Of a DNA stretch of 64,000 bases, positions 1-64,000 are shown piece after piece; within the stretch, counting starts at the first letter, position 1, and every line of letters starts with the position of its first letter. The position numbers and the translations under genes were made by a program. The stretch spans positions 2,029-66,028 of the forward strand of contig CAIYQO010000266.1 of NCBI GenBank assembly GCA_903928345.1, in the 5' to 3' direction. The notes under the pieces are model-generated. The model worked only from the letters and a program-made list of their open reading frames with translations, did no database searches and was not told where the DNA came from. This DNA comes from an uncultured bacterium (GTDB lineage Bacteria > Armatimonadota > Hebobacteria > CAIYQO01).

Positions 1-129
1 ATTTCGTCCCGTTACCATACCCCATCCATCCCTTTCATCCCCGTGAATTATCACCCACAATTAAGCTAGCCCTCGCAAACACAACCAAACAACTTAACTA
101 TTATTGCCCCCACAAATGACGTTTTTCCC

Positions 130-1266
130 TCACCGCCGCTTCCCCACCCGCGCCGGGGCGATGCGCACCGCCCCCTCCGGGCAGAGTTCGTGGCAGCAGA
201 AGCAGCGGAGGCAGGGCTTCAGGTTGATGGTGGGGACGGCGCCGCGGAGGTGGGTGATGGCGTGGGGCGGGCAGTGGCCGGCGCACTTGCCGCACTTGAT
301 GCAGCGGGCGGCGTCGATGACCGGGCGGGGGGCGAAGAGCCAGCTCGACAGGTCGGCGATCCACAGCGGCATGATGCCCGACCCCTTCAGCGTGGGCGCG
401 GGCACGAAGTCCGCCACGCGCACGTCCGCCGGGTCGGCGCCGTGCAGGGTAATCTCCCCCAGCGCCTTCGGCCCCAGGCCGCGCGCCGCCGCGGCGCCTA
501 CCGTGGGCACACCGAGCGGGTCGAGGCCGATGAGGTGCGTGCCCACGAAGTCCAGCGCGTAGACGCTGGGGCTGGCGAGGAGCAGCCCCACCTGGCGCGG
601 CGTGCCGTGCGACGGCCCGTTGCCCTCCATCGCCGTCACCGCGTCCATGATGGTCAGCGCGGGGGGCAGCGTCTCGGCGATGTCCAGCAGCAACTCGGCA
701 AAGTCGTCCAGCCGCTTGCCCGCGTGCAGGTGGTACTCCACCTTGCGCATCCCCGGCAGGTACCCGTAGAGCAGCTTCACCGCGCCGGTGTAGAACATGA
801 AGCCGTGGGTCTTCAGCTTGGGCAGCCCGATCACCACGTCGGCGTCGAAGGGCGCCTTCACCAGGGTGAGCTTCTTATACACCCGCGCCCGCGGGCAGTC
901 CACCTCGACGGTGTCCGCGTCGAAGAAGACCACCGCGCAACCTGTCTCGTCGATCACCTGCTGGATGCCCGTCGCCTTCAGCAGCGCCGGGTAGCCGCCG
1001 TTCATGTTGATCATGCCCGGCGAGTCGCCCACCACCGCCGTGGCGCCCAGCGCCTGCACCGCGCGCACCACCGCGCGCACCAGCGCCGGGTGGGTGGTCA
1101 CCGCCGCTTCGGGCGGTTTGGCCATCAGCAGGTTGAGCTTCAGCAGCACGCGCTGCCCGGGCTTAACGAAGGCGGCCAGCCCGCCGAGGGGGGCCAGCGC
1201 CTCCGCCAGCGCGGCGTCGACGGCGTCATAGGAGGGGCAGCGGGTGATGGTGACGGTGTTCGGCAT
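130..1266 (-). CDS. DUF362 domain protein with C-terminal 2x CxxCxxCxxxCP 4Fe-4S ferredoxin-type motifs
   Basis: 378-aa ORF. C-terminus has CIKCGKCAGHCP and CLRCFCCHELCP motifs. Lies 31 nt downstream of the ABC-F gene on the same strand. Confidence 0.7.
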   Translation of the reverse strand: MPNTVTITRCPSYDAVDAALAEALAPLGGLAAFVKPGQRVLLKLNLLMAKPPEAAVTTHPALVRAVVRAVQALGATAVVGDSPGMINMNGGYPALLKATGIQQVIDETGCAVVFFDADTVEVDCPRARVYKKLTLVKAPFDADVVIGLPKLKTHGFMFYTGAVKLLYGYLPGMRKVEYHLHAGKRLDDFAELLLDIAETLPPALTIMDAVTAMEGNGPSHGTPRQVGLLLASPSVYALDFVGTHLIGLDPLGVPTVGAAAARGLGPKALGEITLHGADPADVRVADFVPAPTLKGSGIMPLWIADLSSWLFAPRPVIDAARCIKCGKCAGHCPPHAITHLRGAVPTINLKPCLRCFCCHELCPEGAVRIAPARVGKRR

Positions 1267-1297
1267 GGGAAGAGTATACCCGTTTCCCGCTCCCCCG

Positions 1298-3103
1298 TCA
1301 GCCGCCCGCCTTCGCTTCCAGCTCCGCCCAGCGGGTGTAGAGGGTCTGCACGTGCTCCTGCGCGGCGTGGTGCTCGGTGCTCAAGGTGTGCAGGCGCTGA
1401 TGGTCGGCGAGCACGGCGGGGGTCTGCAGCAGCGCCGCAAGGCCGGCCAACGCGTCCTCCGCCGCCAGGATCGCCGCCTCCATCCCCTCCAGCTCGCGCT
1501 CCTCGCGCCAGGTCATCTTCTTGGCGGCGCGGGCCACGGTGGGGCGCGGGGCGGTCTTTACCGCCGGCTCCTTGCGCACTGCCGCCCGCGCCGCGGTGGC
1601 GCGCTCCCATTGGGACAGGTCGGCGTAGTAGGCGGGCACGGGGTCGTCGGATTCCAGCGCCAGCAGGCCGGTGCACAGGCGGTCGAGCATGAAGCGGTCG
1701 TGGGTCACCAGCAGCAGCGTGCCGGGGAAGTCGGCCAGGCTCTCCTCGAGCACCTGCAGCGAGGGGATGTCCAGGTCGTTCGTCGGCTCGTCGAGCACAA
1801 GCACGTCGGCGGGTTGGCGCATCAACTCGGCGATGTAGATGCGCGCCTGCTCGCCGCCGGAGAGTTCGCTCACCGGCAGCGGCAACTGCTCCGGGGTGAA
1901 GAGGAAGCGCTTGGCCCACGCAGTGACGTGGATATACGACCCGCGGTACGCCACCTGGTCGCCGGTGGGGGCGAGCGCCTCGCGCAGCGTGAGGTGCGGA
2001 TCGAGGGCGGGACGGTGCTGCGCGAAGTAGACCACCTTCAGGTCGTCCGCGCACCACACCGTGCCGTGGTCGGGGGGCAGCTCGCCGCCAAGTACGCGCA
2101 ACAGCGTGGTCTTCCCCGTGCCGTTGGCGCCAAGCAGGCCCAGGCGCATACCCGCCAGCAGTTCGATGTCGAGCCCGCGGAAGAGGCAGCGCCCACCGAG
2201 CGACTTCTCCAGCCCCGTGCCGATGACCAGCCGCTTGGTGCGGCGTCCCCCGGCGGTGAAGTCGATCTGCACGGTGCGCCCCTGCGTGTTGCGCTCCTTC
2301 GTCTCCGCCAGCGTGGCGATCATCGCTTCGGCATCCTCGATGCGCCCCTTCGCCTTGGTGGTGCGCGCCCGCGCGCCGCGCTGCAGCCACGCCACCTCGC
2401 GCCGCACGGTGCTCTCCAGCGCCTGCTGCTGGCTCTGCTGCCCCAGCACGAACTCCTCGCGCTTGAGCAGGAAGTCGCTGTAGCCGCCCTCCACGCTGAA
2501 GGCGCCGTCGGGGTAGACGCGGCTCAGCTCCAGCACGCGGGTGGCGGCGTGCTCCAGCAAATAGCGGTCGTGGCTGATGAAAACGCACGCGCACGACGCC
2601 GCCTGTAGCAGTGCCTCCAGCCAGAGGATGCCGGGCAGATCGAGGTGGTTCGTCGGCTCGTCGAGGAGGAGCAATTCGGGCTCCGTGACCAGCGCGCGCG
2701 CCAGTGCGAGGCGCTTCTTCCAGCCGCCGGAAAGGGTCGCGGCCAGGGCCGCGGGGTCGGGGAACTCCAGCTTGCCGCAGAGCATGTCCGCGCGCACGCG
2801 GCTGATGTGGGGGTCCAGCATGTGGTCCTCCGCCGCCAGCAGCACGTCGAGCACCGAGGCGCCGTCGGGGAAGGCATCCACCTGCGGCACGTACCCCACG
2901 CGCAGCCCGCGCCGCAGGGTGATCTCGCCGGCGTCCGGCGTCTCTTCCCCCGCCAACATGCGCAGCAGCGTGGACTTACCCGCCCCGTTCGGCCCGATCA
3001 CCCCCAGCCGCTCCCCTTCGCCCACGCCGAAGGACACCCCCGCAAAGAGGGTGCGCAGCCCAAACGCCTTACCGATCTTATCGCAGTTGAGTACAAGTGC
3101 CAT
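1298..3103 (-). CDS. ABC-F family ATPase (tandem ABC ATPase domains, no TMD; Uup/YheS-like)
   Basis: 601 aa. Two Walker A motifs (GPNGAGKST, GANGTGKTT), LSGG signature motifs, and a C-terminal charged or coiled tail. Confidence 0.85.
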   Translation of the reverse strand: MALVLNCDKIGKAFGLRTLFAGVSFGVGEGERLGVIGPNGAGKSTLLRMLAGEETPDAGEITLRRGLRVGYVPQVDAFPDGASVLDVLLAAEDHMLDPHISRVRADMLCGKLEFPDPAALAATLSGGWKKRLALARALVTEPELLLLDEPTNHLDLPGILWLEALLQAASCACVFISHDRYLLEHAATRVLELSRVYPDGAFSVEGGYSDFLLKREEFVLGQQSQQQALESTVRREVAWLQRGARARTTKAKGRIEDAEAMIATLAETKERNTQGRTVQIDFTAGGRRTKRLVIGTGLEKSLGGRCLFRGLDIELLAGMRLGLLGANGTGKTTLLRVLGGELPPDHGTVWCADDLKVVYFAQHRPALDPHLTLREALAPTGDQVAYRGSYIHVTAWAKRFLFTPEQLPLPVSELSGGEQARIYIAELMRQPADVLVLDEPTNDLDIPSLQVLEESLADFPGTLLLVTHDRFMLDRLCTGLLALESDDPVPAYYADLSQWERATAARAAVRKEPAVKTAPRPTVARAAKKMTWREERELEGMEAAILAAEDALAGLAALLQTPAVLADHQRLHTLSTEHHAAQEHVQTLYTRWAELEAKAGG

Positions 3104-3343
3104 AATGCAAGCGGCGTCCAGACACGCCGGAGGATATGATACAGGGATTTCGGGGTTCCGGCCACTGAGAGCGGTTGATGCGGGAGAATCCTCCCGAGCG
3201 GATGAGCCCCGTCAAGATCAATCGGCCCGAGAATCATCGTTACCATTTCCGTATTATTGCGGGATCAAGGAACAATGCAGGCTTCCCTGGTGTCCTACCA
3301 TACATTCCGGCATGTAGCCGATCCGATCTATGGAGGTTGACAC

Positions 3344-3802
3344 ATGGTACTCCTGACACGAAAACATCTCATCCTTGCGCTGCTTGGTGTGCTGGCGTTA
3401 GTCGTGACCGGCACGACGTTGTTCGGTGAAGAGCCGCCGGCACCGCCGGTCGATACCGCGGTCCGGTGGGCCAGTGCCGACGGCGCGATGGAGATCATCC
3501 TCACGCCGGTCGTCAACGCGAAGACCAAGACGAACTATCGCCTCATCGTCATCTCGGCGAAAGAGCTGCAGGTCACGTATCACACCAGCCTGAATAGCTC
3601 GACCAAGGTCGACAAGGTGCTCAAGCCTCTCGCCTCGACTTTACGCGATGTGAAGGTCTATGAATTCGGGCATGAGTTTTCGCGCACCACGATCTGGATG
3701 GCGCTGACATTCGCGCATAACGGGAAACCGGTGACGGAGCTGACCCGGACGTTCTATGACGGGATTGACCATACCGTGCCGAATGCGAACTTTCTGAAGT
3801 AG
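3344..3802 (+). CDS. hypothetical secreted protein (signal peptide)
   Basis: 152-aa ORF with an N-terminal hydrophobic signal-like segment (LILALLGVLALVVTG). Lower GC than the flanks. Confidence 0.5.
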   Translation: MVLLTRKHLILALLGVLALVVTGTTLFGEEPPAPPVDTAVRWASADGAMEIILTPVVNAKTKTNYRLIVISAKELQVTYHTSLNSSTKVDKVLKPLASTLRDVKVYEFGHEFSRTTIWMALTFAHNGKPVTELTRTFYDGIDHTVPNANFLK

Positions 3803-3900
3803 CGCTGGGAAACCGCTGCCGCCTGCCCGATGCGTGGCGACGGCTCCATGCCCAACCAGTCTGCTCGAGCAGCAGATGACCATACGAGAGGGAGAATGTT

Positions 3901-5142
3901 ATGACCAGACTCGCAGCATCTTTCGCCGCAACCAGGCACACGCGCACTCACCGCGGCCTATCCCGGCTTATGCAAAGTTTCGCCTTGCTGCTGCTCATTG
4001 CGACCGGAGACGCGCTTATCGTCACAAGAGCCGGCGCCGCGGCTCCCGCCACCGAGAAGGCGAATGCTGTGGTCGTCACCAAATGTCAGCAGGACCTGGC
4101 GCAACGGCTCAATATCCCGGTGAAGGATATCGCGGTCATCGATGCCGAAGCGAAGGTCTGGCCGGACGCCGCGCTGGGGATGCCGGAACCCGGAAAAGTG
4201 TACGCCCAGGTGCAGACACCCGGCTGGCGTATCGTGCTGGAAGCGCGGCAGATTCGCTATCTATATACCGCTAGTGACCACGGGTGCAAATTCGGTGGGC
4301 CGCTGTCCCTGTGGGACTACTCGATGCTCTACGTGCTGCCGGTGCCGCAAGAACCGAACCTCAATGGCGACCTGTATCAGTGCTCGTTGGTGGGCACGAA
4401 CCACCTCCGCCTCGTTTCCGGAGTCGATTCGTATTACCCACAGGCCAAAGGGGTGGTGCTCTTCACGCGGCGCACTTCACGTTCGGGGTTCGAGCTATTG
4501 TCGATAAAGGCCGGCGCGGGCAAAGAGGCGCAACGGCTCCATTCGGCATTCTCCATCGGTGCGGCGGCGCTCAATGAAGCGCAGGATACCTGGGCCGCCT
4601 TCGTGCGACCGGGCTTGGGCAACGGGTGGAAGGTCGTGGTCGCACGCATCGGGCAAGATGACGTCGTCACGCTCCCGTTGCCGGATGACGCACAGCAACC
4701 GCAACGTATCGTCTGGTCGGGTGAGCGGCTTATGATCCAGGTTGGCACCGCGAAGGGCACGGCCTGCTTTGCGACGACCCCGGCTAAGGCAGCCCCCGAG
4801 TGGCACGCGGTGGATCACGTCCAATTCCAGGAGGCACAGGGATACCGGCTGAACAAGAGCGAATGGTTGGAGATTACGCAAACCGGCACGGAGAAGAAAC
4901 CCTGCGTGGAAGTGTCGCGGGTCTGGTTTACCGGCGACCGCAATGACGTGGCGACGATCAATGGCTTGACATTACGCGGACACGAGTTGCTCAACGCTGG
5001 TTATGCCTTCATTTGGGGTGAACAGCATGGGCAGGCCGCCGCCTACACCGTGGATATCTCTTCCGGCGAGGTGACGCCCGGTTTCCATGGCGTGTGCCAG
5101 GATATCAAACCCTTCACCTACCCGCCCAGCACCACACCCTGA
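3901..5142 (+). CDS. hypothetical secreted protein
   Basis: 413-aa ORF with a hydrophobic N-terminus (FALLLLIATGDALIV). No recognisable motif. Lower GC. Confidence 0.5.
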   Translation: MTRLAASFAATRHTRTHRGLSRLMQSFALLLLIATGDALIVTRAGAAAPATEKANAVVVTKCQQDLAQRLNIPVKDIAVIDAEAKVWPDAALGMPEPGKVYAQVQTPGWRIVLEARQIRYLYTASDHGCKFGGPLSLWDYSMLYVLPVPQEPNLNGDLYQCSLVGTNHLRLVSGVDSYYPQAKGVVLFTRRTSRSGFELLSIKAGAGKEAQRLHSAFSIGAAALNEAQDTWAAFVRPGLGNGWKVVVARIGQDDVVTLPLPDDAQQPQRIVWSGERLMIQVGTAKGTACFATTPAKAAPEWHAVDHVQFQEAQGYRLNKSEWLEITQTGTEKKPCVEVSRVWFTGDRNDVATINGLTLRGHELLNAGYAFIWGEQHGQAAAYTVDISSGEVTPGFHGVCQDIKPFTYPPSTTP

Positions 5143-5198
5143 GCGCGGACGTTGACGGAGGCTGCGTGCACCGGCCTCCGTCAACGCGCGGTCGCAGA

Positions 5199-6374
5199 CT
5201 ATTTCCCGACAAATCCCCACTTGCCATTCAGCTTGACACCCGCCAAGCCGCCGTGGAAACCCAGCACTTCGTCGAAGGTGGGTGGGATCACTTCGCGCCC
5301 CGTCTTATCGATGAATCCCCATTTGCCGTCCAGTTGCACACCGGCCACACCTTCGCTAAATGAGAGTGCACTCGCGTAGCGCAGGGGGATCGCAAGCTGA
5401 CCGGTCGGATCGATGTAGCCCCATTGCTCGTTTAATTGTACACCAGCAAGACCTTCATGAAAGTTTGCGGCACGGGTATAGGTAAGCGGCACGACTTCAT
5501 GGCCGGTCTTGTCGATAAACCCCCATTTACCGTGCAGGCTCACGACCGCCATGCCTTCGGAGAAGGTACCGCCGGGAAACGTGGATTCGTAGCGGGGCGG
5601 CACGATCTCCTTGCCGGTGCGGTCGATGAAGCCCAAGCGGTTTTTGTTATTCTCCACGCCCGCGAGCCCTTCGGAAAAGGCCTCACACAAGTCATATTGG
5701 CAGGCGATGACTTCGCGCCCGGTGTTGTCGATATACCCCCACAGTTTATTGTGTTGCACGGCGGCCAACCCTTCATGGAAGGAGTCGGCGTCTTCGTACG
5801 TCAGTGGAATCACCTCGCGCCCGTTTTTATCGACGAATCCCCATTGTTTCTGCAGTTTCACGGCCGCCAGGTCACCGGCAAACGAGAAGACCAGGTCATA
5901 GCGTAGCGGAACGACCACATGTCCGGCCTTGTCGATGAACCCGCATTTTTCATCGCGCTTCACCATCGCCAGATCTTCAGCGAAGGGCCAGGCTTCATCA
6001 TACTGGAACGGAATAACCGTCTTCCCGGTCTTGTCGAGAAAGCCGAACCAATCGTCTTCGGTCGCCAGACAGGCCAGCGCTTCGGTCATGCCTTCGGTGG
6101 GAAAATACGTTTTATACTTACAGGGAATGACTTCGCGCCCCGTGGCATCCACATACCCCCAGAGCTTGTTGTGCTCCACGAGGGCCATGCCATCGGCAAA
6201 GCTATACACGTCATCATAGTTGCACGGCACAATGAGGGTGCCCGGCCGTGTTGGCGCCGTTTGGGCCTGCGCCTGCAAAGCCGGGAGAAAGAAAACACAA
6301 GCCAGTAGGAGCACAGCGCGCTGCATAGACGACATAACCACCATCCCTCCACTCAACCTGCACCATCCTATCAC
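5199..6374 (-). CDS. WG-repeat (KWG/WG_beta_rep-like) secreted protein
   Basis: 391 aa. Signal peptide, then about 10 tandem ~35-aa units of the form KWGFIDKTGKEVIP...F.EGLA.V. Confidence 0.75.
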   Translation of the reverse strand: MIGWCRLSGGMVVMSSMQRAVLLLACVFFLPALQAQAQTAPTRPGTLIVPCNYDDVYSFADGMALVEHNKLWGYVDATGREVIPCKYKTYFPTEGMTEALACLATEDDWFGFLDKTGKTVIPFQYDEAWPFAEDLAMVKRDEKCGFIDKAGHVVVPLRYDLVFSFAGDLAAVKLQKQWGFVDKNGREVIPLTYEDADSFHEGLAAVQHNKLWGYIDNTGREVIACQYDLCEAFSEGLAGVENNKNRLGFIDRTGKEIVPPRYESTFPGGTFSEGMAVVSLHGKWGFIDKTGHEVVPLTYTRAANFHEGLAGVQLNEQWGYIDPTGQLAIPLRYASALSFSEGVAGVQLDGKWGFIDKTGREVIPPTFDEVLGFHGGLAGVKLNGKWGFVGK

Positions 6375-6578
6375 GATCAGCCGTGGGTTGGAAGCCGGCG
6401 GTCATGCGCGGTCCGAGCAATGGCACATCGACTGTGACGGATCGGGTGTCACGCGCGAGCGAAATCAGATCAGCCGCGAAGGGGATACACGCTGAATATT
6501 TTCACGTTCTCAGTACCAACTTTATTTGTAATCAAATGCTACACGAGATAGACTATTTCCCTATTCGTCTCAATTTTG

Positions 6579-8111
6579 TTACCTCCCCGCCCCTCTATCC
6601 ATCGTCCGAAACTGCACCGCCTCCGCGACGTGGGGGACGGCTAGCGACTCGTCGCCGGCGAGGTCGGCGATGGTGCGGGCGAGTTTCAGGATTCTATCGT
6701 ACGCGCGGGCGGAGAGGTGGAGCTGGTCGATGGCGGTGCGCAGCAGGCGCTGCACATCGTCGTCGAGGGGGCAGAACTGGCGGATGTCCTTGGGGCGCAT
6801 CTGCGCGTTGTTGGCGATGGGCGTGCCGGCGAAGCGGCGCAGTTGCACCTCGCGGGCGCGCGTGACGCGGGCGCGCACATCAACGGACGCCTCGCCCAGG
6901 CGCGTGGAGAGCAGCTCGTCGTGGCGCAGGCGCGGCACCTCGATGTGGATGTCCAGCCGGTCGAGCAGCGGCCCGCTGATGCGCGCCTGATATTTGGCCA
7001 CCTGCGCGGCGGAGCAGGTGCACCCGCGCACGCCGTCGCCGCGATAGCCGCACGGGCAGGGGTTCATGCTGGCGATGAGCTGCAGCCGCGCGGGATACGA
7101 CAGGTTGGCGGCGGCGCGGGAGATGGTGACCAGCCCGTCTTCCATCGGCTGGCGCAGCACCTCCAGCGTGCGGCGGTCGAATTCGGGGAATTCGTCGAGG
7201 AAGAGCACCCCCTGGTGCGCCAGGCTGATCTCACCCGGGCGCGGAATGCTGCCCCCGCCCACCAGCCCGGCGCTGCTGATGGTGTGGTGCGGCGACCGGA
7301 AGGGGCGGTGGCGGATGAGCCCGCAGCCGGCGGGGAGCATGCCGGCGATGGAGTAGATCTTCGTGATGTCCAGCGCTTCGGTCAGCGTGAGGGGCGGCAG
7401 GATGGTGGGCAGGCGCCGCGCGATGAGCGTTTTGCCCGACCCCGGCGGGCCGATCATAATCATATTGTGCCCGCCCGCCGCCGCCACTTCCAGCGCGCGC
7501 TTCACATGCTCCTGCCCCTTGACCTCGGAGAGGTCCATCTCAAAGGCCAGGCTCTCGGGCGCCCATTCCACTTCGCCGGTCAACGGGGCGCGTGTGCCCG
7601 GGTCGCCGAGTACGGTCGCGGCTTCCGCCAGCGTGGCGACCGGGTAGACCGCCAGCCCCGCCACCACCGCGGCCTCTGGCGCGTTCTCCGTGGGCACGAT
7701 GATCGCCGTTTTGCCGCGCGCCTTGGCGTCCAGCGCGATGGGCAACACGCCGGAGACGGGGCGCACCGAGCCGTCGAGGGATAGCTCACCAATTGCCACG
7801 AACTGCGCGGCGTCGCCGCCCTCCACCTGCCCGCACGCCATGAGGATGGCCAGCGCGATGGGCAGGTCGAAGCCCGGGCCCTCCTTGCGGATATCCGCCG
7901 GGGCCAGGTTGATGACCATGTGGATATTGGAGGGGAATTTGAACTGCGAGTTGCGGATCGCCGTGCGCACGCGCTCGCCGGCCTCCCGCACCGCGGTGTC
8001 GGGCAAGCCGACGATAGTGAACTTGGCGTCTCCCGGTGCAGCATCCACCTCGACCGAGACGAGATAGGCGTCGATGCCCAGAATCGCCGCTGAATCCAAT
8101 TGCGCAAGCAT
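6579..8111 (-). CDS. YifB/ComM family Mg-chelatase-like AAA+ ATPase
   Basis: 510 aa. N-terminal MLAQLDSAAILGIDAYLVSVEVD (Lon-like/ChlI N-domain), Walker A GPPGSGKT, and a C-terminal Mg-chelatase ChlI-like segment. Confidence 0.85.
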   Translation of the reverse strand: MLAQLDSAAILGIDAYLVSVEVDAAPGDAKFTIVGLPDTAVREAGERVRTAIRNSQFKFPSNIHMVINLAPADIRKEGPGFDLPIALAILMACGQVEGGDAAQFVAIGELSLDGSVRPVSGVLPIALDAKARGKTAIIVPTENAPEAAVVAGLAVYPVATLAEAATVLGDPGTRAPLTGEVEWAPESLAFEMDLSEVKGQEHVKRALEVAAAGGHNMIMIGPPGSGKTLIARRLPTILPPLTLTEALDITKIYSIAGMLPAGCGLIRHRPFRSPHHTISSAGLVGGGSIPRPGEISLAHQGVLFLDEFPEFDRRTLEVLRQPMEDGLVTISRAAANLSYPARLQLIASMNPCPCGYRGDGVRGCTCSAAQVAKYQARISGPLLDRLDIHIEVPRLRHDELLSTRLGEASVDVRARVTRAREVQLRRFAGTPIANNAQMRPKDIRQFCPLDDDVQRLLRTAIDQLHLSARAYDRILKLARTIADLAGDESLAVPHVAEAVQFRTMDRGAGR

Positions 8112-8267
8112 GCCTTATCAATTCAAGGGTTCGCTGGGAATTCCTCCCGTGGCCGAAAAAATGTTTGCGTCACGTTAATTTTTCCGCCGGGGGGATTAAG
8201 GGAATTGTTAGTTGGGCAAGCTGTAAGCAGCAATGCGGGACGGCAGTCGTGCGTTGCGCTTCCTCGC

Positions 8268-8296
8268 TTGACGATTGTGTTTTGTCCTCGTAAGCT
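8268..8296 (+). promoter_or_regulatory. sigma70-like promoter TTGACG-17-TAAGCT upstream of the response regulator
   Basis: -35 at 8268-8273 and -10 at 8291-8296 with a 17-nt spacer. G-rich RBS GGGGGGA lies before ATG 8319. Confidence 0.4.
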
Positions 8297-8318
8297 ATGG
8301 ACAGGGGGGAATATTGCG

Positions 8319-9023
8319 ATGTCGTCGGAAATTCTCATCATTGAAGATGACGAGCAGGTACTCGGCCTGGTGGCGCGTTATCTGGAGCGCGAAGGATTCA
8401 GCACGGTGACGGCGCGCAACGGGCGCGTGGGCTTGGAGACGGCGATCGCGCGCCGGCCGATGCTGGTGCTGCTCGACGTGAACCTGCCCGACCTGGATGG
8501 CTGGTCCATCCTGCGCCGGCTGCGCGACGACCCGGCGCTGGCGCCGGCGGTGATTATGCTCACCGCGCGCAGCGACGAGCCCGACCGCCTGCTGGGGTTA
8601 GACCTTGGTGCGGACGATTACATCGTAAAACCTTTCAGTCCCCGCGAAGTGGTGGCGCGTGTGAAAGCCGTGCTGCGCCGCGTGCATCCCGCCAACGCGC
8701 CGGCCACCGACCAGGACATGGCCTTCCCCGGCCTGCGCATCGACCTGGCGGGCCGCACCGTGTGGCACAACAACGCCGCGGTGAACCTGACCCCGAAAGA
8801 ATTCGACCTGCTGGTGCTGCTGGCCAGCCACCCGAACCGCGTGCTCACCCGCACCGCCCTCTACGACGCCGTGTGGGGCAGCGACGGCCAGGGCGACGAC
8901 CACACCCTCGACGTGCATGTGAACCGCCTACGCCGCAAGCTCACCAACCCCGACGGCACCCAATTCCTCGTCACCGCCCGCGGTGTGGGCTTCAAGTTCG
9001 AGGTACCGCATGGCCGTGCGTAG
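8319..9023 (+). CDS. OmpR-family response regulator
   Basis: MSSEILIIEDDE..VLLDVNLPDLDGW receiver domain and a winged-helix C-terminus. The listed ORF 8100..9023 is extended; the internal ATG at 8319 follows a G-rich RBS. Confidence 0.85.
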   Translation: MSSEILIIEDDEQVLGLVARYLEREGFSTVTARNGRVGLETAIARRPMLVLLDVNLPDLDGWSILRRLRDDPALAPAVIMLTARSDEPDRLLGLDLGADDYIVKPFSPREVVARVKAVLRRVHPANAPATDQDMAFPGLRIDLAGRTVWHNNAAVNLTPKEFDLLVLLASHPNRVLTRTALYDAVWGSDGQGDDHTLDVHVNRLRRKLTNPDGTQFLVTARGVGFKFEVPHGRA

Positions 9024-10455
9024 GCCCTCCCTGCTGCTGCTCGTTGCGCGGAATTACCTGTGGGCGATGCTGGCGACACTGCTGGTGTTGCTGCTTATCG
9101 TGCTGGCGATCACCGACGGCGTGGTGTTGTACGCGCGGCGGAACGCGCTCTCCGCGCAGCTCTCCGCCGTCGAGTCGGTGGACAACGCCATGCTCATGCT
9201 CTATGAGATCAACGGCGGCGAAGGGCACGAACGCGCGGGGAACCTGCTGCTGGACGCCGAGGGGCACTGGGTGAGCGGGCCGGATTCCGACGGCCAACCG
9301 GCGGAGGCCGCGTCCACCCCCCCCACGATTCACCGCTGGCCGAAGGCGGCGGAAGTCAACCGGCGCGGCGGTCTGCACGGCATGGAGCGGCTGCCGTGGA
9401 CGCGGGACGTGGTGATCTGGGCCGCGCGCCCGATGACCAGCCCCGACGGCGAGCCGCAAATCCTCATCGCCTGGGAGCAGGTCGGCGCCATTCGCCACGC
9501 CACCATGCCGGTCTACCTCAGCGTCATCGTCACCACCCTGCTCGCCTTCGGCATTTGCGCCCTCATCGGCATGCGCACCGTGCGCGGTATCACGCGCGTG
9601 CTGGACGGCATCGCGGAATCCAGCTCGCGCATGGCCGCCGGCGACTATCACATTCGCCTCCCCGCGCAGCCCGCCGAGGAACTCGCGCGCGTCACCATGG
9701 CCATCACCAGCCTGGCGCGCAATCTGGAGCAGACCACAACGGCGCTGCGCGCGGAGCACGTGCGCCTGTCGCAACTGGAGGGCCTGCAGCGGCAATTCGT
9801 CGCCGACGCCTCCCACGAGCTGCGCGCCCCGCTCACCGCCATGCGCGTCACGCTGGAGGCCTGGCAGGACGGCATCCTGCGGACCGAGGAGCAACCGCAG
9901 GCGCTGGAGCAGTTGGCCGACGGCGTGACGCGGCAGAGCAAGCTGGTGACGCGGCTGCTCGACCTGTCGCGCATCGAGTCGGGCCGCGAGTTGGTGATTA
10001 CCGAGCCGGTGGATCTGCGCGCGGTGGCGCTGGGCGTGGCGCGCGACGTGGCCGGCACGCCGGGCGCGCCGGTCACCGTGGAGGTGCCCGCCCTGCCGCT
10101 GGCCCTCGGCGACCACGACGCCATCACGCGTATCCTGACGAACTTCGTGGAGAATGCCCGCCGCTTCACGCCGCCGGATGGCACGGTGCGCATCGTGGCG
10201 ACCTCCGCGGGGGACACGGTGCGGTTGGCGGTCAGCGACACTGGCTGCGGCATCGACCCCGACTTCCTCCCCCGTGTCTGGGACCGCTTCGCCCGCGACC
10301 CGCAGGCCCGCGCCCAGGGAAAATCCGGCAGCGGGCTGGGGTTGGCCATCGTGCAGGCACTGGCGCAGGCCATGAACGGCGAAGTCGGTGCCGACAGCAC
10401 CCTCGGCGTCGGCACCACTATGTGGGTCCGCCTGCCGGTAGCGGTGGAGGAGTAG
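9010..10455 (+). CDS. sensor histidine kinase (TM, HAMP, HisKA, HATPase_c)
   Basis: H-box SHELRAPL, N/G boxes. The start ATG at 9010 overlaps the RR stop (ATGGCCGTGCGTAG). Confidence 0.8.
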   Translation: MAVRRPSLLLLVARNYLWAMLATLLVLLLIVLAITDGVVLYARRNALSAQLSAVESVDNAMLMLYEINGGEGHERAGNLLLDAEGHWVSGPDSDGQPAEAASTPPTIHRWPKAAEVNRRGGLHGMERLPWTRDVVIWAARPMTSPDGEPQILIAWEQVGAIRHATMPVYLSVIVTTLLAFGICALIGMRTVRGITRVLDGIAESSSRMAAGDYHIRLPAQPAEELARVTMAITSLARNLEQTTTALRAEHVRLSQLEGLQRQFVADASHELRAPLTAMRVTLEAWQDGILRTEEQPQALEQLADGVTRQSKLVTRLLDLSRIESGRELVITEPVDLRAVALGVARDVAGTPGAPVTVEVPALPLALGDHDAITRILTNFVENARRFTPPDGTVRIVATSAGDTVRLAVSDTGCGIDPDFLPRVWDRFARDPQARAQGKSGSGLGLAIVQALAQAMNGEVGADSTLGVGTTMWVRLPVAVEE

Positions 10456-10466
10456 GGCATCTCTCT

Positions 10467-10549
10467 AATCGTAATCGTGCTCGTGCTCGTAATCGACCGT
10501 ACCCTCGGGCAAAAGCGTATCGATTACGATTACGAGCACGAGCACGATT
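10467..10549. repeat. long imperfect inverted repeat built from hexamer units (AATCGT)2(GCTCGT)2AATCGA / TCGATT(ACGATT)(ACGAGC)2ACGATT
   Basis: Arms at 10467-10496 and 10520-10549. Sits between convergent genes (HK and metalloprotease), consistent with a bidirectional terminator or REP-like element. Confidence 0.5.
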
Positions 10550-10558
10550 TTTGCGCCC

Positions 10559-11287
10559 TCACCGCATCCGCACCGTCACCAGCGGCCCGGTAGAAGGCGG
10601 CGGCGGGGCGAGGCGGGCTTTCGTGACGAAGAACTGCGGGTACAGCGACTCGATGGTGTTCAGGTCGTGGGCGCTGATCGTCACCACGCTGTTCAAGTCG
10701 AAGCTCGGGTACATGATGTCGGTCGGGTCGGGGCTGTGGCCGCTGATGCCCAATGCGTGGCCCATTTCGTGGGTGGCGGTGGCCAGGTCGTCGTCGAACT
10801 GCCGCGCCGACATGCCGTCCCACAGGTTGATGGTGATGTCGGCGCCCGCCAGCTCCAGCGTCGACTTGTAGTATTTATCGTTAGTCACCCCCAACTCGGC
10901 GCCGTTCGCCGGCGGGTCGACCTTGGCGAAGGTCACGGTGATGTCCGCCACGCTCGCATTGCTGATCCAATTGTAGGTAATCACGCCGTGCGTCGCCGAA
11001 ATCCAGGCGTCAAAACCGCTTTTGAAGTGTGCCTGCGCGCTGACGCCGTTGTAGGTCATGTCATTAGTGAAGGCGATGGTGCGCGGGAAGCTGCGCCACC
11101 AGAGCACGTGATCCAGCGACGCCACGTAGTTTGGCGTGTAGACGTTGAAGCCGTATTGCAGCGCCGGGTTGGCCGTGGTGCCGGCCGGACCGCCGGACGT
11201 GCCGCCCCTGGAACTCCCGCTGCCACACCCGGCCAGCGCCAGCAACACGCCCAGCCCCGCCACCCAGCCGATCCACCGCAATCGCAT
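10559..11287 (-). CDS. matrixin-like zinc metalloprotease, probable lipoprotein
   Basis: 242 aa. Signal peptide with ALAGC lipobox, and a HEMGHALGISGH zinc-binding motif (HExxHxxGxxH). Confidence 0.7.
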   Translation of the reverse strand: MRLRWIGWVAGLGVLLALAGCGSGSSRGGTSGGPAGTTANPALQYGFNVYTPNYVASLDHVLWWRSFPRTIAFTNDMTYNGVSAQAHFKSGFDAWISATHGVITYNWISNASVADITVTFAKVDPPANGAELGVTNDKYYKSTLELAGADITINLWDGMSARQFDDDLATATHEMGHALGISGHSPDPTDIMYPSFDLNSVVTISAHDLNTIESLYPQFFVTKARLAPPPPSTGPLVTVRMR

Positions 11288-11404
11288 CGCTTGCTCCCCT
11301 TACCCGTCGTTTATGGTATACTTCCAGCATAACATACCCATACTGTGGCGTCTCACACAGAGGTGTACAGCAAAGCAGGTAATTGCTTTGTCTGTAATAC
11401 TTTG

Positions 11405-11436
11405 TTGACGTTCTGTTGAGGTTTTCGTGTTACAAT
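11405..11436 (+). promoter_or_regulatory. candidate promoter with extended -10 (TGtTACAAT) and TTGACG -35-like
   Basis: TTGACG at 11405-11410, TG at 11428-29, TACAAT at 11431-11436. AGGAGG RBS at 11464-69 before ATG 11478. Confidence 0.35.
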
Positions 11437-11477
11437 AATCCAAGAGGCAATTCGCCTATCCAGAGGAGGAGGTTTCC

Positions 11478-11903
11478 ATGAAGAAAGTACTCGTTAGTCT
11501 CGTTTGCGTGGCCGTCCTGGCCAGTGCACTTGCCGCGTTCGCGCAGGCGCCGGCCAAGACTGCCCCGAAGGCTAAGGCTACGACAACGGCGAAGGCGCCC
11601 GTCAAGACCACCGCCAAGACCGCCGCCAAAACCACAGCCACGAAACCGGCGACCACGAAAAAGGTTGCGGCTCCGAAGAAGGCTGCCCCCGTTGCCAAGT
11701 CCGCTCCCGTGAAGAAGACCGCCAGCAAAAAGATGGTCAATAAGCACAAAAAGCACGGCAAAAAAGGCAAAAAGGGCGCCAAAAAGATGATGAAGCCCGC
11801 GACGAAGACCACCAAGCCGGCCGTGAAGACCGCTCCGAAGGCTGCCAAGCCGGCCCCGAAGGCCGCCCCGAAGGCCGTCAAGCCGGTCGCGAAGAAGAAA
11901 TAA
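11478..11903 (+). CDS. secreted lysine/alanine-rich low-complexity protein (histone H1-like composition)
   Basis: 141 aa. Signal peptide, then AKAP/KTTAK/PKKAA repeats. Strong RBS. Confidence 0.65.
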   Translation: MKKVLVSLVCVAVLASALAAFAQAPAKTAPKAKATTTAKAPVKTTAKTAAKTTATKPATTKKVAAPKKAAPVAKSAPVKKTASKKMVNKHKKHGKKGKKGAKKMMKPATKTTKPAVKTAPKAAKPAPKAAPKAVKPVAKKK

Positions 11904-11926
11904 GACCTGTACACACGTACACCCAC

Positions 11927-11966
11927 GGCCCCCGGCAAATCGCCGGGGGCCGTGTTGTTTGTATTT
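11927..11966 (+). terminator. intrinsic terminator
   Basis: Stem GGCCCCCGGC / GCCGGGGGCC with an AAATC loop, followed by GTGTTGTTTGTATTT. Confidence 0.6.
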
Positions 11967-12150
11967 GGGATTGGGGCGGGAGGGGGAGAGCGAGTCGCCT
12001 GCCTGGTGTTTGTCTGAACCTTGATTTGTCGGATTACTGGATGCCCTTGATTACATTGAGAGGAAAGCGGAAATCAGGGTAATCCGTTCATTCCATCAAT
12101 CAGGGTTCAGACAAGAACCGACCGTTCTTCCCCCCGCCCCAATCCAAAAT
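11961..12150. repeat. composite nested MITE-like element. Outer IR is GGGATTGGGGCGGGAGGGGGA / TCCCCCCGCCCCAATCC. Inner element at 12010-12114 has TTGTCTGAACC...GGTTCAGACAA termini.
   Basis: Inverted termini read directly from the sequence. The inner termini match the TIR family seen at 58088 and 59263. Confidence 0.5.
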
Positions 12151-12159
12151 CCAAGTGAC

Positions 12160-13167
12160 TCAGACCGGCGGCAGCGGGGTGAGCAGGGTGCCGTAGGGTG
12201 CTTCCGCCGTCTCGCGCGTCTGCCGGCGACCGGCGCAGAGGAAGTACAGCGTCAGCAGCACGGCCTCGCAGACGGCGACGGCGAACTTGATCCGCTCGTC
12301 GATATTCAGCGGCGAGAAGAGGCCCTCGATGAGGCCGGCGATCACCAGCATACTGGCCACGCCGATCATCAGCGGCAACGTCTCCTTGCCCGCCTCGCGC
12401 AGCGCCACCCGGCGCGGCAGCTCCCCCGGGTTCACGATGGCGTACGCCAGCAGCAACCCCGCCGCCCCCGCGATGAAGATCGCCGTCAGCTCGAACACCC
12501 CATGCGGTGCGATGAAGCCCCACAGGTTGATCGCCGTACGCGTACTGTAGCAGGACGCCGCCGTGGCGATGCCCAGCATCAACCCGTTGTAGATGAGCAT
12601 CAGCACCGTGACGATGCCCACGGTCATTCCCCCGGCGATCGTGACGATGGCGATGGTGATGTTGTGCGTGAGAATCGTCGTGGCCATCTGCGGGCGCTCG
12701 GTGGAGGTGGTCCAGTCCTTCGGGGCCTTGTGCCGGTCGATGAGGTAATCGATGGAGTTCATCAACTCCTTGGGCATCAACTGGTAGGCGATGGTGCGGT
12801 CGTGCATGGTGAGGCCGAAGCTGATGACCGCGGGCACCAGCGAAATGAGAATCGCCAGCACCACCCACAGCGCGTGGCGGCGGATGGCGCGTGGGAAGTC
12901 GCGCGTGTAGAAGGCCACCACGCTGGGCCAGGGACGGCGCGGCGCGGCGTAGACGTAGGGGTAGCAGCGCCCGAGCAGATCGTTGAGGTAGATCAAGCGG
13001 GCGGCGTCGGCTTCGTGGGTGCGAAAAAAGGCCAACTCGGCGGCCGCGCGCCGGTACAACTTGCCGAACTCGATGATCTCCTCGGCGTGCAGCGGGGCAA
13101 ATCCCTGCTCCTGCACCACGGCGAGCAGCTCCTCCATGCGCTTCCATTCCGGATAAGCGGTCGGCAT
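12160..13167 (-). CDS. SpoIIM/DUF95-family integral membrane protein
   Basis: Start chosen at MPTAYPEWK (ATG at 13167). Soluble N-domain followed by about 6 TM helices. Confidence 0.55.
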   Translation of the reverse strand: MPTAYPEWKRMEELLAVVQEQGFAPLHAEEIIEFGKLYRRAAAELAFFRTHEADAARLIYLNDLLGRCYPYVYAAPRRPWPSVVAFYTRDFPRAIRRHALWVVLAILISLVPAVISFGLTMHDRTIAYQLMPKELMNSIDYLIDRHKAPKDWTTSTERPQMATTILTHNITIAIVTIAGGMTVGIVTVLMLIYNGLMLGIATAASCYSTRTAINLWGFIAPHGVFELTAIFIAGAAGLLLAYAIVNPGELPRRVALREAGKETLPLMIGVASMLVIAGLIEGLFSPLNIDERIKFAVAVCEAVLLTLYFLCAGRRQTRETAEAPYGTLLTPLPPV

Positions 13168-13343
13168 GGACGCATTATACCATATTCGGCGCGGGGTGCG
13201 AGGGGGGACGGAATGACGGGGGGAACCGCGCGGCGCATGGTGTGGCGGCGGCACATCGGCGCGGAATGGTGTGTCCGCACCGCACACCGGGCAGGGCGGA
13301 CGCGGCACAATACGGGGCAATCGCTCTGCGTGAGGAGGCCACA

Positions 13344-13790
13344 ATGCAAGCCCGAGAAATCATGACGGCGAACCCGGTGTGCTGCACGACGTCGGATACG
13401 CTGCGCGCGGCCGCGCAACTGATGCGCGACAACGATTGCGGCTCGTTGCCGGTGGTGGATACGTTGGACGCCAAGCGCCTGGTCGGCGTGGTAACGGACC
13501 GCGACATGGTCTGCCGTGTGCTCGCCACGGAGCAGGATTGCAACACCGCCACCGTGGGCAGCGCCATGACGACCGGCCAGCTCTGGTCGGTGAATGCCGA
13601 AGCGTCCATCGACGACGTGATCGAACTGATGGAGGACGGCCAGGTGCGCCGCATCCCCGTCCTCGACGAGGACAAGCGCGTGATCGGCATCGTCTCCACC
13701 GCCGACCTCGCCCTCGAACTCGACGAGGTGGAGGACGTGGCGGAAGTCTTCGAAGAGATCTCCGAACCGACGCATCTGAACGGACGGTAA
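13344..13790 (+). CDS. CBS-domain pair protein
   Basis: MQAREIMTANPVCC... Two CBS motifs (GSLPVVD, RRIPVLDED). RBS GAGGAGG at 13333-39. Confidence 0.8.
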   Translation: MQAREIMTANPVCCTTSDTLRAAAQLMRDNDCGSLPVVDTLDAKRLVGVVTDRDMVCRVLATEQDCNTATVGSAMTTGQLWSVNAEASIDDVIELMEDGQVRRIPVLDEDKRVIGIVSTADLALELDEVEDVAEVFEEISEPTHLNGR

Positions 13791-13987
13791 CGGCGCCGGG
13801 TGCCCCCCCCGATTGCATCGGGGCAGGCTCCGGCTGATCGTCTCAAGCATGCTGATGCTCTTTGACAATTGTTTGCGGCTCGGGTAGCAGCTACGTGCGT
13901 TCGGCCTGTAGGGCATGGGCGCCGTCCCATGCCTGGTCGCCGCATTCCTATTCCGCTGGAGCAGCGAGCAATGGCCGACGCAAATTT

Positions 13988-14141
13988 TGGGAGGGCGAGC
14001 GTCCCCGCGAGCCGCGCGCGAGGCAGCCGTAGATGACAAAAAGACGGCCTGGACGTGAAACCCCTACACACATCCAGGCCGTCTTCTGTTAGCGATTCCC
14101 GGCTCAATTGCACGCGGCTCGCGGGGACGCTCGCCCTCCCA
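13988..14141. repeat. 154-bp element with a perfect 28-nt terminal inverted repeat and a nested inner hairpin
   Basis: GGGAGGGCGAGCGTCCCCGCGAGCCGCG at 13989-14016 is the exact reverse complement of 14113-14140. The inner hairpin has a 14-bp stem, GAAGACGGCCTGGA / TCCAGGCCGTCTTC (about 14040-14053 and 14072-14085). Confidence 0.55.
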
Positions 14142-14280
14142 AGGTTCTCACGGCGCTTCTCTGTTGGCTCCATCGGCATAGACCTGCGACGGGCAGACAG
14201 GGGCGGATGCGTACCCGTGAGGTAAATCAACGGACCGACTGGAAGTCGGTCCGTAAGTGATAAAACGACCGTATGGTGCC

Positions 14281-17200
14281 TTACTCGAAGAGGAACTCAC
14301 CCCAGTTGTTCGGCTCCATCTTCAGTTCATACACCTCGTCAGCGACGAGGCCGGTGGCCTGGTTGTTCCAGTAGGTGCGCAATACCGTGTCGGTGCCGGG
14401 GGCGTCGCCGTGGGTGGCCCCGATATCACCGGTGAGCTTCAGGCCGGAGCTGGGGGTCAGGCCGATGGCGCCGAGGGGCACGGCGGCTTCCACGGTGTAG
14501 CTCTTCCCGCGCGGATCGACCTTCACGCTGATCTTCGCGGCGTCGAGTACGATGACGCTCTGCATCTCATACCCGCCACGCACCACGCCCGAGTAGAACT
14601 TGCGCGGGTGCGCGTCCGCCGCCACGCGGCGATACACCACCGCGGTCGGTTTCCCCTGGAAGTTGCCGATGGACAGGCGCAGGTCGCCGAGGACCGCCTC
14701 GCCACGCTTGCGCGGCGCTTTCGGGTCGGTGCCGAGTTGGAAGTCCACCGTGTCGCCGGAGCAATACATCACCGCCGGTTCGGTCGCCCCGTTGACCCAC
14801 GGCGTATCGTCGTTGACCTTCCAGCCGAGGTAGAGGTTGGCGTCGTCGTAGGCGAGGGCGGCTTCGATGCGCGCGGCGGCGCTCTTCTCGAAGGCCAGCG
14901 GCTCCTTGGTGTTGAAGTCCTTGCGCATGTCGCCGGTGAAGGCCACGGTGGCCTTGCGCACGGTGGCGATGCGCGTGCCCACGCTCTGCTGCAACAGCTT
15001 CTCGCGGAAGCCGGCGGCGAGCTTCAGGTCGGTATCCTTCACGGTGAGCTTGCCGTTGCCGAGGCGTTGCACGGTCTCCAACCCGACGACCTTCATGTTG
15101 ATAAAGGCCGTTTTTCCCGCCTGCACGTAGAGCTGGCCGTCCTGCGTGACGCTGATGGAGCCGCCGAAGTCCTCCGCGCCCATGCCCGGGGGCACGCTGT
15201 CCATCACCGCGCCGGGCACGGCGGGGTTGGGCAAGTGGATCTTCATCGGGTCGCTCTCGAACAGCTTCGTCAGGTAGAACCCCTCGCCGGTGAGCAGGTG
15301 CCATTCGCCTTTGTCGGTGGGGATGGCAAAGATGTCGCCGATGGGGTCGGGCAGCTTGCCGGTGCCCACGATGTCATACGCGGCGCGGATCAGGCCGGCC
15401 GCCGGCGGGGGCGCCAGATGGCCGCCGTGCACGCCGACGTAGGTGTTCGGGTACGTCCATTTCAACTGCCCGGTGTTCACGTCGAAGCACTGGAAGTCGC
15501 TGTGGGCGGCGGCGTAGTGGCCGTTGTAGACCATCAGCGTGCCGTCTTCGTTGCCGCAACCGCGCTGGGCGCCCATGCCGCCGCGCGCCTGCACGTCGGC
15601 AGGGGCGGGCAGTTGTTTCTCCTGCGCCAGGTCGTACTCCGGCGCGCCGCAGGCCGTCCAGCCGGTGGGCGCGATGCGGTAGAAGCCGCCGTAGAAGGTG
15701 AGCGACTGCGTCATCGGCATGTACCAGCCGTTCACCCAGCCGCCCAGGTTCATCGGGAAGTCGTGCATTTCGTTCGGCTGGACCTGCTCGTCGCCGTTCT
15801 CGTCGGACCACACGCGGATGCCGGCGAGCTGGCCTTCACGTACCGACTCGCCCAGGTAGCTCTTCTCGTCCTTGCCGATGGCCAGCAGCTTGGTGCGCAG
15901 CTTCCACTGTCCGGCGGCGATGCGTTCATAAATCGACACGGGGTGCGAGCCGTGCCCGCCGTTGCCCACGGCGACGTAGAGCCGGTTGTCCTTCCCCAGG
16001 CCGAAGCGCGCGTTGCTCACGCCGCCGCGGTGGAAGACCGCCAGGCACGTCGCTTTGCCGGTGGTGGGATCCAGGTGCCACTCGCACCCCTGGCCGACCA
16101 TCGTCAGCGTGTCGAGGGGGTCGATGGCGCCACCGCCCGCGCCGTAATCGGTGGGGCCGAAGAATTCCTTCACGAAGGCGCCCGTTTTGGCGTCCCACAC
16201 GGAGATGCGCCGCGGCGTGTCGTCGTTTTCCGCCACCCAGAGCTTGCCCTGGACATCGACGCGCAGGCCGCTGATGAAGCGCATGCCGCCCTGTTCCCAC
16301 GGCCCGAGCAGCGCGCGCCCGCCGGTCTTACCGATGGTGCGCAGTGGCGTGCCGTCGGCGCCGAAGACCTTCACCTGGTTGTCGGGGTCGCCCACGCCGA
16401 CATAGAGCGCGCCGGCGGCGTCCACCGCCAGTGCGTTGGCGGCGGTGAGGCCGTCGACGACGGTGGCGGTTTTGTTATCGGCCAGATTTACGCGCAGCAC
16501 CTTGCCCCCCGCGGCGAGCACGTACAGCGCGCCGTCGGGGCCGATTTCCAGGTCGCCGGCGCCGTCCACAGGAATGGTGGTGAGCAGTTTGCCGGTGGCA
16601 ATATCGACCACGCCGACCACGTTGTCCCCCGCGCAACTGAGGAGCAGCTTGCCATTGACGGCGGTCATGCCGGTGAGCACCGGGGTGGCGCCGGCGGGGG
16701 TGACGTCCTTCAGCAGCGCGGTGATGTCCAGCGTGGCGCTCTCGGTGCCCGGCCAGGAGGAGTACGCGTCCTTCACGGCATCGAGCCGGTAGACGACGTT
16801 GTCGCCCTGCTGGCGGTCGTAGACGTAGAGGATGCCGCCGTCCACGGCGAGCAGCCGCGCGTTGCCGAAGCCGCCGCGCTTATGGCGCCACTTCACGTTG
16901 CCGTCCAGGTCGGTGCACACCACCGCCTGCCCGGCCTCCGCGCCGCTCCAACCCAGGAAGATCGACGTGCCGTCGCTGTCCACCGCCATCGGGTTGCCCT
17001 GGTCGCCGCCCCAGTTGCCGCCGGGGCTGTCGAAGGGCGCGCGGCCCCCGTTGTGCGCCCAGCCGACCAGCCGCAGGCCGATGTCGCCGTGGCGGATCGC
17101 TGACCAGGTATACGCGCCGGCGGGCACCACCTCGCCCGGCTGCATGTGGCTCATATTCGTCAGCCCGTCCCACGGCACGCTGTGCTTGCCCTTGGTGTAA

Positions 17201-18147
17201 AAGGCGGCGTTGAGCAGTTGTCGCACCACCTGGCCGTCGGCGTTCTTGATGTTCAGCGACACGTAGCCGTCTTCCGGCATGGTGAAGGGGATATCGGTGA
17301 AGCCGGCCATCTTCTTCTCTTCGAAGAGGCCGGTCCAATCGACCGCGGGGGTGCCTTTGTCCAGACGCACGGGGAACTCGCGGTTGTCGGCCAGGCGGAG
17401 CGGCTGCGGCTCGACGCCGTCTTTGGCGGCCAGGAAGCCGTAGCCCCAGCAGTTGACGGCGCGGAAGGTGAAGACGCGGTCGGGGGTGACGCCGGGGCGG
17501 AAGATGTCCTTCATGGTGATGCGGAAATGCGCGTCGGTGCAGAAGTTCGGCTCGGCGGAGATGACGATGCGCCCGCCCGTCTTCGGCGTAATGCCACCCT
17601 TGATGAGGGTCGTCCACGGCAGCGCGATCTCCTGCGTGTAGCCCTTGCCGTCGGCGTTCTTCAGGAAGGCCTGCTGGGCGCCCAACTTCTTCGCGTCGGG
17701 GGTGTTGATGCCGTCGCCTTTGTAGCATTGCAGCGCGACTACGTCCTTGGCATCGCGGTCACGCCAGGCGGTGAGCCAGCAGATGGATGGGTTGGCGTCG
17801 TCCGGGTTGACGATAAGGCGCAACTGCAGGCAGTCGCCGTTCCAGCCCATGTCGCCGGCGATGCTGCCGGGGTTGTTCATCGGCGTTTCGTCGACCCAGC
17901 GCGCCAGAATGTACAGGTTGTCCTTGTCATACTGGGCGTGCAGCCACACCGCCAGCTTGTCGCGCAAGTGCTCCACGTCGCTGCAGGTGAAGACCCCGCC
18001 GGAGAGATCCCAGTCGTCGGTCTTGCCGTCGATGACCATCTTCCCCGGCGTGGGGAGGACGCGGATGTTCAGGTTTTCCGTCTCCGTTGCCAGGACGGCG
18101 GTACCGAGCGCCAGCAACACGAGCGCAAGCAGGAAGAAGCGAGTCAT
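14281..18147 (-). CDS. giant secreted multidomain protein, type A (CBM9-like N-domain, FlgD-Ig-like, NHL/beta-propeller-like repeats, CBM9-like C-domain)
   Basis: 1288 aa. Signal peptide. IDGKTDDWDLSG motif (CBM9-like). WDGL..G..VP.GAYTW (FlgD-Ig-like). Repeated ALAVDAAGALYVG..DPDNQVKVF (NHL-like). Paralog of the ORFs at 28533 and 54257. Confidence 0.8.
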   Translation of the reverse strand: MTRFFLLALVLLALGTAVLATETENLNIRVLPTPGKMVIDGKTDDWDLSGGVFTCSDVEHLRDKLAVWLHAQYDKDNLYILARWVDETPMNNPGSIAGDMGWNGDCLQLRLIVNPDDANPSICWLTAWRDRDAKDVVALQCYKGDGINTPDAKKLGAQQAFLKNADGKGYTQEIALPWTTLIKGGITPKTGGRIVISAEPNFCTDAHFRITMKDIFRPGVTPDRVFTFRAVNCWGYGFLAAKDGVEPQPLRLADNREFPVRLDKGTPAVDWTGLFEEKKMAGFTDIPFTMPEDGYVSLNIKNADGQVVRQLLNAAFYTKGKHSVPWDGLTNMSHMQPGEVVPAGAYTWSAIRHGDIGLRLVGWAHNGGRAPFDSPGGNWGGDQGNPMAVDSDGTSIFLGWSGAEAGQAVVCTDLDGNVKWRHKRGGFGNARLLAVDGGILYVYDRQQGDNVVYRLDAVKDAYSSWPGTESATLDITALLKDVTPAGATPVLTGMTAVNGKLLLSCAGDNVVGVVDIATGKLLTTIPVDGAGDLEIGPDGALYVLAAGGKVLRVNLADNKTATVVDGLTAANALAVDAAGALYVGVGDPDNQVKVFGADGTPLRTIGKTGGRALLGPWEQGGMRFISGLRVDVQGKLWVAENDDTPRRISVWDAKTGAFVKEFFGPTDYGAGGGAIDPLDTLTMVGQGCEWHLDPTTGKATCLAVFHRGGVSNARFGLGKDNRLYVAVGNGGHGSHPVSIYERIAAGQWKLRTKLLAIGKDEKSYLGESVREGQLAGIRVWSDENGDEQVQPNEMHDFPMNLGGWVNGWYMPMTQSLTFYGGFYRIAPTGWTACGAPEYDLAQEKQLPAPADVQARGGMGAQRGCGNEDGTLMVYNGHYAAAHSDFQCFDVNTGQLKWTYPNTYVGVHGGHLAPPPAAGLIRAAYDIVGTGKLPDPIGDIFAIPTDKGEWHLLTGEGFYLTKLFESDPMKIHLPNPAVPGAVMDSVPPGMGAEDFGGSISVTQDGQLYVQAGKTAFINMKVVGLETVQRLGNGKLTVKDTDLKLAAGFREKLLQQSVGTRIATVRKATVAFTGDMRKDFNTKEPLAFEKSAAARIEAALAYDDANLYLGWKVNDDTPWVNGATEPAVMYCSGDTVDFQLGTDPKAPRKRGEAVLGDLRLSIGNFQGKPTAVVYRRVAADAHPRKFYSGVVRGGYEMQSVIVLDAAKISVKVDPRGKSYTVEAAVPLGAIGLTPSSGLKLTGDIGATHGDAPGTDTVLRTYWNNQATGLVADEVYELKMEPNNWGEFLFE

Positions 18148-18388
18148 ACAGGTCTCCTCGGGTGGATTCGTTGCGCGACACGTCCGGGGAAATACGGCGC
18201 AAGCCCTTGTTCCCGGCGTGGCGGGTGATATACATACCTTGCCCCATTATACCTGATAGATGACCGGTAATACCAGCCTCCTTTTAGGGGTTGCGGCAGG
18301 CAAATAATAGGCGACCTGACAGGACAATCCGTGCGGAACGCGAAAGTGCTGTATCTATAAGCAGAAACCGATCCGGAAAGGTGTCTCC

Positions 18389-20515
18389 ATGCCGCAATCC
18401 TCTCGCGTCCTCCTCCTGCTCATCGTCGTGCTGCTCGCCGCCGGCGCGTGCGCGGCGGAGACGCCGTTGAAGTATTCCGCCGGGTGGCTCGGGAACAGCT
18501 TTGCCAACCCGCAGTGGATTCAAAAGGACGGCCTGGGGCTGGCGGTGGGGGCGGACGGCGCCTGCTACCTCACCGCGTCGTGGGACGAAGTCGGCAAGGG
18601 GCTGGGTATCTATCGCGACGGCAACGCGGTCGGGATGTGCCAGGGCATCAGCGTCGGCGACGGCGCGGTGGCGGTGGACGACAAATACATCTATGGCGGC
18701 ACCTACCGCGACATCGCGGGCAAAGGGACGCATGGCATCGGGCGTTGGGGGCTGGACGGCTCGCCGGCACCGACCGCGGGGGGCTCGAACTTCCTGCCCA
18801 TCGGGGCGGCGTGGATGGCCGCCGCGACGGCGTACCAGGGCGAATTATTCGTCGGGGATACCGACGCGATTCGCGTCTACGACCGGGAGACGCTGGTGGA
18901 GAAGCGCCACTTCCCCTGCCCGCACCCGTTTCGGCTGGCGGTGGACCACACCGGGCTGCTGTGGGTGATCGGGTGCGTCGCGACCACCGAGGCGGGCATG
19001 CCGGCCACGCTGACGCAATACACCCGCGACGGGGCGCTCACCGGCGTGCGGATCGCCGATGTGGACGGCGCCACCGCGCTGGCGATCACCCCGACGGGGG
19101 GGCTGCTGGTGGCCGGGCCGCGGCAGCAGGTGCTGAAATACGACCTGTCAGGCCAGGCGCCTAAACTGGTCGGCACACTGGGCGTGGCGGGCGGCGTGTG
19201 GGCCGGCACGCCCGGCGCGATGGCACCGAACAAGCTGCTGGGGCTGATCGGCGTGGGGTGCGACGCGCTCGGAAATATCTACACGTTGGGGCGCGCCCCG
19301 GCGGTGGGCGGCGGCGTGGACTTGCGCAAGTTCAAGGCCGACGGCACCCTCATCTGGCAGCGCTTCAACACCGGCTTCACCGACTGCGCGGACGTGGACC
19401 CGGCGTCGGACGGCCTGGACGTCTACACCCGCGACGAGCACTTCGTTTTCGACGCCAAGAAGCCGCTCGGGGCGCAGTGGGTATGGAAGGGCTACACCCT
19501 CGACCCGCGCTATGACGACGGTCGCGCCGAGGGGCGCGCTTGCGGCGACAGCATGTTCAACTGGGGCTCGCCCCTCGTGCGGCGGCTGCAGGGGCGGCTG
19601 TACCTGTTCACGCGCCCGGGCAGCTACTTCGGCATCTTCCGCCAGGGGAAGGGCGAGGTGTTCCTCCCCAGCGGGCTCATCGGGCTCACGCCGACATGGC
19701 TTATCGTCGCCCCCGCCGACAACCGGCGCGACACCGTGTGGCCCCCGCAGCAACCCACCCCGCGCTCGCGGTGGAACTGGCGCGACGCCAACGGCGACGG
19801 CAAAATTCAGCCCGAGGAGATCACCAACTCCCCCAAGCTGCTGACCGAAGTGGAAGCGATCAACGGCTCCTGGGTGGATGACCAGGGGGATATCTGGCTG
19901 GCCGGCTCCTCGAGCGGCATCCGCTGCCTGTGGCACATGCCGCTGCTGGGCTTCGACGCGCAGCAGAACCCGATCTACACGTGGGAGAAGACGCAGCGCC
20001 TGCCCTTGCCCAAGGAGTTCACCGATTGCGGCCGCATCCAGTATGACGCGCGCACGGATACCATGTATCTCTCCGGCATGACCCCGGAGCACCCGAACGA
20101 CACGCACTGGGGGGACATCGGGCCGGTGATCGCGCGGTATGACCACTGGTCGAAACCGGAACGCACCCTGCGCTGGACAATTCAGGAGCCGGCCGGCCCG
20201 CCGAAGTCGGCGAACGGCGACGCCTTCTTCCCCGCGCTCGCCATCGCCGGCAATCGCGTCTTCGTGATGCAGCGCTACGGGGCGCGCATCTGGGTCTACG
20301 ACGCGGACAGCGGCGCCTACGCCGGCATGGTCACCACCACGCCGGAGGTCGGCCCCTCCGGCTGGTGCGATATGCCCTTCGGCCTGTCCGCCTTCGCGCG
20401 CAAAGACGGCAGCGTGTTGCTGCTGGCGGAAGACGACTACCGCCCGAAGGTGCGCACCTACCTGGTGCCGCCGCAGCCGCTGGACCCCAAGGCGGTGCGC
20501 CCGGCGGCGTGGTAA
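18389..20515 (+). CDS. large secreted beta-propeller-like protein, type B paralog
   Basis: 708 aa. Signal peptide. Shares GFDAQQNPIYTWEK and a C-terminal AEDDY module with 25884 and 45163. Divergent from type A gene 14281. Confidence 0.7.
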   Translation: MPQSSRVLLLLIVVLLAAGACAAETPLKYSAGWLGNSFANPQWIQKDGLGLAVGADGACYLTASWDEVGKGLGIYRDGNAVGMCQGISVGDGAVAVDDKYIYGGTYRDIAGKGTHGIGRWGLDGSPAPTAGGSNFLPIGAAWMAAATAYQGELFVGDTDAIRVYDRETLVEKRHFPCPHPFRLAVDHTGLLWVIGCVATTEAGMPATLTQYTRDGALTGVRIADVDGATALAITPTGGLLVAGPRQQVLKYDLSGQAPKLVGTLGVAGGVWAGTPGAMAPNKLLGLIGVGCDALGNIYTLGRAPAVGGGVDLRKFKADGTLIWQRFNTGFTDCADVDPASDGLDVYTRDEHFVFDAKKPLGAQWVWKGYTLDPRYDDGRAEGRACGDSMFNWGSPLVRRLQGRLYLFTRPGSYFGIFRQGKGEVFLPSGLIGLTPTWLIVAPADNRRDTVWPPQQPTPRSRWNWRDANGDGKIQPEEITNSPKLLTEVEAINGSWVDDQGDIWLAGSSSGIRCLWHMPLLGFDAQQNPIYTWEKTQRLPLPKEFTDCGRIQYDARTDTMYLSGMTPEHPNDTHWGDIGPVIARYDHWSKPERTLRWTIQEPAGPPKSANGDAFFPALAIAGNRVFVMQRYGARIWVYDADSGAYAGMVTTTPEVGPSGWCDMPFGLSAFARKDGSVLLLAEDDYRPKVRTYLVPPQPLDPKAVRPAAW

Positions 20516-20523
20516 GGGCGTAA

Positions 20524-21264
20524 TCATTCCCCCGCGCGCACCACTTCGGTGTAGTCATACACGCCGGTGATGCGCTGGCCGGCGGGCACGGTCAGGTATT
20601 CGGCCGCGGACCATTCGCCGTCGATGAGGCCGCGAATCAGGCGGATGTCGCCGTCCAGGCGGGTGCAGGCGCGGCCCTCGGCGGCCGCCTTCACGCGGAA
20701 CTCCTCGGCGTAGCCCAGGTGCGCGGTTTCGGGCAAGTCGATGAAGACGGCGGGGTGGCCTTCGGCGGGCTCGGGGTGCATCGTCTCCCACACATAGCGC
20801 GCATCCTCCTCGCCGTACTGCTCCACCAGCGCGGCGAAGGCATCGCCCACGAAGAGCTTGTTCTCGCCATCCTCGACGCGCAGGAAGTAATCACCGCGCT
20901 CCAGGTAGCCAGCAGAGCTGAAGGGTGTGCTGGGGTGGTCGCCGAAGTGTTCCACAAAGCGCTCCCGGGCCCCGAGCAATATAGTGCAGCAGTCGTGGGC
21001 GCGCGGCAACACCAGTGGCACGCGTCCCGCCTGCAGGCCGACCGTGGCATTGCCGCACACGCCGAAGAGGAGCAATATGGCGTCGTACGCCTTGCCGGCG
21101 GAGTCGGCGGCATCGATGCGCGCCTGCAGCGACGCGCGCAGCGTGTCGCTGTGCACGTGCTCGCCCAGCTCGGTGAATTCCACGTCGAAGACGTGCGGCG
21201 ACCGGGAAACGCACAGGCAGGCTTCCCGGAGAAAAACGTTGCAGGCAATCAGCTTCAACAGCAT
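20524..21264 (-). CDS. DUF1638-family protein
   Basis: 246 aa with LLLFGVCGN and AHDCCTILLG motifs typical of DUF1638. Confidence 0.6.
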   Translation of the reverse strand: MLLKLIACNVFLREACLCVSRSPHVFDVEFTELGEHVHSDTLRASLQARIDAADSAGKAYDAILLLFGVCGNATVGLQAGRVPLVLPRAHDCCTILLGARERFVEHFGDHPSTPFSSAGYLERGDYFLRVEDGENKLFVGDAFAALVEQYGEEDARYVWETMHPEPAEGHPAVFIDLPETAHLGYAEEFRVKAAAEGRACTRLDGDIRLIRGLIDGEWSAAEYLTVPAGQRITGVYDYTEVVRAGE

Positions 21265-21365
21265 GGATCATCCCCCCGAGGCAAGTGTACCGGGGGGCAC
21301 GGCAACCTGTAAAGGGGTAAGTCGCCGGGCGGTTCAGCTAAGCGTTTCGCGCTCTCGCGCGACCC

Positions 21366-21520
21366 TCATCCCCCAGCCCCTTCTCCCAGGGGGAGAAGGG
21401 GGGCGTCCGATCGGCGTACACGCACGGGGACCAACACGCCCTCTCCCCGCTGGGAGAGGGTTGGGGTGAGGGCCGCGCCGGGAGGCGCGGAACGTATAAG
21501 TGAACCGTATTGGGGCAGAT
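21366..21520. repeat. G-rich hairpin repeats (CCCTTCTCCC-AGGG-GGAGAAGGG; CCCTCTCCCCGCTGGGAGAGGG...GGGTGAGGGCCGCGCCGGGAGGCGCGG)
   Basis: A block of about 85 nt at 21437-21520 is about 90% identical to 28343-28425. A related hairpin lies at 59368-59389. Confidence 0.45.
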
Positions 21521-21658
21521 CGCCGCGCGGGGTGTTCACTGTTCGCTTATCTGTTTCCGAGCTGACAATCAATCATCAGGTCGAAGAGCAGGCAACCGCA
21601 TACAAAGATCAAACAAGTATAATGGGAGCCGACGCATCCCTCGCTAATCCAGTCGGAG

Positions 21659-23731
21659 GTGAACGCCATGTCCCGCGAGCATATCTGTCAGACCCTGAAA
21701 CCTTTCCCGATGGCCCCGTACGTCTTCATCACCGAAGAGACGACGGCGGACGATCTGGCGCGCTACTTCGCCGACATCAAGGCGTGCGGCTTCGACGCCG
21801 TGCGCACCGGCAACGCGCCGACCTACCTGGGTCCCGACGAGATCGACTACACGGTGAGCGACCTGTTCTTCCGGCTGGCGGAGGAGCACGGGCTGCTGCT
21901 CTTCCCGCACTTCCAGATGAGTTACTGCGGCTGGATGGGCGCGGCGCCGCACGCTATCGATCCCGTGCGCAACCTGCTGGACGAGCGCTACCATGCCCTG
22001 CTCGACGCCTACTTCACCGCCGTGGTGCGCCGCTACCGCGAACACCCCGCGCTGCTGGCGTGGATCGGCATCGGCGAGCCGGGCAGCTTTCCCGAGGCGC
22101 TGCTCGACGACCCGCAGGTGCGCGCCCTATACCGTGCCTGGCTGCAGGAACAGTACGGCTCGCTGCCGGCGCTGGAGCACGCGTGGGGATTCGGCAGCCG
22201 GTTGCCGTATGGCCACGAAGAGGTGACGGCGTGGGACGCCGGGGCGCACTGGGCCGGGCAGGTCTTCGAAAAGTACCGCCATCAGCGCGACTGGCTGCGC
22301 TTCCAGACGGAGTTCCTGCTGGAGCAGACGACGACCTGTGAACGGGTGACCATGCGCGAGGACGACCGACATCCTCTCCTCACCGGCATCCACAACGTGC
22401 TGGCGAACGCGGCGGCGAAGACGTGGGATTTCGGCCTGCAGGCGAGCCGCGCGGACGGGCTGATGTCCTCCATCCACGCGGGGTGGCACTCGGGACTCGG
22501 CGACTACGAATTCTTCCTGCCGCTGTATGTCCAGGCGCGCATGACGCGCGATTTTTGCAAGGACGGCTGGGCAATCGCCTACGAAACCACCGGCGGCCCG
22601 AACTTCCGCTCCGCCGACCGCGGCTACAACCTGCACCCGCGCGAGCGGTATCAGATGATGCTCGGGTACCTGGCCGCCGGGCTGCAAGGCGGCGGCTTCT
22701 GGACGTGGAACGCCCGCCTGACCGGCTACGAGGCGGGGGAATACGCGCTGACCACGCTGCAAGGCACGCCCGCCGCGCGGGCACGGCTGCTGGGCGACTT
22801 TGCCCGCCGCATGGCGCAGTGGCGGGAGGAGCTGTACGACGCGAAGCCCGAACGCCTCGCCGCGGTGCTCTACAGTTGGGAGAGCGAGGCCTTCTGCGCC
22901 TACGACCGGCTCACCCACGCGGAGTCCATGCAGCGCGACGCGGGCTCGCGCCACCGCCTGGGTGCCGCGCGCAGCCTGACGGACGCCAACATCCCGTGGG
23001 AGTTCGTCACCGACGCGGAGCTGTGCGACGGCACCGTGCACGCCTACCCGGTGCTCGTGATCCCCGGGATGCCGGTGGTGTCCGATGCCGCGCTGGCGGC
23101 GCTGGACGACTACGTCCGCGGCGGCGGCACGCTGATCGTCGATATGCCCTTCGCGGTCTACGATGAAAACGGCCGCATCCGCACCGCAGGCGCCGGGGGC
23201 GCGGTCGACCGCGTGCTGGGCGCCTACCTCGCCGACATCTATGACACCTTCAACGAGCCGATGGCGCTGGGCGCGCTGCCGGTGGAGGGCACCTTCGGCG
23301 AGTGGGTGCCGACGGCGGCCACCGTGCAGGCGACCTTCGCCGACGGACGCCCGGCGGTATTGGAGCACCGGCTGGGCGCGGGGCGTGCCGTGTGCTTCGC
23401 CTTCGAGGTGTGCGGCCGGAGCGCGTCGGCCGGCCAACCCGACTATGAACACCTGCTGGCGGAGACGGTGCTGGCGGGGCGCGCACACCCCTGGACGTGC
23501 CCCGACGCCGTGGCCTTCCGGCGGCAAGTGGGCGCGGTTGATTACTACTACCTGGTCAACCTCGGCGCGGCCCGCGACACGACCCTGCAGGTGCACGACG
23601 CGGCGTACCGCACCGTGCACGATGTCATGGCCGACGCCGCCCTCCCATACACGACGAACGACGAGGGGTGCGCGGTCCCCGTGCATCTGCCCGCGGGCAT
23701 GGGCGCCTGGCTGCGTTGCGAGCGCGGGTGA
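21659..23731 (+). CDS. glycoside hydrolase, GH42-like beta-galactosidase family (TIM barrel plus trimerisation-like middle domain)
   Basis: 690 aa. The middle domain YPVLVIPGMPVVSDAALAALDDYVRGGGTLI resembles the GH42 M-domain. The N-terminal TIM-barrel region is consistent. Confidence 0.55.
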   Translation: MNAMSREHICQTLKPFPMAPYVFITEETTADDLARYFADIKACGFDAVRTGNAPTYLGPDEIDYTVSDLFFRLAEEHGLLLFPHFQMSYCGWMGAAPHAIDPVRNLLDERYHALLDAYFTAVVRRYREHPALLAWIGIGEPGSFPEALLDDPQVRALYRAWLQEQYGSLPALEHAWGFGSRLPYGHEEVTAWDAGAHWAGQVFEKYRHQRDWLRFQTEFLLEQTTTCERVTMREDDRHPLLTGIHNVLANAAAKTWDFGLQASRADGLMSSIHAGWHSGLGDYEFFLPLYVQARMTRDFCKDGWAIAYETTGGPNFRSADRGYNLHPRERYQMMLGYLAAGLQGGGFWTWNARLTGYEAGEYALTTLQGTPAARARLLGDFARRMAQWREELYDAKPERLAAVLYSWESEAFCAYDRLTHAESMQRDAGSRHRLGAARSLTDANIPWEFVTDAELCDGTVHAYPVLVIPGMPVVSDAALAALDDYVRGGGTLIVDMPFAVYDENGRIRTAGAGGAVDRVLGAYLADIYDTFNEPMALGALPVEGTFGEWVPTAATVQATFADGRPAVLEHRLGAGRAVCFAFEVCGRSASAGQPDYEHLLAETVLAGRAHPWTCPDAVAFRRQVGAVDYYYLVNLGAARDTTLQVHDAAYRTVHDVMADAALPYTTNDEGCAVPVHLPAGMGAWLRCERG

Positions 23732-23738
23732 AGGCGCG

Positions 23739-24740
23739 CTACGCCTCGTCGGTATAACGCAACAACACCTTGCCGGTTTGCCCCGCGGCGAAGCGCGCGT
23801 AGGCATCGGCGGCGTCGGCGAAGGGCAGGCGGTCGGTGATAAGGTCGTGCAGGCGCAGCCCGTCGCGGTACAGTTGCAGCATGGCGGGATATTCGCCGAA
23901 GTGATAGAACCACGCGCCGACGGCGGTAATGTCGCGGCGGATGAACTGCTCGCTGGGCGAGATGGGCAGCGCCCCCTGCTCGCCGTTGAAGACCACGGTG
24001 CCCGCGGTGCGCACGGCGGCGAAGCAGGCCAACGCGCTTTCCGGGCGCCCCGCCGCTTCGATGCAGACGTCCGCGCCGGTGTCGTCGGTCAGCGCGCGCA
24101 CGGCGGCCACGGGGTCGCCATCGTCGACCTGCACCACCGCCTGCGCCCCCAGGCGCCGCGCCAGCGCGAGGCGGGTGGCCGAGCGGTCCACCGCGATGAC
24201 GCGCCGCCCCAGGTGGGCCTGCAGCAGCACGCTGCCCAACCCCACCGGTCCCACGCCGAAGACCGCGACGGTACGCACGGAATCCGCGAGCTTCGTCGAG
24301 GTATGGTACGGCACGCCCAGCCCGTCGCCGGTGAGCAGCACGCCGGCCTCCCAGGCGACATCATCGGGCAACGGGTGGCAGGCGTTGGCGGCGGCAAGGA
24401 ACTGCTCCGCGTGCATATTGCCGTAGAAGCTGAAGCCCCGGCACCAGGTATACTGTCCCAGCGCGCAATAGGTGCAGTGCCCGCACCCCGCGATGGCGCT
24501 CACGCCCACACGCTGCCCCACCGTGAGGCCGGTCACCCCCGCGCCGAGGGCACGCACCCACCCCGCGGCTTCGTGCCCGTTGTTGCCGCCCGCCACGCCG
24601 CCGCTGCGATAGTCGTGCAATTCGCTGCCGCACAGCGCGGAGACCGCGGTCTGAATCACGACCTCACCCGGGCCGGCCACCGGCTCCGGCGCGTCGGCCA
24701 TTGTCACCCGGCTCTCGCCGTCGAGGATAAGGCGTTTCAT
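23739..24740 (-). CDS. zinc-dependent alcohol dehydrogenase (MDR family)
   Basis: MKRLILDG.., GHEAAGWV, CGHCTYC structural-Zn motif, and GVGPVGLG Rossmann. The ATG overlaps the TGA of the upstream gene (ATGA). Confidence 0.8.
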   Translation of the reverse strand: MKRLILDGESRVTMADAPEPVAGPGEVVIQTAVSALCGSELHDYRSGGVAGGNNGHEAAGWVRALGAGVTGLTVGQRVGVSAIAGCGHCTYCALGQYTWCRGFSFYGNMHAEQFLAAANACHPLPDDVAWEAGVLLTGDGLGVPYHTSTKLADSVRTVAVFGVGPVGLGSVLLQAHLGRRVIAVDRSATRLALARRLGAQAVVQVDDGDPVAAVRALTDDTGADVCIEAAGRPESALACFAAVRTAGTVVFNGEQGALPISPSEQFIRRDITAVGAWFYHFGEYPAMLQLYRDGLRLHDLITDRLPFADAADAYARFAAGQTGKVLLRYTDEA

Positions 24741-25729
24741 ACGCGAACTCCTAACATCGGCAGCGGGAATTCCCCCTGCACGTCGACCGGGCGGCGTTCC
24801 GCGACGGCGCGCCGCAGTGCCGCTTCGAATTGCAGCTCCACCACGCCGGCCAACCCCGGCACGGGCGGGGGCGCGTCGGCGCGAATGCTGTCGAGATACG
24901 CGCCCAGCGCCTGCTCGAAGGAGGCATCGTACTGGTGCCAGCGCGAATGGTTGGGGATGAGGGCGTGGGTTTCCGCGTAGCGGCTCCCGTTTTCGTAGAC
25001 TTCCAGCGTGCCGTCCAGATCGCGGAAGCGCAACATGCCGTGGGCAAAGCACAGCGTCATGTCGTACAGCGCCAGCGAGAAATCCGTGCCGCCGGTGCCG
25101 AGAATCGTGCCGGTGGCCCCCTGGACCAGCGTGAAGGCCGCCGCCACGTCGCCCGCCTGGCCGGCGTCGCCCGCCAGCGCGGTGATCGTCGCCGCCCGCC
25201 CGCCGAACAGGTGCAGCAGGTCGATGCAGTGGCTCCAGCAGGCGAAGTGCACCAGCAGCGTGGCCTGCTGCAAGGGGCCGAAGTTGCGCTCCGCCACAAT
25301 GCGCCGGGCGCGCTGCGACTGGGCGAAGAAACGGTAGTTGAAGACCATCGCCGTCTGCACGCCCGCCCCCTCCGCGCGCGCCAACAGCGCCGCGGCGCGG
25401 GTGAAATCGCCCTCGCACACCTGCGCCTGCCCATGTTGGGCGACGAGGGGTTTCTCGAAGAAGAGGCGCTTCACCGGCCCGGCGTCGAGCAGTGCGGTGG
25501 CCGCCGCGTCGCGGGTAGTCTCATTAGTGAGCAGCAGCACGGCATCCGGCGCGTCGTCCACCAGCGCGCGCAGGGAGTCGTAGACGCGCCCGCCGAAGTC
25601 GCGCGCGCAGGCCTCCGCCTTCTCCCGCGTGCGCGAGAAGTAGCTCAGCGTCACGTCCGCCTGCCCCGCGAGAAACGGGAGATAGTTGCCGCGGGCCACG
25701 GCGCCCGTGCCGACGATGGCGATCTTCAT
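24737..25729 (-). CDS. Gfo/Idh/MocA-family NAD(P)-dependent oxidoreductase
   Basis: MKIAIVGTGAVARGNYLPFL N-terminal Rossmann fold. 330 aa. Confidence 0.8.
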   Translation of the reverse strand: MKIAIVGTGAVARGNYLPFLAGQADVTLSYFSRTREKAEACARDFGGRVYDSLRALVDDAPDAVLLLTNETTRDAAATALLDAGPVKRLFFEKPLVAQHGQAQVCEGDFTRAAALLARAEGAGVQTAMVFNYRFFAQSQRARRIVAERNFGPLQQATLLVHFACWSHCIDLLHLFGGRAATITALAGDAGQAGDVAAAFTLVQGATGTILGTGGTDFSLALYDMTLCFAHGMLRFRDLDGTLEVYENGSRYAETHALIPNHSRWHQYDASFEQALGAYLDSIRADAPPPVPGLAGVVELQFEAALRRAVAERRPVDVQGEFPLPMLGVRV

Positions 25730-25883
25730 CGGGTCACCTTTCTGCGTGCCGGCTACCGATGGCCGGGTTGGTTCATCTTACCAACTGCCGACCGGGTTGG
25801 CAATGCAACGTAACGCGTCATCGGAAGGGATTTGCACCGGAATAGCAAATAACAGAGCTATCCGTTTTCGGGGAGGCGTGCCC

Positions 25884-28250
25884 ATGCACACCCGCCTGTT
25901 CCTTATCGTCGCGCTGCTGTTCGCCGGGCTGGCCGTGTCCGCGGCGGAGCCGTCGCGCTACCGCTTTACCTACACGCTGCCGACGGCGGCGGCGCTGACC
26001 AGCGCGGGGGTATACGATGCCCACGACCACCTGGTGAAGACGCTGTGGACGCTGCAGCCGCTGGCGGCGGGGGTGCAAACGGCCGCCTGGGACGGGCTGG
26101 ACGCCGACGGGCAGCCCGTGCCGGCGGGCGCCTACACCTGCAAGGTGGTGGTGAACCGCGGGGTCTACACGCAGCGCGGCATCATCGGCAACACGGGCAC
26201 ACCGAGTAATACCTTCGGCCACGTGCCCATCAACTTCGAGGCGGTGGCGGTGGATCGCGACGGCTTCATCTACACCGTGCATGACTGGGATGAGCCGCAC
26301 AACGACGTGATCCGCTGGAACCCCGCCACCGGCGCCGTGGCCTCGCACTCCGGGCACCCCATCGGCGACCTGATGAAGGCGGTGGCGGTGGACGACGCTT
26401 ACGCCTACGTCTCCCTTTACAGCAACCTGGACGACCGCGCCAAAGCGAAGTTTTACCTGGCTCGCCTGCGCATCGACAAAACGCCAGGCGCCGCGGGATG
26501 GGCGGTGACGCCCTTCACCAAAGCGGGGCGTTTCCTCATGGTTTACGACGACGGCGCGGCGTACCCCGACGGGGTCAGCGACGCCGACCGCGGGCTGATG
26601 CGCGTGCCGCTGCTGTCGCTGGCGGTGCACGGACAGACCCTCTACGCCGTCGACGCGCTGGCCGGGCTGGTGCGGATGTATGACAAAACGACCGGCGAGG
26701 CCACGGGCCACATCGCCGTACCGCTGCCGCAAGCGGTGGCGGTAGCCCCCGACGGGCGGGTGTGGGTGGGCCACGCGCACCACCGGGTGAGCGTCTTTAC
26801 TGCCGACGGCAAAGCGGTCGGCACGCCGATCACCGACCTGACGGAGGTGAACGCGCTGGCCTTCGGCCCCGACGGCGCGCTCTACGTGGCCGACCAGGGG
26901 GCCGGGCAGGTGAAGGTCTACGCGGTAGCCGGCGCCGCCGTCACGCCGCGCCGCACGCTGGGCACCCCGGCACTGCCCGGCGACCGCGCGGCGGACCACT
27001 TCTTCCACCTGCACGGGCTGGCGGTAGACGGCCAGGGCAACGTGATCACCGCGCAGAACGAATACTTCTTCAACGGCGGGCGGCTGGCCAAATTCGCCGC
27101 GGACGGCACGGTGCAGTGGGAGCAGTACGGGCTGGAGTTCCAGTCCAACGGCACCTACGGGGCCAACGATCCGGACACCTTCATCTCCGTGATGGACCAC
27201 GCCTACCGGCTGAACCGCGCCACGGGGAGCGCCGCCTACCTGGGGCAGGGCTACACCGGCACCGGCTATCACGGCGGCCCCAGCGGCACGCCGCGGGTGT
27301 GCCGCCTGGGTGCGCACGACTTCTACTACTTCCCCAGCGGAGACGGCGTGCAGGTGTACCGCATCGACCCCAACCCCGCCGGCGGCAGTCCGCTGCTCAC
27401 CTTCGTGTCCATCCTGGGCCGCGCCCAGCCGCTGCCCACCGGCGTGATGGCCGAGGCGGTGTGGAAGGGCGAGAACTACTACCTGTGGTCGTGGCACGAC
27501 GCGCGCGGCGACCACACCGTGCACCCGGAGGACGTCTCCCTGTGGGCGAAGCCGGAGGACAAGCGTCCCCTGTGGCAGTACGGCCCGCTGACGGTGGACG
27601 CCGACAAAAATATCTGGATGCCGTCCTACGACCGTGGCGGCAACACGCCGGAGCAGAACTCCGTGTGGATGGTGCCGCTGGCCGGGCTGGACGCGCAAGG
27701 CAACCCGATGTACGAGTGGAAGAACGTTGTGTGCGTGGTGCCGCGCGGGTCGCTGCTGTGGGACACCGGCGTGAAGATGGTGCAGCACGACGCCGACGGC
27801 TACACCTACCTTTACGGCGCGACGAAGCGCAAGGACGCGCCGCAGAACGGCGGGGTGTGGATGGGCGGCAACACGCTGGCCTGTTTTGACGGCCCCGAGC
27901 GCCGCTGGCAGATTCTGCTGCCCGACATCTGCGTGGGGATGGACGTGATCCCCGGCAACCAGGGTGGCTGCATTCTCGGCGGCGACCCCTTCCACGGCGG
28001 GCTGCACCATTACACGCGCGACGGGTTGCTCATCGGCAAGGTCGGCCCCGACCCGAAGCTGATGGGTGCGCCGCCGAATAACCCCAGCGGACTGCTCGAC
28101 TTCTTCGGCGCGGTGGTGGTGAAACGCAACCCGCGCGACGGTATCCTGGACGTCTTCGCCGAGGACGACTACAACCTGCGCATCGCCTGGTACCGCATCG
28201 ACGACCGCGCCATCGACACCATCAGCGGCCCGCTGACCGTTGCGCGGTAA
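25884..28250 (+). CDS. large secreted protein, type B paralog (FlgD-Ig-like plus NHL/beta-propeller-like plus C-terminal AEDDY module)
   Basis: Start at MHTRLFLIVALLF (RBS GGGAGG at 25871-76). Motifs WDGLDADGQPVPAGAYTCK and LAFGPDGALYVADQGAGQVKVY. Confidence 0.7.
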   Translation: MHTRLFLIVALLFAGLAVSAAEPSRYRFTYTLPTAAALTSAGVYDAHDHLVKTLWTLQPLAAGVQTAAWDGLDADGQPVPAGAYTCKVVVNRGVYTQRGIIGNTGTPSNTFGHVPINFEAVAVDRDGFIYTVHDWDEPHNDVIRWNPATGAVASHSGHPIGDLMKAVAVDDAYAYVSLYSNLDDRAKAKFYLARLRIDKTPGAAGWAVTPFTKAGRFLMVYDDGAAYPDGVSDADRGLMRVPLLSLAVHGQTLYAVDALAGLVRMYDKTTGEATGHIAVPLPQAVAVAPDGRVWVGHAHHRVSVFTADGKAVGTPITDLTEVNALAFGPDGALYVADQGAGQVKVYAVAGAAVTPRRTLGTPALPGDRAADHFFHLHGLAVDGQGNVITAQNEYFFNGGRLAKFAADGTVQWEQYGLEFQSNGTYGANDPDTFISVMDHAYRLNRATGSAAYLGQGYTGTGYHGGPSGTPRVCRLGAHDFYYFPSGDGVQVYRIDPNPAGGSPLLTFVSILGRAQPLPTGVMAEAVWKGENYYLWSWHDARGDHTVHPEDVSLWAKPEDKRPLWQYGPLTVDADKNIWMPSYDRGGNTPEQNSVWMVPLAGLDAQGNPMYEWKNVVCVVPRGSLLWDTGVKMVQHDADGYTYLYGATKRKDAPQNGGVWMGGNTLACFDGPERRWQILLPDICVGMDVIPGNQGGCILGGDPFHGGLHHYTRDGLLIGKVGPDPKLMGAPPNNPSGLLDFFGAVVVKRNPRDGILDVFAEDDYNLRIAWYRIDDRAIDTISGPLTVAR

Positions 28251-28294
28251 GCGGCGCGAAGAGGAAGAAACGGTCGCCGGTGATGGGAACCGGA

Positions 28295-28440
28295 CGAAAA
28301 ACTGGTATTAGCCCAATACCGTTCAAATATCCGCATCCGTCAGAGCCCCTCTCCACGCTGGGAGAGGGGTTGGGGTGAGGGCCGCGCGGGAGCGCGGAAC
28401 GACGGTTGAACGGTATTGGGTATTCGCCCGAAGTATAAGC
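28295..28440. repeat. MITE-like element carrying the G-rich core, with TIRs GGTATTAGCCCAATACCGTTCAA / TTGAACGGTATTGGGTATTCGCC
   Basis: TIRs at 28296-28321 and 28405-28430. The core is about 90% identical to 21437-21520. Confidence 0.5.
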
Positions 28441-28493
28441 TCACCGCCCGCAAGCCGACCGGTATATCGCTGTGTTTTTTCGGCCAAATCGCC

Positions 28494-28499
28494 TATAAT
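28494..28499 (+). promoter_or_regulatory. consensus -10 TATAAT about 34 nt upstream of ATG 28533
   Basis: GCCTATAATAGG. The -35 is weak. Confidence 0.3.
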
Positions 28500-28532
28500 A
28501 GGCACATCATTACCCCACGAAAAGGTGTCACC

Positions 28533-31500
28533 ATGCCTACCCGCGCGTTTTTCCTCGCCCTCGGCGTTTGCGCCGTGCTGTGCCTCGCCGCTCTGACGGC
28601 GCGCGCCACGGAGACGGAGCATCTCGGCCTGCAGGTCCTCCCCGCGCCCGGCGCGGTGACGGTGGACGGCAACGCCGCCGACTGGGATCTCTCCGGCGCC
28701 ATCTTCACCTGCGGTGATGTGGAAGGGCAGCGCGAGCAATACGCCGTATGGCTCTCCGCCATGTACGACGCCAAATACCTCTACGTGCTGGCGCGCTGGG
28801 CCGACTCGACGCCGATGAACAACCCCGGTCAGACGATTGCCGACTACGGGTGGGACGGCGACTGCCTGCAGGTGCGCCTCATCACCAACGACGGCACCCC
28901 GCGGAAGCAGGTCAGCGTGGCGAACTGCTGGAAGGGCAGCGATGGCGCGGACGTGGTGCAGATGGACATCGAGGGGCAGGGGCACGGCCCGCGCGGCCTC
29001 GACATGAAGCCGCAGGGTGTGCTGCAGGCCTTCCGCGCCAATCCGGACGGCAAAGGGTACGTGCAGGAGATCGCCTTCCCGTGGGCGCTGCTCACCGCCG
29101 ACCACCAGCCGCTGACCGCCGGCGGCTCCTTCATCCTCACCATGGAACCCAACTTCACCATCGGGCGCAAGGGGCGCCTGAGCATCAAGGACATCTTTCG
29201 CCCCGGCGTCACCATCGACCGCGTCTTCACCTTCATGGCCGCGAACACCTGGGGCGTTGCCACGCTGGAGAAGAAGGGCCACGTCGTCCCGCGCCCGGTG
29301 CGCCTCTCCGACGCGCGCGAGTTCCCGGTGAAGTATGCCGACGGCCAGCCGGTTATCGACTGGACGGGGCTGATCAAGCAAAAGACGTTACTCGGCTTCA
29401 AACCGATCACCTTCACCATGCCCGACGACGGCTATGTGTCGTTGAACCTGTACGATAAGGACGGCACCGTGGTGCGCCAGTTGCTGAACAGCGAATTCCG
29501 CACCAAGGGCAAGCAGACCGTGCTGTGGGACGGGCTGACGACGACGAATTTCCGCACGCCGGGCACGCCGGTCGCCGCCGGCAGCTACACCTGGCATGCC
29601 ATCGTGCACAAGGGCATCGGCGTGCGCCTGCGCGGCTGGGCCGCCAACAGCGGCAGCGCCCCGTGGGACGCCAGCGCCACCAGCAACTGGGGCGGCGACC
29701 ACGGCATCCCCTGTGCCTGCGTCGCCGACGACGAGCGCGTCTACCTGGGCTGGAGCGCCGCGGAAGCCGGCAAGGCGCTCCTCGCCTGCGACCGCCAGGG
29801 CCACGTGCTCTGGAAGAACAGCCGCGAGGGCATGGCCGGCGCCGAGTTGCTGGCCGCGGACCACGGCACCCTCTACGTGCAGCACTGGGGCGGCTGCCTG
29901 TACCGCCTCAACACGAAGGACGGCAGCTACCTGGCGTGGGACGGCACCACCTCCGCCGACATCTTCGTGAAAAACTTGTGGGGTGATGCCAAGGGCATGC
30001 CCGAGCGCGCCGACACCATGGCGGTGACCAACGGCACGCTGTACCTGGGCTTCACCAAGGAAAACCTGATCCTCGCCGTCGACGGGAAGAGCGGCGCCGT
30101 GCGCGGAAAGTTCGCCTGCCCGGCGCCCGTATCCCTCTACGCCACCGCCGGCGCGCTGTACGCGGTGAGCGGCGGCACGCAGGTGCTGCGCCTCGACCCG
30201 CGGGACGGCAAGACGACGCCCGTCCTCACCGACCTGACCGCCGCCCACGCGCTCACCCGCGACGCCGCCGGCAACTTCTACGTGGGCATAGGCGACCCGG
30301 ACAACCAGGTGAAGGTGTATTCACCCGACGGCAAGCTCCTCAAGGCGCTCGGGCGTCCCGGCGGGCGCGCGCTGCTCGGTACCTGGCAGCCGGACGGCAT
30401 GCGCTTCATCAGCAGCCTGGCCATCGATGCCGACGGCCAACTGTGGGTGGCGGAGAATGACCGCGTGCCCAAGCGCTTCAGCACGTGGAACACCACCACG
30501 GGCGCGCTGGTAGCCGAATTCTTCGGCCCCTCCTCCTACGGCGCGCTGGGTGGCGCCATCAACCCCCGCGATCCCTACCTGATGGTCGGCCAGGGCTGCG
30601 AGTGGCGGCTGGACCCGAAGACGGGCACGGCACGCTGCCTGGGCGTCATCACCCGCGACGGCATGGAGAACGCGCGCTTCGGCATCGGCGCCAACGGCCG
30701 CCTGTACCTGGCGGTGGCCGCGGACTGGTTCAACGGCCCGGTGGCGATCTATGAGCGGCTGGGCGACGCGAACTACAAGCTGCGTACGCTCCTCACCCCG
30801 CCGAAGCAGGGGCAGCAGATGATTACCGTCTGGTCCGACGCCAACGACGACGGCCGGCAGCAGCCCGAGGAAGTCAAAACATATACCCTGGACCTGAAGG
30901 GCTGGCTCAGCGGCTGGTTCATGCCGATGACCGGCGACCTGACCTTTTGGGGCACGGTGTATGGGATTAAGGTCACCGGCTACACCGCCTGCGGCGCGCC
31001 GCTCTACGATCTGACGCAGGCGGTCAAGCTGCCGGAGCCCGCCAATCTGGCCGGACGCGGTGGCATGGGCGCGCAGTTGGGCCTGGGTTCCACCGACGGG
31101 AAGTTCATGCTCTACAACGGGCATTACATGGCGTCGAACAGCGACTTCGTCTGCTACGACATCGCCTCCGGCAAGGTGAAGTGGACGTACCCCAACAACT
31201 TCGTCGGCGTGCACGGCTCGCATAACGCCGGCCCGCCGGAGCCCGCGCTGATCCGCGGCGCTTATGACATCGCCGGCGCCGCCAAGCTGCCGGTCGTCGG
31301 CGACGTATGGGTGATCGGCACCAACTTCGGCGAGTGGCACCTGCTCACGCAGGACGGTTTTTACCTCACCCGCCTCTTCGAGCCCGACCCGTTGAAGGTG
31401 AAGTGGCCGGATCCGGCGGTGCCCGGCGTAGATATGAACCACGTGCCCAGCGGCATGGGCGGCGAAGACTTCGGCGGCTCAGTCACGCAAGGCACCGACG

Positions 31501-32351
31501 GCACGCTGTCGCTGCAGGTCGGCAAAACGGGGTACTGGAACGTGGAAGTGACCGGCCTGCCGGAGATCCAGGCGTTGAAGGGCGGCGCGGTGACGATCAA
31601 GCCGGCCGAGGTGGTGCAGGCGCAGGGCTTCCGCGAAGGATATCTGCAGGCTGCGGTGGGCAAGCAGCGGCTGAGCGTGGCCCACGCCTCCCCCGCCTTC
31701 ACGGGCGACCCGGCGGCGGATTTCAAGGGGTGCACCCCCGCCGCCTACCGCAAGCAGGACGACGCCGCGGTGAAGACGATGGCCGCCTGGGACGACACCC
31801 ATCTGTACCTGAGCTGGGACGTGGCGGACGCCACCCCGTGGCAGAACAGCGCCACCGACCCCTTCCAGATGTATATCGGCGGCGACACGGTGGACCTGCA
31901 ACTGGGCACCAACGCGGCGGCGGATAAGAACCGCGGCGAAGGCGTCCTCGGCGACCTGCGCGTCTCCATCGGCAACTTCCGCGGCACGCCCACGGCGGTG
32001 CTCTACCGCAAGGTCTCCGCGGTGAAGCAGCCGTATACCTTCAGCTCGGGCGTCATCCGCGCCTACCCGATGGACTACGTGAGCCTCATCGACGGCGCCC
32101 TCATCCACGTGAAGGTGCAGCCGGGCAAGGGGTACGTGGTGGAAGCCTCCCTGCCGCTGGCGGCGCTGGGCTTCACCCCGCGCGAAGGCCTCACCCTGCA
32201 CGGCGACTTCGGCGTCACCCACGGCGACGCCGCAGGCCGCACCCGCCTGCGCACCTACTGGAGCAACCAGCACACCGGCATCGTGGACGACGCCGTCTTC
32301 GAGCTGCAAGTGGAGCCGAAGAACTGGGGCGAGTTGGAATTCAAGCCGTAA
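28533..32351 (+). CDS. giant secreted multidomain protein, type A paralog
   Basis: 1272 aa from MPTRAFFLALGVCAV. VDGNAADWDLSG (CBM9-like). The C-terminal 250 aa are about 60% identical to the C-terminus of 14281. Confidence 0.8.
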   Translation: MPTRAFFLALGVCAVLCLAALTARATETEHLGLQVLPAPGAVTVDGNAADWDLSGAIFTCGDVEGQREQYAVWLSAMYDAKYLYVLARWADSTPMNNPGQTIADYGWDGDCLQVRLITNDGTPRKQVSVANCWKGSDGADVVQMDIEGQGHGPRGLDMKPQGVLQAFRANPDGKGYVQEIAFPWALLTADHQPLTAGGSFILTMEPNFTIGRKGRLSIKDIFRPGVTIDRVFTFMAANTWGVATLEKKGHVVPRPVRLSDAREFPVKYADGQPVIDWTGLIKQKTLLGFKPITFTMPDDGYVSLNLYDKDGTVVRQLLNSEFRTKGKQTVLWDGLTTTNFRTPGTPVAAGSYTWHAIVHKGIGVRLRGWAANSGSAPWDASATSNWGGDHGIPCACVADDERVYLGWSAAEAGKALLACDRQGHVLWKNSREGMAGAELLAADHGTLYVQHWGGCLYRLNTKDGSYLAWDGTTSADIFVKNLWGDAKGMPERADTMAVTNGTLYLGFTKENLILAVDGKSGAVRGKFACPAPVSLYATAGALYAVSGGTQVLRLDPRDGKTTPVLTDLTAAHALTRDAAGNFYVGIGDPDNQVKVYSPDGKLLKALGRPGGRALLGTWQPDGMRFISSLAIDADGQLWVAENDRVPKRFSTWNTTTGALVAEFFGPSSYGALGGAINPRDPYLMVGQGCEWRLDPKTGTARCLGVITRDGMENARFGIGANGRLYLAVAADWFNGPVAIYERLGDANYKLRTLLTPPKQGQQMITVWSDANDDGRQQPEEVKTYTLDLKGWLSGWFMPMTGDLTFWGTVYGIKVTGYTACGAPLYDLTQAVKLPEPANLAGRGGMGAQLGLGSTDGKFMLYNGHYMASNSDFVCYDIASGKVKWTYPNNFVGVHGSHNAGPPEPALIRGAYDIAGAAKLPVVGDVWVIGTNFGEWHLLTQDGFYLTRLFEPDPLKVKWPDPAVPGVDMNHVPSGMGGEDFGGSVTQGTDGTLSLQVGKTGYWNVEVTGLPEIQALKGGAVTIKPAEVVQAQGFREGYLQAAVGKQRLSVAHASPAFTGDPAADFKGCTPAAYRKQDDAAVKTMAAWDDTHLYLSWDVADATPWQNSATDPFQMYIGGDTVDLQLGTNAAADKNRGEGVLGDLRVSIGNFRGTPTAVLYRKVSAVKQPYTFSSGVIRAYPMDYVSLIDGALIHVKVQPGKGYVVEASLPLAALGFTPREGLTLHGDFGVTHGDAAGRTRLRTYWSNQHTGIVDDAVFELQVEPKNWGELEFKP

Positions 32352-32511
32352 CTGCACGCGCGACCATGCGGTTCGCCGCGGTGGGGCAAGCGGGCACACA
32401 CAGGCCGCACCCGTAGCAGCGGGTGCGGTCGAGGTGCAGCGCGCCCTCCGCCATGGTGCGCGCGTGGAAGAGGCAGTGGTCGACGCAGGCGCCGCAATCG
32501 GTGCAGCGCAC
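32341..32511 (-). CDS. small 2x[4Fe-4S] ferredoxin (57 codons, GTG start), absent from the ORF track
   Basis: Hand translation gives (V/M)RCTDCGACVDHCLFHARTMAEGALHLDRTRCYGCGLCVPACPTAANRMVARAVTA*. Two CxxCxxCxxxC(P) motifs. The purine-rich GGTGAGGGG lies 6 nt upstream of the GTG. The stop overlaps the 3' end of 28533 by 11 nt (convergent). Confidence 0.5.
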   Translation of the reverse strand: MRCTDCGACVDHCLFHARTMAEGALHLDRTRCYGCGLCVPACPTAANRMVARAVTA

Positions 32512-32521
32512 TCGGTGCCCC

Positions 32522-33181
32522 TCACCCCAGCAACATCCCCGCCAGTTCGAGCACCGAGGGGAGGAGCAGGTCGGGGTGGGCGGCGGTGAGGGCGGCGGCG
32601 TCGGACTGGCCGGTGAGCACCGCCACGGTGGGCATGTGCGCGGCGTGGCCCATTTCGATATCCATCGGGTGGTCGCCGACCATCAGCGTGACGGCGGGGG
32701 TGCGCTCCAGCAGGTGCAGCATCTCCAGCACGTGCGCCGGGTGCGGCTTGGGACGGTGCACGGCTTCGCGGCAGAGCAAGGCGTCGAAGGGCAGCGGCGC
32801 GTCGCCGATGATGCGCGCCACCGCGGCGCTGGAGTTGCGCGTCACGATGCCCAGCCGATACCCCGCCTGCCGCAAGGCGGCCAGCGCCTCGACCACCCCC
32901 GGCAGCAGGCGGGTGACGGCGGCGGCTTCGTATTCCAACGCGCTCAGCCGCCCCATCGCCTCGTCGCGGAAGGCCGCCGCGCGCAACTGATCCGCCCCCA
33001 GCAGCTCCGCCCCCGCCGCGATCGTCTCCAGCAGTCCCAGCTCGCCCAGGTGCAGCGGGTCCAGCCCGTGTGCGCGCGCCGCGTCCAGCACCACGCGCCG
33101 CATGTGGGCGAAGTCATACGGGCACGTGGCCAGCGTGCCGTCGAAGTCAAAAACCAGCGCCGTTATCCCGAGCAAATGCAT
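32522..33181 (-). CDS. HAD-superfamily hydrolase (phosphoglycolate phosphatase-like)
   Basis: Start MHLLGITALVFDFDGTLA (DxDGT motif I). Motif III/IV GDHPMDIEMG. Confidence 0.75.
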   Translation of the reverse strand: MHLLGITALVFDFDGTLATCPYDFAHMRRVVLDAARAHGLDPLHLGELGLLETIAAGAELLGADQLRAAAFRDEAMGRLSALEYEAAAVTRLLPGVVEALAALRQAGYRLGIVTRNSSAAVARIIGDAPLPFDALLCREAVHRPKPHPAHVLEMLHLLERTPAVTLMVGDHPMDIEMGHAAHMPTVAVLTGQSDAAALTAAHPDLLLPSVLELAGMLLG

Positions 33182-33240
33182 ACCGGCTTCTTCCCCGGTT
33201 GACCGGGATCTCCTGCCACCCCGCGCGTACCATGCCGATA

Positions 33241-33269
33241 TTGACAACGCAAAAGAGCAGTCGTATAGT
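33241..33269 (+). promoter_or_regulatory. sigma70 consensus-like promoter TTGACA-17-TATAGT
   Basis: -35 at 33241-46 and -10 at 33264-69. RBS CAGGAGG, then ATG 33299. Confidence 0.5.
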
Positions 33270-33298
33270 TAGCTATTCTTTTCCCAGGAGGTTCCCCC

Positions 33299-34453
33299 AT
33301 GCGCAAGGGCTTTACCCTGATCGAACTCCTTGTCGTGATAGCGATAATTGCTATCCTGGCCGCTATCCTTTTCCCCGTCTTCGCCAAGGCGCGCGAGAAG
33401 GCGCGGCAGACGGCGTGCATCAACAATCAGAAGCAGATCACCACCGCGACGCTGATGTATGCGCAGGACAACAACGAAATGCTCCCCGACGCCGGCAGCT
33501 TCTGGGGCGCGCTGAACATCGACCGCGGCGTGTTGAAGTGCCAGACGAAGAGCCGCCTCGCCAACGGCTACGTCTACTACAGCGCGATCTCCGGGCAGGC
33601 GCTGGGGAAGATCAACGCGCCGGAGAGCACCGCCCTGACGGGTGATGGGTTGCACAACGCCACGACGACCCCGCTCACCTATGACAACGTGGCCTACACC
33701 GACGCCGACTTCGATACCGCGCGCCACGGCGGCAAATATATCGTCTCCTTCGTCGACGGCCACCAGGAGCTGTACAGCACCGGCGTCTTCGGCAACGCGG
33801 CCGTCTTCGCGCTGGACGAAAACACCGGCACGTCGGCCGGCGACTCCAGCGGCAAAGGCGGCACCGGCACGCTCTTCAACACCGCCAGTTGGACCGCCGG
33901 GCATCTGGGCTACGCGGTGAAGTGCGACGGCAACAACAGCTACGTCGAAATCACCAACAACGCCAACCTGGAGAACGTGCAGGAAAGCAACTACACGCTG
34001 GCGGCGTGGTTCAAGCCCAACAGCAACCCCGCCGGCACCGGCTCCGCCAACAACGCCTGCTACGGCATCATCTGCAAGCAGGGGTACCATACCGGGCTCA
34101 CCTACAACAACGGCGGCACCTTTTCGATGTCGCAGTGGTATAACCCGGGGCCGGCGTGCGCGGGCGCCACGACAAGCGGCACCTACGCGCCGGGGAGCTG
34201 GTATCATGTGGCGGCCACCATCGACCGCACCAACGGCATCGTGAAGCTCTATGTCAACGGGACGCAGGACGGCACGAGCAGCTATACCAAGAACGCCGCC
34301 ATTTACGAGTACAACCAGATGCAGTGGCGCATCGGCATCGCGCAGCCCGGCGCCGGCACGTACCGCTGGTGCGCTGACGGCATCATCGACGACGCGCGCA
34401 TCTACAACAAGGCGCTCTCCGACGCGGAAGTCGCCTACCTCGCCGCGCAGTAA
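33299..34453 (+). CDS. prepilin-type N-terminal cleavage/methylation domain protein with LamG-like (concanavalin-type) domain
   Basis: [28 protein letters not shown] (type IV pilin-like N-terminus). C-terminal ...[24 protein letters not shown]...[16 protein letters not shown] (LamG-like). Confidence 0.8.
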
Positions 34454-34473
34454 GGCGCCGCGCTTCCCCCCCG

Positions 34474-34503
34474 CCCCGGCGGCACCGCCGGGGCGGGTTT
34501 TTT
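34474..34503 (+). terminator. intrinsic terminator
   Basis: CCCCGGCGG-CA-CCGCCGGGG stem followed by CGGGTTTTTTGT. Confidence 0.6.
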
Positions 34504-34534
34504 GTGGAGTCCACCTCCCGCGCGCGGGCACGAG

Positions 34535-34563
34535 TTGACAGCCGCCGTGCGCTCTGGTAGTGT
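34535..34563 (+). promoter_or_regulatory. candidate promoter TTGACA-17-TAGTGT upstream of the NSS transporter
   Basis: -35 at 34535-40 and -10 at 34558-63. Confidence 0.35.
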
Positions 34564-34596
34564 GATGATACTCTAAACGTGACTGAAGGCGTCGGT

Positions 34597-36237
34597 ATGA
34601 CACGTCGCAATGACGAGCACTGGGCGAGTCGGATGGGGGTCATCCTGGCGGTGGCGGGCAGCGCGATCGGGTTGGGGAGTTTTCTACGTTTCCCGACCCA
34701 GGCCGCGCAGTACGGCGGCGCGTTTCTCATCCCCTACCTGGTCGTCCTGCTCTTCATCGGGTTGCCGCTCATGTGGCTGGAGTGGTCCTTCGGCCGCTAC
34801 GGCGGCATTTGGGGCAAACACACCCTGCCCGGCATCTACGAAGCGGCCACCGGTAAAAGCTGGGCGCGCTATCTCGGCGTGCTCGGGCTCTACATCCCCT
34901 TCGTCATCGTCGTCTACTACCTCTACGTCGAGTCGTGGACGCTGGCCTACTCCTTCTTCACCGCCACGAACCAATTCGCCGAGGGGCATGGCGCGGCCGA
35001 CTACCTGCATACCTTCCGCGCCTTCCTGGGCATGAACGATGGCCGGTACGCCTTCTCCTGGCTCGCGGTCGGGGTGCTCGTGCTCACCCTCGTCATCAAC
35101 TTCGTCGTGGCGGCCCAGGACGAGCGCCGCGGCTTGGAGCGCCTCACCTCGGTGGCCATGCCGCTACTATTCCTGCTCTCCGTGGCGTTGGTGGTGCGCG
35201 TGTTCACTCTGCCCGGCGTCGAGGCGGGGCTGGGCCACTTGTGGAAGCCCGACCTGGGCAAGCTGGTGGCGCCCATGACCCTCTTCGGGCACACCTTCCC
35301 CTTCCTGGAACCGAAGGTCTGGCTGGCGGCGCTGGGGCAGGTCTTCTTTACCCTCAACCTGGGCCTCGGCACCGTGCTGGTGGGCGCCAGCTATCTGCGC
35401 AAGGACGACGACACCGCGCTCTCCGGCCTCACCGCGGTCTCGCTGAACGAATTCGGCGAGGTGGTCCTCGGCGCGAGCATCGCGCTACCGGCGGGCATCG
35501 CGCTCCTCGGCGCGTCGACGGTGCTGAAGGTCGCCGCCGACGGCCCGTATACGCTGGGCCTGGTGACCATCCCGCTCATCTTCGAGCGCATGCCCTTCGG
35601 CAGCATATTGGGCGCGGTATGGTTCGTGCTCATCTTCTTCGCCGCCGTGGGCGCCTCCATCGCGCTGCTGCAGCCGATCATCGGCTTTTTCGTGCACGAA
35701 ATCGGCTGGTCGCGGCGCAAGGCGACGATGACGCTGCTCGTCATGACGCTGCTGTATCTCGTCCCCGTGGTGCTCTTCCAACGGCAAGGCTTCATGGCGG
35801 AGATGGACTTCAACGCCGTCAACCTGCTGCTGGCCTTCGGGGCGCTGGTGGAGCTGATCATGTTCCTGGGCGTGTTGGGCATCGAGCGCGGCTGGCAAGG
35901 CATCACCGCCGGCGCCCGCCTGCGCCTGCCGCGCCTGTGGAAAAGCATTCTGTGTTACGTCACCCCCACGCTGCTGATCGTCATCCTGCTAAACTGGTTC
36001 GTGCAGGTCGGCGACGATGCCGCCACGCTGGTGGGGATACCGGACGAGTTCCGTAAGTTCCACATCCTGTCGCGCGTCTGCATGGCGGTGGCGCTGCTGG
36101 GGATGCTGCTGGTCGTGCGCGCGGCCTGGCGCCGCCCGCTGCCCGCGCCCGACGCGGGCCCCGAAGCGGACCTGGGCAGCCTACTCCCGCCGGACGACGC
36201 GCCGCTCATCGCCGAGGAGGTGCCCGGTGTCCACTGA
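34597..36237 (+). CDS. neurotransmitter:sodium symporter (NSS/SNF) family transporter
   Basis: HWASRMGVILAVAGSAIGLGSFLRFP NSS N-terminal signature and about 12 TM helices. ATG 34597 is preferred (RBS GAAGG) over the upstream GTG 34579. Confidence 0.85.
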   Translation: MTRRNDEHWASRMGVILAVAGSAIGLGSFLRFPTQAAQYGGAFLIPYLVVLLFIGLPLMWLEWSFGRYGGIWGKHTLPGIYEAATGKSWARYLGVLGLYIPFVIVVYYLYVESWTLAYSFFTATNQFAEGHGAADYLHTFRAFLGMNDGRYAFSWLAVGVLVLTLVINFVVAAQDERRGLERLTSVAMPLLFLLSVALVVRVFTLPGVEAGLGHLWKPDLGKLVAPMTLFGHTFPFLEPKVWLAALGQVFFTLNLGLGTVLVGASYLRKDDDTALSGLTAVSLNEFGEVVLGASIALPAGIALLGASTVLKVAADGPYTLGLVTIPLIFERMPFGSILGAVWFVLIFFAAVGASIALLQPIIGFFVHEIGWSRRKATMTLLVMTLLYLVPVVLFQRQGFMAEMDFNAVNLLLAFGALVELIMFLGVLGIERGWQGITAGARLRLPRLWKSILCYVTPTLLIVILLNWFVQVGDDAATLVGIPDEFRKFHILSRVCMAVALLGMLLVVRAAWRRPLPAPDAGPEADLGSLLPPDDAPLIAEEVPGVH

Positions 36238-36319
36238 CGCCCTGCTCTTCATGAGTATCACCTGGTGTAGCATTGCCCTGGTCACTTTCTACTGCCTGTG
36301 GCGGCTGGAAAAACGTTAG
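36227..36319 (+). CDS. 30-aa single-TM peptide overlapping the NSS stop (MetS-like small subunit candidate)
   Basis: GTG at 36227, preceded by GAGGAGG (36214-20). Translation VSTDALLFMSITWCSIALVTFYCLWRLEKR. Codon third positions are GC-biased as in genes. Confidence 0.4.
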   Translation: MSTDALLFMSITWCSIALVTFYCLWRLEKR

Positions 36320-36436
36320 CCACGCGCATGAAACTGCCGCGCGCCGGGTACGATACCCCAACGACGCGCCGCCCTGCCGCGTGTTGACCCGCCCTCCCCG
36401 CCGGGTCGCCCATTCCGAGAAGGAGAAGCTCCGCCG

Positions 36437-37291
36437 ATGCCGATATTTGCCGCGTCACCCCTGCCGGATGCCGCGCCGCCCAGCTTCTGGGTGGTCCAGA
36501 CGCTGCCGCACTTCTGGCTCTACGTGCTGGTCAGCACCGTGCTCTTCGTCGGCTTCATGGCCCTGCTGCACCAGTTGCCCGCGCGCGGCAAAAAATGGCT
36601 GATGCTCGGTACCACCTTCCTGGCCGGGTGCTACTTCGTGCTGGAATACTTCCTGCCCGTCCACAAGCTGGATGACGGCACCCTGGGGAACTTCATCACC
36701 CCGACGACGGACCCGGTCAATAACTTCATGATGATCGTGCTGTCGTGGCCGGTGCTGCTGGGCCTCATCAGCCTGGCGACCGTACACGGCACGCGCCTCG
36801 CGAAGGGCAAACCGGGGTGGCACAACAGCCTGGCCTTCTTCCTGGCGCTTATCGGCATGCTCGTGGTCGGCTTCTGGGCGGAGGGGCACGCCAACGCGCC
36901 CGCCGCCGTGCAATTCATTCACGACTCGCTCTATAACGGCCTGCTGGTGAACCTGGACTCCGCCATGTTCGCGCTGCTCGCCTTCTACATTGCCTCCGCC
37001 GCCTACCGCGCCTTCCGCATCCGCACCGCGGAGGCCGCGCTGCTGATGGTTTCCGCGCTGGTGGTGATGCTCGGTGTGGTGGGCGTGGGCGTGGCCATCA
37101 CCAGCCATATCCCCGAGAGTTCGAACTGGGCCTTCTTCCGGCTGGAAAATCTCTCCCTCTGGCTGCTCAAGTGGGTGAATATGCCCGGGCAGCGCGCGGT
37201 GATGATCGGCGTGGCGGTGGGCGCGCTGGCGATGGCGATCCGCCTGTGGCTCAGCCTGGAGCGCGGCGCCTTCTTTTCGGTGGAGGGGTAA
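36437..37291 (+). CDS. polytopic membrane protein (about 6 TM), uncharacterised
   Basis: 284 aa. RBS GAAGGAG. First of three tightly linked membrane-protein genes. Confidence 0.6.
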   Translation: MPIFAASPLPDAAPPSFWVVQTLPHFWLYVLVSTVLFVGFMALLHQLPARGKKWLMLGTTFLAGCYFVLEYFLPVHKLDDGTLGNFITPTTDPVNNFMMIVLSWPVLLGLISLATVHGTRLAKGKPGWHNSLAFFLALIGMLVVGFWAEGHANAPAAVQFIHDSLYNGLLVNLDSAMFALLAFYIASAAYRAFRIRTAEAALLMVSALVVMLGVVGVGVAITSHIPESSNWAFFRLENLSLWLLKWVNMPGQRAVMIGVAVGALAMAIRLWLSLERGAFFSVEG

Positions 37292-37294
37292 ACA

Positions 37295-38245
37295 ATGGGG
37301 CGTTTTCTCGATCTCATGCAGAATCTCGACCGCCGCATCATTTACCTGGTGATCGGCGTGTTGCTGGTAGTGGTGCTGCTCCTCGGCAAGTCGGAAACCG
37401 GCGTGGTGCTGGAGCCGACGCAGAAGTTCTTCGACTCGGTGCAGGCCGCGGATACCTCGCCGCAATCGCACAAGATCATCGTCGTCGGCGTCACCTTCGC
37501 CGCCAACACGCTGGCGGAGAACGGCAACCAGATGCGCGCGCTGGTGCGCCACTTGATGCTCACACACAAACGCTTTGCCGTCGTCGCGGTGGGCGAGCCG
37601 CAGGGCGCCGCCCAAGGCCCACGCATCGTGAAGGATCTGGCCGCGCAGTACGGGTACACCTACGGCACCGACTGGATCGACTTCGGCTACCAGCTCCCGT
37701 CGCTGGGCTTCTACAAGCTCTATACGAAGGACATTCCGAACGCCATCAAGGAAGACGGGCAACTGAAAAAGCCGATCGCCTCCTTCCCGATCATGGACGG
37801 GATCAAGACGGTGAGCGACAATGTCGCGATGCACGTGGAGATCACCGCGTCCTCCAGCGTCTTCGACTGGATTCAATACGTGCAGAACGCGACGCACTTG
37901 AAGATCGGGTATGCCTGTACCGGCGTGATGGCCTCGGAAGCCTACCCGCTGCTCGACTCCGGGCAAATCTCCGGGCTGATGGCCGGGCTGAAGGGCGCGG
38001 CGGACTACGAGCAGTTGACGGACAGCCTGGAGCAGGCACAGGTGCAGGCCGGCACGCGCAAGGCGATGTATGACCCGAAGGCCACCCCCAGCCTGCAGTT
38101 GCCGCAGCCGGCACGCATGTTGATGTTCACGCAAAGCGCCGCTCACCTGGCGATCATCATCTTTATCATCCTGGGCAACGTAGGCCTGTTGTTGTCGACG
38201 CGTCTCGCCCGCAAGAACGGAAAGGAGAGTTCCGCGCATGACTGA
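37295..38245 (+). CDS. bitopic membrane protein with large extracytoplasmic domain, uncharacterised
   Basis: 316 aa with N- and C-terminal TM segments. Starts 4 nt after the previous stop. Confidence 0.6.
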   Translation: MGRFLDLMQNLDRRIIYLVIGVLLVVVLLLGKSETGVVLEPTQKFFDSVQAADTSPQSHKIIVVGVTFAANTLAENGNQMRALVRHLMLTHKRFAVVAVGEPQGAAQGPRIVKDLAAQYGYTYGTDWIDFGYQLPSLGFYKLYTKDIPNAIKEDGQLKKPIASFPIMDGIKTVSDNVAMHVEITASSSVFDWIQYVQNATHLKIGYACTGVMASEAYPLLDSGQISGLMAGLKGAADYEQLTDSLEQAQVQAGTRKAMYDPKATPSLQLPQPARMLMFTQSAAHLAIIIFIILGNVGLLLSTRLARKNGKESSAHD

Positions 38246-39080
38246 CGACACGCAAGCACAACCGGTGCGCCGCCCGGACGGTGAAGAGTCTCCCCTGTGG
38301 ATCGGCGGGCTGCTCGCGCTGATGGTGGTGCTGGTGGTGATCGGCGCGGTCTTCGTCGCGCCCACCCAAGCCTATCACGGGCCGTGGATCACCGTCCTCG
38401 GCGTCATCGCGACGCTGGGCATCTTCTCCATCCTGTACAAGGAGAACCCGCTCTTTCGCTTCTTCGAGCACATCTATATCGGGTTGGCGACGGCTTTCGG
38501 TATCTATTTTCTTTGGAACGACTTCATGATGGCGCACTGGTGGCAGCCGATGTTGCCCAAAATGGCCTCCAATCCGGCTGGCCAGGGGCAGTGGTGGCTG
38601 ATCTTCACCTTGCTCATCGGGGGGCTATTCTTCACCGTCTACTTCGCGAAGATTACCTGGATGAACCGCTTCATCATCGGCGTGCTGATGGGCTGGGGCG
38701 CGGGGTATGCCTTCTCCGCCTTCATGAGCCTCATCGCCCCGCAGCTCACCGCCTCCTTCCGCCCGCCGGTGTCGCACGAGTCGATGGTGGCCGTGGGGAT
38801 GACCAAGGAAAACAACTTCCCGTGGCACGGCCTGTACTGGCACCCGTGGCTGCTCATTTCGCTCATCGTGCTGCTCTGCGTGATGGCGTACTTTTTCTTC
38901 TCCGTGGAGCACCGCTCGGGACTCATCAAGCACCCCGCCATCGCCGGGCGCTACTTCCTGATGATCACCCTGGGCGCCATCTTCGGCACCACGGTAATGA
39001 GCCGCTTCACGCTCCTCATCGGCCGCCTCGACTTCCTCATCCACGCGGTGAAGGACCTGCTGGCGGCGATACACCACTAA
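38238..39080 (+). CDS. polytopic membrane protein (about 7 TM), uncharacterised
   Basis: 280 aa. Overlaps the previous gene by 8 nt. Confidence 0.6.
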   Translation: MTDDTQAQPVRRPDGEESPLWIGGLLALMVVLVVIGAVFVAPTQAYHGPWITVLGVIATLGIFSILYKENPLFRFFEHIYIGLATAFGIYFLWNDFMMAHWWQPMLPKMASNPAGQGQWWLIFTLLIGGLFFTVYFAKITWMNRFIIGVLMGWGAGYAFSAFMSLIAPQLTASFRPPVSHESMVAVGMTKENNFPWHGLYWHPWLLISLIVLLCVMAYFFFSVEHRSGLIKHPAIAGRYFLMITLGAIFGTTVMSRFTLLIGRLDFLIHAVKDLLAAIHH

Positions 39081-39081
39081 G

Positions 39082-39160
39082 CGTTCCACGTTCCACGTTC
39101 CAAGTTCAACGGGATGACCGACTTGCGTATCGCGTTGAACCTTGAACGTGGAACGTGGAA
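39082..39160. repeat. near-perfect 29-bp stem hairpin built from (GTTCCAC)3
   Basis: CGTTCCACGTTCCACGTTCCAAGTTCAACG ... CGTTGAACCTTGAACGTGGAACGTGGAAC. Starts 1 nt after the stop of 38238..39080. Confidence 0.55.
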
Positions 39161-39180
39161 CTCGTCCGAAGGACGCTTGC

Positions 39181-39705
39181 ATGCTCGACCGTTTTCGCCC
39201 ACATCGCCTGGCCCGCCGGCTGGAGGAAGTCGACATCGCCGATCTCCTCGCCCGCGGGGTGCAGGGGGTGATCCTCGACCTGGATAACACGCTAACGCTG
39301 TGGAAAAGCACCGCGGTGACACCCGCGGTAGTGGCGTGGGTCACGCGGCTGCGCGCGCAGGGGCTGCAGGCGTGCGTGCTGAGCAATGCCGCCGGCGCGC
39401 GGCGCGTGCGCGTGGTGGCCGACGCGCTGGGCCTCCCGTGGATCACCCGCGCGGGCAAACCGCTGCCACGCGGCTTTCGCCAGGCGATGACGCGCATGGG
39501 CACCACCCCGGAAACTACCGTCGCCATCGGCGACCAGGTCTTCACCGACGTATGGGGCGGCAACCGCCTCGGCCTCTACACCATCCTCCTCGACCCCACC
39601 TCGCCCCACGAATCGTGGTTCACCAAACTCGTGCAACGCAACCTGGAGCGCGCCATCGGCCGCATTGCCAAAGACGACGCGGCGCCGACGGCGGGGGCGC
39701 GCTAA
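39181..39705 (+). CDS. YqeG-type HAD-IIIA phosphatase
   Basis: Start MLDRFRP. DLDNTLT motif I and GDQVFTDVWGGN motif. Confidence 0.7.
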   Translation: MLDRFRPHRLARRLEEVDIADLLARGVQGVILDLDNTLTLWKSTAVTPAVVAWVTRLRAQGLQACVLSNAAGARRVRVVADALGLPWITRAGKPLPRGFRQAMTRMGTTPETTVAIGDQVFTDVWGGNRLGLYTILLDPTSPHESWFTKLVQRNLERAIGRIAKDDAAPTAGAR

Positions 39706-39795
39706 CACTTATCCGCAACGCCAGCACCCTACCCAGAGAAACATCCAGTTTGCCACATGCAGGTATGCTCCGGTACAGGCATTCCGTGCTCGAGC

Positions 39796-39832
39796 CTGCA
39801 ATCCGCATTCTGCAATCCGCATTCCGCAATCT
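39796..39832. repeat. tandem GCAATCCGCATT(C) units. An inverted copy lies at 41203-41232, on the other side of argF.
   Basis: CTGCAATCCGCATTCTGCAATCCGCATTCCGCAATC here and GATTGCGGATTGTAGATTGCGGAATGCGGATT at 41203-41232 share the 19-mer AATCCGCATTCCGCAATCT in inverted orientation. Confidence 0.4.
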
Positions 39833-39888
39833 TTCGACCCACCGACCCTTCCGCGAACACAAACGGCCGACCACCTTCTGCCTTGCCC

Positions 39889-39917
39889 TTGGCATCCTTT
39901 CCGTTGCCGAGTACAAT
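39889..39917 (+). promoter_or_regulatory. sigma70 consensus-like promoter TTGGCA-17-TACAAT (argF operon)
   Basis: -35 at 39889-94 and -10 at 39912-17. Confidence 0.45.
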
Positions 39918-39922
39918 AAGGC

Positions 39923-40267
39923 GTGCAAGATGCGACGGTATTGATGTTGGGCGTGACGGCGGTAGCGCTGCTGCTGGTGAGCTACCTGCTGTACCTGCGG
40001 CTCGGATCCGAAGGGGCGTCGCCGCGGCGCCTCCGGTGGACGATAGCGGAGCTGTGGGTGACCTTTGCCCTCATTGCCACCGCCTTTGTCGTCGCGCGTC
40101 ACCTGCTGGGCGCCGGCGAGCTGCTCGAGCTGCTCAGCCATGCCCGCGCGTTGCCGCTGCCCGAGCAGGTCGCCATCTACGGGCTGCTGCTCATCGGCGT
40201 GCTGCTCTTTGTCCATCTGCTGCTCACGCTGCGCCCAGCGAAGCCAAGGGAGGATCACCATGACTAG
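39923..40267 (+). CDS. small 3-TM membrane protein upstream of argF (GTG start; alternative ATG at 39944)
   Basis: Hydrophobic 107-114 aa. GC3-rich codons. The stop overlaps the argF start. Confidence 0.35.
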   Translation: MQDATVLMLGVTAVALLLVSYLLYLRLGSEGASPRRLRWTIAELWVTFALIATAFVVARHLLGAGELLELLSHARALPLPEQVAIYGLLLIGVLLFVHLLLTLRPAKPREDHHD

Positions 40268-41201
40268 CCTGCGAGGCCGCCATCTGCTGTCGATTGCCGA
40301 CTACACGCTCGACGAACTCACCAGCGTACTCGACGCCGCGCTGCGCCTGAAGCGCCAACCGTCGCTGGTAGCGGGATTGGCCGCGGGCAAAACGCTGGCG
40401 ATGATCTTCGAAAAGCCCTCCCTGCGCACGCGCGTGACCTTTGAAACCGCCATGACGCAGATGGGCGGGCACGCCATCTACCTGCAACCGTCCGACATCG
40501 GCATCGGCACGCGCGAAACGGCGCAGGACGTGGCGCAGAACCTGTCGCGCTGGGTGCAGGCGATCATGGCGCGCACCTTCAAACACGGCACTATCACGGA
40601 ACTGGCGCAATACGCCACCGTACCGGTGATCAACGCCCTCTCCGACCTGGAGCATCCCTGCCAGGCGCTGGCGGATTTCCTCACCCTTACCGAGCATAAG
40701 GCGTACCTGAAAGGGCGCAAACTGGCCTATGTGGGCGACGGCAACAACGTGGCGCACAGCCTGATGCTGCTGGCCGCGCTGGTAGGCACGCACTTCACCA
40801 TCGCCTGCCCCGAGGGGTACGACCCGTCGCCGGAGGTGCTGGCCCAGGCCCGCGCGCTGGCGAAGGAGAGCGGCGCGAAGATCAATGTCGTGCGCGATCC
40901 GGTCGAGGCGGTGAAGGGCGCCGACGCCCTCTACACCGACGTGTGGACGAGCATGGGCCAGGAGGAGGAGCGCGCCAAACGGCTGGCCGTCTTCCCGCCC
41001 TACCAGCTCAACGCCGCGCTGCTGCGCCACGCCAAGCCCGACGCCATCGTAATGCACTGCCTGCCCGCCCACCGCGGCGAGGAGATCAGCGCCGAGGTGC
41101 TCGACGGCCCGCAGTCCGTAGTGCTCGATCAAGCCGAAAACCGCCTCCACGCCCAAAAAGCCGTCCTCGCGCTGGCACTGGGGTGGGTGCCGAACGAGTG
41201 A
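40260..41201 (+). CDS. argF: ornithine carbamoyltransferase
   Basis: STRTR carbamoyl-phosphate motif (SLRTRVTFE), HPCQALAD, HCLPAHRGEE. RBS AAGGGAGG. Confidence 0.9.
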   Translation: MTSLRGRHLLSIADYTLDELTSVLDAALRLKRQPSLVAGLAAGKTLAMIFEKPSLRTRVTFETAMTQMGGHAIYLQPSDIGIGTRETAQDVAQNLSRWVQAIMARTFKHGTITELAQYATVPVINALSDLEHPCQALADFLTLTEHKAYLKGRKLAYVGDGNNVAHSLMLLAALVGTHFTIACPEGYDPSPEVLAQARALAKESGAKINVVRDPVEAVKGADALYTDVWTSMGQEEERAKRLAVFPPYQLNAALLRHAKPDAIVMHCLPAHRGEEISAEVLDGPQSVVLDQAENRLHAQKAVLALALGWVPNE

Positions 41202-41382
41202 TTTGATTGCGGATTGTAGATTGCGGAATGCGGATTAAGGCTGGGAGTCGTTCCGCTCTTCTGTAATCGACCCCCGGCCCCGCCCCCGTCACAGGATTGT
41301 TACGGGGGTGAGGGGCCGACAACAGGTAAACGGAACGATTCACAATACGATCCACCATTTACGATCCCCAGGAGGCCCCCCC

Positions 41383-43566
41383 ATGCAGCCGTTGACCTTC
41401 GACCACACCAGTTTCCTCGCGAACGGGGAGCGCATCTTTCTCATCTCCGGCGAGGTGCACTACTTCCGCGTGCCGCGGGCGGGGTGGGGCGATCGGCTGC
41501 GGAAGATGCAGGACGCCGGGGGCAACTGCGTGGCGACCTATGTCCCCTGGCTGCTGCACGAGCCGGAGGAGGGGCGCTTCGACTTCGACGGCGCGCAATT
41601 GGAACTGGAGGCCTTTCTCGACCTCTGCAACGAGGTGGGCCTCTGGGCGCTGGTGCGGCCCGGGCCGTATCAGTACTCCGAGCTGGCGTACGACGGCCTG
41701 CCCGGCTGGTTGTGCGAGGGGTATCCCACCCTGCGCGCGCAAAACCTGGCGGGCAAGGATTTCCGCGTCTCCTCCATCTCCTACCTGCACCCCGACTTCC
41801 TCGCCAAGGCGCGCCGCTGGTTCCACGAGGTGGCGCCGCGCATCGCCCGGCACCTCACCTCGCACGGGGGCGCCGTGGCGGCGGTGCAAGTGGATAACGA
41901 ATTGATGGGCATCCACGAATGGTTCGGCAGCCTGGATTACCACCCCGCGGCGATGGGCGTGGGACGGGAGATGGGGCGCTGGCCGGCCTTCCTGCAGACG
42001 CGCTACGGTTCGCTGGACGCGGTGAACGCCGCCTACGGCCTGCGTGCCAAGACGTGGGCAGCGGTGCGACCTCTCGACGCGGTGACCGCCGGCACGCCGG
42101 AAGAACGGCGGCGCGTGCAGGACTACGCGGAATGCTACCGCGGCAGCGTGGCCCACTACGCGCGCATCCTGGCCGATTGGCTGCGCGAGGGCGGCGTGGA
42201 CGTGCCCATCGTGCACAACTCGCCCAACCCCACGTCGAACGCCGACTTCCGCGAGCTGGTCGAACGCATGGGGCCGGACTTCCTGCTCGGTTCGGACCAC
42301 TACTACGCACTGGACATGGACTGGGACGGCAACAACCCCACACCGAAGTATGCCGCCAAATGCTTCTACTCCCTCGAGGAGTTGCGCCACTTCGGCGTGC
42401 CGCCCACCGTGTTCGAAATGCCCGGCGGCAGCCTGTCCGACTTCCCGCCCGTCACCGCTCACGACGCCGAGTGCGCCTACCTGCTCAACGTGGCCTACGG
42501 GTTGAAGGGGTACAACTACTACATCTTCGCCGGGGGTTACAACGTGCCCGGCACCGGCACCACCAGCGAAGTCTACGACTACGGCGCGGCGGTCTCCCCC
42601 GACGGCGAGTTGCGCCCCCTCTACGGCGCGCAGCAACGGCTGGGGCAATTCCTGGCCGACCACCGCTGGCTCGCGGGCGCGGGGTGCGCCGCCGATTGCC
42701 GCATCGGGCTGCTGTGGGAGTACAGCCGCGCGGGTAAGCACGGGGCCGACCACAAGGGCGGCATCGACTTCTCCGCCGCCGACGCGTGGGGACTCTTCTG
42801 GAAGGGCCTGCTGATGACCGCCTTCAGCGCCGGACTCACCCCGGAACTGGCGGATCTCGCCAGCGACGACGTGCTGGCGCGCCTGGATCTCCCCCTCGTG
42901 GTGCCCACGGCGCACACGATGTCCCGCGCCGTGCAAGAAGGCCTGGTCGACTTCGTGCGGGCGGGGGGGCAGTTGCTCCTTGCGCCGGTGGTGCCCGCCC
43001 TCGACGAAGCGTACCGCCCGTGCACCGTGCTGGCGGACTTCCTCGGCGCGCCGGTGCAGGAGGCCTACCGCTGCATGGCGCCGCTGCTCACCGCCTTCGA
43101 CGTGCGCAACGTCTTTGTGAACGGCGGCCTCTTCGCCACCACCGCCCGCCCCGAGGACGCCGTGCCGGTGGCCGTGGAGGAGCGCGGGAACCGCGAGATC
43201 GGCTGGCGCCGCGCCTACCCCGGCGGCGGCTGCGCCACCATACTCGGCCTGCACTGGAAACACGCCAAGCACGAACACGCGACCATGCTCGCCAACGCCC
43301 TCACCGACCTCGGCCTGCAGCGCCGCGTGCAGTGCAGCAACCCGTTGATCTGGACGGCCTTGCGCAGCGACGGGCAACGCACCATGCTCTTTCTGCTCAA
43401 CCTCTTCACCGCCCCGCTCACCACCCGCGTCTCCTTCCGCGACACCACCGGCACGTGGATCGACACCGGCGAGCACACCCTCCCCGGCATCTCCGTCACC
43501 GCGTGGACGGACGGGCGGGTGGTGTATAACACGGCGGATGGGGCGAAAATAGGAGGACGGGGATGA
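41383..43566 (+). CDS. glycoside hydrolase family 35 beta-galactosidase-like
   Basis: ISGEVHYFRVP...WGDRLRKMQDAG.N.VATYVPW.LHEPEEG.FDF.G...LE.F...C...GLWALVRPGPY...E...GLPGWL. Nucleophile region VQVDNELMG. Confidence 0.8.
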   Translation: MQPLTFDHTSFLANGERIFLISGEVHYFRVPRAGWGDRLRKMQDAGGNCVATYVPWLLHEPEEGRFDFDGAQLELEAFLDLCNEVGLWALVRPGPYQYSELAYDGLPGWLCEGYPTLRAQNLAGKDFRVSSISYLHPDFLAKARRWFHEVAPRIARHLTSHGGAVAAVQVDNELMGIHEWFGSLDYHPAAMGVGREMGRWPAFLQTRYGSLDAVNAAYGLRAKTWAAVRPLDAVTAGTPEERRRVQDYAECYRGSVAHYARILADWLREGGVDVPIVHNSPNPTSNADFRELVERMGPDFLLGSDHYYALDMDWDGNNPTPKYAAKCFYSLEELRHFGVPPTVFEMPGGSLSDFPPVTAHDAECAYLLNVAYGLKGYNYYIFAGGYNVPGTGTTSEVYDYGAAVSPDGELRPLYGAQQRLGQFLADHRWLAGAGCAADCRIGLLWEYSRAGKHGADHKGGIDFSAADAWGLFWKGLLMTAFSAGLTPELADLASDDVLARLDLPLVVPTAHTMSRAVQEGLVDFVRAGGQLLLAPVVPALDEAYRPCTVLADFLGAPVQEAYRCMAPLLTAFDVRNVFVNGGLFATTARPEDAVPVAVEERGNREIGWRRAYPGGGCATILGLHWKHAKHEHATMLANALTDLGLQRRVQCSNPLIWTALRSDGQRTMLFLLNLFTAPLTTRVSFRDTTGTWIDTGEHTLPGISVTAWTDGRVVYNTADGAKIGGRG

Positions 43567-43694
43567 ATGAAAAGTGAAAAGTGAATAATGGAAAATGAAA
43601 ATTGGCGGGTTTCGGCCTAATAGAAGACGGTTACACCTTCTGAACGGCCATTCCCAATTTTCACTTTCAACTTTTCATTTCTCACTTTTCATTC
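43565..43694. repeat. AT-rich long imperfect inverted repeat (GAATGAAAAGTGAAAAGTGAATAATGGAAAATGAAAATTGG / CCAATTTTCACTTTCAACTTTTCATTTCTCACTTTTCATTC)
   Basis: Arms of about 40 nt at 43565-43605 and 43654-43694. AT-rich in a 70% GC background. Lies between GH35 and the amidase. Confidence 0.5.
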
Positions 43695-43711
43695 CCTCGC
43701 AGGATATCCCC

Positions 43712-44392
43712 ATGTCGCATCGCGCCTGGACAATTCTGCTGACGACGAGCATCGCGCTGGCGGTTTTCGCGGTGAGTTGGGCGGCGGTGGTGCTGGTGCG
43801 GCACTTCCACCGCGGCGTCGTCGTGTCACGCACCAGTTTCCCGGTGGGCATCGTCATCCACCACACCGCCACGCCGCCGCGGGTGGGGGGCCGGTTGGTG
43901 GACTCCGCTTTCATCGACCGCATGCACGCGGTGCGTAGCTTCTGGGTGGCCGACAGCAACGGGGCGGTCTACCACATCGGCTACCATTTCCTCATCATGC
44001 AGGACGGCACGGTGCAGCGCGGGCGGCCCGAGCACCTGCACGGCGGGCACGCGCGCGGACACGCGGATATGCTGGGCATCGTGCTGGTGGGCAACTTCCA
44101 CGCCGCCAGCAACCGCGGGCAGGAAGGCCCCCTCACCCCGCCGCCCGCGCAGCTCCTCGCCACCGAGCGCCTTACGCGGCAGCTCATGACCAAGTACGGC
44201 CTCACCCCCGCGGATGTCTATCTGCACCGCGACCTCTGCCCCACCGCCTGCCCCGGCGACCACTTCCCGGAAAAAGCGTTCCGCGCCGCCCTCACCCACC
44301 CCGACCCCGGCCCGCCGGTCGTCGTAAAACCCTTCCCGCCCCCGGCATGGCTGCCGAAGACGGTGGTAAAAACGGTACCGGTCACCCATTGA
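43712..44392 (+). CDS. N-acetylmuramoyl-L-alanine amidase (Amidase_2/PGRP fold), membrane-anchored
   Basis: GIVIHHTA, HGGHARGHADMLGIVLVGNF, HRDLCPTACPG zinc-ligand pattern. N-terminal TM. Confidence 0.7.
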   Translation: MSHRAWTILLTTSIALAVFAVSWAAVVLVRHFHRGVVVSRTSFPVGIVIHHTATPPRVGGRLVDSAFIDRMHAVRSFWVADSNGAVYHIGYHFLIMQDGTVQRGRPEHLHGGHARGHADMLGIVLVGNFHAASNRGQEGPLTPPPAQLLATERLTRQLMTKYGLTPADVYLHRDLCPTACPGDHFPEKAFRAALTHPDPGPPVVVKPFPPPAWLPKTVVKTVPVTH

Positions 44393-44451
44393 ACGTGTTC
44401 AATTCCCGGCTAAACGCCGACTTGCCGCCCGGCGTGCTATACTGAAACGAG

Positions 44452-45135
44452 ATGATGAGACACCGGCTGATCGCGGTAGGGGTGTTGCTGGCGCTGGCGC
44501 GGCTGTGCGCCGGGGCGACGGTGCTGCCGACCGTGCATGCGGCGGTAAAGCTGGTGGTGGACGGCGACGCGGGCGAGTGGGCCGCGCTGCCCGGCGTGCT
44601 CACACGGCAGTTGGGCGACAAGCCGGACGGCCCCACCGTGGCGATGACCTGGGACGGCGCCAACCTCGACCTCGCCTTCACCGTGCCGCAGCCCAAGGAT
44701 ACCGTGACGCGCGTGCCCATCAGCCTGCCCTTCAGCGACGGCCTGTGGCGGCGCGGCGACCGGGTGGAGTGGTACGTCACCGTCGGCGACGACACCTTCC
44801 ACTACGTCTTCATGCCCACCGGCGACTGCTTCCGCATCATCGTGAAGAAGGGCGGTTTCGAGGAAGGGCACGACGCGGACTTCGCCTACAAAGCGCGCAT
44901 CCTGCCCGACCGCTGGTGCGGCGAGGTGCAGATCGGCCTCGAAGACAGCCCCTTCCCGCTCCCCAAGCGCCACCCGGACTGGGCGATGCGCTTCGTGTAT
45001 ACCAACATCGCCGCAAAGACCACCCTCGCCTGGCCGGTGCCGAAGGCCGACGCCGATCCGCCACCGAGCGAAACGGTCCACTTCTCCCCCGACCCGCCGG
45101 CGAAACCCGTGCCCCCGGCGCCCGCGGGGAAATGA
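44452..45135 (+). CDS. secreted stand-alone CBM9-like domain protein
   Basis: Signal peptide. VVDGDAGEWAALPG motif. 227 aa. Immediately upstream of type-B gene 45163. Confidence 0.6.
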   Translation: MMRHRLIAVGVLLALARLCAGATVLPTVHAAVKLVVDGDAGEWAALPGVLTRQLGDKPDGPTVAMTWDGANLDLAFTVPQPKDTVTRVPISLPFSDGLWRRGDRVEWYVTVGDDTFHYVFMPTGDCFRIIVKKGGFEEGHDADFAYKARILPDRWCGEVQIGLEDSPFPLPKRHPDWAMRFVYTNIAAKTTLAWPVPKADADPPPSETVHFSPDPPAKPVPPAPAGK

Positions 45136-45162
45136 CGTTCTGCCGACAATACGAGGTGCCCC

Positions 45163-48100
45163 ATGCATATCACACTGCGCCTGTTCGTACTGGCCGGGCT
45201 CTGCGCCCTGGCGCTCTTCCCCTGTCGTGTGTGGGCGGAGGACGACACCGCCGTTATGCCCATCTACCCCGTCGCCGGGCCGATCACCGTGGACGGCAAC
45301 CTGACCGACGCCGAGTGGGGGGGCGACCGGCTGGCGTGGCCCATCGACATCCCCGAATTCGGCACGGTGGCCGTCTACTGGCTGCGCTACGACCAGCACA
45401 CCCTGTACGGCGCCTTCAAAGTGACGGACTCCTCCCCGGCGAAGAATACGCGGTTGATGCACGACCGCTGGGAAGGCGACCAGCTCGAAATCTGCCTGTG
45501 CACCGACCCCGCCAATCACCCGCAGCACAGCAGCTTCGGCGACTACGACCACCAGGTCTTCCTGGGTCGCGACGGCGAAGGCGCGGTGAACGCCTACGTG
45601 AACATCAACGACAAGCTCAGCGGCACCCTGCCGGTGGGCAGCCACGTGGCTATCACGCCGTGGGCGGACGGCAAAGGGTACAACCTGGAGTTCAGCCTCC
45701 CGTGGGCCTCCCTCAACCGCCCGGCAGACTTTGCGCCCAAGACGGGCCTGCAGATCGGCTGGCAGGTGCAGGTGGACTTGAGCACGCCGGACGGCGAGCG
45801 GCTGGCCTACACCGCGAAGTGGTGGCCGCATGGCATCCATTTTCAGCACCCCAACCAGTGGGCGTGGGCTCGCTTCCTGGCGCCGGGCGAGGAGCGCCCG
45901 GCCCCGCCGCGCCCCGCCGCCGCCATCGCCACCTCCGGCAGCGAGGTGCAGTTCCCCACGCCAACCGACGGGTTGGTGAGTGTCAACATCACCGACGACA
46001 AAGGCGCGCTGGTACGCCGGTTGGTCATCGGGCAACACCTGAACAAGGGCACCAACGCCGCGCTGTGGGATGGGAAGGATGACGCGGGCCACGCCGTGCC
46101 TCCGGGCACGTATAAGCTGAAGGGCAGCGTGGCGAACCTGGGTGTGAAGTACCTGACCACGCTGGGCAACACCTCGCCGGAACCATACGGCGGCCTGCGC
46201 CGCAGCGCCGGGGGCGAATACCGGCACGGCTGCTGGTCGGATGTGATTACCAACCCCGACGGCACCTTCTATGTGCTCAACTGGGGCGGCGAAGGCCCGC
46301 CCGCCCTGCAACAGGTCGATCCCAAACAGCACTTCCGCGTGATCTGGGGCGGCACGACCACCACCTCCGGCAACGAGTTCCAGGAATACGGCGCCCGCGA
46401 CGGGAACACGCTCTATTTCACCCACGAGCGCCGCGTGGGTGCGGCGCAACGCATCAGCACCCTGTCGCGCATGAACGCCGTCACCCACAAGGGCGAGCGC
46501 TTCACCTCCGGCGAGTGGACGGTGCCGCTGGGGGAGCCGCGTACCGGGCAGTGGGCCCCCGACGCCGACGTGTGCGGCCTGGGCGCGCACGGCGGAAAGG
46601 TCTACGTGCCGTGTCGCTACGAGAACCGTGTCGATGTCTACGACGGCACCAGCGGCGACAAGGTGGGCACGATCACCAACCCGGCCTTCACCGGCCCGAT
46701 GGACATTGCCTTCGCCGCCGACGGGACGATGTTCGTGGTGGATAAAACGTCGGTCTACACCTACGACACGGCGCAAAAGTGCACGGGCACCATCACCACC
46801 GGCCTCACCCAGGGTGCGGCGGTGACCGCAGAGCCGACCGGCGGGGTATACGTCACCGACGCCGGCACCAATCAGGTGAAGGCCTTCACGTTAGCCGGCA
46901 AGCCGCTGAAAACCATCGGGCCGAAAGGCGGCGCGGCGTCCACGCTGGCGAAGTACGGCATCGACGGCGTAGGCGGCAAGATCCACGACGACTGGTTCTA
47001 TCACCCCGCCGGGCTGGCGTTCGACGCGGTGGGCAACCTGGTGGTGGTCGACACCGGCAACCTGCGCATCCAGGTCTTCAACCCAGCCGGGAAATGCGTC
47101 AAGAGTCTGCTCGCCGCCATGTATGCGAACCTCTGCATCGATCCCAAGCATCCCGAGACGGTCTTCGAGTTCGACGCGCAGGGGGTGATGCTGGCCCACC
47201 ATATGAACTGGCAGACCGGCGCCTCGCGGATCGACGGGGAATACACCCTCAACGCCCGGGCGAGTTTCGTGAAATTCCACCACGGCACGCCGTATTTCTT
47301 CGGCGGCGATTGCTCGGTGTGGACGATCGACAAGGGCAAAGCGCGCATGCGCACCGCGCTGTACCGCTATGCCTACCCCTCGTACGAGCAGTTTGCGCCG
47401 GTGCTGGAGAACGGCAAGGTGGTGCGGAAGAACTACCAGCAGATCTCCGGCAACAAGATTCCCATCTCCCTCCCGTGGGAGTTCCGCGACCTGAACGGCG
47501 ACGGCCTGCCGCAACTAAGCGAGTACCGCTGCTACACCAAGGAGCAGGCCAGACCGTGGTGGGGCTACAACGGCGGCGACTTCTACGTGGACGACGACTG
47601 GAACATGTACCTGGGCAACTGGAATTGGCAGGACGGCCATTCGTATGTGGTGAAGATCCCCTTCCAGGGCTTCGACAAGACGGGCAACCCGATCTACACC
47701 TGGGAGAAGTCGGAGATGAAGTTCAGCTCCGCCAACGACCCGGCGTGGAACAGCGACAACTTCAAGGCGCCGCAGATGAGCGGCATCCACCTCGGCGCGG
47801 ACGGCTCCGTCTACCTGGCGCTCAACGACCGCCCCGGCTTCGAGCCCCTCGACAACCGGCTACGCAAATATAACCCGGACGGCACCCGCGCGTGGAGCAT
47901 CTGCCACGGCACGCGCGGCTTCTGGCACAAACCGGGCGAGGAGCTGACGTGGATCACCGACATGGGCGGCCCCATCGATGGCCTGCTGGTGGGGATTGAG
48001 GAGACCGGTTCCTTCGAGTTCTTCAATCCGGATGGCTTCTACATCGGCACCGCGCTGCAGCCGTCGGACATGACGCCGGATGCCTACGGCACCGACGTGC

Positions 48101-48279
48101 GCTACCAACCGACGGGCGAGCAATGGGCCGGGCAGGTCTTCAAACACCCGAAGACGGGCCGCGTCTACATCGTCGCCCAGCCCAACGCCCAACCGCTCCT
48201 GCTGCTCTACGAAGTGACGGGCACCGACAAGGTGCAGTACTTCACCGGCACCTGCCAACTGCCGGCGGGCGGGAAGTAA
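45163..48279 (+). CDS. giant secreted protein, type B paralog with N-terminal CBM9-like domain
   Basis: 1038 aa. ITVDGNLTDAEWGGD (CBM9-like). ALWDGKDDAGHAVPPGTYKLKG (FlgD-Ig-like). NHL-like repeats (LAFDAVGNLVVVDTGNLRIQVF). FQGFDKTGNPIYTWEK. Confidence 0.75.
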   Translation: MHITLRLFVLAGLCALALFPCRVWAEDDTAVMPIYPVAGPITVDGNLTDAEWGGDRLAWPIDIPEFGTVAVYWLRYDQHTLYGAFKVTDSSPAKNTRLMHDRWEGDQLEICLCTDPANHPQHSSFGDYDHQVFLGRDGEGAVNAYVNINDKLSGTLPVGSHVAITPWADGKGYNLEFSLPWASLNRPADFAPKTGLQIGWQVQVDLSTPDGERLAYTAKWWPHGIHFQHPNQWAWARFLAPGEERPAPPRPAAAIATSGSEVQFPTPTDGLVSVNITDDKGALVRRLVIGQHLNKGTNAALWDGKDDAGHAVPPGTYKLKGSVANLGVKYLTTLGNTSPEPYGGLRRSAGGEYRHGCWSDVITNPDGTFYVLNWGGEGPPALQQVDPKQHFRVIWGGTTTTSGNEFQEYGARDGNTLYFTHERRVGAAQRISTLSRMNAVTHKGERFTSGEWTVPLGEPRTGQWAPDADVCGLGAHGGKVYVPCRYENRVDVYDGTSGDKVGTITNPAFTGPMDIAFAADGTMFVVDKTSVYTYDTAQKCTGTITTGLTQGAAVTAEPTGGVYVTDAGTNQVKAFTLAGKPLKTIGPKGGAASTLAKYGIDGVGGKIHDDWFYHPAGLAFDAVGNLVVVDTGNLRIQVFNPAGKCVKSLLAAMYANLCIDPKHPETVFEFDAQGVMLAHHMNWQTGASRIDGEYTLNARASFVKFHHGTPYFFGGDCSVWTIDKGKARMRTALYRYAYPSYEQFAPVLENGKVVRKNYQQISGNKIPISLPWEFRDLNGDGLPQLSEYRCYTKEQARPWWGYNGGDFYVDDDWNMYLGNWNWQDGHSYVVKIPFQGFDKTGNPIYTWEKSEMKFSSANDPAWNSDNFKAPQMSGIHLGADGSVYLALNDRPGFEPLDNRLRKYNPDGTRAWSICHGTRGFWHKPGEELTWITDMGGPIDGLLVGIEETGSFEFFNPDGFYIGTALQPSDMTPDAYGTDVRYQPTGEQWAGQVFKHPKTGRVYIVAQPNAQPLLLLYEVTGTDKVQYFTGTCQLPAGGK

Positions 48280-48280
48280 A

Positions 48281-49399
48281 CTACTTTCCGCCCGGCACCT
48301 TCTCTCGCGGCACGAAGGTGAGCGACGCGGAATTCATGCAGTAGCGCAGGCCGGTGGGCTTGGGGCCGTCGTCGAAGACGTGGCCGAGGTGGGCGCCGCA
48401 GCGGCGGCAACGCAGCTCCGTGCGCGCCATGCCGAAGGTGGTGTCGGTGACCGTGCTGATATTCTCCGGCGCCACGGGAGCCCAGAAACTCGGCCAGCCG
48501 GTGCCGGAGTCGAACTTCGTCGCCGAGGTGAACAGGTCGGTGCCGCACCCCGCGCAGCGGTAGAGGCCCGTCGCGTGGTTGTCCCAGTATTTGTTATTGA
48601 AGGGCGGCTCGGTGCCGGCGTGGCGCGCGATATTGAAGGCATCGCCGACGAGGATGGTCTGCCACTCCGCCTCGCTGATCGTCACCGGTGGCAGCTCCTC
48701 ATACGTCCCCTTATCCACGTTGTACAGCTTCACCTTGGCGTCCGGGTGCGCGGGGTCGACGCCGGAGGTCGTTTCCACCGGCACCGTGCCGCACGAGCCG
48801 GGCGTGGTGCCGCAGGTGTTGGCCGGCGGCGTCGCGGGCCTGGCGGACGCGGCGCACACCCCGTGGGTGATGCCATGCTTGGTGTAGTAGTGCTGGTGGT
48901 AGCCCTCCGCCGGGTAGAAGGTGGGCGCAGGTTCCACGGCGGTGAGGGGTTTCTCGCCCTTCGCCTCCAGGCGCGCCAGCGCCGCCACCGCCTGCGCGTG
49001 CTGTGCCGGGGTGTGGAAGAAGATCACCGAGCGGTACTGCCGCTTCTCGTACGCCGTCGGGTCGTGCGCGGCAAAGAAGACCTCCAGCAGCGTGTCGTAG
49101 TTCGTTTTCGCCGGGTCGTAGGTCACCTCCACGCTCTCGGTATGCCCGGTGGTGCCCGAGCAGACCTGCTCGTAGCTGGGATTCTGTGTCGTCCCGCTCG
49201 CGTAGCCCACGCGCGTGGCCGTCACGCCGTCGAGGTGCTCGAAGGCGGACTCCACGCCCCAAAAACAACCGGCGCCAAATGTTGCTGTCTCCATAGTATC
49301 CTTCTTCCCCGCCGTCGGCCCCGTGCCGCATACGCGGGACACCAATAACGTCAGCCCCACCAGCCCGACCGCCACCAACAGCACGCGCATTGCACCCAT
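48281..49399 (-). CDS. msrAB: secreted bifunctional peptide-methionine sulfoxide reductase MsrA-MsrB fusion
   Basis: GAGCFWG (MsrA active site) and RCGAHLGHVFDDGP plus CxxC pairs (MsrB zinc ligands). N-terminal signal peptide. Confidence 0.85.
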   Translation of the reverse strand: MGAMRVLLVAVGLVGLTLLVSRVCGTGPTAGKKDTMETATFGAGCFWGVESAFEHLDGVTATRVGYASGTTQNPSYEQVCSGTTGHTESVEVTYDPAKTNYDTLLEVFFAAHDPTAYEKRQYRSVIFFHTPAQHAQAVAALARLEAKGEKPLTAVEPAPTFYPAEGYHQHYYTKHGITHGVCAASARPATPPANTCGTTPGSCGTVPVETTSGVDPAHPDAKVKLYNVDKGTYEELPPVTISEAEWQTILVGDAFNIARHAGTEPPFNNKYWDNHATGLYRCAGCGTDLFTSATKFDSGTGWPSFWAPVAPENISTVTDTTFGMARTELRCRRCGAHLGHVFDDGPKPTGLRYCMNSASLTFVPREKVPGGK

Positions 49400-49499
49400 C
49401 GCCTGGCCTCCCTCGGAAATGCGACATTTCCGATGAAGTTATTCCCCTTACCGCCTGCTTCAAACAGCGGAAGGAGGGGTGCGTCGCACCCCCAACCCC

Positions 49500-49660
49500 G
49501 TACGAAAACCGCAAAGACGCAGAGTACGCAAAGGGGACACGAAGGGAAACGGATTGGGCCAAGGTGGAATGTCATGGCCGAACACAAACATCTACGTGTG
49601 AAGTTGAAAAATCTCTTCGCGGTCTCCTTTGCGTCCTTTGCGTCTTTGCGGTTTTCGTAC
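49500..49660. repeat. MITE-like element with 35-nt near-perfect TIRs (GTACGAAAACCGCAAAGACGCAGAGTACGCAAAGG / CCTTTGCGTCCTTTGCGTCTTTGCGGTTTTCGTAC)
   Basis: Three mismatches in 35 nt. The 91-nt spacer is itself 59% AT. Confidence 0.5.
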
Positions 49661-49704
49661 AAGCGCAACAAAGGGCGGCCCGCCTGCCACACGGCGCGGT
49701 GCCG

Positions 49705-49713
49705 TGGTATAAT
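49705..49713 (+). promoter_or_regulatory. extended -10 promoter TGgTATAAT upstream of the HEAT-repeat gene
   Basis: TG at 49705-06 and TATAAT at 49708-13, about 25 nt before ATG 49738. Confidence 0.35.
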
Positions 49714-49737
49714 AAGGTTACCGAACGAGGTGCGGCC

Positions 49738-50988
49738 ATGGACCGGCGCGTTATGCTCTTACTCCTGCTCCTCGCCCTCCCGGCGGCCCTGCCCGCCGCC
49801 TCCCCCGCACGCCTGCGCGCGATGCTGGCGAGTTCCGACCCCCACGTGCGCCTGCAAGCCGTGACGGTGCTGACGCACCAACGCGTCCCCCATACGCGGT
49901 GGCGCTTGGCGAAATTACTGGGTGACGAAGACCCGGCCATCGAACGCGCGGCGTTGCATGCCTATGTATTTCAGGGGGGATCGCGGATTGCGGCGCTGAT
50001 GCAATTGATGGTCGATCATCCCTGCACGGATTACATTAAAGCCGCGCGACTACGCAGCGACGCGAAATGGGCACTGGCGCACCTGCGAAACCCGAAACTC
50101 ATCCCCGAGATGCTCGATCGCATTGGCCTTTGCTATCTTTCGAGCGGACCAGAGATGTATTTCAATGATGATGGCAGTAAGGATCTTCGCACCAGTATTG
50201 TCTCGATGGGCGCAACGGCAATCCCGGCATTATGCCGCGCGATGAAAGAGCCGGATCGCTTTAAGCGCTTTATCGGTGTGGATATTTACACGACGCTCGC
50301 CGGCCACGACCTTGGCGCCTTGCTGGCTATTTACAACGATACCAGCTTCGCTTTTGACGACGTTCGCGTGGCGTTGCTGACCGCCATCGATGCGACGCAC
50401 GACGCGCGAGGGGTCGATGTCGTCCTCATCGCGCTCGACGACCCGTCGGATGACGTGAAGACATTTGCCGCCCGTCTGGCCGCCCCCTGGTATGCCGGAC
50501 CTAACAAGGCTCGTTTACGCCGCTTTGCCGTAGAACACTCCGCGCTGGCCATCCCGATTCTGCGGCAAATGGCGGATGCCCATGATCCGGATGCGACCCG
50601 GTTGTTGGTTTCAGTGTTATGTCAGGATAATGAGTCGAGTGTAACTAATGCCGCGTATACCCTCCATGATATTTACGACAATCATGAAGAAAGCTTCCTG
50701 CAAATGGCTATCGATGCTGGTGCCCCCCAAATGCACCTGTTAAAGATATATCTAAATTTCTGGCACGGTCCGAATCCCGTTGTCCCGAGCCCGTTACCCG
50801 ATGATGACCTCCTCCCCATGTTCCGACAGCATCAAGTAGCTGCGCCGCCACGACCCGCGCCAGCCCCCGATGCTTTCGAGCAACAATACCACTGGCTGGC
50901 GCGCACCGACCGGCGGATGGATAGGGAGTATCACGCAGACACGCTGAACGAACGATTCATCCCCTATTTTCGTCCAATGAACTTCTGA
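49738..50988 (+). CDS. HEAT-repeat (PBS-lyase-like) secreted protein
   Basis: Start MDRRVMLLLLLLALPAALPAASP. Repeated DP.VR..A...L HEAT-like units. About 53% GC in the gene body. Confidence 0.55.
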   Translation: MDRRVMLLLLLLALPAALPAASPARLRAMLASSDPHVRLQAVTVLTHQRVPHTRWRLAKLLGDEDPAIERAALHAYVFQGGSRIAALMQLMVDHPCTDYIKAARLRSDAKWALAHLRNPKLIPEMLDRIGLCYLSSGPEMYFNDDGSKDLRTSIVSMGATAIPALCRAMKEPDRFKRFIGVDIYTTLAGHDLGALLAIYNDTSFAFDDVRVALLTAIDATHDARGVDVVLIALDDPSDDVKTFAARLAAPWYAGPNKARLRRFAVEHSALAIPILRQMADAHDPDATRLLVSVLCQDNESSVTNAAYTLHDIYDNHEESFLQMAIDAGAPQMHLLKIYLNFWHGPNPVVPSPLPDDDLLPMFRQHQVAAPPRPAPAPDAFEQQYHWLARTDRRMDREYHADTLNERFIPYFRPMNF

Positions 50989-51049
50989 CCAAACACCACC
51001 GGGCGCCCTCCCGGGCGCCCGGCGGTGTTTTGCGGAATAACGGCGTGCC

Positions 51050-52252
51050 TTACATCGTCGATGCCGAGCCTTTGATACTGGCCTGGGCGAGGCGGCGGAT
51101 CATCTGGCGCATTTCGGTGGGGTTGCCGGCGTAGGCGATGGCGCTATTTTCGCTGATGGAGCCGTCGCGGAAGTGGTTGAGCAGCGACATATTCATCGAC
51201 TGCATGCCCCAGTAGGCGCCCTCGGTGATGGCTTGCGGCACGTTGCCGGCGCGGCCCTCTTCGATGAGTTTGGCGATGGTGGGGGTGTTGATCATCACCT
51301 CGATGCCGCAGCGGCGCCCCTTGCCGTCCACCGTAGGCACCAACTTTTGCGAGCAGACGCCCAGCAGGGTGGCGGACAGGCGCAGACAGATCTGCGGCTT
51401 CTCGTGCGGCGGGAACATGTTGACGATGCGTTCGATGGTTTCCGCGGCGCTGTTGGTGTGCAGGGTGGAGTAGACCAGGTGGCCGGTTTCCGCCGCGGTC
51501 ATCGCCACGGCCATCGTTTCCACGTCGCGCATCTCACCGACGAGGATGACGTCCGGCGCTTGGCGGAGCACGGCGCGCAGGGCGTTGCCGAAGTTGAGGG
51601 TGTCCAGCCCGATCTCACGCTGGCTGATGATGGACAGTTTGTCGCGGTGGGCGAACTCGATCGGGTCCTCGATGGTGATGATGTTGGTGCGGCGGTTGGT
51701 GTTGATCAGGTCGATCATGGCCGCCAGGGTGGTGGACTTGCCGGAGCCCGTCGGGCCGGTGACGATGCACATGCCCTTCTTGTGCGTGACCAGCGAGGCC
51801 AGCACCTTGGGCAGCCCGAGTTCTTCCAGCGTGGGGATTTCCAACGGAATGAGGCGCATCACGCTCGCCATCCCGCCGCGCTGCTTGTAGATGTTGACGC
51901 GGAAGCGGATGACATCGGGGATTTCCAACGCGGTGTCGATCTCCGGGTTCTTTTTGAAGCGTTCGCGCTGCTCCTCGTTCATCACCGAGTAGAAGAAGAT
52001 CTCTTCCATCTGCTTCATGGTCAGCGGCTCGATGTCCAACTGCGCGATGCGGCCCGCGAGGCGGAGGCACGGCGGCGAACCGACCTTCCAAAAGATGTCC
52101 GACGCGCGCTCTTCCACCGCCTGCAGACAAATGGCGTCGAAAAACGCGCGGGGATTCGTGGCCAACAGGTCCTGCAGCTCGCCTTCGGAGAGCTTGGGAC
52201 TTACGACTTCGCGAATCTCGGTGAAGAGTTCGTTGAGACTACCTTCGATCAT
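51050..52252 (-). CDS. pilT: type IV pilus retraction ATPase PilT/PilU family
   Basis: Walker A GPTGSGKST, Asp box, His box (TLHTNSAAETIERI), AIRNLIRE-like motif. Confidence 0.85.
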   Translation of the reverse strand: MIEGSLNELFTEIREVVSPKLSEGELQDLLATNPRAFFDAICLQAVEERASDIFWKVGSPPCLRLAGRIAQLDIEPLTMKQMEEIFFYSVMNEEQRERFKKNPEIDTALEIPDVIRFRVNIYKQRGGMASVMRLIPLEIPTLEELGLPKVLASLVTHKKGMCIVTGPTGSGKSTTLAAMIDLINTNRRTNIITIEDPIEFAHRDKLSIISQREIGLDTLNFGNALRAVLRQAPDVILVGEMRDVETMAVAMTAAETGHLVYSTLHTNSAAETIERIVNMFPPHEKPQICLRLSATLLGVCSQKLVPTVDGKGRRCGIEVMINTPTIAKLIEEGRAGNVPQAITEGAYWGMQSMNMSLLNHFRDGSISENSAIAYAGNPTEMRQMIRRLAQASIKGSASTM

Positions 52253-53000
52253 GCTCGGCCCCTTGCTCCTCCCGCGCCCGTCGCGCCGGAAGGAAACGCA
52301 CCATGATGAATCCTACGCAGGCCCCGACGATACCCGCCAGCAGCACGCCCAGCAGCACCAGCCAGAGCGTACGGTGCCCGTTGGGCGGCGGCGGCGCGTC
52401 GGGCACGTCGGCTTGCAACGTGGAATTCCTAATAATAGCATGCACGCCATAAAATGCAACGGGTTGCGGCGCGTCGGCGGTTGTTTGATCGGGTTTATCG
52501 ACGGTGTATTCGACATCGGAACGCGTAAAGTGCTCGTAGCCGGTGTAGATGAAAGGCCCCTGGATGATGTAGGCGATCTCGATATGGTGCACGTAGGACG
52601 CCAGGGCTTCGACAAAGGGCCCGATGGGCAAGCGCCCCCCCCGATTCGACACCAGGGGCAACTGGCACCGCAGCCCGATTCCGTGGTCATGGACCACCTC
52701 GGGGTCGGGCGGGGCAAAGGTGACATCGGTAGGGGTGGTGTTGAGCTTGGCCGCGATGGCTTGCGCGATGGCCGCGAGCACCGTGGTGTCGGTGTTGTCC
52801 ACAATGCGCACCGTCACGTCGTCCAGGCGATTGGTGCTGAGGTCGGCAATCACGCCTACCTCTGCCGTGCCGCGCTCCCAGGCCGTCTGCGCGTGAGCGA
52901 GGGATAAACACGCGAGAGAGAGGAAGAGGAGGGCCAGGCCGCGCCATGCCGGGCGCCACCTCGACTGCGGAGTACCTGTGTCGTGCATCCCGGTGTTCAT
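52239..53000 (-). CDS. hypothetical protein with signal peptide and C-terminal TM anchor
   Basis: 253-aa ORF upstream of pilT. The 3' end overlaps pilT by 14 nt. Start uncertain. Confidence 0.4.
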   Translation of the reverse strand: MNTGMHDTGTPQSRWRPAWRGLALLFLSLACLSLAHAQTAWERGTAEVGVIADLSTNRLDDVTVRIVDNTDTTVLAAIAQAIAAKLNTTPTDVTFAPPDPEVVHDHGIGLRCQLPLVSNRGGRLPIGPFVEALASYVHHIEIAYIIQGPFIYTGYEHFTRSDVEYTVDKPDQTTADAPQPVAFYGVHAIIRNSTLQADVPDAPPPPNGHRTLWLVLLGVLLAGIVGACVGFIMVRFLPARRAREEQGAEHDRR

Positions 53001-53101
53001 GATGCGGAAACGCTCACCTCATACGGGGCGACAGAGGGGGAAAGGACCGACCGCTCGGGAAAAAAAATCCGTGCCGCCGACCGGCACGGATGGAAAACGG
53101 G

Positions 53102-53177
<76 letters not shown>

Positions 53178-53189
53178 ACGCACAGGATT

Positions 53190-53218
53190 ATGATACCTCA
53201 ACGCCGGCGGGGTGTCAA
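53190..53218 (-). promoter_or_regulatory. promoter TTGACA-17-TATCAT for tRNA-Ala
   Basis: Reverse complement of 53190-53218. Confidence 0.45.
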
Positions 53219-53243
53219 TAGCCGTTGTGAGGCACGTCGCGCC

Positions 53244-53272
53244 TTGACCCCACCCAGGCGCGCGGGTACAAT
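53244..53272 (+). promoter_or_regulatory. promoter TTGACC-17-TACAAT for tRNA-Arg
   Basis: -35 at 53244-49 and -10 at 53267-72. The tRNA starts at 53282. Confidence 0.5.
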
Positions 53273-53281
53273 ACGACAGGC

Positions 53282-53358
<77 letters not shown>

Positions 53359-53366
53359 ATCCGTAA

Positions 53367-53406
53367 CAATGCAAAATGAACAATGGAGAATGGAAAATGC
53401 AGAATG
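53367..53406. repeat. A-rich AATG-periodic repeat (AATGCAAAATGAACAATGGAGAATGGAAAATGCAGAATGG)
   Basis: Shares the 11-mer AATGGAAAATG with the 43565 element. Confidence 0.4.
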
Positions 53407-53443
53407 GTTTGACCGCTGACACGCTTTCGGAAAGGTAGTTCCC

Positions 53444-54169
53444 ATGACACTTGCGACTCGGTATGCCGCGGAGACGGCGCTGTTTATTGACGTGCTGCAA
53501 CGGCTGGCGCGCAACCGGTTCGTCACCTCGTCCGGCGGCAACGCCGCGTGGAAGGTGGCGGACGACGTGATCCTCATCACCCCCACGCAGTTGTACAAGG
53601 GGGACGTGACCGTGGATGACGTGGTCTTCCTCAACCCCGCCGGGGAGACGATGGAAGGCCGCCGCCGCCCCACCGGCGAGAAGCCGATGTACCTGAAATT
53701 CTTCGCCGACCGGCCGGACATCGTCTCCGTGATCCACTGCCACCCGCCCTGCGTGTGCGCCGCCGCGGTGCTGCGGGACCCGACCTTTCTGATGCGCCCG
53801 TACTTTCCGGAGACGAGCATCGAAGTCGGCCCGGTGCCGGTGGTGCCGTACGCGCAGCCGCTCACGCAGCGCCTCGCCGACAACTTCGCCCCCTACCTGC
53901 CCAAGTACAACAGCTTCATCATGGAGAACCACGGCCTGGTCACCATGTCCCGCGCGGATATCTACACCACCTACCAGCTCGTCGAGCTGCTGGAAGGCTC
54001 GGTGGACTCCCTGCTGCGCGCCATGGCCGTCGGCGCGCTCAAGGAGATCCCCCGCGAAGGCGTGCGCGAACTCAGCGACGTGATGGCCACCCGCAGCCTC
54101 CCCCTCTTCGGCGCCCCCGGCGCCAACGCGTCGCTGGAAGCGTTGTACTTTGAGACGGTGACGGCGTAG
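53444..54169 (+). CDS. class II aldolase/adducin-family protein
   Basis: VTSSGGNAAWKV.., VIHCHPP metal-ligand region, MENHGLV. Confidence 0.8.
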   Translation: MTLATRYAAETALFIDVLQRLARNRFVTSSGGNAAWKVADDVILITPTQLYKGDVTVDDVVFLNPAGETMEGRRRPTGEKPMYLKFFADRPDIVSVIHCHPPCVCAAAVLRDPTFLMRPYFPETSIEVGPVPVVPYAQPLTQRLADNFAPYLPKYNSFIMENHGLVTMSRADIYTTYQLVELLEGSVDSLLRAMAVGALKEIPREGVRELSDVMATRSLPLFGAPGANASLEALYFETVTA

Positions 54170-54256
54170 GGTTCCGGCGAATACACTGCGAAACTAAACG
54201 GCCTGTGCAGAGGATGTATTCTCCGCACAGGCCGTTTTTGTGCCTCGAACAACTCC

Positions 54257-57200
54257 CTACTCTACTGCCGCCGTCCCCCAGTTCGCCGGCTCCAGGCGGC
54301 TTTCGTTGGGTACGTCGTCCACCACGTTGGCGGAGAAGCTGTTGTTCATCCAGTAGGCGCGCAGGGCGGCCTGGGTGCCTTGCGCGTTCTTCGCGAAGAT
54401 GTACCCCGCGTCCATGCGCACGGCGCTACCGGGTTGTGGCGTCCAGCCGAGTAGCGCGAGGGGCACGGTGACGACGGCGGTGAACTCCTCCTGGCCCGCG
54501 CGGTACTCCAGCTTCACGTCGCTCGCCACGGTGATGGCGTCGAAGGCTTCCTGGCCGGTGGGCGATTTGAGCACGATCGGGTCGCCGGCGAAACCCTGCA
54601 CCTTCGGGCGGTAGAGCACCGCGAAGGGCTTGCCGTCTTGCCGGGTGACCACCAGCCGCACGTCGCCGACGGCCGGCGTTTTGCGCGTCGGGTCGGCGGC
54701 AGGATCGGCGGCGAATTGCAGGTCGATGGCGTTGCCGCCCTTGAAGAGCAATCGCGGGTCGGCGCTGCTGTTCGCCAGCGCGTAGGGGCTGCGCACGGTA
54801 TACTGCACGTACAGGTTCGTCGCGTCATAGGTGGCGCGCACGGTGAAGTCCCGCGTGGCGTCCACCACCTTGTGCACTTCCTTGGCGGCTTCCAGCCCGG
54901 CGCGCCCGCCGCGGCCGATCTCAAAGCGCGCGGTGCGGGTGAGTTGCGCGGCGTAGGCGGCCTGCGCCTGCACGCAGCGCTGCACATCGGCGTCCGTGTG
55001 GGTATACATGCCACCGGGGAGGCGCTGCACGGTGTCCAGCCCGCGGATCTCCGTCACGCGGCCATCCTGGTCGCCGGCGAGCAGGAAGTAGCGTTGCGAC
55101 CCCACGGGCTGCACCAGTTGGCCGACGAAGTTCTCACACGCCTCGATGTCCGCCCCCAGGCCGCCGCCCAGCCGCCCGTCGCGCATCACCATGCCCACGT
55201 AGAGCCCGTCGCGCGTGAAGAGGTGGAAGGGGCCGAAGTAGGTGGCGATGCCGGTGTAGTCGCCCGCCACGCCCAGCGGCATCGTCGGACCCCACAGCTT
55301 GCCCGCGGTGACCGGCGGCATGTTGATGGCGGCATGCCAGTCCACCGTGCCGGTGTAGCCCCACCGCAGCTTGCCGTCCGGCGACCAGCGCGCCAGGCCG
55401 GGGGTGGAGCCGGGCGAGGAGGTATACACCGTGCCGTCCCGCGGGTCCGTCCACAGCCCGCCGGTGTTGCTCACGGCGAGGGTCTCCGGCTTGGTGAAGT
55501 CGTAACGTGGGCGACCGTCGGGGTCGAAGCCCAGGCAGCGGTAGACGCGCCCGTTCGCCCACAGGTCCAGGTTGGCGTCCATCCACTGCGGCGGGTAGAA
55601 GTTCCACGCCGCCTTGCGGTCGTCGCCGATCATCGTCATTTCGCTGTCCTGCATGATCCCGTCGCGGTTGGTATCCGACCAGATGTAGGTGCCGTTCGGA
55701 TACTTCTTGATATCGTTCATGAACGGGTACGCGGGCCACGGGGTGAGGGAGTGCCCGTTGGTGCTGCGCAGGTAGAACAGATACGGCTTGAAAACGTCCT
55801 TGTCGCGCATGAAGAGGACGGTCCCCTTGGCGTGCAGGCTGCCCCAGGCGTACTGGCGTCCGTTCTTCGCGGTGATGACGTGCAGATCGTGCGGCACGGC
55901 AGGCGAGTTCGGGTCGCTGGATCGCCAGCAGGTGCTCACCGGACTCCACGTGCCTTTGTCCAGGTCGATCTTCCACTCCGTGCCGTGACAGTAGACGGTG
56001 TCGGCGTGCTGGGGGTCCATCCACACGAAGGTGGAGTAGTTGCTGCCGCCGAAGAAGTCGCGTACGATGGCGCCCTTCCGGGTGTCCCACACGCTCACGC
56101 GGCGCGGTTCGTCGAGGTTTTCCGCCACCCACAACCGGTGCTGCGCGTCCACCGCGATGCCGCCGGGCTCCAGCATCCCCGTGCCGCTGAAGGTACCCAG
56201 CCGCGGGCGCCCGCCCTTGGTGCCGATGCTGCGCCGATATTTGCCGACGGCGGTGAAGACGCTCACGTTCTGCAATTTCCCGCGGTTGGCCACGTAGATG
56301 GCGCCCGCGGCGTCCACGGCGAGGCTCACCGGCGCGTCGAGGTGCGTCGTGACGCACGGCGTCGCCTTGCCGTCCCGCAGCGCGAGTACCGCGCCGCCGC
56401 TGATCACCAGCAGGCGGCCATCGGGATGCACCGCCAGCCGCCCCGGCGCGGGCACGGGCCAAGTGGCTTTCAGGTCGCCGCTCACGGCGTCGTAGGCCGC
56501 CACCAGGTTGCGCGCCCCCCAGGCGACGTACACCGTGCCCGCGGCGTAGGCCAGGCCGGTGGCGACGTTCGTCTTCGCGTCGCCGCCGTCCGGCGCGGCG
56601 AGGGCGGGCTTGCCGTTGCCCCAGTTGAGCGGGCGCGCGTCGGCCATGTCGAAGACCTTCACCGAGTGCTCGCCTTCGCTGCCGTTGTCGCCGCGCACGA
56701 AGAAGCGCGGGCCGTCGCAGGCCAGATCCTCCGCGTTGTGCTTGCTGCCCCACTTCTTTTTGCCGTTCGCATCGACGCGGATGATCCCCCAGCCGCTCTC
56801 GCAGTAGGTCCAACCGAGTAGCAGATCGTTCCCCGCGGCGGCGGCGCATTCCGGCACGCCGTGGTCGCCGCCCCAGCCGCCGGTGTTGTCGTCCGTCTTA
56901 TACGGCGGATTACCCGAGTTGTGCACGGAGAGCTTGAATTTGGTCGTCAGTGGTTGGTGGATGAGCCCCTTCCACGTGTATGAGCCCGCGGGGACCGGCT
57001 TGCCGGCGTCGTCCAGGCCGTCCCACGCTACCGTGTCGTGCCCGGCCTTACGCGGGGCGGAAGCTACCAGCGTGCGCACCGCCATGCCCGCGTCGCTCCA
57101 CAACTGCACCGTCACCTCGCCGTCGGCGGGCACGTCGTAGCCGAAGGTCAGCGGCGTGGGCGGCACGGGGGGCGTGGCGTCCTCCACCATCTCGTGCGGC

Positions 57201-58000
57201 AGGTTGCCCGTCTTCGCGAAGGCGATCTTCCCCCAGCAGGCGGAACTCTGGAAGGTGAAACCGGGGCCGGCCATCACGTCATACAACCACCCGCCGCCCG
57301 CGGAGAGGCCGTCGGGTGTGCTGAAGTTGAGCTGCACGGTGCCGGGCACCAGATCGCCGCCGACGGGGATATGCTTCGCGCCCAGCGTGCTCCACGGGAT
57401 GCGGTATTCGAAGGTGTAGCCCTTGCCGTCCGGCTTGAGCAGGTACGCCGCCTGGTAGAGGTCGTGCGGCACGATGCCGAAAGGCGCCCACGCGGGCCGC
57501 CCCGGCAGGTAGTTCATGCCGGTCTGCACTTCCAGCACGGGCTCCTTGCGGTCGGTGTAGTACCACAGCGTGAAGTGCGCCATCTGGTCGTTGGGCACCG
57601 GATTAAACGTACCCTGCGTCACCGGAAAGCCTTGCGTGGGGTCGAGCACCATGCGGAACTGGCAGGAGTCGCCGTTCCATCCCTTGTCGCCGTTCACTTG
57701 CGGGTCGTTGCGGTTCATCAGCGGCGAGCCGTCGCGCACGTCGCCGGAGAGGTAGACGGCGTCGGCGTCGTACATCATGGCGAACTTCGCGCTGATCTGA
57801 TCGGCGGTCTCCGACACGATATACATGTACAACTGGCCGGATAAATCCCAGTCGTCCAGCTTGCCGTCGATCACCACCTTGCCCGGCACCGGCACGGCGA
57901 AGAGCTTCTTATGCTTCCCCCGTCCGCTGTCCGCCGACGCCGCCAGCGCCAGCAACAGGGCAACGAACAGCACGAGAAAACGCGACAGGGGGATACGCAT
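54257..58000 (-). CDS. giant secreted multidomain protein, type A paralog
   Basis: 1247 aa. Signal peptide. IDGKLDDWDLSG. TVAWDGLDDAGKPVPAGSYTWKG. NHL-like LAVDAAGAIYVANRGKLQNVSVF. C-terminal CBM9-like domain. Confidence 0.8.
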   Translation of the reverse strand: MRIPLSRFLVLFVALLLALAASADSGRGKHKKLFAVPVPGKVVIDGKLDDWDLSGQLYMYIVSETADQISAKFAMMYDADAVYLSGDVRDGSPLMNRNDPQVNGDKGWNGDSCQFRMVLDPTQGFPVTQGTFNPVPNDQMAHFTLWYYTDRKEPVLEVQTGMNYLPGRPAWAPFGIVPHDLYQAAYLLKPDGKGYTFEYRIPWSTLGAKHIPVGGDLVPGTVQLNFSTPDGLSAGGGWLYDVMAGPGFTFQSSACWGKIAFAKTGNLPHEMVEDATPPVPPTPLTFGYDVPADGEVTVQLWSDAGMAVRTLVASAPRKAGHDTVAWDGLDDAGKPVPAGSYTWKGLIHQPLTTKFKLSVHNSGNPPYKTDDNTGGWGGDHGVPECAAAAGNDLLLGWTYCESGWGIIRVDANGKKKWGSKHNAEDLACDGPRFFVRGDNGSEGEHSVKVFDMADARPLNWGNGKPALAAPDGGDAKTNVATGLAYAAGTVYVAWGARNLVAAYDAVSGDLKATWPVPAPGRLAVHPDGRLLVISGGAVLALRDGKATPCVTTHLDAPVSLAVDAAGAIYVANRGKLQNVSVFTAVGKYRRSIGTKGGRPRLGTFSGTGMLEPGGIAVDAQHRLWVAENLDEPRRVSVWDTRKGAIVRDFFGGSNYSTFVWMDPQHADTVYCHGTEWKIDLDKGTWSPVSTCWRSSDPNSPAVPHDLHVITAKNGRQYAWGSLHAKGTVLFMRDKDVFKPYLFYLRSTNGHSLTPWPAYPFMNDIKKYPNGTYIWSDTNRDGIMQDSEMTMIGDDRKAAWNFYPPQWMDANLDLWANGRVYRCLGFDPDGRPRYDFTKPETLAVSNTGGLWTDPRDGTVYTSSPGSTPGLARWSPDGKLRWGYTGTVDWHAAINMPPVTAGKLWGPTMPLGVAGDYTGIATYFGPFHLFTRDGLYVGMVMRDGRLGGGLGADIEACENFVGQLVQPVGSQRYFLLAGDQDGRVTEIRGLDTVQRLPGGMYTHTDADVQRCVQAQAAYAAQLTRTARFEIGRGGRAGLEAAKEVHKVVDATRDFTVRATYDATNLYVQYTVRSPYALANSSADPRLLFKGGNAIDLQFAADPAADPTRKTPAVGDVRLVVTRQDGKPFAVLYRPKVQGFAGDPIVLKSPTGQEAFDAITVASDVKLEYRAGQEEFTAVVTVPLALLGWTPQPGSAVRMDAGYIFAKNAQGTQAALRAYWMNNSFSANVVDDVPNESRLEPANWGTAAVE

Positions 58001-58087
58001 GGCAAAGCACTCCCGGGTGGAATTTCTACGTAGAAAGACACGTTAACGGGGCAAACGTTGCGGGGATCACGACGCCTCGCCGCGCAA

Positions 58088-58255
58088 TTGTCTGAACCGG
58101 GATTTGGGGGGATGAAAGGATTTCCGTGATGGGAGAACGGAATAAGGCTTGCATGGCTGCGAATCACGGGAGGAAATGAGAGGGAATATGGGATTTCTCA
58201 ATTCGTTCCCCCATCATGGAAATCCCTGAATCCCCCCAAATCCCGGTTCAGACAA
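58088..58255. repeat. 168-bp MITE-like element with about 52-nt TIRs (TTGTCTGAACCGGGATTTGGGGGGAT... / ...ATCCCCCCAAATCCCGGTTCAGACAA)
   Basis: Arms at 58088-58140 and 58204-58255 with about 5 mismatches. Lies in the upstream region of gene 54257..58000. Confidence 0.6.
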
Positions 58256-58364
58256 TTCCGATTCCAAGCGCGCCGCGCGGAGCTTGTAGCGGATCGACGG
58301 TTCGTCGGAAGCCAGCATTTGTTTGAGGATCGGTTCCATCGCGCGACCATGTTTCTCGGGAACG

Positions 58365-58946
58365 CTATAAATCCAATCTCCCAGTTCCTGGTACTTTATC
58401 ACTCGTCTCCTCGTAGGTGCCATACACACGAATACGGCAATGCGGGCAATAGACATATGGTTGGCTATTTAGCAAGCTTTCGCAATACAGACAATGATCC
58501 GTTTCCAGCGGGATGACGCGCTGCCGTCGTTCTTCATTGAGCAGATCGACCGACTTGGTTTTCCTGACGAAGGCAAAGTAGAGCAAAAAGCAGGCAGCCA
58601 GGGGGAGCGCGAAGCGCAATACCCAGTTAAGGACTGCCCCGTCAGGACTGACGGGTGATTCCCACTCGACGATGGTTGGGACGATGAAGATGAGCGATGA
58701 GACGCCGGCGATGACTTTCCAAAAGCTGGGTGACGATCGATAGCGCGCGCGCGGATCTGCTCCACATGAGGTGCATTGCCATTCCGCACGCCACCATAAT
58801 GGCACCAATGGAATGAAAAAGAAATGCCAGACCCAGAATGCACGGATTTGTTCGGTGTGTGTTTCGTGCAGGCAGGCGTTACAGAAATCCCGGCGTGTGC
58901 CGATGCACTGCGGTTTGAACCGGTAGATGCCATGGATCAGATGCAT
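58365..58946 (-). CDS. zinc-ribbon (two CxxC pairs at each end) polytopic membrane protein
   Basis: Start MHLIHGIYRF (ATG 58946, RBS GGGAGG). CNAC...CTSC and CLYC...CPHC. About 48% GC. The listed ORF's N-terminal extension was not accepted. Confidence 0.5.
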   Translation of the reverse strand: MHLIHGIYRFKPQCIGTRRDFCNACLHETHTEQIRAFWVWHFFFIPLVPLWWRAEWQCTSCGADPRARYRSSPSFWKVIAGVSSLIFIVPTIVEWESPVSPDGAVLNWVLRFALPLAACFLLYFAFVRKTKSVDLLNEERRQRVIPLETDHCLYCESLLNSQPYVYCPHCRIRVYGTYEETSDKVPGTGRLDL

Positions 58947-59018
58947 GACGGTTGCCTCCCTGGTAGCGACCATATTCCGTATACATGACGGGCATACCTG
59001 CCGCCTCCCCTGTCGTGC

Positions 59019-59051
59019 CCGTAATCGTGCTCGTGCTCGTGCTCGTAATCG
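59019..59051. repeat. hexamer-unit element GTAATCGT(GCTCGT)3AATCGA, the same unit set as 10467-10496
   Basis: Direct sequence identity of the units. Located about 75 nt upstream of the start of the zinc-ribbon gene. Confidence 0.4.
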
Positions 59052-59091
59052 AAAATCCATACAACAACGCGAATCCTCCTCATCCCCAATA

Positions 59092-59190
59092 CTGTTCAAA
59101 TCTGAAAAGTGGCACGGGCGTCCCGCCCGTGGGACCTTCGTCGTGGCCTGGCCGTCTCGGCCATGCCACTTTTCAGATTTGAACGGTATT
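59092..59190. repeat. nested palindromes: 20-nt perfect IR TTCAAATCTGAAAAGTGGCA / TGCCACTTTTCAGATTTGAA, plus inner CACGGGCG-TCC-CGCCCGTG
   Basis: Read directly from the sequence. Confidence 0.45.
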
Positions 59191-59221
59191 GCCGTGATCC
59201 GCAACTGAGCACGCTCAACCA

Positions 59222-59284
59222 TGTTCTCCCATCATGTAAATCCCTTCATCCCCCCAAATCCCGGTTCAGACAATTCCGATTCCA
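59222..59284. repeat. solo copy of the right TIR of the 58088 element plus 11 nt of shared flank (direct repeat of 58204-58266)
   Basis: GTTCTCCCATCATGTAAATCCCTTCATCCCCCCAAATCCCGGTTCAGACAATTCCGATTCCA. No TTGTCTGAACC left end was seen nearby. Confidence 0.55.
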
Positions 59285-59420
59285 TGCCCGGAAGCCCGGG
59301 GGTCTAGGCCCGCGGGGGGAGAATCGTGTATCATAAGGGGATATCATTGGGATCTTCCCCCGTTTCCCCCCTTCCCGCGAGGGAAGGGGTCGGGGGGTTA
59401 GGTCCTACGAAGGAATGTGC

Positions 59421-61097
59421 ATGTCCGACCAGCAGGTCATTTACTCGATGGTGCGCGTAGGGCGGGTGTATCCGCCGGGCAAGCAGGTGCTGCGCGACAT
59501 CTCCCTGGGCTTTTATTACGGCGCTAAGATCGGCGTGCTGGGCCTCAACGGCTCCGGCAAGAGCACGCTGCTGCGCATCATGGCGGGCACCGATCCCGAC
59601 TATCTGGGCGAAACGGTGCGCTCGGAGGGGTACACCACGGGCATGCTGGAGCAGGAGCCCTACCTCGACCCCGCCAAAACGGTGAAGCAGGTGGTGGAAG
59701 AGGCGATGCAGCCGATTGTCGACCTGGTGGCGCGCTACGACGCCGTCTGCGCGTCCTTCGGCGACGACGACGCGGACATCGACGCGCTCATCGACGAGCA
59801 GAGCAAGCTGCAGGAACAACTGGACAAGCATGACGCGTGGACGCTCGATCAGCGGCTGGAAGTGGCGATGGAAGCGCTGCGCTGCCCGCCGGGCGAGACA
59901 GCGGTCAACGTGCTCTCCGGCGGCGAGCGGCGCCGCGTGGCGCTCTGCCGCCTGCTGCTCACCGAGCCGGACATCCTCCTGCTCGACGAGCCGACGAACC
60001 ACCTGGACGCTGAGTCCGTGGCGTGGCTGGAGCGGCACCTGCAGCAGTACAAAGGCACGGTGATCGCCGTCACCCACGATCGCTACTTCCTGGACAACGT
60101 GGCGGGGTGGATTCTGGAACTCGACCGCGGCCACGGCATCCCGTGGAAGGGCAACTACTCCTCGTGGCTGGAGCAGAAGCACGCGCGATTGGCGCAGGAG
60201 AAGAACACGGAAAACAAGCGCCGCCGCACGTTGGAGCGCGAGTTGGAGTGGATTCACCTGTCGCCCAAGGCGCGCCAGGCCAAGGGTAAGGCCCGCGTCA
60301 CCGCGTACGAATCGCTGCTGAGCCAGGAGACGGAACAGCGCCGCGAAGAGCTGGAGATCTTCATCGCCCCCGCGCCGCGGTTGGGCGACGTGGTGATCGA
60401 GCTGTCCGGCGTCACGAAAGCCTACGGCGACCGCCTGCTGCTGGACAACTTCACCGCGTCCATTCCGCCCGGCTCCATCGTGGGCGTGATCGGCCCCAAC
60501 GGCGCGGGCAAAACGACGCTGCTGAAGCTCATCACCGGCGCGGTGGCACCCGACGCGGGGGAGATCACCATCGGCAAAACGGTGCAACTGGCCTGCGTGG
60601 ATCAGTCGCGCGAGACGCTGAACGACGCACGCACGGTGTGGGAAGAGATCTCCGGCGGGCAGGAATTCCTGCAACTCGGCCCGCGCTCGGTGAACTCGCG
60701 CGCCTATGTGTCGAGCTTCAACTTCCAGGGCACCGACCAGCAAAAAACGGTGGGCAACCTCTCCGGCGGCGAGCGCAACCGTGTGCACCTGGCGAAGATG
60801 CTCGCGCAGGGGGCCAACGTAATTCTCTTCGACGAGCCGACGAACGACCTGGACATCAACACGCTGCGCGCGCTGGAAGAGGCCATCGAGACCTTCGCCG
60901 GCAGCGCGGTGGTGGTGAGCCACGACCGCTGGTTCCTCGACCGCGTGGCCACGCATATCCTGGCCTTCGAGGAGGACGGCAGCGTCACTTGGACCGAGGG
61001 GAACTTCTCCGACTACGACGCCGCGCGCCGCACCCGGATGGGCGTCGCCGCCGACACCCCGCATCGCCTGACCTATCGCCGGCTGACGCGGGACTAA
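59421..61097 (+). CDS. ettA: energy-dependent translational throttle ABC-F ATPase EttA
   Basis: Collinear with E. coli EttA throughout as recalled ([16 protein letters not shown].., [26 protein letters not shown]). Confidence 0.9.
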
Positions 61098-61101
61098 CGA
61101 C

Positions 61102-61197
61102 GCGTCACTCGTCATCGTAACGCGTTATCGTCGTCGAAATCGGTCGTCTGTCCGTCCGATTACGATAACGCGTTACGACGACGATGACGATTAATGG
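61102..61197. repeat. hairpin-forming repeat built from CGTCG and TAACGCGTTA units. A related direct copy lies at 61990-62058.
   Basis: Shared blocks ACTCGTCATnGcGTTATCGTC and GATAACGnGnTACGACGACGAnnCGATT at both ends of the comB-like gene. Confidence 0.4.
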
Positions 61198-61205
61198 GAT
61201 AACAC

Positions 61206-61991
61206 ATGACTAATCCTTGCACCCATCTCACCCGCGGCACCGCCGGGTGCGCGCTGGCGGTGCGCGACGGCGCGGTGGCAATCGTGGTCGACGCATTGCG
61301 CGCCAGCACCACGTTGGCCGTGTTGCTGGCGCACGGCGCGGCACGCATCCTGGTGGTGGCGCGCGTGGAGGATGCCCGCGCGCTGGCGGAGACGTTGCCC
61401 GACGCGCTGCTGGTGGGCGAGCGCGGCGGCGAGCGCCTGCCCGGCTTTCACCTGGGCAACAGCCCGCTGGAGGTGCTCGCCTCGCCGCGCATGGACGGGC
61501 GCACGGTAGTCTTCACCTCCAGCAACGGGGCGCAACGCCTCACCGCGAGCTGCCTGGCCGACCGGGTGCTGGTGGGTAGCGTCGCCAACGCCTCCGCGGT
61601 GGCGACCTTCGCCCGCCCCTACGCCGACGCCACGGGCCGCGACGTAGTGTGCGTCGCCGCCGGCAAGTATCCCGACGAAACGTACGTCTCCCCCGAGGAC
61701 GAAGCCACCGGCGCCTACCTGGCGCTGCGCATCGGCCTGCCCTTCGCGGAGGACAGCCAGGCCGACGCCGACGCCTGGGAGCGCCGGCTGGTGCTCGACG
61801 GCCTGGAGTCGATCTTCCGCGCCTCCCGCCACGCCCAACGGCTGATGGAGATCGGCTACGGCGAGGACGTCCTCTACTGCACGCGCCCCGACACCGTCAC
61901 CGCCGTCCCCACCGTCACCGCCGTCGTCACCCTGCACAACCGCGACATCGGGGTGGAGCTGGTGGCGCTGGCCCCCAATCGTCCCGCGTAA
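61206..61991 (+). CDS. 2-phosphosulfolactate phosphatase (ComB)-family protein
   Basis: IVVDALRASTTL motif typical of the ComB family. 261 aa. Confidence 0.65.
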   Translation: MTNPCTHLTRGTAGCALAVRDGAVAIVVDALRASTTLAVLLAHGAARILVVARVEDARALAETLPDALLVGERGGERLPGFHLGNSPLEVLASPRMDGRTVVFTSSNGAQRLTASCLADRVLVGSVANASAVATFARPYADATGRDVVCVAAGKYPDETYVSPEDEATGAYLALRIGLPFAEDSQADADAWERRLVLDGLESIFRASRHAQRLMEIGYGEDVLYCTRPDTVTAVPTVTAVVTLHNRDIGVELVALAPNRPA

Positions 61992-62058
61992 CTCGTCATG
62001 CGTTATCGTCACTCGAATACCGAGTGACGATAACGAGATACGACGACGACTCACGATT
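61990..62058. repeat. repeat copy with perfect 15-bp hairpin CGTTATCGTCACTCG-AATAC-CGAGTGACGATAACG
   Basis: Related to 61102-61197. Confidence 0.4.
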
Positions 62059-62233
62059 GGGCGTCGTCCTCTTTCCCCCGGTCGAACCGCACGCGCTCGT
62101 GCACGAATTCGGCGCACATGGGCAGGCCGTCTTCGATCTTCACCTCGCGCAGCGTGCCGAACCGCCAGCGGCGCAACTGCTGCAAAAACCGCATCTCGAT
62201 CGGATGCACTTCCACCAACATTCGTTGCATCAT
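62051..62233 (-). CDS. hypothetical 60-aa protein
   Basis: AGGAGGTG RBS 6 nt upstream of the ATG. Candidate promoter TTGACA-18-TATGCT (62301-62330, minus). GC3-rich codons. Confidence 0.4.
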   Translation of the reverse strand: MMQRMLVEVHPIEMRFLQQLRRWRFGTLREVKIEDGLPMCAEFVHERVRFDRGKEDDAQS

Positions 62234-62403
62234 TCCACCTCCTGCACTCGTTACTCGTCAATCAGTACTCGGCTTGGCCAATACATACATACCGTCGCCT
62301 AGCATAGCAAACATTTGTTTCATTTGTCAAGAGGGGCGCCGGGATAAGTTATCCACAGCGTGGGGATGAGGTGTGGTTAATGGCCGCGATGCCCCCGTAT
62401 AAC

Positions 62404-62447
62404 GCAAAAACGCGTGTGACCCCGGCGAAAAGCCGGGGTCACACGCG
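62404..62447 (-). terminator. intrinsic terminator of gpmI
   Basis: CGCGTGTGACCCCGGC-GAAAA-GCCGGGGTCACACGCG, followed on the minus strand by a T-run. Confidence 0.6.
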
Positions 62448-62469
62448 ATGTATCCATGTAAAAGCGCTA

Positions 62470-64000
62470 TTACCGCGCCACCAGCTCCGCCGCCCCCACG
62501 TTGACGACGCTCGGGTCGTAATCCGCCGGGGCCTGGAAACCGAGCAGGTTGAGCACCGTGGCGGCCAGGCTGCTGATGCCCAGGCCGGGGATTCCGCTGA
62601 GCGTCACCTGCGCCGTGCCGGCGGGATCGTAAATATACACCGGCACGGGGTTGAGCGAGTGCGCCGTCTTCACCTTGCGCTTGCCCGTCTCCGGGTCCAC
62701 CGGCACCGCGCCGGTCTTCTTCAGGTGCTCGAACATGTCATCCGCGTTGCCGTGGTCGGCGGAGATAACCAGGATACCCCCGGCGGCCTCCACCGCGGGC
62801 AGCAGGCGCCCGAGGCACAGGTCCACCGTCTCCACGCCGATCTGCGTCGCCTGATACACCCCCGTGTGCCCCACCATGTCGCCGTTCGGGTAGTTCAGGC
62901 GGATGAAGCGGTAGTCGCCGCTCGCGATGGCCTTGAGCACGTAGTCGGTGATCTCCGCTCCCTTCATCCACGGGCGCTGCTCGAAGGGCAGGATGTCGGA
63001 GGGGATCTCCACGTAGTCCTCCAGCGCCGCGTCGAACTTGCCGGAGCGGTTGCCGTTGAAGAAGTACGTCACGTGCCCGAACTTCTGCGTCTCGCTGATG
63101 GCGAGCTGCTTCACCCCCGCGTGCACCAGGAACTCCCCCACCGTGCGGTCGATGGCAGGCGGGTCCACCAGGAAGTTCGTCGGCAGTTTCAAGTCGCCGT
63201 CGTACTGCATCATCCCCGCGTAGACCACCCGCGGGCGCACGCCGCGGTCGATCTTGGTGAGGCTGTCGTCCTCGAAGGCGCGGGTGATTTCGATGGCCCG
63301 GTCGCCGCGGAAGTTGAAGAAGACCACGCTGTCGCCGTCGCAAATCGGCCCGACGGGTTGCCCGTGCTCGGCGACCACGAAGGCGGGCAGATCCTGATCG
63401 ATCACGCCCGGCTTCTCGGCGCGGAACGCCGTGATGGCTTCCCGCGCGGAGGCGAACTGCCGCCCCTGGGCGTGCACGTGGGTGTCCCACCCGCGCTGCA
63501 CCATCGACCAGTCGGCGCCGTAGCGGTCCATGGTGATATACATGCGCCCGCCGCCCGAGGCAATGCGGAAATCCACCCCGCCCGCGTTGCAGTCGGCCAG
63601 GAAGGCTTCGAACGGATCGACGTAGTCCAGCGCGGAGGTTTCCCCTACGTCGCGGCCGTCGAGCAGGATGTGCACGCGGGCGCGGGTGACCCCCTCGGCC
63701 TGCGCCTGAACCAGCATGGCACGCAGGTGATCCAGGTGGCTGTGCACGTTGCCGTCGCTGAAGAGGCCGATGAAGTGCAGCACCGAACCGTTCGCTTTAC
63801 AGTTGGCGATCAACTGCTGCCACACCGCGCCGCGGAACATGGCGCCGGACGCGATGGCCGCGTTCACCAGCTTGGCCCCCTGCGCAAAGACGCGCCCGCA
63901 GCCGATGGCGTTGTGCCCCACCTCGCTGTTGCCCATGTCGTCGTCGCTGGGCAGCCCCACCGCCGTGCCGTGCGCCTGCAATTCACTATAAAGCGCGTGC
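62470..64000 (-). CDS. gpmI: 2,3-bisphosphoglycerate-independent phosphoglycerate mutase, N-terminus beyond the window
   Basis: GNSEVGHNAIG, DGRD, SADHGN motifs. About 35 N-terminal residues are missing. Confidence 0.85.
   Translation of the reverse strand, partial: HALYSELQAHGTAVGLPSDDDMGNSEVGHNAIGCGRVFAQGAKLVNAAIASGAMFRGAVWQQLIANCKANGSVLHFIGLFSDGNVHSHLDHLRAMLVQAQAEGVTRARVHILLDGRDVGETSALDYVDPFEAFLADCNAGGVDFRIASGGGRMYITMDRYGADWSMVQRGWDTHVHAQGRQFASAREAITAFRAEKPGVIDQDLPAFVVAEHGQPVGPICDGDSVVFFNFRGDRAIEITRAFEDDSLTKIDRGVRPRVVYAGMMQYDGDLKLPTNFLVDPPAIDRTVGEFLVHAGVKQLAISETQKFGHVTYFFNGNRSGKFDAALEDYVEIPSDILPFEQRPWMKGAEITDYVLKAIASGDYRFIRLNYPNGDMVGHTGVYQATQIGVETVDLCLGRLLPAVEAAGGILVISADHGNADDMFEHLKKTGAVPVDPETGKRKVKTAHSLNPVPVYIYDPAGTAQVTLSGIPGLGISSLAATVLNLLGFQAPADYDPSVVNVGAAELVAR

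What the first reader, a model, noticed from the sequence alone, without database searches (positions are those of the whole stretch)
3104..6578. Lower-GC island encoding three secreted proteins, ending in an AT-rich (about 35% GC) 100-bp tract
Between the core genes ABC-F and yifB, the segment 3104-6578 is visibly lower in GC (about 55-59%) than the roughly 70% flanks. It encodes two unknown secreted proteins and a WG/KWG-repeat protein. 6480-6578 is strikingly AT-rich. The compositional break suggests horizontal acquisition of a secreted-protein module.
Basis: seen in the sequence. Interest (0 to 1): 0.6.

Follow-up and report, generated by a model that had tools for sequence, protein, structure and literature searches.

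The report
Low-GC islet of three exported proteins
A 3.5-kb stretch of clearly lower GC content in an Armatimonadota genome carries three phylum-restricted exported proteins of unknown function and was probably picked up from a lower-GC relative, which makes it an ordinary small genomic islet rather than a new kind of system.

Summary
Segment 3104-6578 has 58.6% GC against 66.4% for the rest of the window and 69.5-72% in the flanking genes. It is the lowest 3.5-kb stretch in the 64 kb. Maximum-likelihood boundaries (3061-6585) fall close to the ABC-F start codon and the YifB stop codon. Third-codon GC is 0.68-0.78 against about 0.88 elsewhere.

The islet holds three genes with N-terminal export signals:
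- a 152-aa beta-sandwich protein from a rare family with no Pfam match;
- a 413-aa protein from a family of more than 200 members, named only from Armatimonadota, whose predicted fold is TolB-like (N-terminal domain plus six-bladed propeller);
- a 378-aa protein with ten WG repeats.

Horizontal acquisition is partly supported. In 31 other loci the 413-aa family matches its host's GC; only here is it clearly lower. The best matches of all three genes lie in one MAG of about 60-62% GC, and their GC and GC3 are nearly the same there.

There is no integrase, tRNA or flanking repeat. No close relative genome is available for an empty-site test. The three genes do not travel together as a trio elsewhere; only the 413-aa/WG convergent pair recurs, in three other genomes.

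The 36% GC tract is the yifB-WG intergenic spacer. Verdict: ordinary, low interest.

The parts
1298..3103 (-). Left flank: ABC-F ATPase (Uup/EttA-like), native high-GC core gene (GC 70.7%, GC3 0.93), transcribed away from the islet
   Evidence: Pfam ABC_tran x2, ABC_tran_CTD and ABC_tran_Xtn; NCBIfam ABC-F models; composition
3104..3343 (.). 240-bp divergent intergenic region (55% GC) between ABC-F and the 152-aa gene. It is the presumed promoter region for both, and the left compositional boundary lies here (maximum-likelihood estimate 3061).
   Evidence: No sigma-70 consensus match was found. A GGAGG Shine-Dalgarno sequence lies 7 nt before the ATG at 3344.
3344..3802 (+). p152: a 152-aa exported small beta-sandwich protein from a rare uncharacterised family
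   Evidence: No Pfam, NCBIfam or PADLOC hit. 19 homologues in 5.8e9 clusters and 46 representatives in 1.84e9. AlphaFold pLDDT 80: an N-terminal helix (residues 6-22) followed by 8 strands. Only weak fold hits, to FetP/P19 (E 4e-3, TM 0.37). GC3 0.78.
3901..5142 (+). p413: a 413-aa exported or membrane-anchored protein with TolB-like architecture (N-terminal alpha/beta domain plus six-bladed beta-propeller). It belongs to a multi-copy family of more than 200 members; every named member is from Armatimonadota, and the family has no Pfam model.
   Evidence: Homologues; alignment A1 with invariant and near-invariant motifs such as RRTSRSG and NLNGDLYQCSL; AlphaFold pLDDT 88.6, pTM 0.81; Foldseek top 18 PDB hits are all TolB, aligned over the full length (E 1.6e-8, TM 0.43-0.49); no Pfam or PDB sequence hit; GC3 0.74
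5139..5197 (.). Inverted repeat (24-nt arms, 79% complementary, 11-nt loop; core GACGTTGACGGAGGC / GCCTCCGTCAACG) in the 56-bp gap between the convergent p413 and WG genes. It is a likely bidirectional transcription terminator.
   Evidence: repeat I2. The terminator function is inferred.
5199..6335 (-). WG-repeat protein: 378 aa from the ATG at 6335 (the ORF is open back to a GTG at 6374). It has a Sec-type signal peptide (...LQAQA/QTAP) followed by ten 34-aa WG_beta_rep repeats.
   Evidence: Pfam PF14903, E 2e-121, 10 stretches. 102-nt DNA periodicity. The start is supported by homologue N-termini and a GGAGGG sequence 9 nt upstream. Full-length orthologues of 63-69% identity lie convergent to p413 homologues in L081, L084/L094 and L086/L087. 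GC3 0.68.
6336..6578 (.). yifB-WG intergenic spacer. It contains a candidate extended -10 element (GTGATAGGAT, about 6355-6375) and, further upstream, the 36%-GC tract 6480-6578, which begins immediately after the yifB stop codon. The right compositional boundary lies here (maximum-likelihood estimate 6585).
   Evidence: No Rfam family. No consensus promoter or terminator match.
6579..8111 (-). Right flank: YifB-family Mg-chelatase-like AAA ATPase, native high-GC core gene (GC 69.5%, GC3 0.90), on the same strand as the WG gene and upstream of it
   Evidence: Pfam Mg_chelatase, ChlI and Mg_chelatase_C; TIGR00368, 610 bits; composition

Best explanation
Segment 3104-6578 is a small genomic islet with no mobility genes, in an uncultured Armatimonadota genome of about 66-70% GC. 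It sits between two native housekeeping genes, ABC-F and yifB. It most likely entered by lateral transfer and recombination from another Armatimonadota lineage of roughly 60% GC, and has not yet drifted up to the host's composition.

It holds two transcription units that converge on a shared hairpin:
- p152 followed by p413 on the + strand. Both have Shine-Dalgarno sites and lie 98 nt apart.
- The WG-repeat gene on the - strand, read from its own promoter region in the AT-rich spacer below yifB.

All three products carry N-terminal export signals and none has a catalytic motif. I infer that they are non-enzymatic binding or scaffold proteins of the periplasm or cell envelope. p413 is a TolB-architecture propeller held near the membrane by its N-terminal helix. 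The WG protein is a soluble 10-repeat binding module that recurs next to p413 orthologues and may be its partner. p152 is a small Ig-like beta-sandwich that, within Armatimonadota, accompanies TolB-type propellers.

Shown here: the composition break, the gene content, the predicted folds, the family distributions, the recurrence of the p413/WG pair, and the absence of mobility features. Inferred: the transfer event, its direction, export of the proteins, the partnerships and the envelope role.
For: - The composition break sits at gene boundaries and extends to silent sites.
- p413-family genes match or slightly exceed their host's GC in 31 other loci (mean +0.016, minimum -0.032) and reach GC3 0.85-0.91 in high-GC hosts. 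The window copy is at -0.057.
- The best homologues of all three genes come from one MAG whose fetched loci are about 60-62% GC, and their GC/GC3 there is almost identical to the island genes: p413 60.1/0.75 against 61.7/0.74; WG 55.4/0.72 against 56.8/0.68; p152 59.0/0.78 against 58.0/0.78.
- Context is not conserved. No island gene lies beside yifB in 80 other species, and p413 homologues sit in many different neighbourhoods.
- Two contigs from different samples (L084, L085) are 99.95% identical up to the hairpin after a p413 homologue and then diverge completely, with a WG gene in one and none in the other. This points to recombination at this junction.
- Folds and families.
- The p413/WG convergent pair recurs in L081, L084/L094 and L086/L087 at 51-69% identity, across hosts of 43-61% GC.
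- p152 homologues lie directly upstream of a PD40-type propeller in L090-L093.
Against: - No integrase, transposase, tRNA or direct repeat marks the borders. There are no plasmid or phage relatives.
- The GC-normalised tetranucleotide signature of the islet is not an outlier, so any donor must have been compositionally close in everything but GC. Alternatively, the genes are native.
- Lineage-specific accessory genes are generally lower in GC than core genes (established knowledge). Two other single-gene low-GC patches occur in the same window.
- In L081 the WG orthologue is also below its neighbours.
- If GCA_054642535.1 is simply the closest sampled relative, 68-74% identity could reflect vertical descent. 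Core-gene identity to that MAG could not be measured.
- The p413/WG pairing appears in only 3 of about 25 independent p413 contexts with enough flank. p152 is next to p413 nowhere else.
- No experimental or interaction evidence exists for any of the three proteins.
Confidence: 0.55

Rival explanations
1. Native, vertically inherited accessory genes. The three genes have long been in this lineage. Their lower GC reflects weak selection on codon usage, low expression, or less GC-biased gene conversion acting on fast-evolving, lineage-specific envelope genes, not foreign origin.
For: All named relatives of p413 and the closest relatives of p152 are from Armatimonadota, the phylum of the host. The GC-normalised tetranucleotide signature is not an outlier. 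There are no mobility features. Other low-GC single genes exist in the window: a HEAT-repeat protein with GC3 0.66 and a zinc-ribbon protein with GC3 0.58. The WG orthologue in L081 is also lower in GC than its neighbours.
Against: p413-family genes track host GC in 31 other loci and reach GC3 of about 0.9 in other high-GC hosts, so the family can reach the host's composition. The window copy is the most negative outlier. Three adjacent genes share the deficit, and the break is sharp at gene boundaries. Gene position is not conserved anywhere.
Confidence: 0.33
2. Assembly or binning artefact. The contig is chimeric, and the 3.5-kb segment comes from a co-occurring, lower-GC Armatimonadota population.
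For: The source is a metagenome-assembled contig of 67,330 bp. The segment's composition resembles that of another Armatimonadota MAG. In a relative, contigs L084 and L085 switch partners exactly after the p413 homologue's hairpin, which could reflect assembly ambiguity at a repeat.
Against: It would need two chimeric joins, each falling close to a gene boundary and leaving intact ORFs, Shine-Dalgarno sites and intergenic spacers on both sides. No repeat at the borders could have misled an assembler.
Confidence: 0.05
3. Remnant of a mobile element or a defence or toxin cassette. The islet is the cargo of a degraded integrative element or a defence island.
For: WG repeats are fused to TIR, caspase-like and kinase domains in many other proteins. 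A DDE transposase lies 1 kb from a p152 homologue in L092, and another lies near the pair in L086.
Against: No PADLOC hit for any of the three proteins. No integrase, transposase, tRNA or repeats here. No phage or plasmid homologues. All three proteins carry export signals and lack effector domains.
Confidence: 0.04

Closest known systems
TolB (periplasmic component of the Tol-Pal system)
   Same: p413 has the same two-domain architecture and size: an N-terminal alpha/beta domain followed by a six-bladed beta-propeller, preceded by an export signal. The top 18 Foldseek PDB hits are all TolB chains aligned over about 383-413 columns (E 1.6e-8 to 2.5e-7, TM 0.43-0.49).
   Different: Sequence identity is about 10%. 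There is no TolB_N or PD40 Pfam hit and no PDB sequence hit. The gene is not in a tolQRA-tolB-pal cluster. The family is multi-copy per genome, with tandem triplets such as L120. All named members are from Armatimonadota. The modest TM scores may reflect a different relative orientation of the two domains.
WG_beta_rep (Pfam PF14903) repeat proteins
   Same: The 378-aa protein is a clear member, with ten repeats at E 2e-121.
   Different: It is a stand-alone protein of signal peptide plus repeats. Many relatives fuse the repeats to kinase, TIR, caspase-like, SLH or zinc-ribbon domains. The family has no solved structure and no known function. The literature search found only a modelling survey and a passing mention.
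Classical genomic islands (integrase-bearing, tRNA-linked, flanked by direct repeats)
   Same: A compositionally deviant segment of accessory genes inserted between core genes, with patchy distribution.
   Different: It is only 3.5 kb with three genes. It has no integrase, no tRNA target and no flanking repeats. It is better described as a genomic islet, probably gained by homologous or illegitimate recombination.
FetP / P19 / FtrA periplasmic cupredoxin-like beta-sandwich proteins
   Same: p152 is a periplasmic-type beta-sandwich of similar size (about 150 aa). These are its best PDB fold hits.
   Different: The hits are weak (E 4e-3 or worse, TM 0.37). There is no sequence similarity. The P19-type metal-binding residue set, as I recall it, is not obviously present among the p152 invariant residues (alignment). 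The resemblance is probably a generic Ig-like fold.

Membership tests
TolB | Two-domain fold: N-terminal alpha/beta domain plus C-terminal six-bladed beta-propeller | tested here: met
   The AlphaFold model (pLDDT 88.6) has a helix and four strands at residues 56-139, then about 24 strands at 141-405. Full-length Foldseek alignments to TolB chains give E 1.6e-8 and TM 0.43-0.49.
TolB | Sequence signature (Pfam TolB_N PF04052, PD40 PF07676 repeats) | tested here: not met
   No Pfam hit at E<=0.01 and none to these families at E<=1. The family profile A1 finds no TolB among PDB sequences at E<=10.
TolB | Encoded in a tol-pal gene cluster (tolQ-tolR-tolA-tolB-pal) | tested here: not met
   The neighbours here are p152, a WG-repeat protein, ABC-F and YifB. 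Neighbours of homologues are diverse, and none listed is a Tol or Pal protein.
TolB | Binding to Pal, TolA or peptidoglycan-associated partners | not testable with these tools
   Needs interaction assays or complex modelling.
WG_beta_rep (PF14903) | Repeated roughly 35-aa WG motif scoring above the Pfam gathering threshold | tested here: met
   396 bits against a cut-off of 25.6, with 10 repeats. The orthologues in L081, L084 and L086 score alike.
Horizontally acquired genomic island | Base composition and codon usage deviating from the host genome | tested here: met
   GC 58.6% against 66.4%. GC3 0.68-0.78 against 0.88. It is the lowest window of the 64 kb, with a log-likelihood gain of 46.8. 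However, the GC-normalised tetranucleotide signature is not deviant.
Horizontally acquired genomic island | Mobility genes (integrase, transposase) or insertion at a tRNA with flanking direct repeats | tested here: not met
   No such ORFs in 3104-6578. The only tRNAs are at 53.1-53.4 kb. No flanking repeats.
Horizontally acquired genomic island | Absent from the same site in closely related genomes | not testable with these tools
   The flanking core proteins ABC-F and YifB, like p152 and p413, are singleton clusters at 90% identity. Synteny of the flanks themselves is not conserved in those loci.
Horizontally acquired genomic island | Gene phylogeny that conflicts with the species phylogeny | not tested
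   No shared core genes were available from the genomes holding the closest homologues.
Known anti-phage defence systems (PADLOC) | Match to a defence-protein model | tested here: not met
   No hits for any of the three proteins.

The most novel reading that the evidence does not exclude
The p413 family may be an Armatimonadota-specific paralogous expansion of TolB-architecture periplasmic proteins. Together with a dedicated 10-repeat WG partner (the recurring convergent pair) and, in some lineages, a p152-type beta-sandwich protein, it could form a previously undescribed, laterally exchangeable cell-envelope module. That would give the functionless WG_beta_rep repeat its first defined partner and a cellular location.
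Probability: 0.2. Interest if true: 0.45.

Novelty: new member of a known kind. Interest (0 to 1): 0.22.

Why it matters
As a genomic feature it is routine. Small low-GC islets of lineage-specific genes between core genes are common, and this one has no unusual mechanism.

Its modest value is descriptive:
- It points to a family of more than 200 members with no Pfam model, named only from Armatimonadota, which has a confident TolB-like predicted fold.
- It shows that a stand-alone WG-repeat protein recurs next to that family in four genomes spanning 43-70% GC.

These are usable leads for envelope biology in a poorly studied phylum and for the uncharacterised WG repeat. They do not bear on any long-standing open question.

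Tried and rejected
1. Empty-site and synteny test. A YifB-based scan of 185,579 species genomes returned only distant relatives (58% identity or less), with no conserved ABC-F/yifB adjacency and no island genes. Exact look-ups of YifB and p413 found no contig. The flanking core proteins are singletons at 90% identity. The decisive comparison could not be made.
2. Flanking att-like repeats, tRNA genes and integrases: none.
3. An RNA element in the AT-rich tract or elsewhere in 2900-6800: no Rfam match at E<=1. The consensus scan found no promoter-like site and only two terminator-like sites, both inside coding sequence and fewer than expected by chance.
4. The idea that the 401/402-aa neighbour of p152 homologues is a diverged p413: rejected at sequence level (BLASTP E>0.1, hhalign probability 0.3%). 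It does carry a threshold-level PD40 hit, so it is another TolB-type propeller.
5. The idea that small ORFs upstream of distant p413 relatives (L130-L136) are p152 homologues: rejected. By inspection they look like SHOCT-type membrane proteins.
6. The idea that distant p152 relatives are also propeller-linked: rejected. They lie in clusters of small proteins with HSP20 and radical-SAM genes.
7. Paralogues of the island genes elsewhere in the window: none.
8. Plasmid, phage and defence links: none.
9. A baseline of core-gene identity to the genomes carrying the homologues: no shared core genes in the fetched loci.
11. The WG homology search used a query missing its first residue and was swamped by longer multi-repeat proteins. 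It missed the true orthologues, which tblastn on the fetched loci later found.
Full report
**Observation**

The compositional break is real and sharp. Segment 3104-6578 has 58.6% GC. The rest of the window has 66.4%, and the adjacent genes have 69.5-71.7%. It is the lowest of all 3475-bp windows in the 64 kb (mean 0.658, sd 0.024).

A two-state likelihood segmentation of the first 12 kb puts the boundaries at 3061 and 6585, with a log-likelihood gain of 46.8. That is close to the ABC-F start codon (3103) and the YifB stop codon (6579).

The deficit extends to silent sites. GC3 is 0.78, 0.74 and 0.68 for the three genes. The flanking genes are at 0.86-0.97, and 27 other genes of the window average 0.88 (sd 0.064).

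The raw tetranucleotide distance to the rest of the window is the largest of any window (0.32; mean 0.18, sd 0.03). After normalising for base composition the islet is unremarkable (correlation 0.72; mean 0.80, sd 0.045). The anomaly is therefore essentially one of GC.

Tract 6480-6578 is 36.4% GC, the lowest 100 bp in the window. Several other intergenic spacers fall to 39-41%.

**Anatomy**

The left flank is an ABC-F ATPase (1298-3103, - strand). The right flank is a YifB-family AAA ATPase (6579-8111, - strand). Between them lie the following features:

| Coordinates | Strand | Feature |
|---|---|---|
| 3104-3343 | . | 240-bp divergent spacer |
| 3344-3802 | + | p152 |
| 3901-5142 | + | p413 |
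| 5139-5197 |. | inverted repeat in the 56-bp gap between the convergent genes (I2); probably a bidirectional terminator |
| 5199-6335 | - | WG-repeat gene |
| 6336-6578 | . | spacer that ends in the AT-rich tract |

Each gene has a GGAGG-type ribosome-binding site.

The WG start at 6335 is supported by the N-termini and lengths of orthologues. An extended -10-like motif, GTGnTAnnAT, lies upstream of the start codon here (about 25 nt upstream) and in two orthologous loci. The AT-rich tract lies further upstream, directly after the yifB stop codon. It matches no Rfam family and no consensus promoter or terminator. I read it as an ordinary intergenic spacer.

**The proteins**

- **p413.** It has no Pfam, NCBIfam, PADLOC or PDB sequence match. 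It belongs to a well-conserved family with 208 hits; every hit that carries a name is from Armatimonadota MAGs. There are several paralogues per genome and even tandem triplets. An AlphaFold model built on 51 sequences is confident (pLDDT 88.6, pTM 0.81). It shows an N-terminal hydrophobic helix, a small alpha/beta domain, and about 24 strands forming a six-bladed propeller. The top 18 Foldseek PDB hits are all TolB chains aligned over the full length (E 1.6e-8, TM 0.43-0.49, about 10% identity). It therefore has TolB architecture. It is not a TolB-family member by sequence, gene context or copy number.
- **p152.** It belongs to a rare family: 19 hits by word-indexed search and 46 representatives among 1.84 billion. 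The predicted structure is a signal helix plus an eight-stranded beta-sandwich (pLDDT 80). It has only weak, probably generic, similarity to FetP/P19-type periplasmic proteins.
- **WG-repeat protein.** It has a classical signal peptide and ten WG_beta_rep repeats. That family has no solved structure and no known function.

**Distribution and context**

The best homologues of all three proteins are in one Armatimonadota MAG, GCA_054642535.1: p152 at 74%, p413 at 68% and WG at 69% identity.

A full-length WG orthologue (63-69% identity) lies convergent to a p413 homologue in three other genomes:
- adjacent in L084/L094 and in L086/L087;
- about 2.7 kb away, with three called genes between, in L081.

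The fetched loci of these hosts range from 43% to 61% GC. Most other p413 contexts with adequate flank (about 25) lack a WG orthologue, and their neighbourhoods differ widely.

p152 is next to p413 nowhere else. Its Armatimonadota homologues sit directly upstream of an unrelated 401-aa protein with a threshold-level PD40 hit, which is another TolB-type propeller. One homologue stands alone. Its distant relatives lie in HSP20/radical-SAM clusters.

The trio is therefore not a conserved module. The p413/WG pair is a recurring, though not obligatory, association. A link between p152 and a propeller protein is suggested, but only within Armatimonadota.

**Origin**

The most informative test was composition across the family. 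In 31 non-redundant loci, p413-family genes match or slightly exceed the GC of their flanks (mean +0.016, sd 0.031, minimum -0.032). They reach GC3 0.85-0.91 in high-GC hosts. The window copy is at -0.057, the most negative value seen. The family is therefore not intrinsically low in GC, and this copy is out of equilibrium with its host.

GC and GC3 of the three island genes are almost identical to those of their homologues in the MAG whose fetched loci are about 60-62% GC. Together with the sharp, gene-boundary break and the non-conserved position, this favours fairly recent acquisition from a lower-GC member of the same phylum.

Several points weigh against a firm conclusion:
- There is no integrase, tRNA, repeat, plasmid link or phage link.
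- The GC-normalised signature is not deviant.
- Accessory genes are commonly lower in GC than core genes. Two other single-gene low-GC patches occur in the window.
- No close relative genome exists for an empty-site test.
- No core-gene baseline of identity could be obtained.

I rate lateral acquisition at about 0.55, native accessory genes at about 0.33, an assembly chimera at about 0.05, and a mobile or defence remnant at about 0.04.

**Mechanism**

This section is inferred. There are two convergent transcription units that share a hairpin terminator. All three products carry export signals, and none has a recognisable catalytic motif. The likeliest role is non-enzymatic binding or scaffolding in the periplasm or cell envelope. 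In this reading:
- p413 is a TolB-like propeller tethered by, or cleaved from, its N-terminal helix.
- The WG protein is a possible soluble partner.
- p152 is a small accessory beta-sandwich.

Nothing here tests these roles.

**Verdict**

The horizontal-transfer reading is plausible and partly supported, but 'module' overstates the linkage, and the AT-rich tract is an ordinary spacer. This is a new member of a known kind of feature, a small genomic islet of lineage-specific exported proteins. Interest is low, with a modest descriptive lead: a TolB-like family named only from Armatimonadota and its recurrent WG-repeat neighbour.

Noticed in passing
window 11478-11903 (+), with upstream 11400-11477: Gene for a 141-aa secreted, extremely Lys/Ala/Pro/Thr-rich low-complexity protein (AKxA/PAKTA-type repeats, histone-H1-like composition). 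It has 12- and 33-nt tandem repeats and an AT skew up to 0.65. A near-consensus promoter (TTGACG ... TGTTACAAT) and a GGAGGAGG ribosome-binding site precede it. It has no Pfam hit.
   Followed up: partly
window 49735-50988 (+): A second low-GC patch (GC 0.585, GC3 0.66, against about 0.88 for the window). It encodes a signal-peptide-bearing HEAT-repeat protein and lies next to a PilT/T2SSE-type ATPase (51050-52252). It may be another accessory or acquired gene.
   Followed up: partly
window 58000-59300; ORF 58365-59222 (-): A third low-GC patch and the lowest 1-kb block of the window (GC 0.54, GC3 0.58). It encodes a zinc-ribbon (Zn_ribbon_15) membrane protein.
   Followed up: partly
L084 vs L085 (positions 1-9285, then divergent): Two contigs from different samples are 99.95% identical over 9285 nt, through a p413 homologue and its downstream hairpin (rich in CTCTGTGT repeats). 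They are completely different afterwards: a WG-repeat orthologue in one, and unrelated genes (164 aa, NUDIX, LamG) in the other. This is either strain-level recombination exactly at the p413/WG junction or an assembly switch at a repeat.
   Followed up: partly
L120 2090-6373: Three tandem p413-family paralogues (35-38% identity to the window protein) in one metagenomic contig. Several MAGs carry 2-3 copies, some adjacent (e.g. VGL77_06275 and VGL77_06280). The family is expanding by duplication.
   Followed up: no
L130, L132-L136 (upstream of the p413-like gene, e.g. L132 6538-6915): The most distant p413 relatives (32-36% identity) are consistently preceded by a 125-160-aa two-TM membrane protein. 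Its C-terminal motif (LKKDGLVTxEEY) looks SHOCT-like by inspection. A larger ORF of about 500 aa is also conserved nearby. This is a different conserved neighbourhood from the one in the window.
   Followed up: partly
L153 576-998 and L154 5001-5426: Distant p152-family members (42% identity), possibly from Acidobacteriota (one related hit, P0137, is named Pyrinomonadaceae). They lie in runs of small unannotated genes together with an HSP20 small heat-shock protein, a radical-SAM enzyme and, in L153, DUF5335. This hints at a stress-related context for that branch of the family.
   Followed up: no
L092 188-999 and L086 15148-15618: DDE transposase genes lie within 1-6 kb of a p152 homologue (L092) and of the p413/WG pair (L086) in other genomes. 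No transposase is present near the islet in the window.
   Followed up: no
window 6355-6375; L081 and L084 upstream of the WG orthologues: A shared extended -10-like motif, GTGnTAnnAT (GTGATAGGAT / GTGGTACGAT / GTGGTACAAT), lies upstream of the WG-gene start codon in three genomes of very different GC (about 25 nt upstream in the window). It is similar to the TGTTACAAT motif before the Lys-rich gene at 11430.
   Followed up: partly
window 53102-53358: A divergent pair of tRNA genes (tRNA-Ala GGC on the - strand, tRNA-Arg CCT on the + strand), followed by short 14/21-nt tandem repeats at 53365-53407.
   Followed up: no

What the first reader, a model, noticed from the sequence alone, without database searches (positions are those of the whole stretch)
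12010..12114. Second member of the TTGTCTGAACC MITE family, nested inside another inverted-repeat element
The element at 12010-12114 has termini TTGTCTGAACCtTGATT / AATCAGGGTTCAGACAA, matching the 58088 family. It sits inside an outer inverted repeat (GGGATTGGGGCGGGAGGGGGA at 11967-87 versus TCCCCCCGCCCCAATCC at 12129-45). This gives a roughly 190-bp composite between the convergent 3' ends of two genes, directly after an intrinsic terminator. Nested insertion implies the family was transpositionally active.
Basis: seen in the sequence. Interest (0 to 1): 0.6.

Follow-up and report, generated by a model that had tools for sequence, protein, structure and literature searches.

The report
Gene-less copy of nuclease-carrying hairpin element
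The 105-bp inverted repeat is a real, gene-less copy of a small hairpin-ended DNA element found in more than a dozen bacterial phyla; its full-length copies carry one small nuclease gene of unknown function, so it is more than an ordinary genome-specific MITE.

Summary
E1 (12010-12114), E2 (58088-58255) and a half copy E3 (ending 59273) share about 45-nt arms, not just an 11-mer. Each arm is [A/T]TTGTCTGAACC followed by 3-4 GATT units about 9 nt apart.

The family is not specific to this genome, which is probably Armatimonadota. The same arms occur in over a dozen phyla as pairs, solo arms, tandem arrays and nested copies.

- **No classical transposon marks:** 126 pairs show no target-site duplication, and no DDE transposase lies between arms.
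- **One recurrent gene:** the only gene family repeatedly enclosed is GxxExxY (TIGR04256/PF13366), a small PD-(D/E)XK nuclease. All 9 such ORFs in arm-selected loci adjoin arms in one fixed orientation. One is intact (541 bp) and two are frameshifted.
- **Matched ends:** divergent GxxExxY genes carry different periodic-unit inverted repeats.
- **Turnover:** close Mucilaginibacter relatives have one gene junction empty, holding this hairpin, or holding a four-helix-bundle (23S-rRNA-IVS protein) cassette.

E1 is best read as an ORF-less derivative of a nuclease-encoding hairpin mini-element built like a 23S rRNA intervening sequence. The outer inverted repeat is real but unique, so nesting is plausible but unproven. 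How the element moves is unresolved.

The parts
12010..12052 (+). E1 left arm: TTGTCTGAACC terminus, then GATT units at 12023, 12032 and 12049 plus a degenerate GATG at 12040
   Evidence: (nhmmer 29 bits)
12053..12071 (.). E1 core, 19 nt, no ORF
12072..12114 (-). E1 right arm, ending GGTTCAGACAA
   Evidence: (26 bits)
11959..11983 (+). Left arm of the outer inverted repeat (TTGTATTTGGGATTGGGGCGGGAGG). It has GGATT-like units but is not a scorable family member
12130..12154 (-). Right arm of the outer inverted repeat
11924..11954 (+). Intrinsic-terminator-like hairpin of the upstream Lys/Ala-rich gene (13-bp stem plus T-rich tail)
58088..58255 (.). E2, a complete 168-bp sister element. Arms lie within 58083-58146 / 58197-58260 (64 nt, 86% complementary). 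It sits about 88 nt upstream of the start of the 1247-aa gene
59215..59273 (-). E3, a solo right arm matching E2 arms at 42 of 45 positions. The 11 nt outside it (TTCCGATTCCA, 59274-59284) repeats 58256-58266

Best explanation
E1, with E2 and E3, is an ORF-less copy of a family of small DNA elements bounded by hairpin-forming inverted arms.

**Anatomy.** A full-length element is about 450-550 bp. It has a left arm (TTGTCTGAACC plus 3-4 GATT units spaced about 9 bp), a single GxxExxY gene for a roughly 130-aa PD-(D/E)XK nuclease, and a right arm. The protein's C-terminal tail runs into the right arm.

**Shown**
- The gene decays or is deleted, leaving 80-250-bp hairpins such as E1.
- Copies occur as pairs, solo arms, tandem arms and copies nested at the centre of other palindromes.

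**Inferred**
- The encoded nuclease recognises the phased GATT units and the invariant GTCTGAACC end of its own arms, and promotes copying of the element.
- Copying runs through a break-and-repair (homing-like) or hairpin-targeted route rather than staggered-cut DDE transposition. This would explain the missing target-site duplication and the preference for palindromic sites.
- When transcribed, the paired arms form a long double-stranded RNA stem. By analogy with 23S rRNA intervening sequences, RNase III could remove it, making insertions near or inside transcription units tolerable.

At this locus E1 lies in the loop of a 25-bp outer inverted repeat, just after a terminator and between two convergent genes.
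For: **The family is real and extends past the 11-mer**
- Arm logo from 145 arms: GATT is found at the second unit in 74-79% of them.
- An arm profile finds 229 arms in 118 genome loci plus the window.
- Pairs occur in Bacteroidota, Poribacteria, Desulfobacterota, Ignavibacteriota, Fibrobacterota, Nitrospirota, Chloroflexota, Planctomycetota, Spirochaetota, Armatimonadota and others.

**Link to GxxExxY**
- A profile search of all ORFs in the held loci found 9 GxxExxY ORFs, every one adjacent to or bracketed by family arms.
- Only 8.3% of 2905 control ORFs of similar size lie within 60 nt of an arm. The 3' side of the gene is always a right-type arm (6 of 6).
- The ORFs are confirmed as TIGR04256 / PF13366. 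D, E and K of the catalytic motif are invariant.
- Read directly: L209 is an intact 541-bp element, L135 has the stop codon inside the arm, and L191 is decayed.
- Of 121 left-right pairs, three hold the gene, and two of those (L155, L191) are frameshifted.
- E1 and E2 arms align with the arms flanking these genes.

**Protein-first samples**
- Both genes close to this subfamily carry GATT/TTGTCTGAACC arms.
- Distant genes (37-43% identity) carry other periodic-unit inverted repeats of 26-44 nt. About 7 of 10 lineages are bracketed.

**Mobility**
- The Mucilaginibacter ybbR|coaE junction is empty in L308 and L309.
- It holds this hairpin in L013.
- It holds a four-helix-bundle gene cassette in L304, whose YbbR is 96% identical to that of L013.
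- It holds a different hairpin in L315 (97% identical).

**No duplication, palindromic flanks**
- Direct flank matches equal the control. Inverted flank complementarity is in excess: 19 against 5.9 at k=3, reached by 0 of 500 shuffles.
- Elements lie inside a flanking inverted repeat in 6 of 69 cases against about 2.6 expected.

**Stem**
- The 256-nt region folds at -136.6 kcal/mol, z = -8.7.
Against: - No GxxExxY gene is present in this 64-kb window or in 87 kb from relatives. A cognate nuclease in this genome is therefore not shown.
- No biochemical or comparative result shows that the nuclease binds or cuts the arms.
- A four-helix-bundle gene sits in a cassette of the same build. Both proteins could therefore be cargo rather than engine.
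- Three PDDEXK_3 lineages on viral contigs show no flanking inverted repeat within 160 nt.
- Most arm-gene associations come from loci that were selected for having arms.
- No clean filled-versus-empty pair was obtained for this family. In L013 the hairpin sits inside the remnant of another element.
- At the E1 locus the relatives are too distant to date or prove an insertion.
Confidence: 0.6

Rival explanations
1. The arms are a vehicle moved by some other factor acting in trans. Candidates are a Y1/RAYT-like HUH transposase, a hairpin-targeting recombinase, or host template switching. On this view GxxExxY and four-helix-bundle genes are only passengers, much as integron cassettes carry diverse ORFs.
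For: - Two unrelated small genes occupy cassettes of the same build: GxxExxY and the four-helix-bundle gene.
- The interior of one Mucilaginibacter element is swapped among close relatives while its right arm stays.
- In all three loci that hold a Y1_Tnp gene (L052, L157, L186), family arms lie within 5-30 nt of the REP-like repeats flanking that gene.
- Lack of duplication, and copies occurring as solo, dimer or cluster, resemble REP and TIR repeats of tyrosine transposases (PMC3733652).
Against: - Each Y1 gene is bracketed by its own, different inverted repeats, not by family arms.
- Three Y1 genes in about 1.9 Mb is not an enrichment.
- Arm type changes with GxxExxY subfamily, as expected if protein and ends co-evolve. 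That is not expected for a passenger.
- The gene has a fixed orientation, and its C-terminus is encoded in the arm.
Confidence: 0.22
2. It is a classical MITE: a deletion derivative of an insertion sequence, moved in trans by a DDE transposase that recognises the terminal inverted repeats.
For: - Terminal inverted repeats, small size, AT-richness, intergenic position and multiple copies.
- The ends read 5'-TG...CA-3' one base in from each terminus, as in many DDE elements. This is read from the sequence and rests on general knowledge.
Against: - No target-site duplication at any of four boundary offsets for k = 2-7 in 44 pairs, nor for k = 1-6 in 126 pairs.
- No recurrent transposase-like ORF inside solo arms or near arms.
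- Long-range arm pairs enclose ordinary genes.
- No match in plasmid or phage collections.
Confidence: 0.08
3. It is a functional RNA or DNA hairpin kept by selection (terminator, mRNA stabiliser or processing site) rather than a mobile element. The E1 composite would then be one long hairpin that grew in place by template switching between its arms.
For: - The whole of 11955-12158 folds as one stem. The + strand, which is the sense strand of the upstream gene, folds better (-136.6 against -120.9 kcal/mol) because arm mismatches become G-U pairs.
- E1 lies directly after a terminator and between convergent genes.
- The window holds at least seven other intergenic hairpins whose arms are short tandem units.
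Against: - No Rfam family matches at gathering score, in the window or in 18 loci. Only weak chance-level hits appear.
- Across loci there is no preference for the transcribed strand: 3 against 4, and 4 against 8.
- Elements also lie in divergent promoter regions and within ORFs, and E2 lies upstream of a gene start.
- Cores are unrelated between copies.
- The same ends occur across phyla and around a nuclease gene.
Confidence: 0.07

Closest known systems
23S rRNA intervening sequences (IVS) carrying an S23p / four-helix-bundle ORF (Leptospira, Coxiella, Salmonella)
   Same: - Both are small (about 100-750 nt) AT-rich elements bordered by terminal inverted repeats that pair into a long stem.
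- Some carry one small ORF and others none.
- Distribution is sporadic and suggests horizontal transfer.
- Origin and mobility mechanism are unknown (PMC4990558).
- In Mucilaginibacter, a cassette with exactly this protein family (TIGR02436/PF05635) occupies the same junction as the TTGTCTGAACC hairpin.
   Different: - The copies here are intergenic, not in 23S rRNA helix 25 or 45.
- The cargo of this subfamily is a PD-(D/E)XK nuclease, not a four-helix bundle.
- The arms are built from phased 9-nt units with an invariant 11-nt end shared across phyla.
- RNase III excision has not been tested.
MITEs (miniature inverted-repeat transposable elements)
   Same: They are short, ORF-less, AT-rich, multi-copy and intergenic, with terminal inverted repeats. 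A longer version sharing the same ends carries a gene.
   Different: There is no target-site duplication. The gene in the long version is not a known transposase type. Solo arms, tandem arms and centre-of-palindrome nesting are common.
REP/REPIN elements with RAYT, and TIR repeats with TIRYT tyrosine (HUH) transposases
   Same: There is no target-site duplication. Copies occur as singles, inverted dimers and clusters. Repeats are hairpin-forming and extragenic (PMC3733652). Family arms lie next to such repeats in three loci.
   Different: A single arm is not itself a palindrome and carries no GTAG or CGTC tag. Y1 genes are not bracketed by these arms. REPs are normally lineage-specific, whereas these ends are conserved across phyla.
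Free-standing homing endonuclease genes
   Same: Both are a small nuclease gene acting as a selfish unit, inserting without target duplication. The flanks tend to be palindromic, as expected for a dimeric nuclease whose site is split by the insertion.
   Different: Homing genes do not normally carry long terminal inverted repeats. They do not spawn hundreds of ORF-less copies at unrelated sites. No target site has been defined here.

Membership tests
TTGTCTGAACC/GATT-arm element family (defined here) | Arm made of [A/T]TTGTCTGAACC followed by 3-4 GATT units at 8-10-nt spacing, with two arms in inverted orientation | tested here: met
   E1 arms score 29 and 26 bits with the arm profile, and E2/E3 arms 25-27 bits. 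They align with arms from other phyla and from GxxExxY-containing copies.
TTGTCTGAACC/GATT-arm element family (defined here) | A cognate GxxExxY gene is present in the same genome | not testable with these tools
   Only 64 kb of the source genome is available, and it holds no GxxExxY ORF. The source contig could not be retrieved.
MITE (classical, DDE-mobilised) | Terminal inverted repeats, small size, no ORF, multiple copies | tested here: met
MITE (classical, DDE-mobilised) | Target-site duplication flanking the element | tested here: not met
   Direct flank matches equal the shuffled control for k = 1-6 in 126 pairs, and at four boundary offsets in 44 pairs. E1 flanks are ggtgt / gaacc and E2 flanks are cgcaa / ttccg.
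MITE (classical, DDE-mobilised) | An autonomous IS with the same ends encoding a transposase | tested here: not met
   No recurrent transposase ORF appears inside or next to arms in about 300 loci. The only recurrent enclosed gene is GxxExxY. Whole genomes were not scanned.
REP / REPIN (RAYT-associated) | A 20-40-nt unit that is itself an imperfect palindrome with a GTAG (or CGTC) tag; the RAYT gene is flanked by the repeats | tested here: not met
   Arms have no internal palindrome or tag. The Y1_Tnp genes in L052, L157 and L186 are flanked by other repeats.
23S rRNA intervening sequence | Terminal inverted repeats forming a long stem around a variable or ORF-bearing interior | tested here: met
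   Folds. ORF-bearing copies. A four-helix-bundle cassette.
23S rRNA intervening sequence | Located in helix 25 or 45 of a 23S rRNA gene and excised by RNase III | tested here: not met
   E1, E2 and E3 are intergenic, and Rfam finds no rRNA in the window. RNase III cleavage is not testable here.
Curated structured-RNA family (Rfam 15) | A match at the family's gathering score | tested here: not met
   Only two tRNAs are found in the window and one tRNA in 18 loci. The best sub-threshold hit is Cyano-2 at 15 bits against a cut-off of 40.
Integron attC site / gene cassette | RYYYAAC ... GTTRRRY core sites, a single hairpin at the 3' end of each cassette, arrays next to an integrase | tested here: not met
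   The ends GTCTGAAC / GTTCAGAC each carry one base too many for the core consensus (read from the sequence; consensus from general knowledge). Arms bracket the gene on both sides. No integrase association was seen.

The most novel reading that the evidence does not exclude
GxxExxY proteins (TIGR04256/PF13366, listed as function unknown) may be the mobility enzymes of a previously unrecognised class of selfish mini-elements.

Each element would be one roughly 130-aa PD-(D/E)XK nuclease gene between co-evolving hairpin arms made of phased short units. It would spread without target duplication into palindromic or hairpin sites, shed large numbers of ORF-less hairpins, and cross phylum boundaries.

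The 23S rRNA intervening sequences and the many intergenic tandem-unit hairpins of Bacteroidota, Planctomycetota, Armatimonadota and other phyla would then be products of the same process.
Probability: 0.3. Interest if true: 0.85.

Novelty: new variant of a known kind. Interest (0 to 1): 0.62.

Why it matters
- **Two orphan families get a context.** GxxExxY and the four-helix-bundle / 23S-IVS proteins are large, widely annotated families with no assigned role. The hairpin link gives them a testable context as genes of hairpin-bounded selfish cassettes.
- **A possible answer on IVS origin.** Where 23S rRNA intervening sequences come from has been open since about 1990.
- **Annotation and assembly.** It would explain a common, unannotated class of intergenic hairpins that breaks assemblies and confuses terminator and sRNA prediction.
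- **A possible new enzyme class.** If the nuclease is the engine, it would add a PD-(D/E)XK enzyme acting alone to the known kinds of DNA-element mobilising enzymes.
- **This locus.** E1 itself is a decayed passenger with no evident effect beyond adding a long stem downstream of two convergent genes.

Tried and rejected
- **Rfam.** Whole window, 18 related loci, and two permissive local scans gave nothing beyond tRNAs and chance-level hits.
- **Literature search for the 11-mer.** Only primers and unrelated hits. REP and MITE papers do not contain the motif.
- **BLAST collections.** A consensus element against plasmids and a tandem-array unit against GenBank phages gave nothing useful.
- **First ORF clustering around arms.** It missed the GxxExxY link because of length and start-codon filters. 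An iterated profile search recovered it.
- **Long-range arm pairs as candidate autonomous elements.** L104, L095, L141 and L157 enclose ordinary genes.
- **Y1/RAYT as the partner.** Three loci were found, each with its own different repeats, so this is kept only as a rival.
- **Empty-site test at the E1 and E2 loci.** Relatives are too distant, or synteny breaks at E2. The exact source contig is not retrievable.
- **Outer inverted repeat as a degenerate family member.** It looks similar by eye but has no profile support.
- **RNA-level selection.** No strand bias in folding or in solo-arm orientation: 14 against 6, not significant.
- **Other protein libraries.** PDB sequence and profile searches, PHROGs and PADLOC gave no match for GxxExxY.

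Full report
**1. The observation**

The sequence is as described. TTGTCTGAACCTTGATT starts at 12010 and AATCAGGGTTCAGACAA ends at 12114. The 11-mer occurs five times in the window against 0.45 expected: at both ends of E1, at both ends of E2 (58088-58255), and once more at 59263-59273.

That last site, E3, is a solo right arm. With the 11 nt outside it (TTCCGATTCCA) it repeats the right end of E2.

The E1 arms are 12010-12052 and 12072-12114. The repeat finder reports them, with 5 flanking nt each, as 48 nt and 73% complementary. The outer inverted repeat (11959-11983 / 12130-12154) is 25 nt and 88% complementary. A 13-bp GC-rich hairpin with a T-rich tail (11924-11954) precedes it.

The flanking genes converge. 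One is a Lys/Ala-rich secreted protein with no Pfam match. The other is a SpoIIM-family membrane protein, whose homologues at about 60% identity are named Armatimonadota.

**2. The repeat is more than an 11-mer**

All five arms in the window align over about 45 nt. The shared pattern is TTGTCTGAACC, two variable bases, then GATT units every 8-10 nt.

- E2 and E3 arms match each other at 41-42 of 45 positions.
- E1 arms match E2 arms at 31-34 of 46, so E1 is an older or different subfamily copy.
- E1 is 43% GC and E2 50%, in a window of 66%.

**3. The family is spread across phyla**

Fifteen specified bases in 596 Gb should give roughly a thousand chance hits. Even so, 74-79% of the 145 arms carry GATT at the second unit, so most hits are real.

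Forty-five inverted pairs lie 80-400 bp apart. A profile built from the arms finds 229 arms. By record title the hosts include Bacteroidota, Poribacteria, Desulfobacterota, Ignavibacteriota, Fibrobacterota, Nitrospirota, Chloroflexota, Planctomycetota, Spirochaetota, Thiotrichaceae, Acidobacteriota and Armatimonadota.

Cores are unrelated between copies.

A metagenome scan with the E2-type end gave 105 more loci, all 34-50% GC. The arm variant seen in this 66%-GC genome is therefore nearly the same as in low-GC Bacteroidota-like organisms. IMG/VR contigs also hold real copies, including tandem arrays inside prophage-like regions.

**4. What it is not**

- **Not a curated RNA family**.
- **Not under visible RNA-level selection.** RNA folding shows no preference for the transcribed strand. 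Elements lie in tandem, convergent and divergent intergenic regions and sometimes inside ORFs.
- **Not a classical DDE MITE.** There is no target-site duplication in 44 pairs at four boundary offsets, nor in 126 non-redundant pairs. No transposase-like ORF recurs inside or beside arms.
- **Flanks extend the palindrome instead.** At 3 bp this is 19 against 5.9 expected, reached by 0 of 500 shuffles. Elements lie inside a flanking inverted repeat in 6 of 69 cases against about 2.6 expected. Three of those are nested exactly at the centre of an outer copy of the same family (L053, L180, L181).

**5. The partner gene**

An iterated profile search of every ORF in the held loci, seeded with a GxxExxY protein seen next to an arm (L078), found nine such ORFs. 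All nine are adjacent to or bracketed by family arms. They are TIGR04256 / PF13366 proteins, and the D...ExK residues are invariant.

The layout is fixed: left arm, about 20 nt, ATG, gene, right arm. The last codons and the stop lie in the AATC units of the right arm. The 3' side is always a right-type arm (6 of 6). Only 8.3% of 2905 control ORFs lie that close to an arm.

Among 121 left-right pairs most are 50-250 bp. Three hold the gene: intact in L209 (541 bp) and frameshifted in L155 and L191. This is the decay series expected if short hairpins derive from gene-bearing copies. E1 and E2 arms align with the arms around these genes.

**6. Co-variation, and its limits**

Two protein-first searches of viral contigs found further GxxExxY genes.

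- The two close to the L078 type (58-64% identity) have GATT/TTGTCTGAACC arms.
- Distant ones (37-43%) are bracketed by other 26-44-nt inverted repeats built from other short units: ACACGAA, GTTTCAT, CGCGAAAAG, CACGAAAAG.
- Three lineages show no inverted repeat within 160 nt. Bracketing is therefore common (about 7 of 10 lineages) but not universal.
- The L314 arm type resembles the window hairpin at 49500-49660.

**7. Evidence of turnover**

In Mucilaginibacter the ybbR stop and coaE start overlap (TAATG) in L308 and L309.

| Locus | YbbR identity to L013 | Content of the junction |
|---|---|---|
| L308, L309 | 85-88% | empty |
| L013 | reference | the 87-bp family hairpin plus a remnant of a TTGCTCC-unit arm |
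| L304 / L305 | 96% | a 627-bp insert: a TIGR02436 four-helix-bundle (23S-rRNA-IVS protein) gene between TTGCTCC-unit arms |
| L315 | 97% | a different hairpin inside the same right arm |
| L306, L307, L316 | 87-88% | an ORF-less remnant; in L306 a 16-bp duplication of the junction was read |

The interior of such elements is therefore replaced on short time-scales, and nesting inside another hairpin element is normal. This is indirect support for mobility. It is not a clean filled-versus-empty pair for this family.

**8. The E1 locus itself**

Relatives at 75% SpoIIM identity have SpoIIM followed directly by the M10 peptidase gene. They lack the Lys/Ala-rich gene and have no hairpin. Relatives at 64% have the convergent Lys-rich gene with only plain terminator hairpins. 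None of these 76 kb holds a family arm. E1 and its outer repeat are thus lineage-specific additions, but the insertion cannot be dated.

The outer repeat has no second copy in the window and no profile support as a family member, although it contains GGATT-like units. The 256-nt region around the composite folds as one stem (-136.6 kcal/mol, z = -8.7). The + strand folds better than the - strand (-120.9).

At E2, synteny with the nearest relative breaks just beyond the promoter region of the 1247-aa gene.

**9. Known relatives**

The published class closest in architecture is the 23S rRNA intervening sequence. It is a terminal-inverted-repeat-bordered, sometimes ORF-bearing, horizontally acquired element excised by RNase III. 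Its origin is described as unclear (PMC4990558).

PF13366 is listed as function unknown with multiple transfers (PMC3424549). Five papers in the searchable library mention GxxExxY, TIGR04256 or PF13366. The two that were opened do not link it to inverted repeats, and the titles of the others are unrelated. REP/RAYT and TIR/TIRYT systems share the lack of duplication and the solo/dimer/cluster habit (PMC3733652), but they fail the membership tests here.

**10. Verdict**

- The MITE reading is partly right: an ORF-less element with inverted-repeat ends, from a real family.
- It is wrong in the implied mechanism: there is no duplication and no IS partner.
- Nesting is plausible but not demonstrated at this locus.
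- The best explanation is an ORF-less derivative of a GxxExxY-nuclease mini-element.
- Whether the nuclease is engine or cargo is the main open point.

Noticed in passing
window 39083-39161, 10473-10549, 43565-43694, 49500-49660, 61109-61184, 13987-14142, 59087-59191: At least seven other intergenic hairpins have arms made of short tandem units, such as (GTTCCAC)n, (GTGCTC)n, GAAAAGT units and CGCAAAG units. The 49500-49660 arms resemble the inverted repeats that bracket a GxxExxY gene in L314. These may be ORF-less relics of sister element families.
   Followed up: partly
window 58197-58266 and 59215-59284: The E2 right arm plus 11 nt of outside flank (TTCCGATTCCA) is repeated about 1 kb away as E3, in direct orientation. 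Between them lie a small zinc-ribbon membrane-protein gene on the - strand (PF17032) and another hairpin. How this arm-plus-flank duplication arose is unexplained.
   Followed up: partly
window 59030-59056 and 10473-10549: The motif AATCGTGCTCGTGCTCGTAATCG occurs as a hairpin at 10473-10549 and again as a single arm (with one extra GTGCTC unit) next to the E2-E3 region. It is a second small repeat family in this window.
   Followed up: no
window 11288-12159 compared with L224 11008-11062: The whole 870-bp stretch between SpoIIM and the M10 peptidase is missing in the 75%-identity relative, which has a 53-bp spacer. The stretch holds the Lys/Ala-rich secreted-protein gene, its terminator and the E1 composite. 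A more distant relative (L227) does have the Lys-rich gene.
   Followed up: partly
L236 2438-2880, L253 10438-10897, L299 5993-6667: Three or more complete family elements lie in tandem at a period of about 156-178 bp. In L236 and L299 they are separated by a conserved roughly 70-nt spacer (…ATATCGGGAC…GGTGACAGTAGTTTGTCAGTG…), between a ClpP-like protease/scaffold gene and a tape-measure gene of a Bacteroidota prophage-like region. L253 shows the same period but was not read.
   Followed up: partly
L119 500-701 and 1536-1805; L130; L135 1-145: Tandem arrays of one arm only occur here, with 3-4 right arms at a period of about 51-59 nt. Each arm is repeated together with 12-15 nt of its outside flank.
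   Followed up: no
L052 3300-4215, L157 6815-8266, L186 30-1128: In all three loci that hold an IS200-like Y1 transposase gene, a family arm lies within 5-30 nt of the REP-like hairpins flanking that gene. Either hairpin repeats of different kinds cluster, or one kind targets the other.
   Followed up: partly
L095 1655-1696: A high-scoring arm (33 bits) lies inside the reading frame of an L-aspartate-oxidase-like ORF. Ten of 65 solo arms fall inside long ORFs. This suggests in-frame insertions like those of Rickettsia palindromic elements.
   Followed up: no
L278, L245, L251 (one 42-kb viral contig, 57-61% GC): Five solo right-type arms all have the same orientation. Two of them sit a few nucleotides upstream of a ribosome-binding site and start codon.
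   Followed up: no
L228 8072-9310 compared with window 53105-53355: The 81%-identity relative carries a phage-integrase gene and small HTH genes next to the aldolase gene. At that position the window has two divergent tRNA genes. This is probably an integrated element at a tRNA in the relative.
   Followed up: no

What the first reader, a model, noticed from the sequence alone, without database searches (positions are those of the whole stretch)
13988..14141. 154-bp element with a perfect 28-nt terminal inverted repeat and a nested hairpin
13989-14016 is the exact reverse complement of 14113-14140. A 14-bp inner hairpin (about 14040-14085) sits in the spacer. Perfect 28-nt arms imply recent origin or strong selection. 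It lies between convergent genes (CBS protein and giant protein 14281). A TTGACA-17-TAGCAG promoter-like site at 13863-13891 points into it. It may be a MITE, a structured sRNA, or a bidirectional terminator.
Basis: seen in the sequence. Interest (0 to 1): 0.6.

Follow-up and report, generated by a model that had tools for sequence, protein, structure and literature searches.

The report
REP repeat pair bracketing a terminator
The 154-bp palindrome is two inverted copies of a short selfish repeat (a REP sequence of the kind handled by RAYT transposases) on either side of an ordinary transcription terminator between two convergent genes; it is a fairly ordinary element, except that its middle part lies flipped in a sister strain.

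Summary
The perfect arms are 30 nt (13987-14016 / 14113-14142). The inner hairpin has about 18 pairs. The RNA fold scores z = -13.9.

The arms are not private to this locus. Each is a copy of a discrete 25-26-nt motif, GGCTCG-NNN-GGA-NN-CTCGCCCTCCC. I found it in at least 120 genome loci, mostly Planctomycetota, also Verrucomicrobiota, Armatimonadota and Acidobacteriota. About half of the copies sit in inverted pairs with GGGAGGG outermost. Base pairs in its small hairpin covary.

The same motif, and lineage-specific hairpins with the same 5' GGAG foot, flank or invade genes of a RAYT clade (NCBIfam REP-associated tyrosine transposase). The arms are therefore REP sequences and the element is a REP doublet.

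Its 96-nt interior is unique. It carries the strongest canonical intrinsic terminator in the window: a GC stem with UUUUU on the minus strand and a U-rich tail on the plus strand.

In a second assembly of the same population (L002) the flanks and arms are identical, but the interior is reverse-complemented.

The sRNA and promoter readings find no support. A classical TIR/TSD MITE is not supported. I file it as a new member of a known kind, of modest interest.

The parts
13987..14016 (+). Left REP arm, head outward. TT, then GGAG foot (13990-13993), stem GGCGAGCG (13994-14001), loop TCCC (14002-14005), stem CGCGAGCC (14006-14013), then GCG. The 25-nt family core is 13989-14013.
   Evidence: Perfect 30-nt inverted repeat. 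The core matches the family pattern on the - strand. The same 25-mer occurs in 5 other genome loci from 5 lineages. The GGAG-plus-hairpin architecture is shared with RAYT-flanking repeats.
14113..14142 (-). Right REP arm, head outward, the exact reverse complement of the left arm. The 25-nt core GGCTCGCGGGGACGCTCGCCCTCCC is 14116-14140 on the + strand.
14017..14112 (.). 96-nt interior (cargo) between the arms. It is unique to this locus and is reverse-complemented in assembly L002.
   Evidence: Against L002 it is 81/96 identical as reverse complement and 63/100 in the same orientation. BLAST orientation is reversed for the interior and direct for the flank. No other copy in the fetched loci or in plasmids.
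14038..14091 (.). Nested bidirectional intrinsic terminator. GC-rich stem 14043-14083 (extended to 14041-14085 by A-T pairs) with an 11-nt loop. AAAAA at 14038-14042 reads as UUUUU for - strand transcripts. TTCTGTTA at 14084-14091 is the U-rich tail for + strand transcripts.
   Evidence: It has the most stem pairs of the terminator-like hairpins in the window. One compensatory pair change against L002, GGCC/GGCC to GGTC/GACC.
14231..14253 (-). Proximal 10-bp perfect hairpin 28 nt after the stop of the 1288-aa gene, with tail TTGATTTA. Probably that gene's first terminator. Context only, not part of the REP doublet.
   Evidence: (I6).
13344..13790 (+). CBS-domain gene, upstream convergent neighbour (context).
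   Evidence: The identical protein is carried on contigs L001-L004.
14281..18147 (-). 1288-aa secreted-looking protein gene, the other convergent neighbour (context).

Best explanation
The element is a REP doublet wrapped around a transcription terminator.

Each 30-nt arm is one copy of a 25-26-nt repetitive extragenic palindrome. It has an unpaired 5' foot GGAG, an 8-nt stem beginning GG (here GGCGAGCG/CGCGAGCC with a central tandem G-A mismatch) and a 4-nt loop (TCCC). Units of this design are the substrates of a clade of RAYT (REP-associated tyrosine, HUH/Y1) transposases. The same repeats flank these genes, and even sit in frame inside them. By analogy with E. coli TnpA-REP, the protein would bind the folded single-stranded DNA hairpin and cleave next to the foot. 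That step is inferred.

The two arms lie heads outward. This is how the repeats most often flank the RAYT genes, and how all inverted pairs of this family are arranged.

The 96-nt interior is host sequence, not part of the repeat. It is a canonical Rho-independent terminator that stops the two convergent transcripts. It looks best suited to the minus-strand 1288-aa gene in this window: UUUUU tail, and G-U rather than C-A mismatches on that strand. In RNA, the arms would extend the terminator stem into a helix of about 60-70 bp. By analogy with REP/BIME elements this should reinforce termination or protect the 3' end. That is also inferred.

The two identical inverted arms also promote exchange across the hairpin, either by recombination or by replication template switching. 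This would account both for their perfect identity and for the flipped interior in the sister assembly.

Shown: sequence, family membership of the arms, the RAYT association of the family, terminator anatomy, and the inversion between two assemblies. Inferred: RAYT action in this genome, actual termination, and the mechanism of inversion.
For: (1) Family membership of the arms.
- The conserved unit is sharply bounded at 26 nt, with no flank conservation.
- The free positions covary: GC..GC, CG..CG, CC..GG, GT..AC, TG..CA, and G5-C14 changing to A5-T14.
- 90 of 170 copies have an inverted partner, always upstream, so GGGAGGG is outermost. Only 2 have a downstream partner.
- The window's exact 25-mer recurs in Lentisphaerae, Verrucomicrobiota, Nitrospirales, Kiritimatiellae and Acidobacteriota loci.

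(2) RAYT link.
- In L079 a gene carries the motif in tandem, in frame, inside and ahead of it. Spliced, the protein scores 5.5e-20 over positions 10-145 of 146 of NCBIfam NF047646, REP-associated tyrosine transposase.
- Clade members score 73.8-82.4 bits against a cut-off of 80. JGI names some of them RayT.
- Several relatives carry inserts reading ARGDARPP, which is the translation of the window's arm.
- The exact family motif flanks RAYT genes in L226, L224, L225 and L213. Close variants with the same head and loop flank them in L227 and L228.
- 42 RAYT loci have flanking inverted repeats, nearly all GGAGGG plus a lineage-specific hairpin, 33 of them heads outward.
- 10.7% of GGAG sites in RAYT loci have a hairpin at the foot, against 0.3-2.5% for control tetranucleotides. 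There are 75 distinct stems.

(3) Terminator. The inner hairpin has 18 pairs plus TTTTTG on the - strand and TTCTGTTA on the + strand. It matches the style of terminators at six other gene ends in the window. It sits between convergent stop codons. One compensatory pair change is seen against L002.

(4) Location bias of the family. Copies lie in 25 convergent against 6 divergent intergenic gaps, with a background of 75 against 68. 54 of 170 copies lie at contig edges, as expected of a repeat.

(5) Arms against interior. There are 0 differences in 47 arm positions and 15 in 96 interior positions between the window and L002, Fisher p = 0.0026.
Against: - Only this one doublet occurs in the 64-kb window. 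A generalized GGAG-plus-hairpin scan gives 16 hits against 15.1 +/- 2.9 in shuffles.
- There is no RAYT in the window. Copy number and RAYT presence in this genome could not be tested.
- The spacer between the 25-nt cores is 102 nt. The family mode is 10-33 nt.
- The foot is GGAG, not the canonical GT[AG]G of described RAYT-associated REPs (PMC3733652, PMC6006769).
- RAYT clade scores straddle the NCBIfam cut-off. Pfam Y1_Tnp is only a weak hit.
- A G-U against C-A strand test across family doublets gave no support for selection on the sense RNA. The count was 8 against 2 in the opposite direction, with small n.
- There are no expression data. Termination is judged from sequence only.
- The inversion rests on two assemblies.
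Confidence: 0.75

Rival explanations
1. Invertible DNA switch (inverton). The 30-nt inverted repeats are recombination sites for a site-specific invertase. Flipping the interior changes which convergent transcript meets the strong side of a polar terminator.
For: - The interior is reverse-complemented in L002 while flanks and arms keep their orientation.
- The C/T mismatch at arm position 31 stays with the flank in both assemblies. The exchange points therefore lie at the very inner edge of the homology.
- The more stable RNA strand flips with the interior: window - strand -124.9 against + strand -119.4; L002 + strand -124.1 against - strand -115.8.
- Contigs of this population break near or inside the element.
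Against: - There is no recombinase or transposase gene within about 10 kb on either side.
- No promoter was found inside or beside the element.
- The two versions differ at 15 of 96 interior positions. They are diverged alleles, not two states of one clone.
- Only two sequences exist. In L002 both tails are only weakly U-rich.
- The arms belong to a REP family found at hundreds of unrelated loci, most with spacers too short to hold a switch.
Confidence: 0.1
2. Classical MITE. A deletion derivative of a DDE-transposase insertion sequence, with terminal inverted repeats, inserted as a 154-156-bp unit.
For: Its size and perfect terminal inverted repeats resemble MITEs such as Neisseria Correia elements (my own knowledge). 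It lies in an intergenic region.
Against: - No target-site duplication: the flanks are ...GCAAAT | TTGGGAGGG...CCCTCCCAA | GGTTCT.
- The interior has no other copy in the window, in 228 fetched loci or in plasmids.
- Across the family only the 26-nt unit is conserved, not a whole element.
- The associated enzyme is an HUH/Y1 RAYT, not a DDE transposase.
- No transposase is enriched near family copies.
Confidence: 0.05
3. Gene for a structured small RNA, transcribed from the TTGACA-17-TAGCAG site upstream.
For: Extremely stable fold, z = -13.9. One compensatory change in the inner stem.
Against: - No Rfam family. The only hits are sub-threshold miRNA-precursor models, which match any long hairpin.
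- The promoter scan found nothing, and the -10 hexamer is poor.
- The element is absent at the orthologous site of the 85%-identical relative L023. In L024-L026 (69% identical) it is replaced by unrelated hairpins.
- A near-perfect duplex of about 70 bp is more typical of a repeat or terminator than of a functional sRNA.
Confidence: 0.04
4. Chance or purely structural palindrome, such as a by-product of quasi-palindrome correction at a terminator, with no relation to any repeat family.
For: The window holds many other long intergenic palindromes with unrelated sequences.
Against: - None of 100 shuffles gave a match.
- The exact 25-mer recurs in five other lineages, and 20 of 25 positions match a family found at 120 or more loci.
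- The covariation and the RAYT association are not expected of chance palindromes.
Confidence: 0.02

Closest known systems
REP sequences and BIMEs of Escherichia coli and other Enterobacteria, with their RAYT (TnpA-REP)
   Same: - A 20-40-nt imperfect palindrome with an unpaired conserved foot 5' of the stem.
- Dispersed intergenic copies, often in inverted pairs made of two sub-types. Here the sub-types are GGCTCGGCAGGAGCC... and GGCTCAGCGGGAGCT....
- Preference for the 3' ends of genes.
- The same repeats flank a Y1/HUH transposase gene.
- Proposed roles in termination and mRNA stabilisation (PMC3733652 abstract; PMC6006769 background).
   Different: - The foot is GGAG instead of GT[AG]G.
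- The host phyla are Planctomycetota, Verrucomicrobiota, Armatimonadota, Acidobacteriota and others.
- The identical 25-mer is shared across phyla, whereas REPs are described as species-specific (PMC6006769).
- The window's doublet has a 96-nt interior holding a full terminator rather than a short linker.
REPIN-RAYT systems of Pseudomonas (Bertels and Rainey 2011, PMC3116915)
   Same: Two inverted REPs that can fold into one long hairpin. Non-autonomous, and dependent on a single-copy RAYT.
   Different: A REPIN replicates as a whole doublet, so spacer and arms are conserved among many copies. Here only the 26-nt unit is conserved across the family, spacers range from 0 to about 250 nt, and the window's interior is unique. 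I do not file it as a REPIN.
GTAG- and CGTC-tagged palindromic repeats (Di Nocera et al. 2013, PMC3733652)
   Same: Tagged stem-loop repeats occurring as singletons, dimers and clusters. They include intragenic in-frame copies and cases in PVC bacteria (R. baltica, O. terrae).
   Different: The motif strings of this family are absent from that paper's text and supplements. The tag GGAG is not among the listed degenerate forms (GYAG, GYRG, GTRG, GTMG, GTGG).
Neisseria Correia repeat-enclosed elements (my own knowledge, not tested here)
   Same: About 100-155-bp intergenic elements with about 26-bp terminal inverted repeats. They fold into long hairpins and act on transcription or termination and RNA processing.
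   Different: Correia elements are copied as whole units with TA duplications and are genus-specific. Here there is no duplication, the interior is unique, and the associated enzyme is of the RAYT type.
Invertons, i.e. invertible promoters flanked by inverted repeats (my own knowledge)
   Same: Perfect inverted repeats flank a short segment that is found in both orientations.
   Different: No invertase lies nearby and no promoter lies inside. The two orientations come from diverged alleles in different assemblies.

Membership tests
RAYT-associated REP (REP in the broad sense, as in a REPtron) | Short (20-40 nt) hairpin-forming unit with sharp boundaries | tested here: met
   The unit is 26 nt and conservation drops to background at positions -2 and +26. 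The window arms contain it at 13989-14013 and 14116-14140.
RAYT-associated REP (REP in the broad sense, as in a REPtron) | Stem maintained by compensatory changes, with a conserved unpaired tetranucleotide at the 5' foot | tested here: met
   Pairs 5-14, 6-13 and 7-12 covary. 75 distinct stems follow an invariant GGAG foot in RAYT loci. 10.7% of GGAG sites carry a hairpin at the foot, against 0.3-2.5% for controls.
RAYT-associated REP (REP in the broad sense, as in a REPtron) | The same repeat flanks a RAYT (Y1/HUH) gene | tested here: met
   Met for the family: L226, L224, L225, L213 and L079 carry the exact motif, L227 and L228 carry near variants, and 42 loci have GGAGGG hairpins. The proteins match NF047646 at 72-82 bits against a cut-off of 80. 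Not testable for the window's own genome: no RAYT in the window.
RAYT-associated REP (REP in the broad sense, as in a REPtron) | Many dispersed, mainly intergenic copies in one genome | tested here: inconclusive
   Several MAGs have copies on three or more contigs (CAIOKE01, CBDCWT01, CAXBSH01). 54 of 170 copies lie at contig edges, and intergenic copies outnumber genic ones. The scan was truncated. In the window only this doublet exists.
GTAG-tagged REP superfamily (Di Nocera 2013; canonical TnpA-REP substrates) | GT[AG]G, or the listed degenerate forms, at the foot of the hairpin | tested here: not met
   The foot is GGAG at 13990-13993 and throughout the RAYT clade. It is not filed under this superfamily.
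REPIN (Bertels and Rainey) | Two inverted REPs able to form one hairpin | tested here: met
   30-nt perfect arms.
REPIN (Bertels and Rainey) | The whole doublet, spacer included, is the replicated unit and is present in many near-identical copies | tested here: not met
   The interior has no second copy in the window, in the fetched loci or in plasmids. Family spacers are not conserved. The source genome itself could not be scanned.
Rho-independent (intrinsic) terminator | GC-rich stem-loop followed directly by a U-tract, downstream of a stop codon | tested here: met
   18 pairs plus TTTTTG on the - strand, and 14 pairs plus TTCTGTTA on the + strand, between convergent stops. Same style as six other gene-end hairpins. 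The tool's own scan missed it because its loop limit is 8.
Rho-independent (intrinsic) terminator | Transcript 3' ends map to the U-tract | not testable with these tools
   No transcriptome data are available.
MITE (DDE-transposon derivative) | Target-site duplication and multiple whole-element copies | tested here: not met
   No direct repeat at the borders. The interior is unique.
Inverton (site-specific invertible switch) | Both orientations present | tested here: inconclusive
   Opposite orientations occur in the window and in L002. These are two diverged alleles from different assemblies. Within-population mixing was not tested.
Inverton (site-specific invertible switch) | Dedicated invertase nearby and a promoter inside | tested here: not met
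   Pfam scans of 16 neighbouring ORFs found no recombinase. No promoter-like site was found.
Any Rfam RNA family | Match reaching the gathering score | tested here: not met
   Best hit is MIR831 at 33.8 bits against 100. A typical family doublet gives only sub-threshold miRNA models.

The most novel reading that the evidence does not exclude
The window's element is one visible case of a GGAG-footed REP/RAYT system that behaves unlike the textbook ones in two ways. First, its 25-nt repeat is identical across at least five phyla. That implies horizontal spread or an unusually rigid protein-DNA code, whereas REP-RAYT systems are regarded as species-specific and vertically inherited. Second, its doublets can enclose host cargo, here a polar terminator, that is flipped by exchange between the arms. 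That would make a REP-bounded, orientation-switchable terminator cassette.
Probability: 0.15. Interest if true: 0.65.

Novelty: new member of a known kind. Interest (0 to 1): 0.35.

Why it matters
For annotating this window, a striking palindrome becomes two ordinary parts: REP repeats and a terminator. An sRNA or switch annotation should be avoided.

More widely, the arms led to a repeat family that I could not find in Rfam, or by string search in open-access papers. It has a GGAG-footed hairpin, is tied to a RAYT clade, and shares an identical 25-mer among Planctomycetota, Verrucomicrobiota, Armatimonadota, Acidobacteriota and others. If that holds up, it has three uses:
- It explains the many spurious small ORFs (ARQEPRPP, LGGSLALP, ARGDARPP) and the contig breaks in MAGs of these phyla.
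- It gives a second guide tetranucleotide for testing how RAYTs read their substrates.
- It bears on whether REP-RAYT systems are ever transferred horizontally.

The flipped interior is a small natural example of inversion across a short perfect inverted repeat.

Tried and rejected
- Rfam cmscan of the locus and of a typical family doublet gave only sub-threshold miRNA-precursor hits, which match any long hairpin.
- The promoter scan found no site.
- I looked for more assemblies of this locus. The exact look-up of the 1288-aa protein is not on record. A homology search with its C-terminus gave nothing above 70% identity. The CBS protein cluster has one member and no name. The inversion therefore rests on two sequences.
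- All-against-all clustering of ORFs around 138 motif loci found only abundant planctomycete families (DUF1501, DUF1549/1553, kinases, MoxR) and no enriched transposase.
- ORFs between oppositely oriented motif copies in L031 and L039 are ordinary genes, not RAYTs. The ORFs between the two doublets in L013 were listed but not searched against any family.
- A G-U against C-A strand-bias test on 66 family doublets relative to gene direction gave no support for sense-RNA selection.
- Full-text searches for the peptide strings and the 16-mers found no relevant paper.
- The REP surveys PMC3733652 and PMC6006769 do not contain the motif.
- BLAST of the element against plasmids gave no match.
- A generalized GGAG-plus-hairpin scan of the window showed no excess beyond the two arms.
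- The CTCGCCCTCCC hit at 49771 lies in a leucine- and alanine-rich coding stretch and is taken as chance.
- I tested a hix-like half-site symmetry around the apparent exchange point by eye and rejected it.
- Full-length Pfam on the L079 ORF gave nothing, because the repeat array interrupts the domain. The spliced sequence was needed.

Full report
**1. The observation**

The sequence is as described, with small corrections.
- The perfect inverted repeat is 30 nt, 13987-14016 against 14113-14142. None of 100 dinucleotide shuffles matched. Weaker complementarity extends to 58 nt.
- The nested hairpin is 14041-14057 / 14069-14085, 17 nt with one mismatch. It reaches 18 pairs on the minus strand when G-U is allowed.
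- As RNA the element folds at -123.4 kcal/mol on the + strand (z = -13.9) and -125.8 on the - strand (z = -12.7).
- It lies in a 490-nt gap between a CBS-domain gene (13344-13790, +) and a 1288-aa gene (14281-18147, -). The genes are convergent.
- The TTGACA-17-TAGCAG site exists at 13862-13890 but is a poor promoter match. The promoter scan reports nothing there.
- No second copy of the arm occurs in the window, even allowing three mismatches.

**2. The arms belong to a widespread repeat**

From memory, the arm resembled a motif behind spurious small ORFs in PVC-group genomes (ARQEPRPP, LGRSLALP). I treated that as a lead and wrote a pattern that would match both sequences: GGCTCGNNNGGANNCTCGCCCTCCC.
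- The pattern hit 18 loci in the viral-contig collection.
- Most hosts are Planctomycetota. Others are Verrucomicrobiota, Kiritimatiellae, Lentisphaerae, Armatimonadota, Acidobacteriota and a few further groups. Hits include long contigs and complete chromosomes, so mis-binning does not explain the spread.
- The window itself is probably Armatimonadota. This rests only on the names attached to the closest CBS-protein homologues.

**3. Anatomy of the unit**

- Across 170 copies, conservation is confined to 26 nt and drops to background immediately outside.
- The five free positions covary. Positions 6-7 and 12-13 read GC..GC (the main type), CG..CG (the window's type), CC..GG, GT..AC, and TG..CA in L213. 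G5-C14 changes to A5-T14 in a common sub-type.
- Read on the GGGAGGG strand, the unit is GGAG, an 8-nt stem starting GG with a central tandem G-A mismatch, a 4-nt loop, and the returning stem.
- 90 of 170 copies have an inverted partner within 250 nt. The partner is always on the side that puts GGGAGGG outermost; only 2 lie the other way. Spacers are mostly 10-33 nt, with a tail to about 250 nt.
- Doublets are often heterodimers of two sub-types, as in E. coli BIMEs.
- Longer spacers hold nested hairpins or further motif copies.
- The window's exact 25-mer recurs in five loci from five other lineages.
- A crude GC3-based gene caller places copies mainly in intergenic DNA: 25 in convergent gaps and 6 in divergent gaps, against a background of 75 and 68. 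A third of copies sit at contig ends.
- No Rfam family matches. No open-access paper contains the 16-mers.

**4. The transposase link**

- In L079 (a Kiritimatiellae MAG) the CG..CG variant forms tandem arrays inside and ahead of one ORF.
- With the array spliced out, that ORF matches NCBIfam NF047646, REP-associated tyrosine transposase, at 5.5e-20 over positions 10-145 of 146. It has an HUH motif (YVIMPDHIHFF) and a Tyr motif (YVRNNP).
- 1460 homologues exist. JGI names some RayT. Clean members score 73.8-82.4 bits against a cut-off of 80.
- Their alignment shows variable in-frame inserts reading ARGDARPP. That is the translation of the window's arm.
- A metagenome scan returned 80 loci of this clade.
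- The exact family motif flanks the gene in L226, L224, L225 and L213.
- Close variants with the same TTGGGAGGG head and GGGA loop flank and invade the genes in L227 and L228.
- 42 loci have flanking inverted repeats. Nearly all are GGAGGG plus a lineage-specific hairpin, and 33 of the 42 are heads outward.
- In these loci 10.7% of GGAG sites carry a hairpin at the foot, against 0.3-2.5% for control tetranucleotides. There are 75 different stems, nearly all beginning GG.

This is the defining arrangement of REP sequences and their RAYTs. The difference is a GGAG foot in place of the GT[AG]G described in the two surveys I read (PMC3733652; PMC6006769).

**5. The interior**

- The 96 nt between the arms have no other copy in the window, in the 228 fetched loci or in plasmids.
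- They contain a GC-rich stem (14043-14083). AAAAA precedes it, which reads as UUUUU on the minus strand, and TTCTGTTA follows it.
- My scan found the same design at six other gene ends in the window: 11924-11954, 34470-34497, 50996-51025, 53067-53091, 54198-54235 and 62409-62449. This genome therefore uses canonical intrinsic terminators, and this is the one with the most stem pairs.
- In the window's orientation, both the U-tract and the G-U (rather than C-A) mismatches favour the minus-strand transcript.
- The 1288-aa gene also has a proximal hairpin at 14231-14253.

**6. Comparison with relatives**

- Four short contigs encode the identical CBS protein. Only L002 reaches the element.
- In L002 the left flank is 191/196 identical and all 47 observed arm positions are identical. 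The interior is 81/96 identical as reverse complement against 63/100 in the same orientation. BLAST gives the same reversal.
- The interior is therefore inverted between the two assemblies. It is also much more diverged than the arms (Fisher p = 0.0026).
- One stem pair changed compensatorily, GGCC/GGCC to GGTC/GACC.
- The more stable RNA strand flips with the interior.
- The C/T mismatch just inside the arms stays with the flank. The exchange points therefore lie at the inner edge of the homology.
- No recombinase lies within about 10 kb.
- I attribute the inversion to recombination or replication template switching between the arms. That mechanism is an inference from general knowledge, and the evidence is two sequences.
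- More distant relatives lack the element. L023 (85% identical CBS protein) has a 64-nt gap with a simple hairpin and a different downstream gene. L024-L026 (69%) have nested hairpins of unrelated sequence.

**7. Verdict**

The finding is real. It resolves into a REP doublet, heads outward, enclosing a bidirectional intrinsic terminator between convergent genes.
- It works like REP/BIME elements.
- It is a member of the RAYT-associated REPs in the broad sense.
- It is not a member of the GTAG superfamily, because the foot differs.
- It is not shown to be a REPIN, because the doublet as a whole is not repeated.
- It is not a TIR/TSD MITE, and it is not an sRNA.
- An active invertible switch is not excluded, but it lacks an invertase, a promoter and population-level evidence.

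Still untested: copy number and RAYT presence in the source genome, actual termination, and within-population orientation.

Noticed in passing
window 10473-10549, 39083-39161, 43565-43694, 49500-49660, 59087-59191, 61109-61184: Six further long intergenic palindromes with arms of 23-41 nt and mutually unrelated sequences. Several arms are built from short tandem units (GTGCTC, GTTCCAC, GAAAAGT, CGCAAAG). They are not GGAG-footed REPs. Their origin and function were not examined.
   Followed up: partly
window 58083-58272 and 59192-59290: A second repeat family. A 68-nt unit occurs at 58205-58272 and 59223-59290 (91% identical), with an inverted copy at 58083-58146. The copies bracket the gene 58365-59222 (-), whose product hits only Pfam Zn_ribbon_15 and no transposase. 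A related GGGATTTGGGG-type palindrome lies at 11959-12154.
   Followed up: partly
L079:918-1784(-); proteins P0241, P0245, P0258, P0277, P0300, P0358: RAYT genes of this clade carry their own REP repeats in frame, as tandem arrays between the HUH and Tyr motifs (AARVDARPPV..., ARGDARPP) and as reverse-complement copies (REGERPREP) in the N-terminal region. This explains protein lengths ranging from 157 to 265 aa.
   Followed up: partly
L227:3001-3594 and L228:3001-3687: Two RAYT genes with near-identical REP types sit at the same place in a type I restriction-modification locus. An hsdS-like Methylase_S gene lies upstream, one further gene lies between it and the RAYT, and hsdR lies immediately downstream.
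   Followed up: no
L027-L146 (genome loci), L005-L022 (viral-collection loci): The identical 25-nt REP (GGCTCGGC[AG]GGAGCCTCGCCCTCCC) is shared by species of Planctomycetota, Verrucomicrobiota, Armatimonadota, Acidobacteriota, Nitrospirales, Ignavibacteria and some Proteobacteria MAGs. The stem variants are not phylum-specific. This is unusual, since REPs are described as species-specific. 54 of 170 copies lie at contig ends, so the repeat probably breaks MAG assemblies.
   Followed up: partly
L024:9095-9312 (also L025, L026): Downstream of the orthologous CBS gene in a 69%-identical relative there is again a nested pair of palindromes: an outer pair CAGGGAACTGTCCCGGCCCATCGTG / CACGATGGGCCGGGACAGTCCCTG and an inner pair TAGGGACTGTCTCCGCCGA / TCGGCGGGGACAGTCCCTA. 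The architecture is the same as in the window but the sequence is unrelated.
   Followed up: no
window 14281-18147(-) and 54257-58000(-): Two very large proteins (1288 and 1247 aa) both show a weak FlgD_ig hit and beta-propeller-type hits (PQQ_2 in the first, NHL in the second). Each gene is followed by a strong terminator hairpin in a convergent gap. They may be paralogues.
   Followed up: no
window 13866-13882 vs 14105-14121: A 17-nt direct repeat (82%), CAATTG...GCGGCTCG, links the promoter-like region upstream to the inner junction of the right arm. It may be chance or the remnant of a decayed third REP.
   Followed up: no
L013:5048-5124 and 7758-7834: Two family doublets share about 35 nt of extra flank. 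They lie in inverted orientation 2.7 kb apart on a contig from the viral collection. The ORFs between them were listed but not searched against any protein family.
   Followed up: partly
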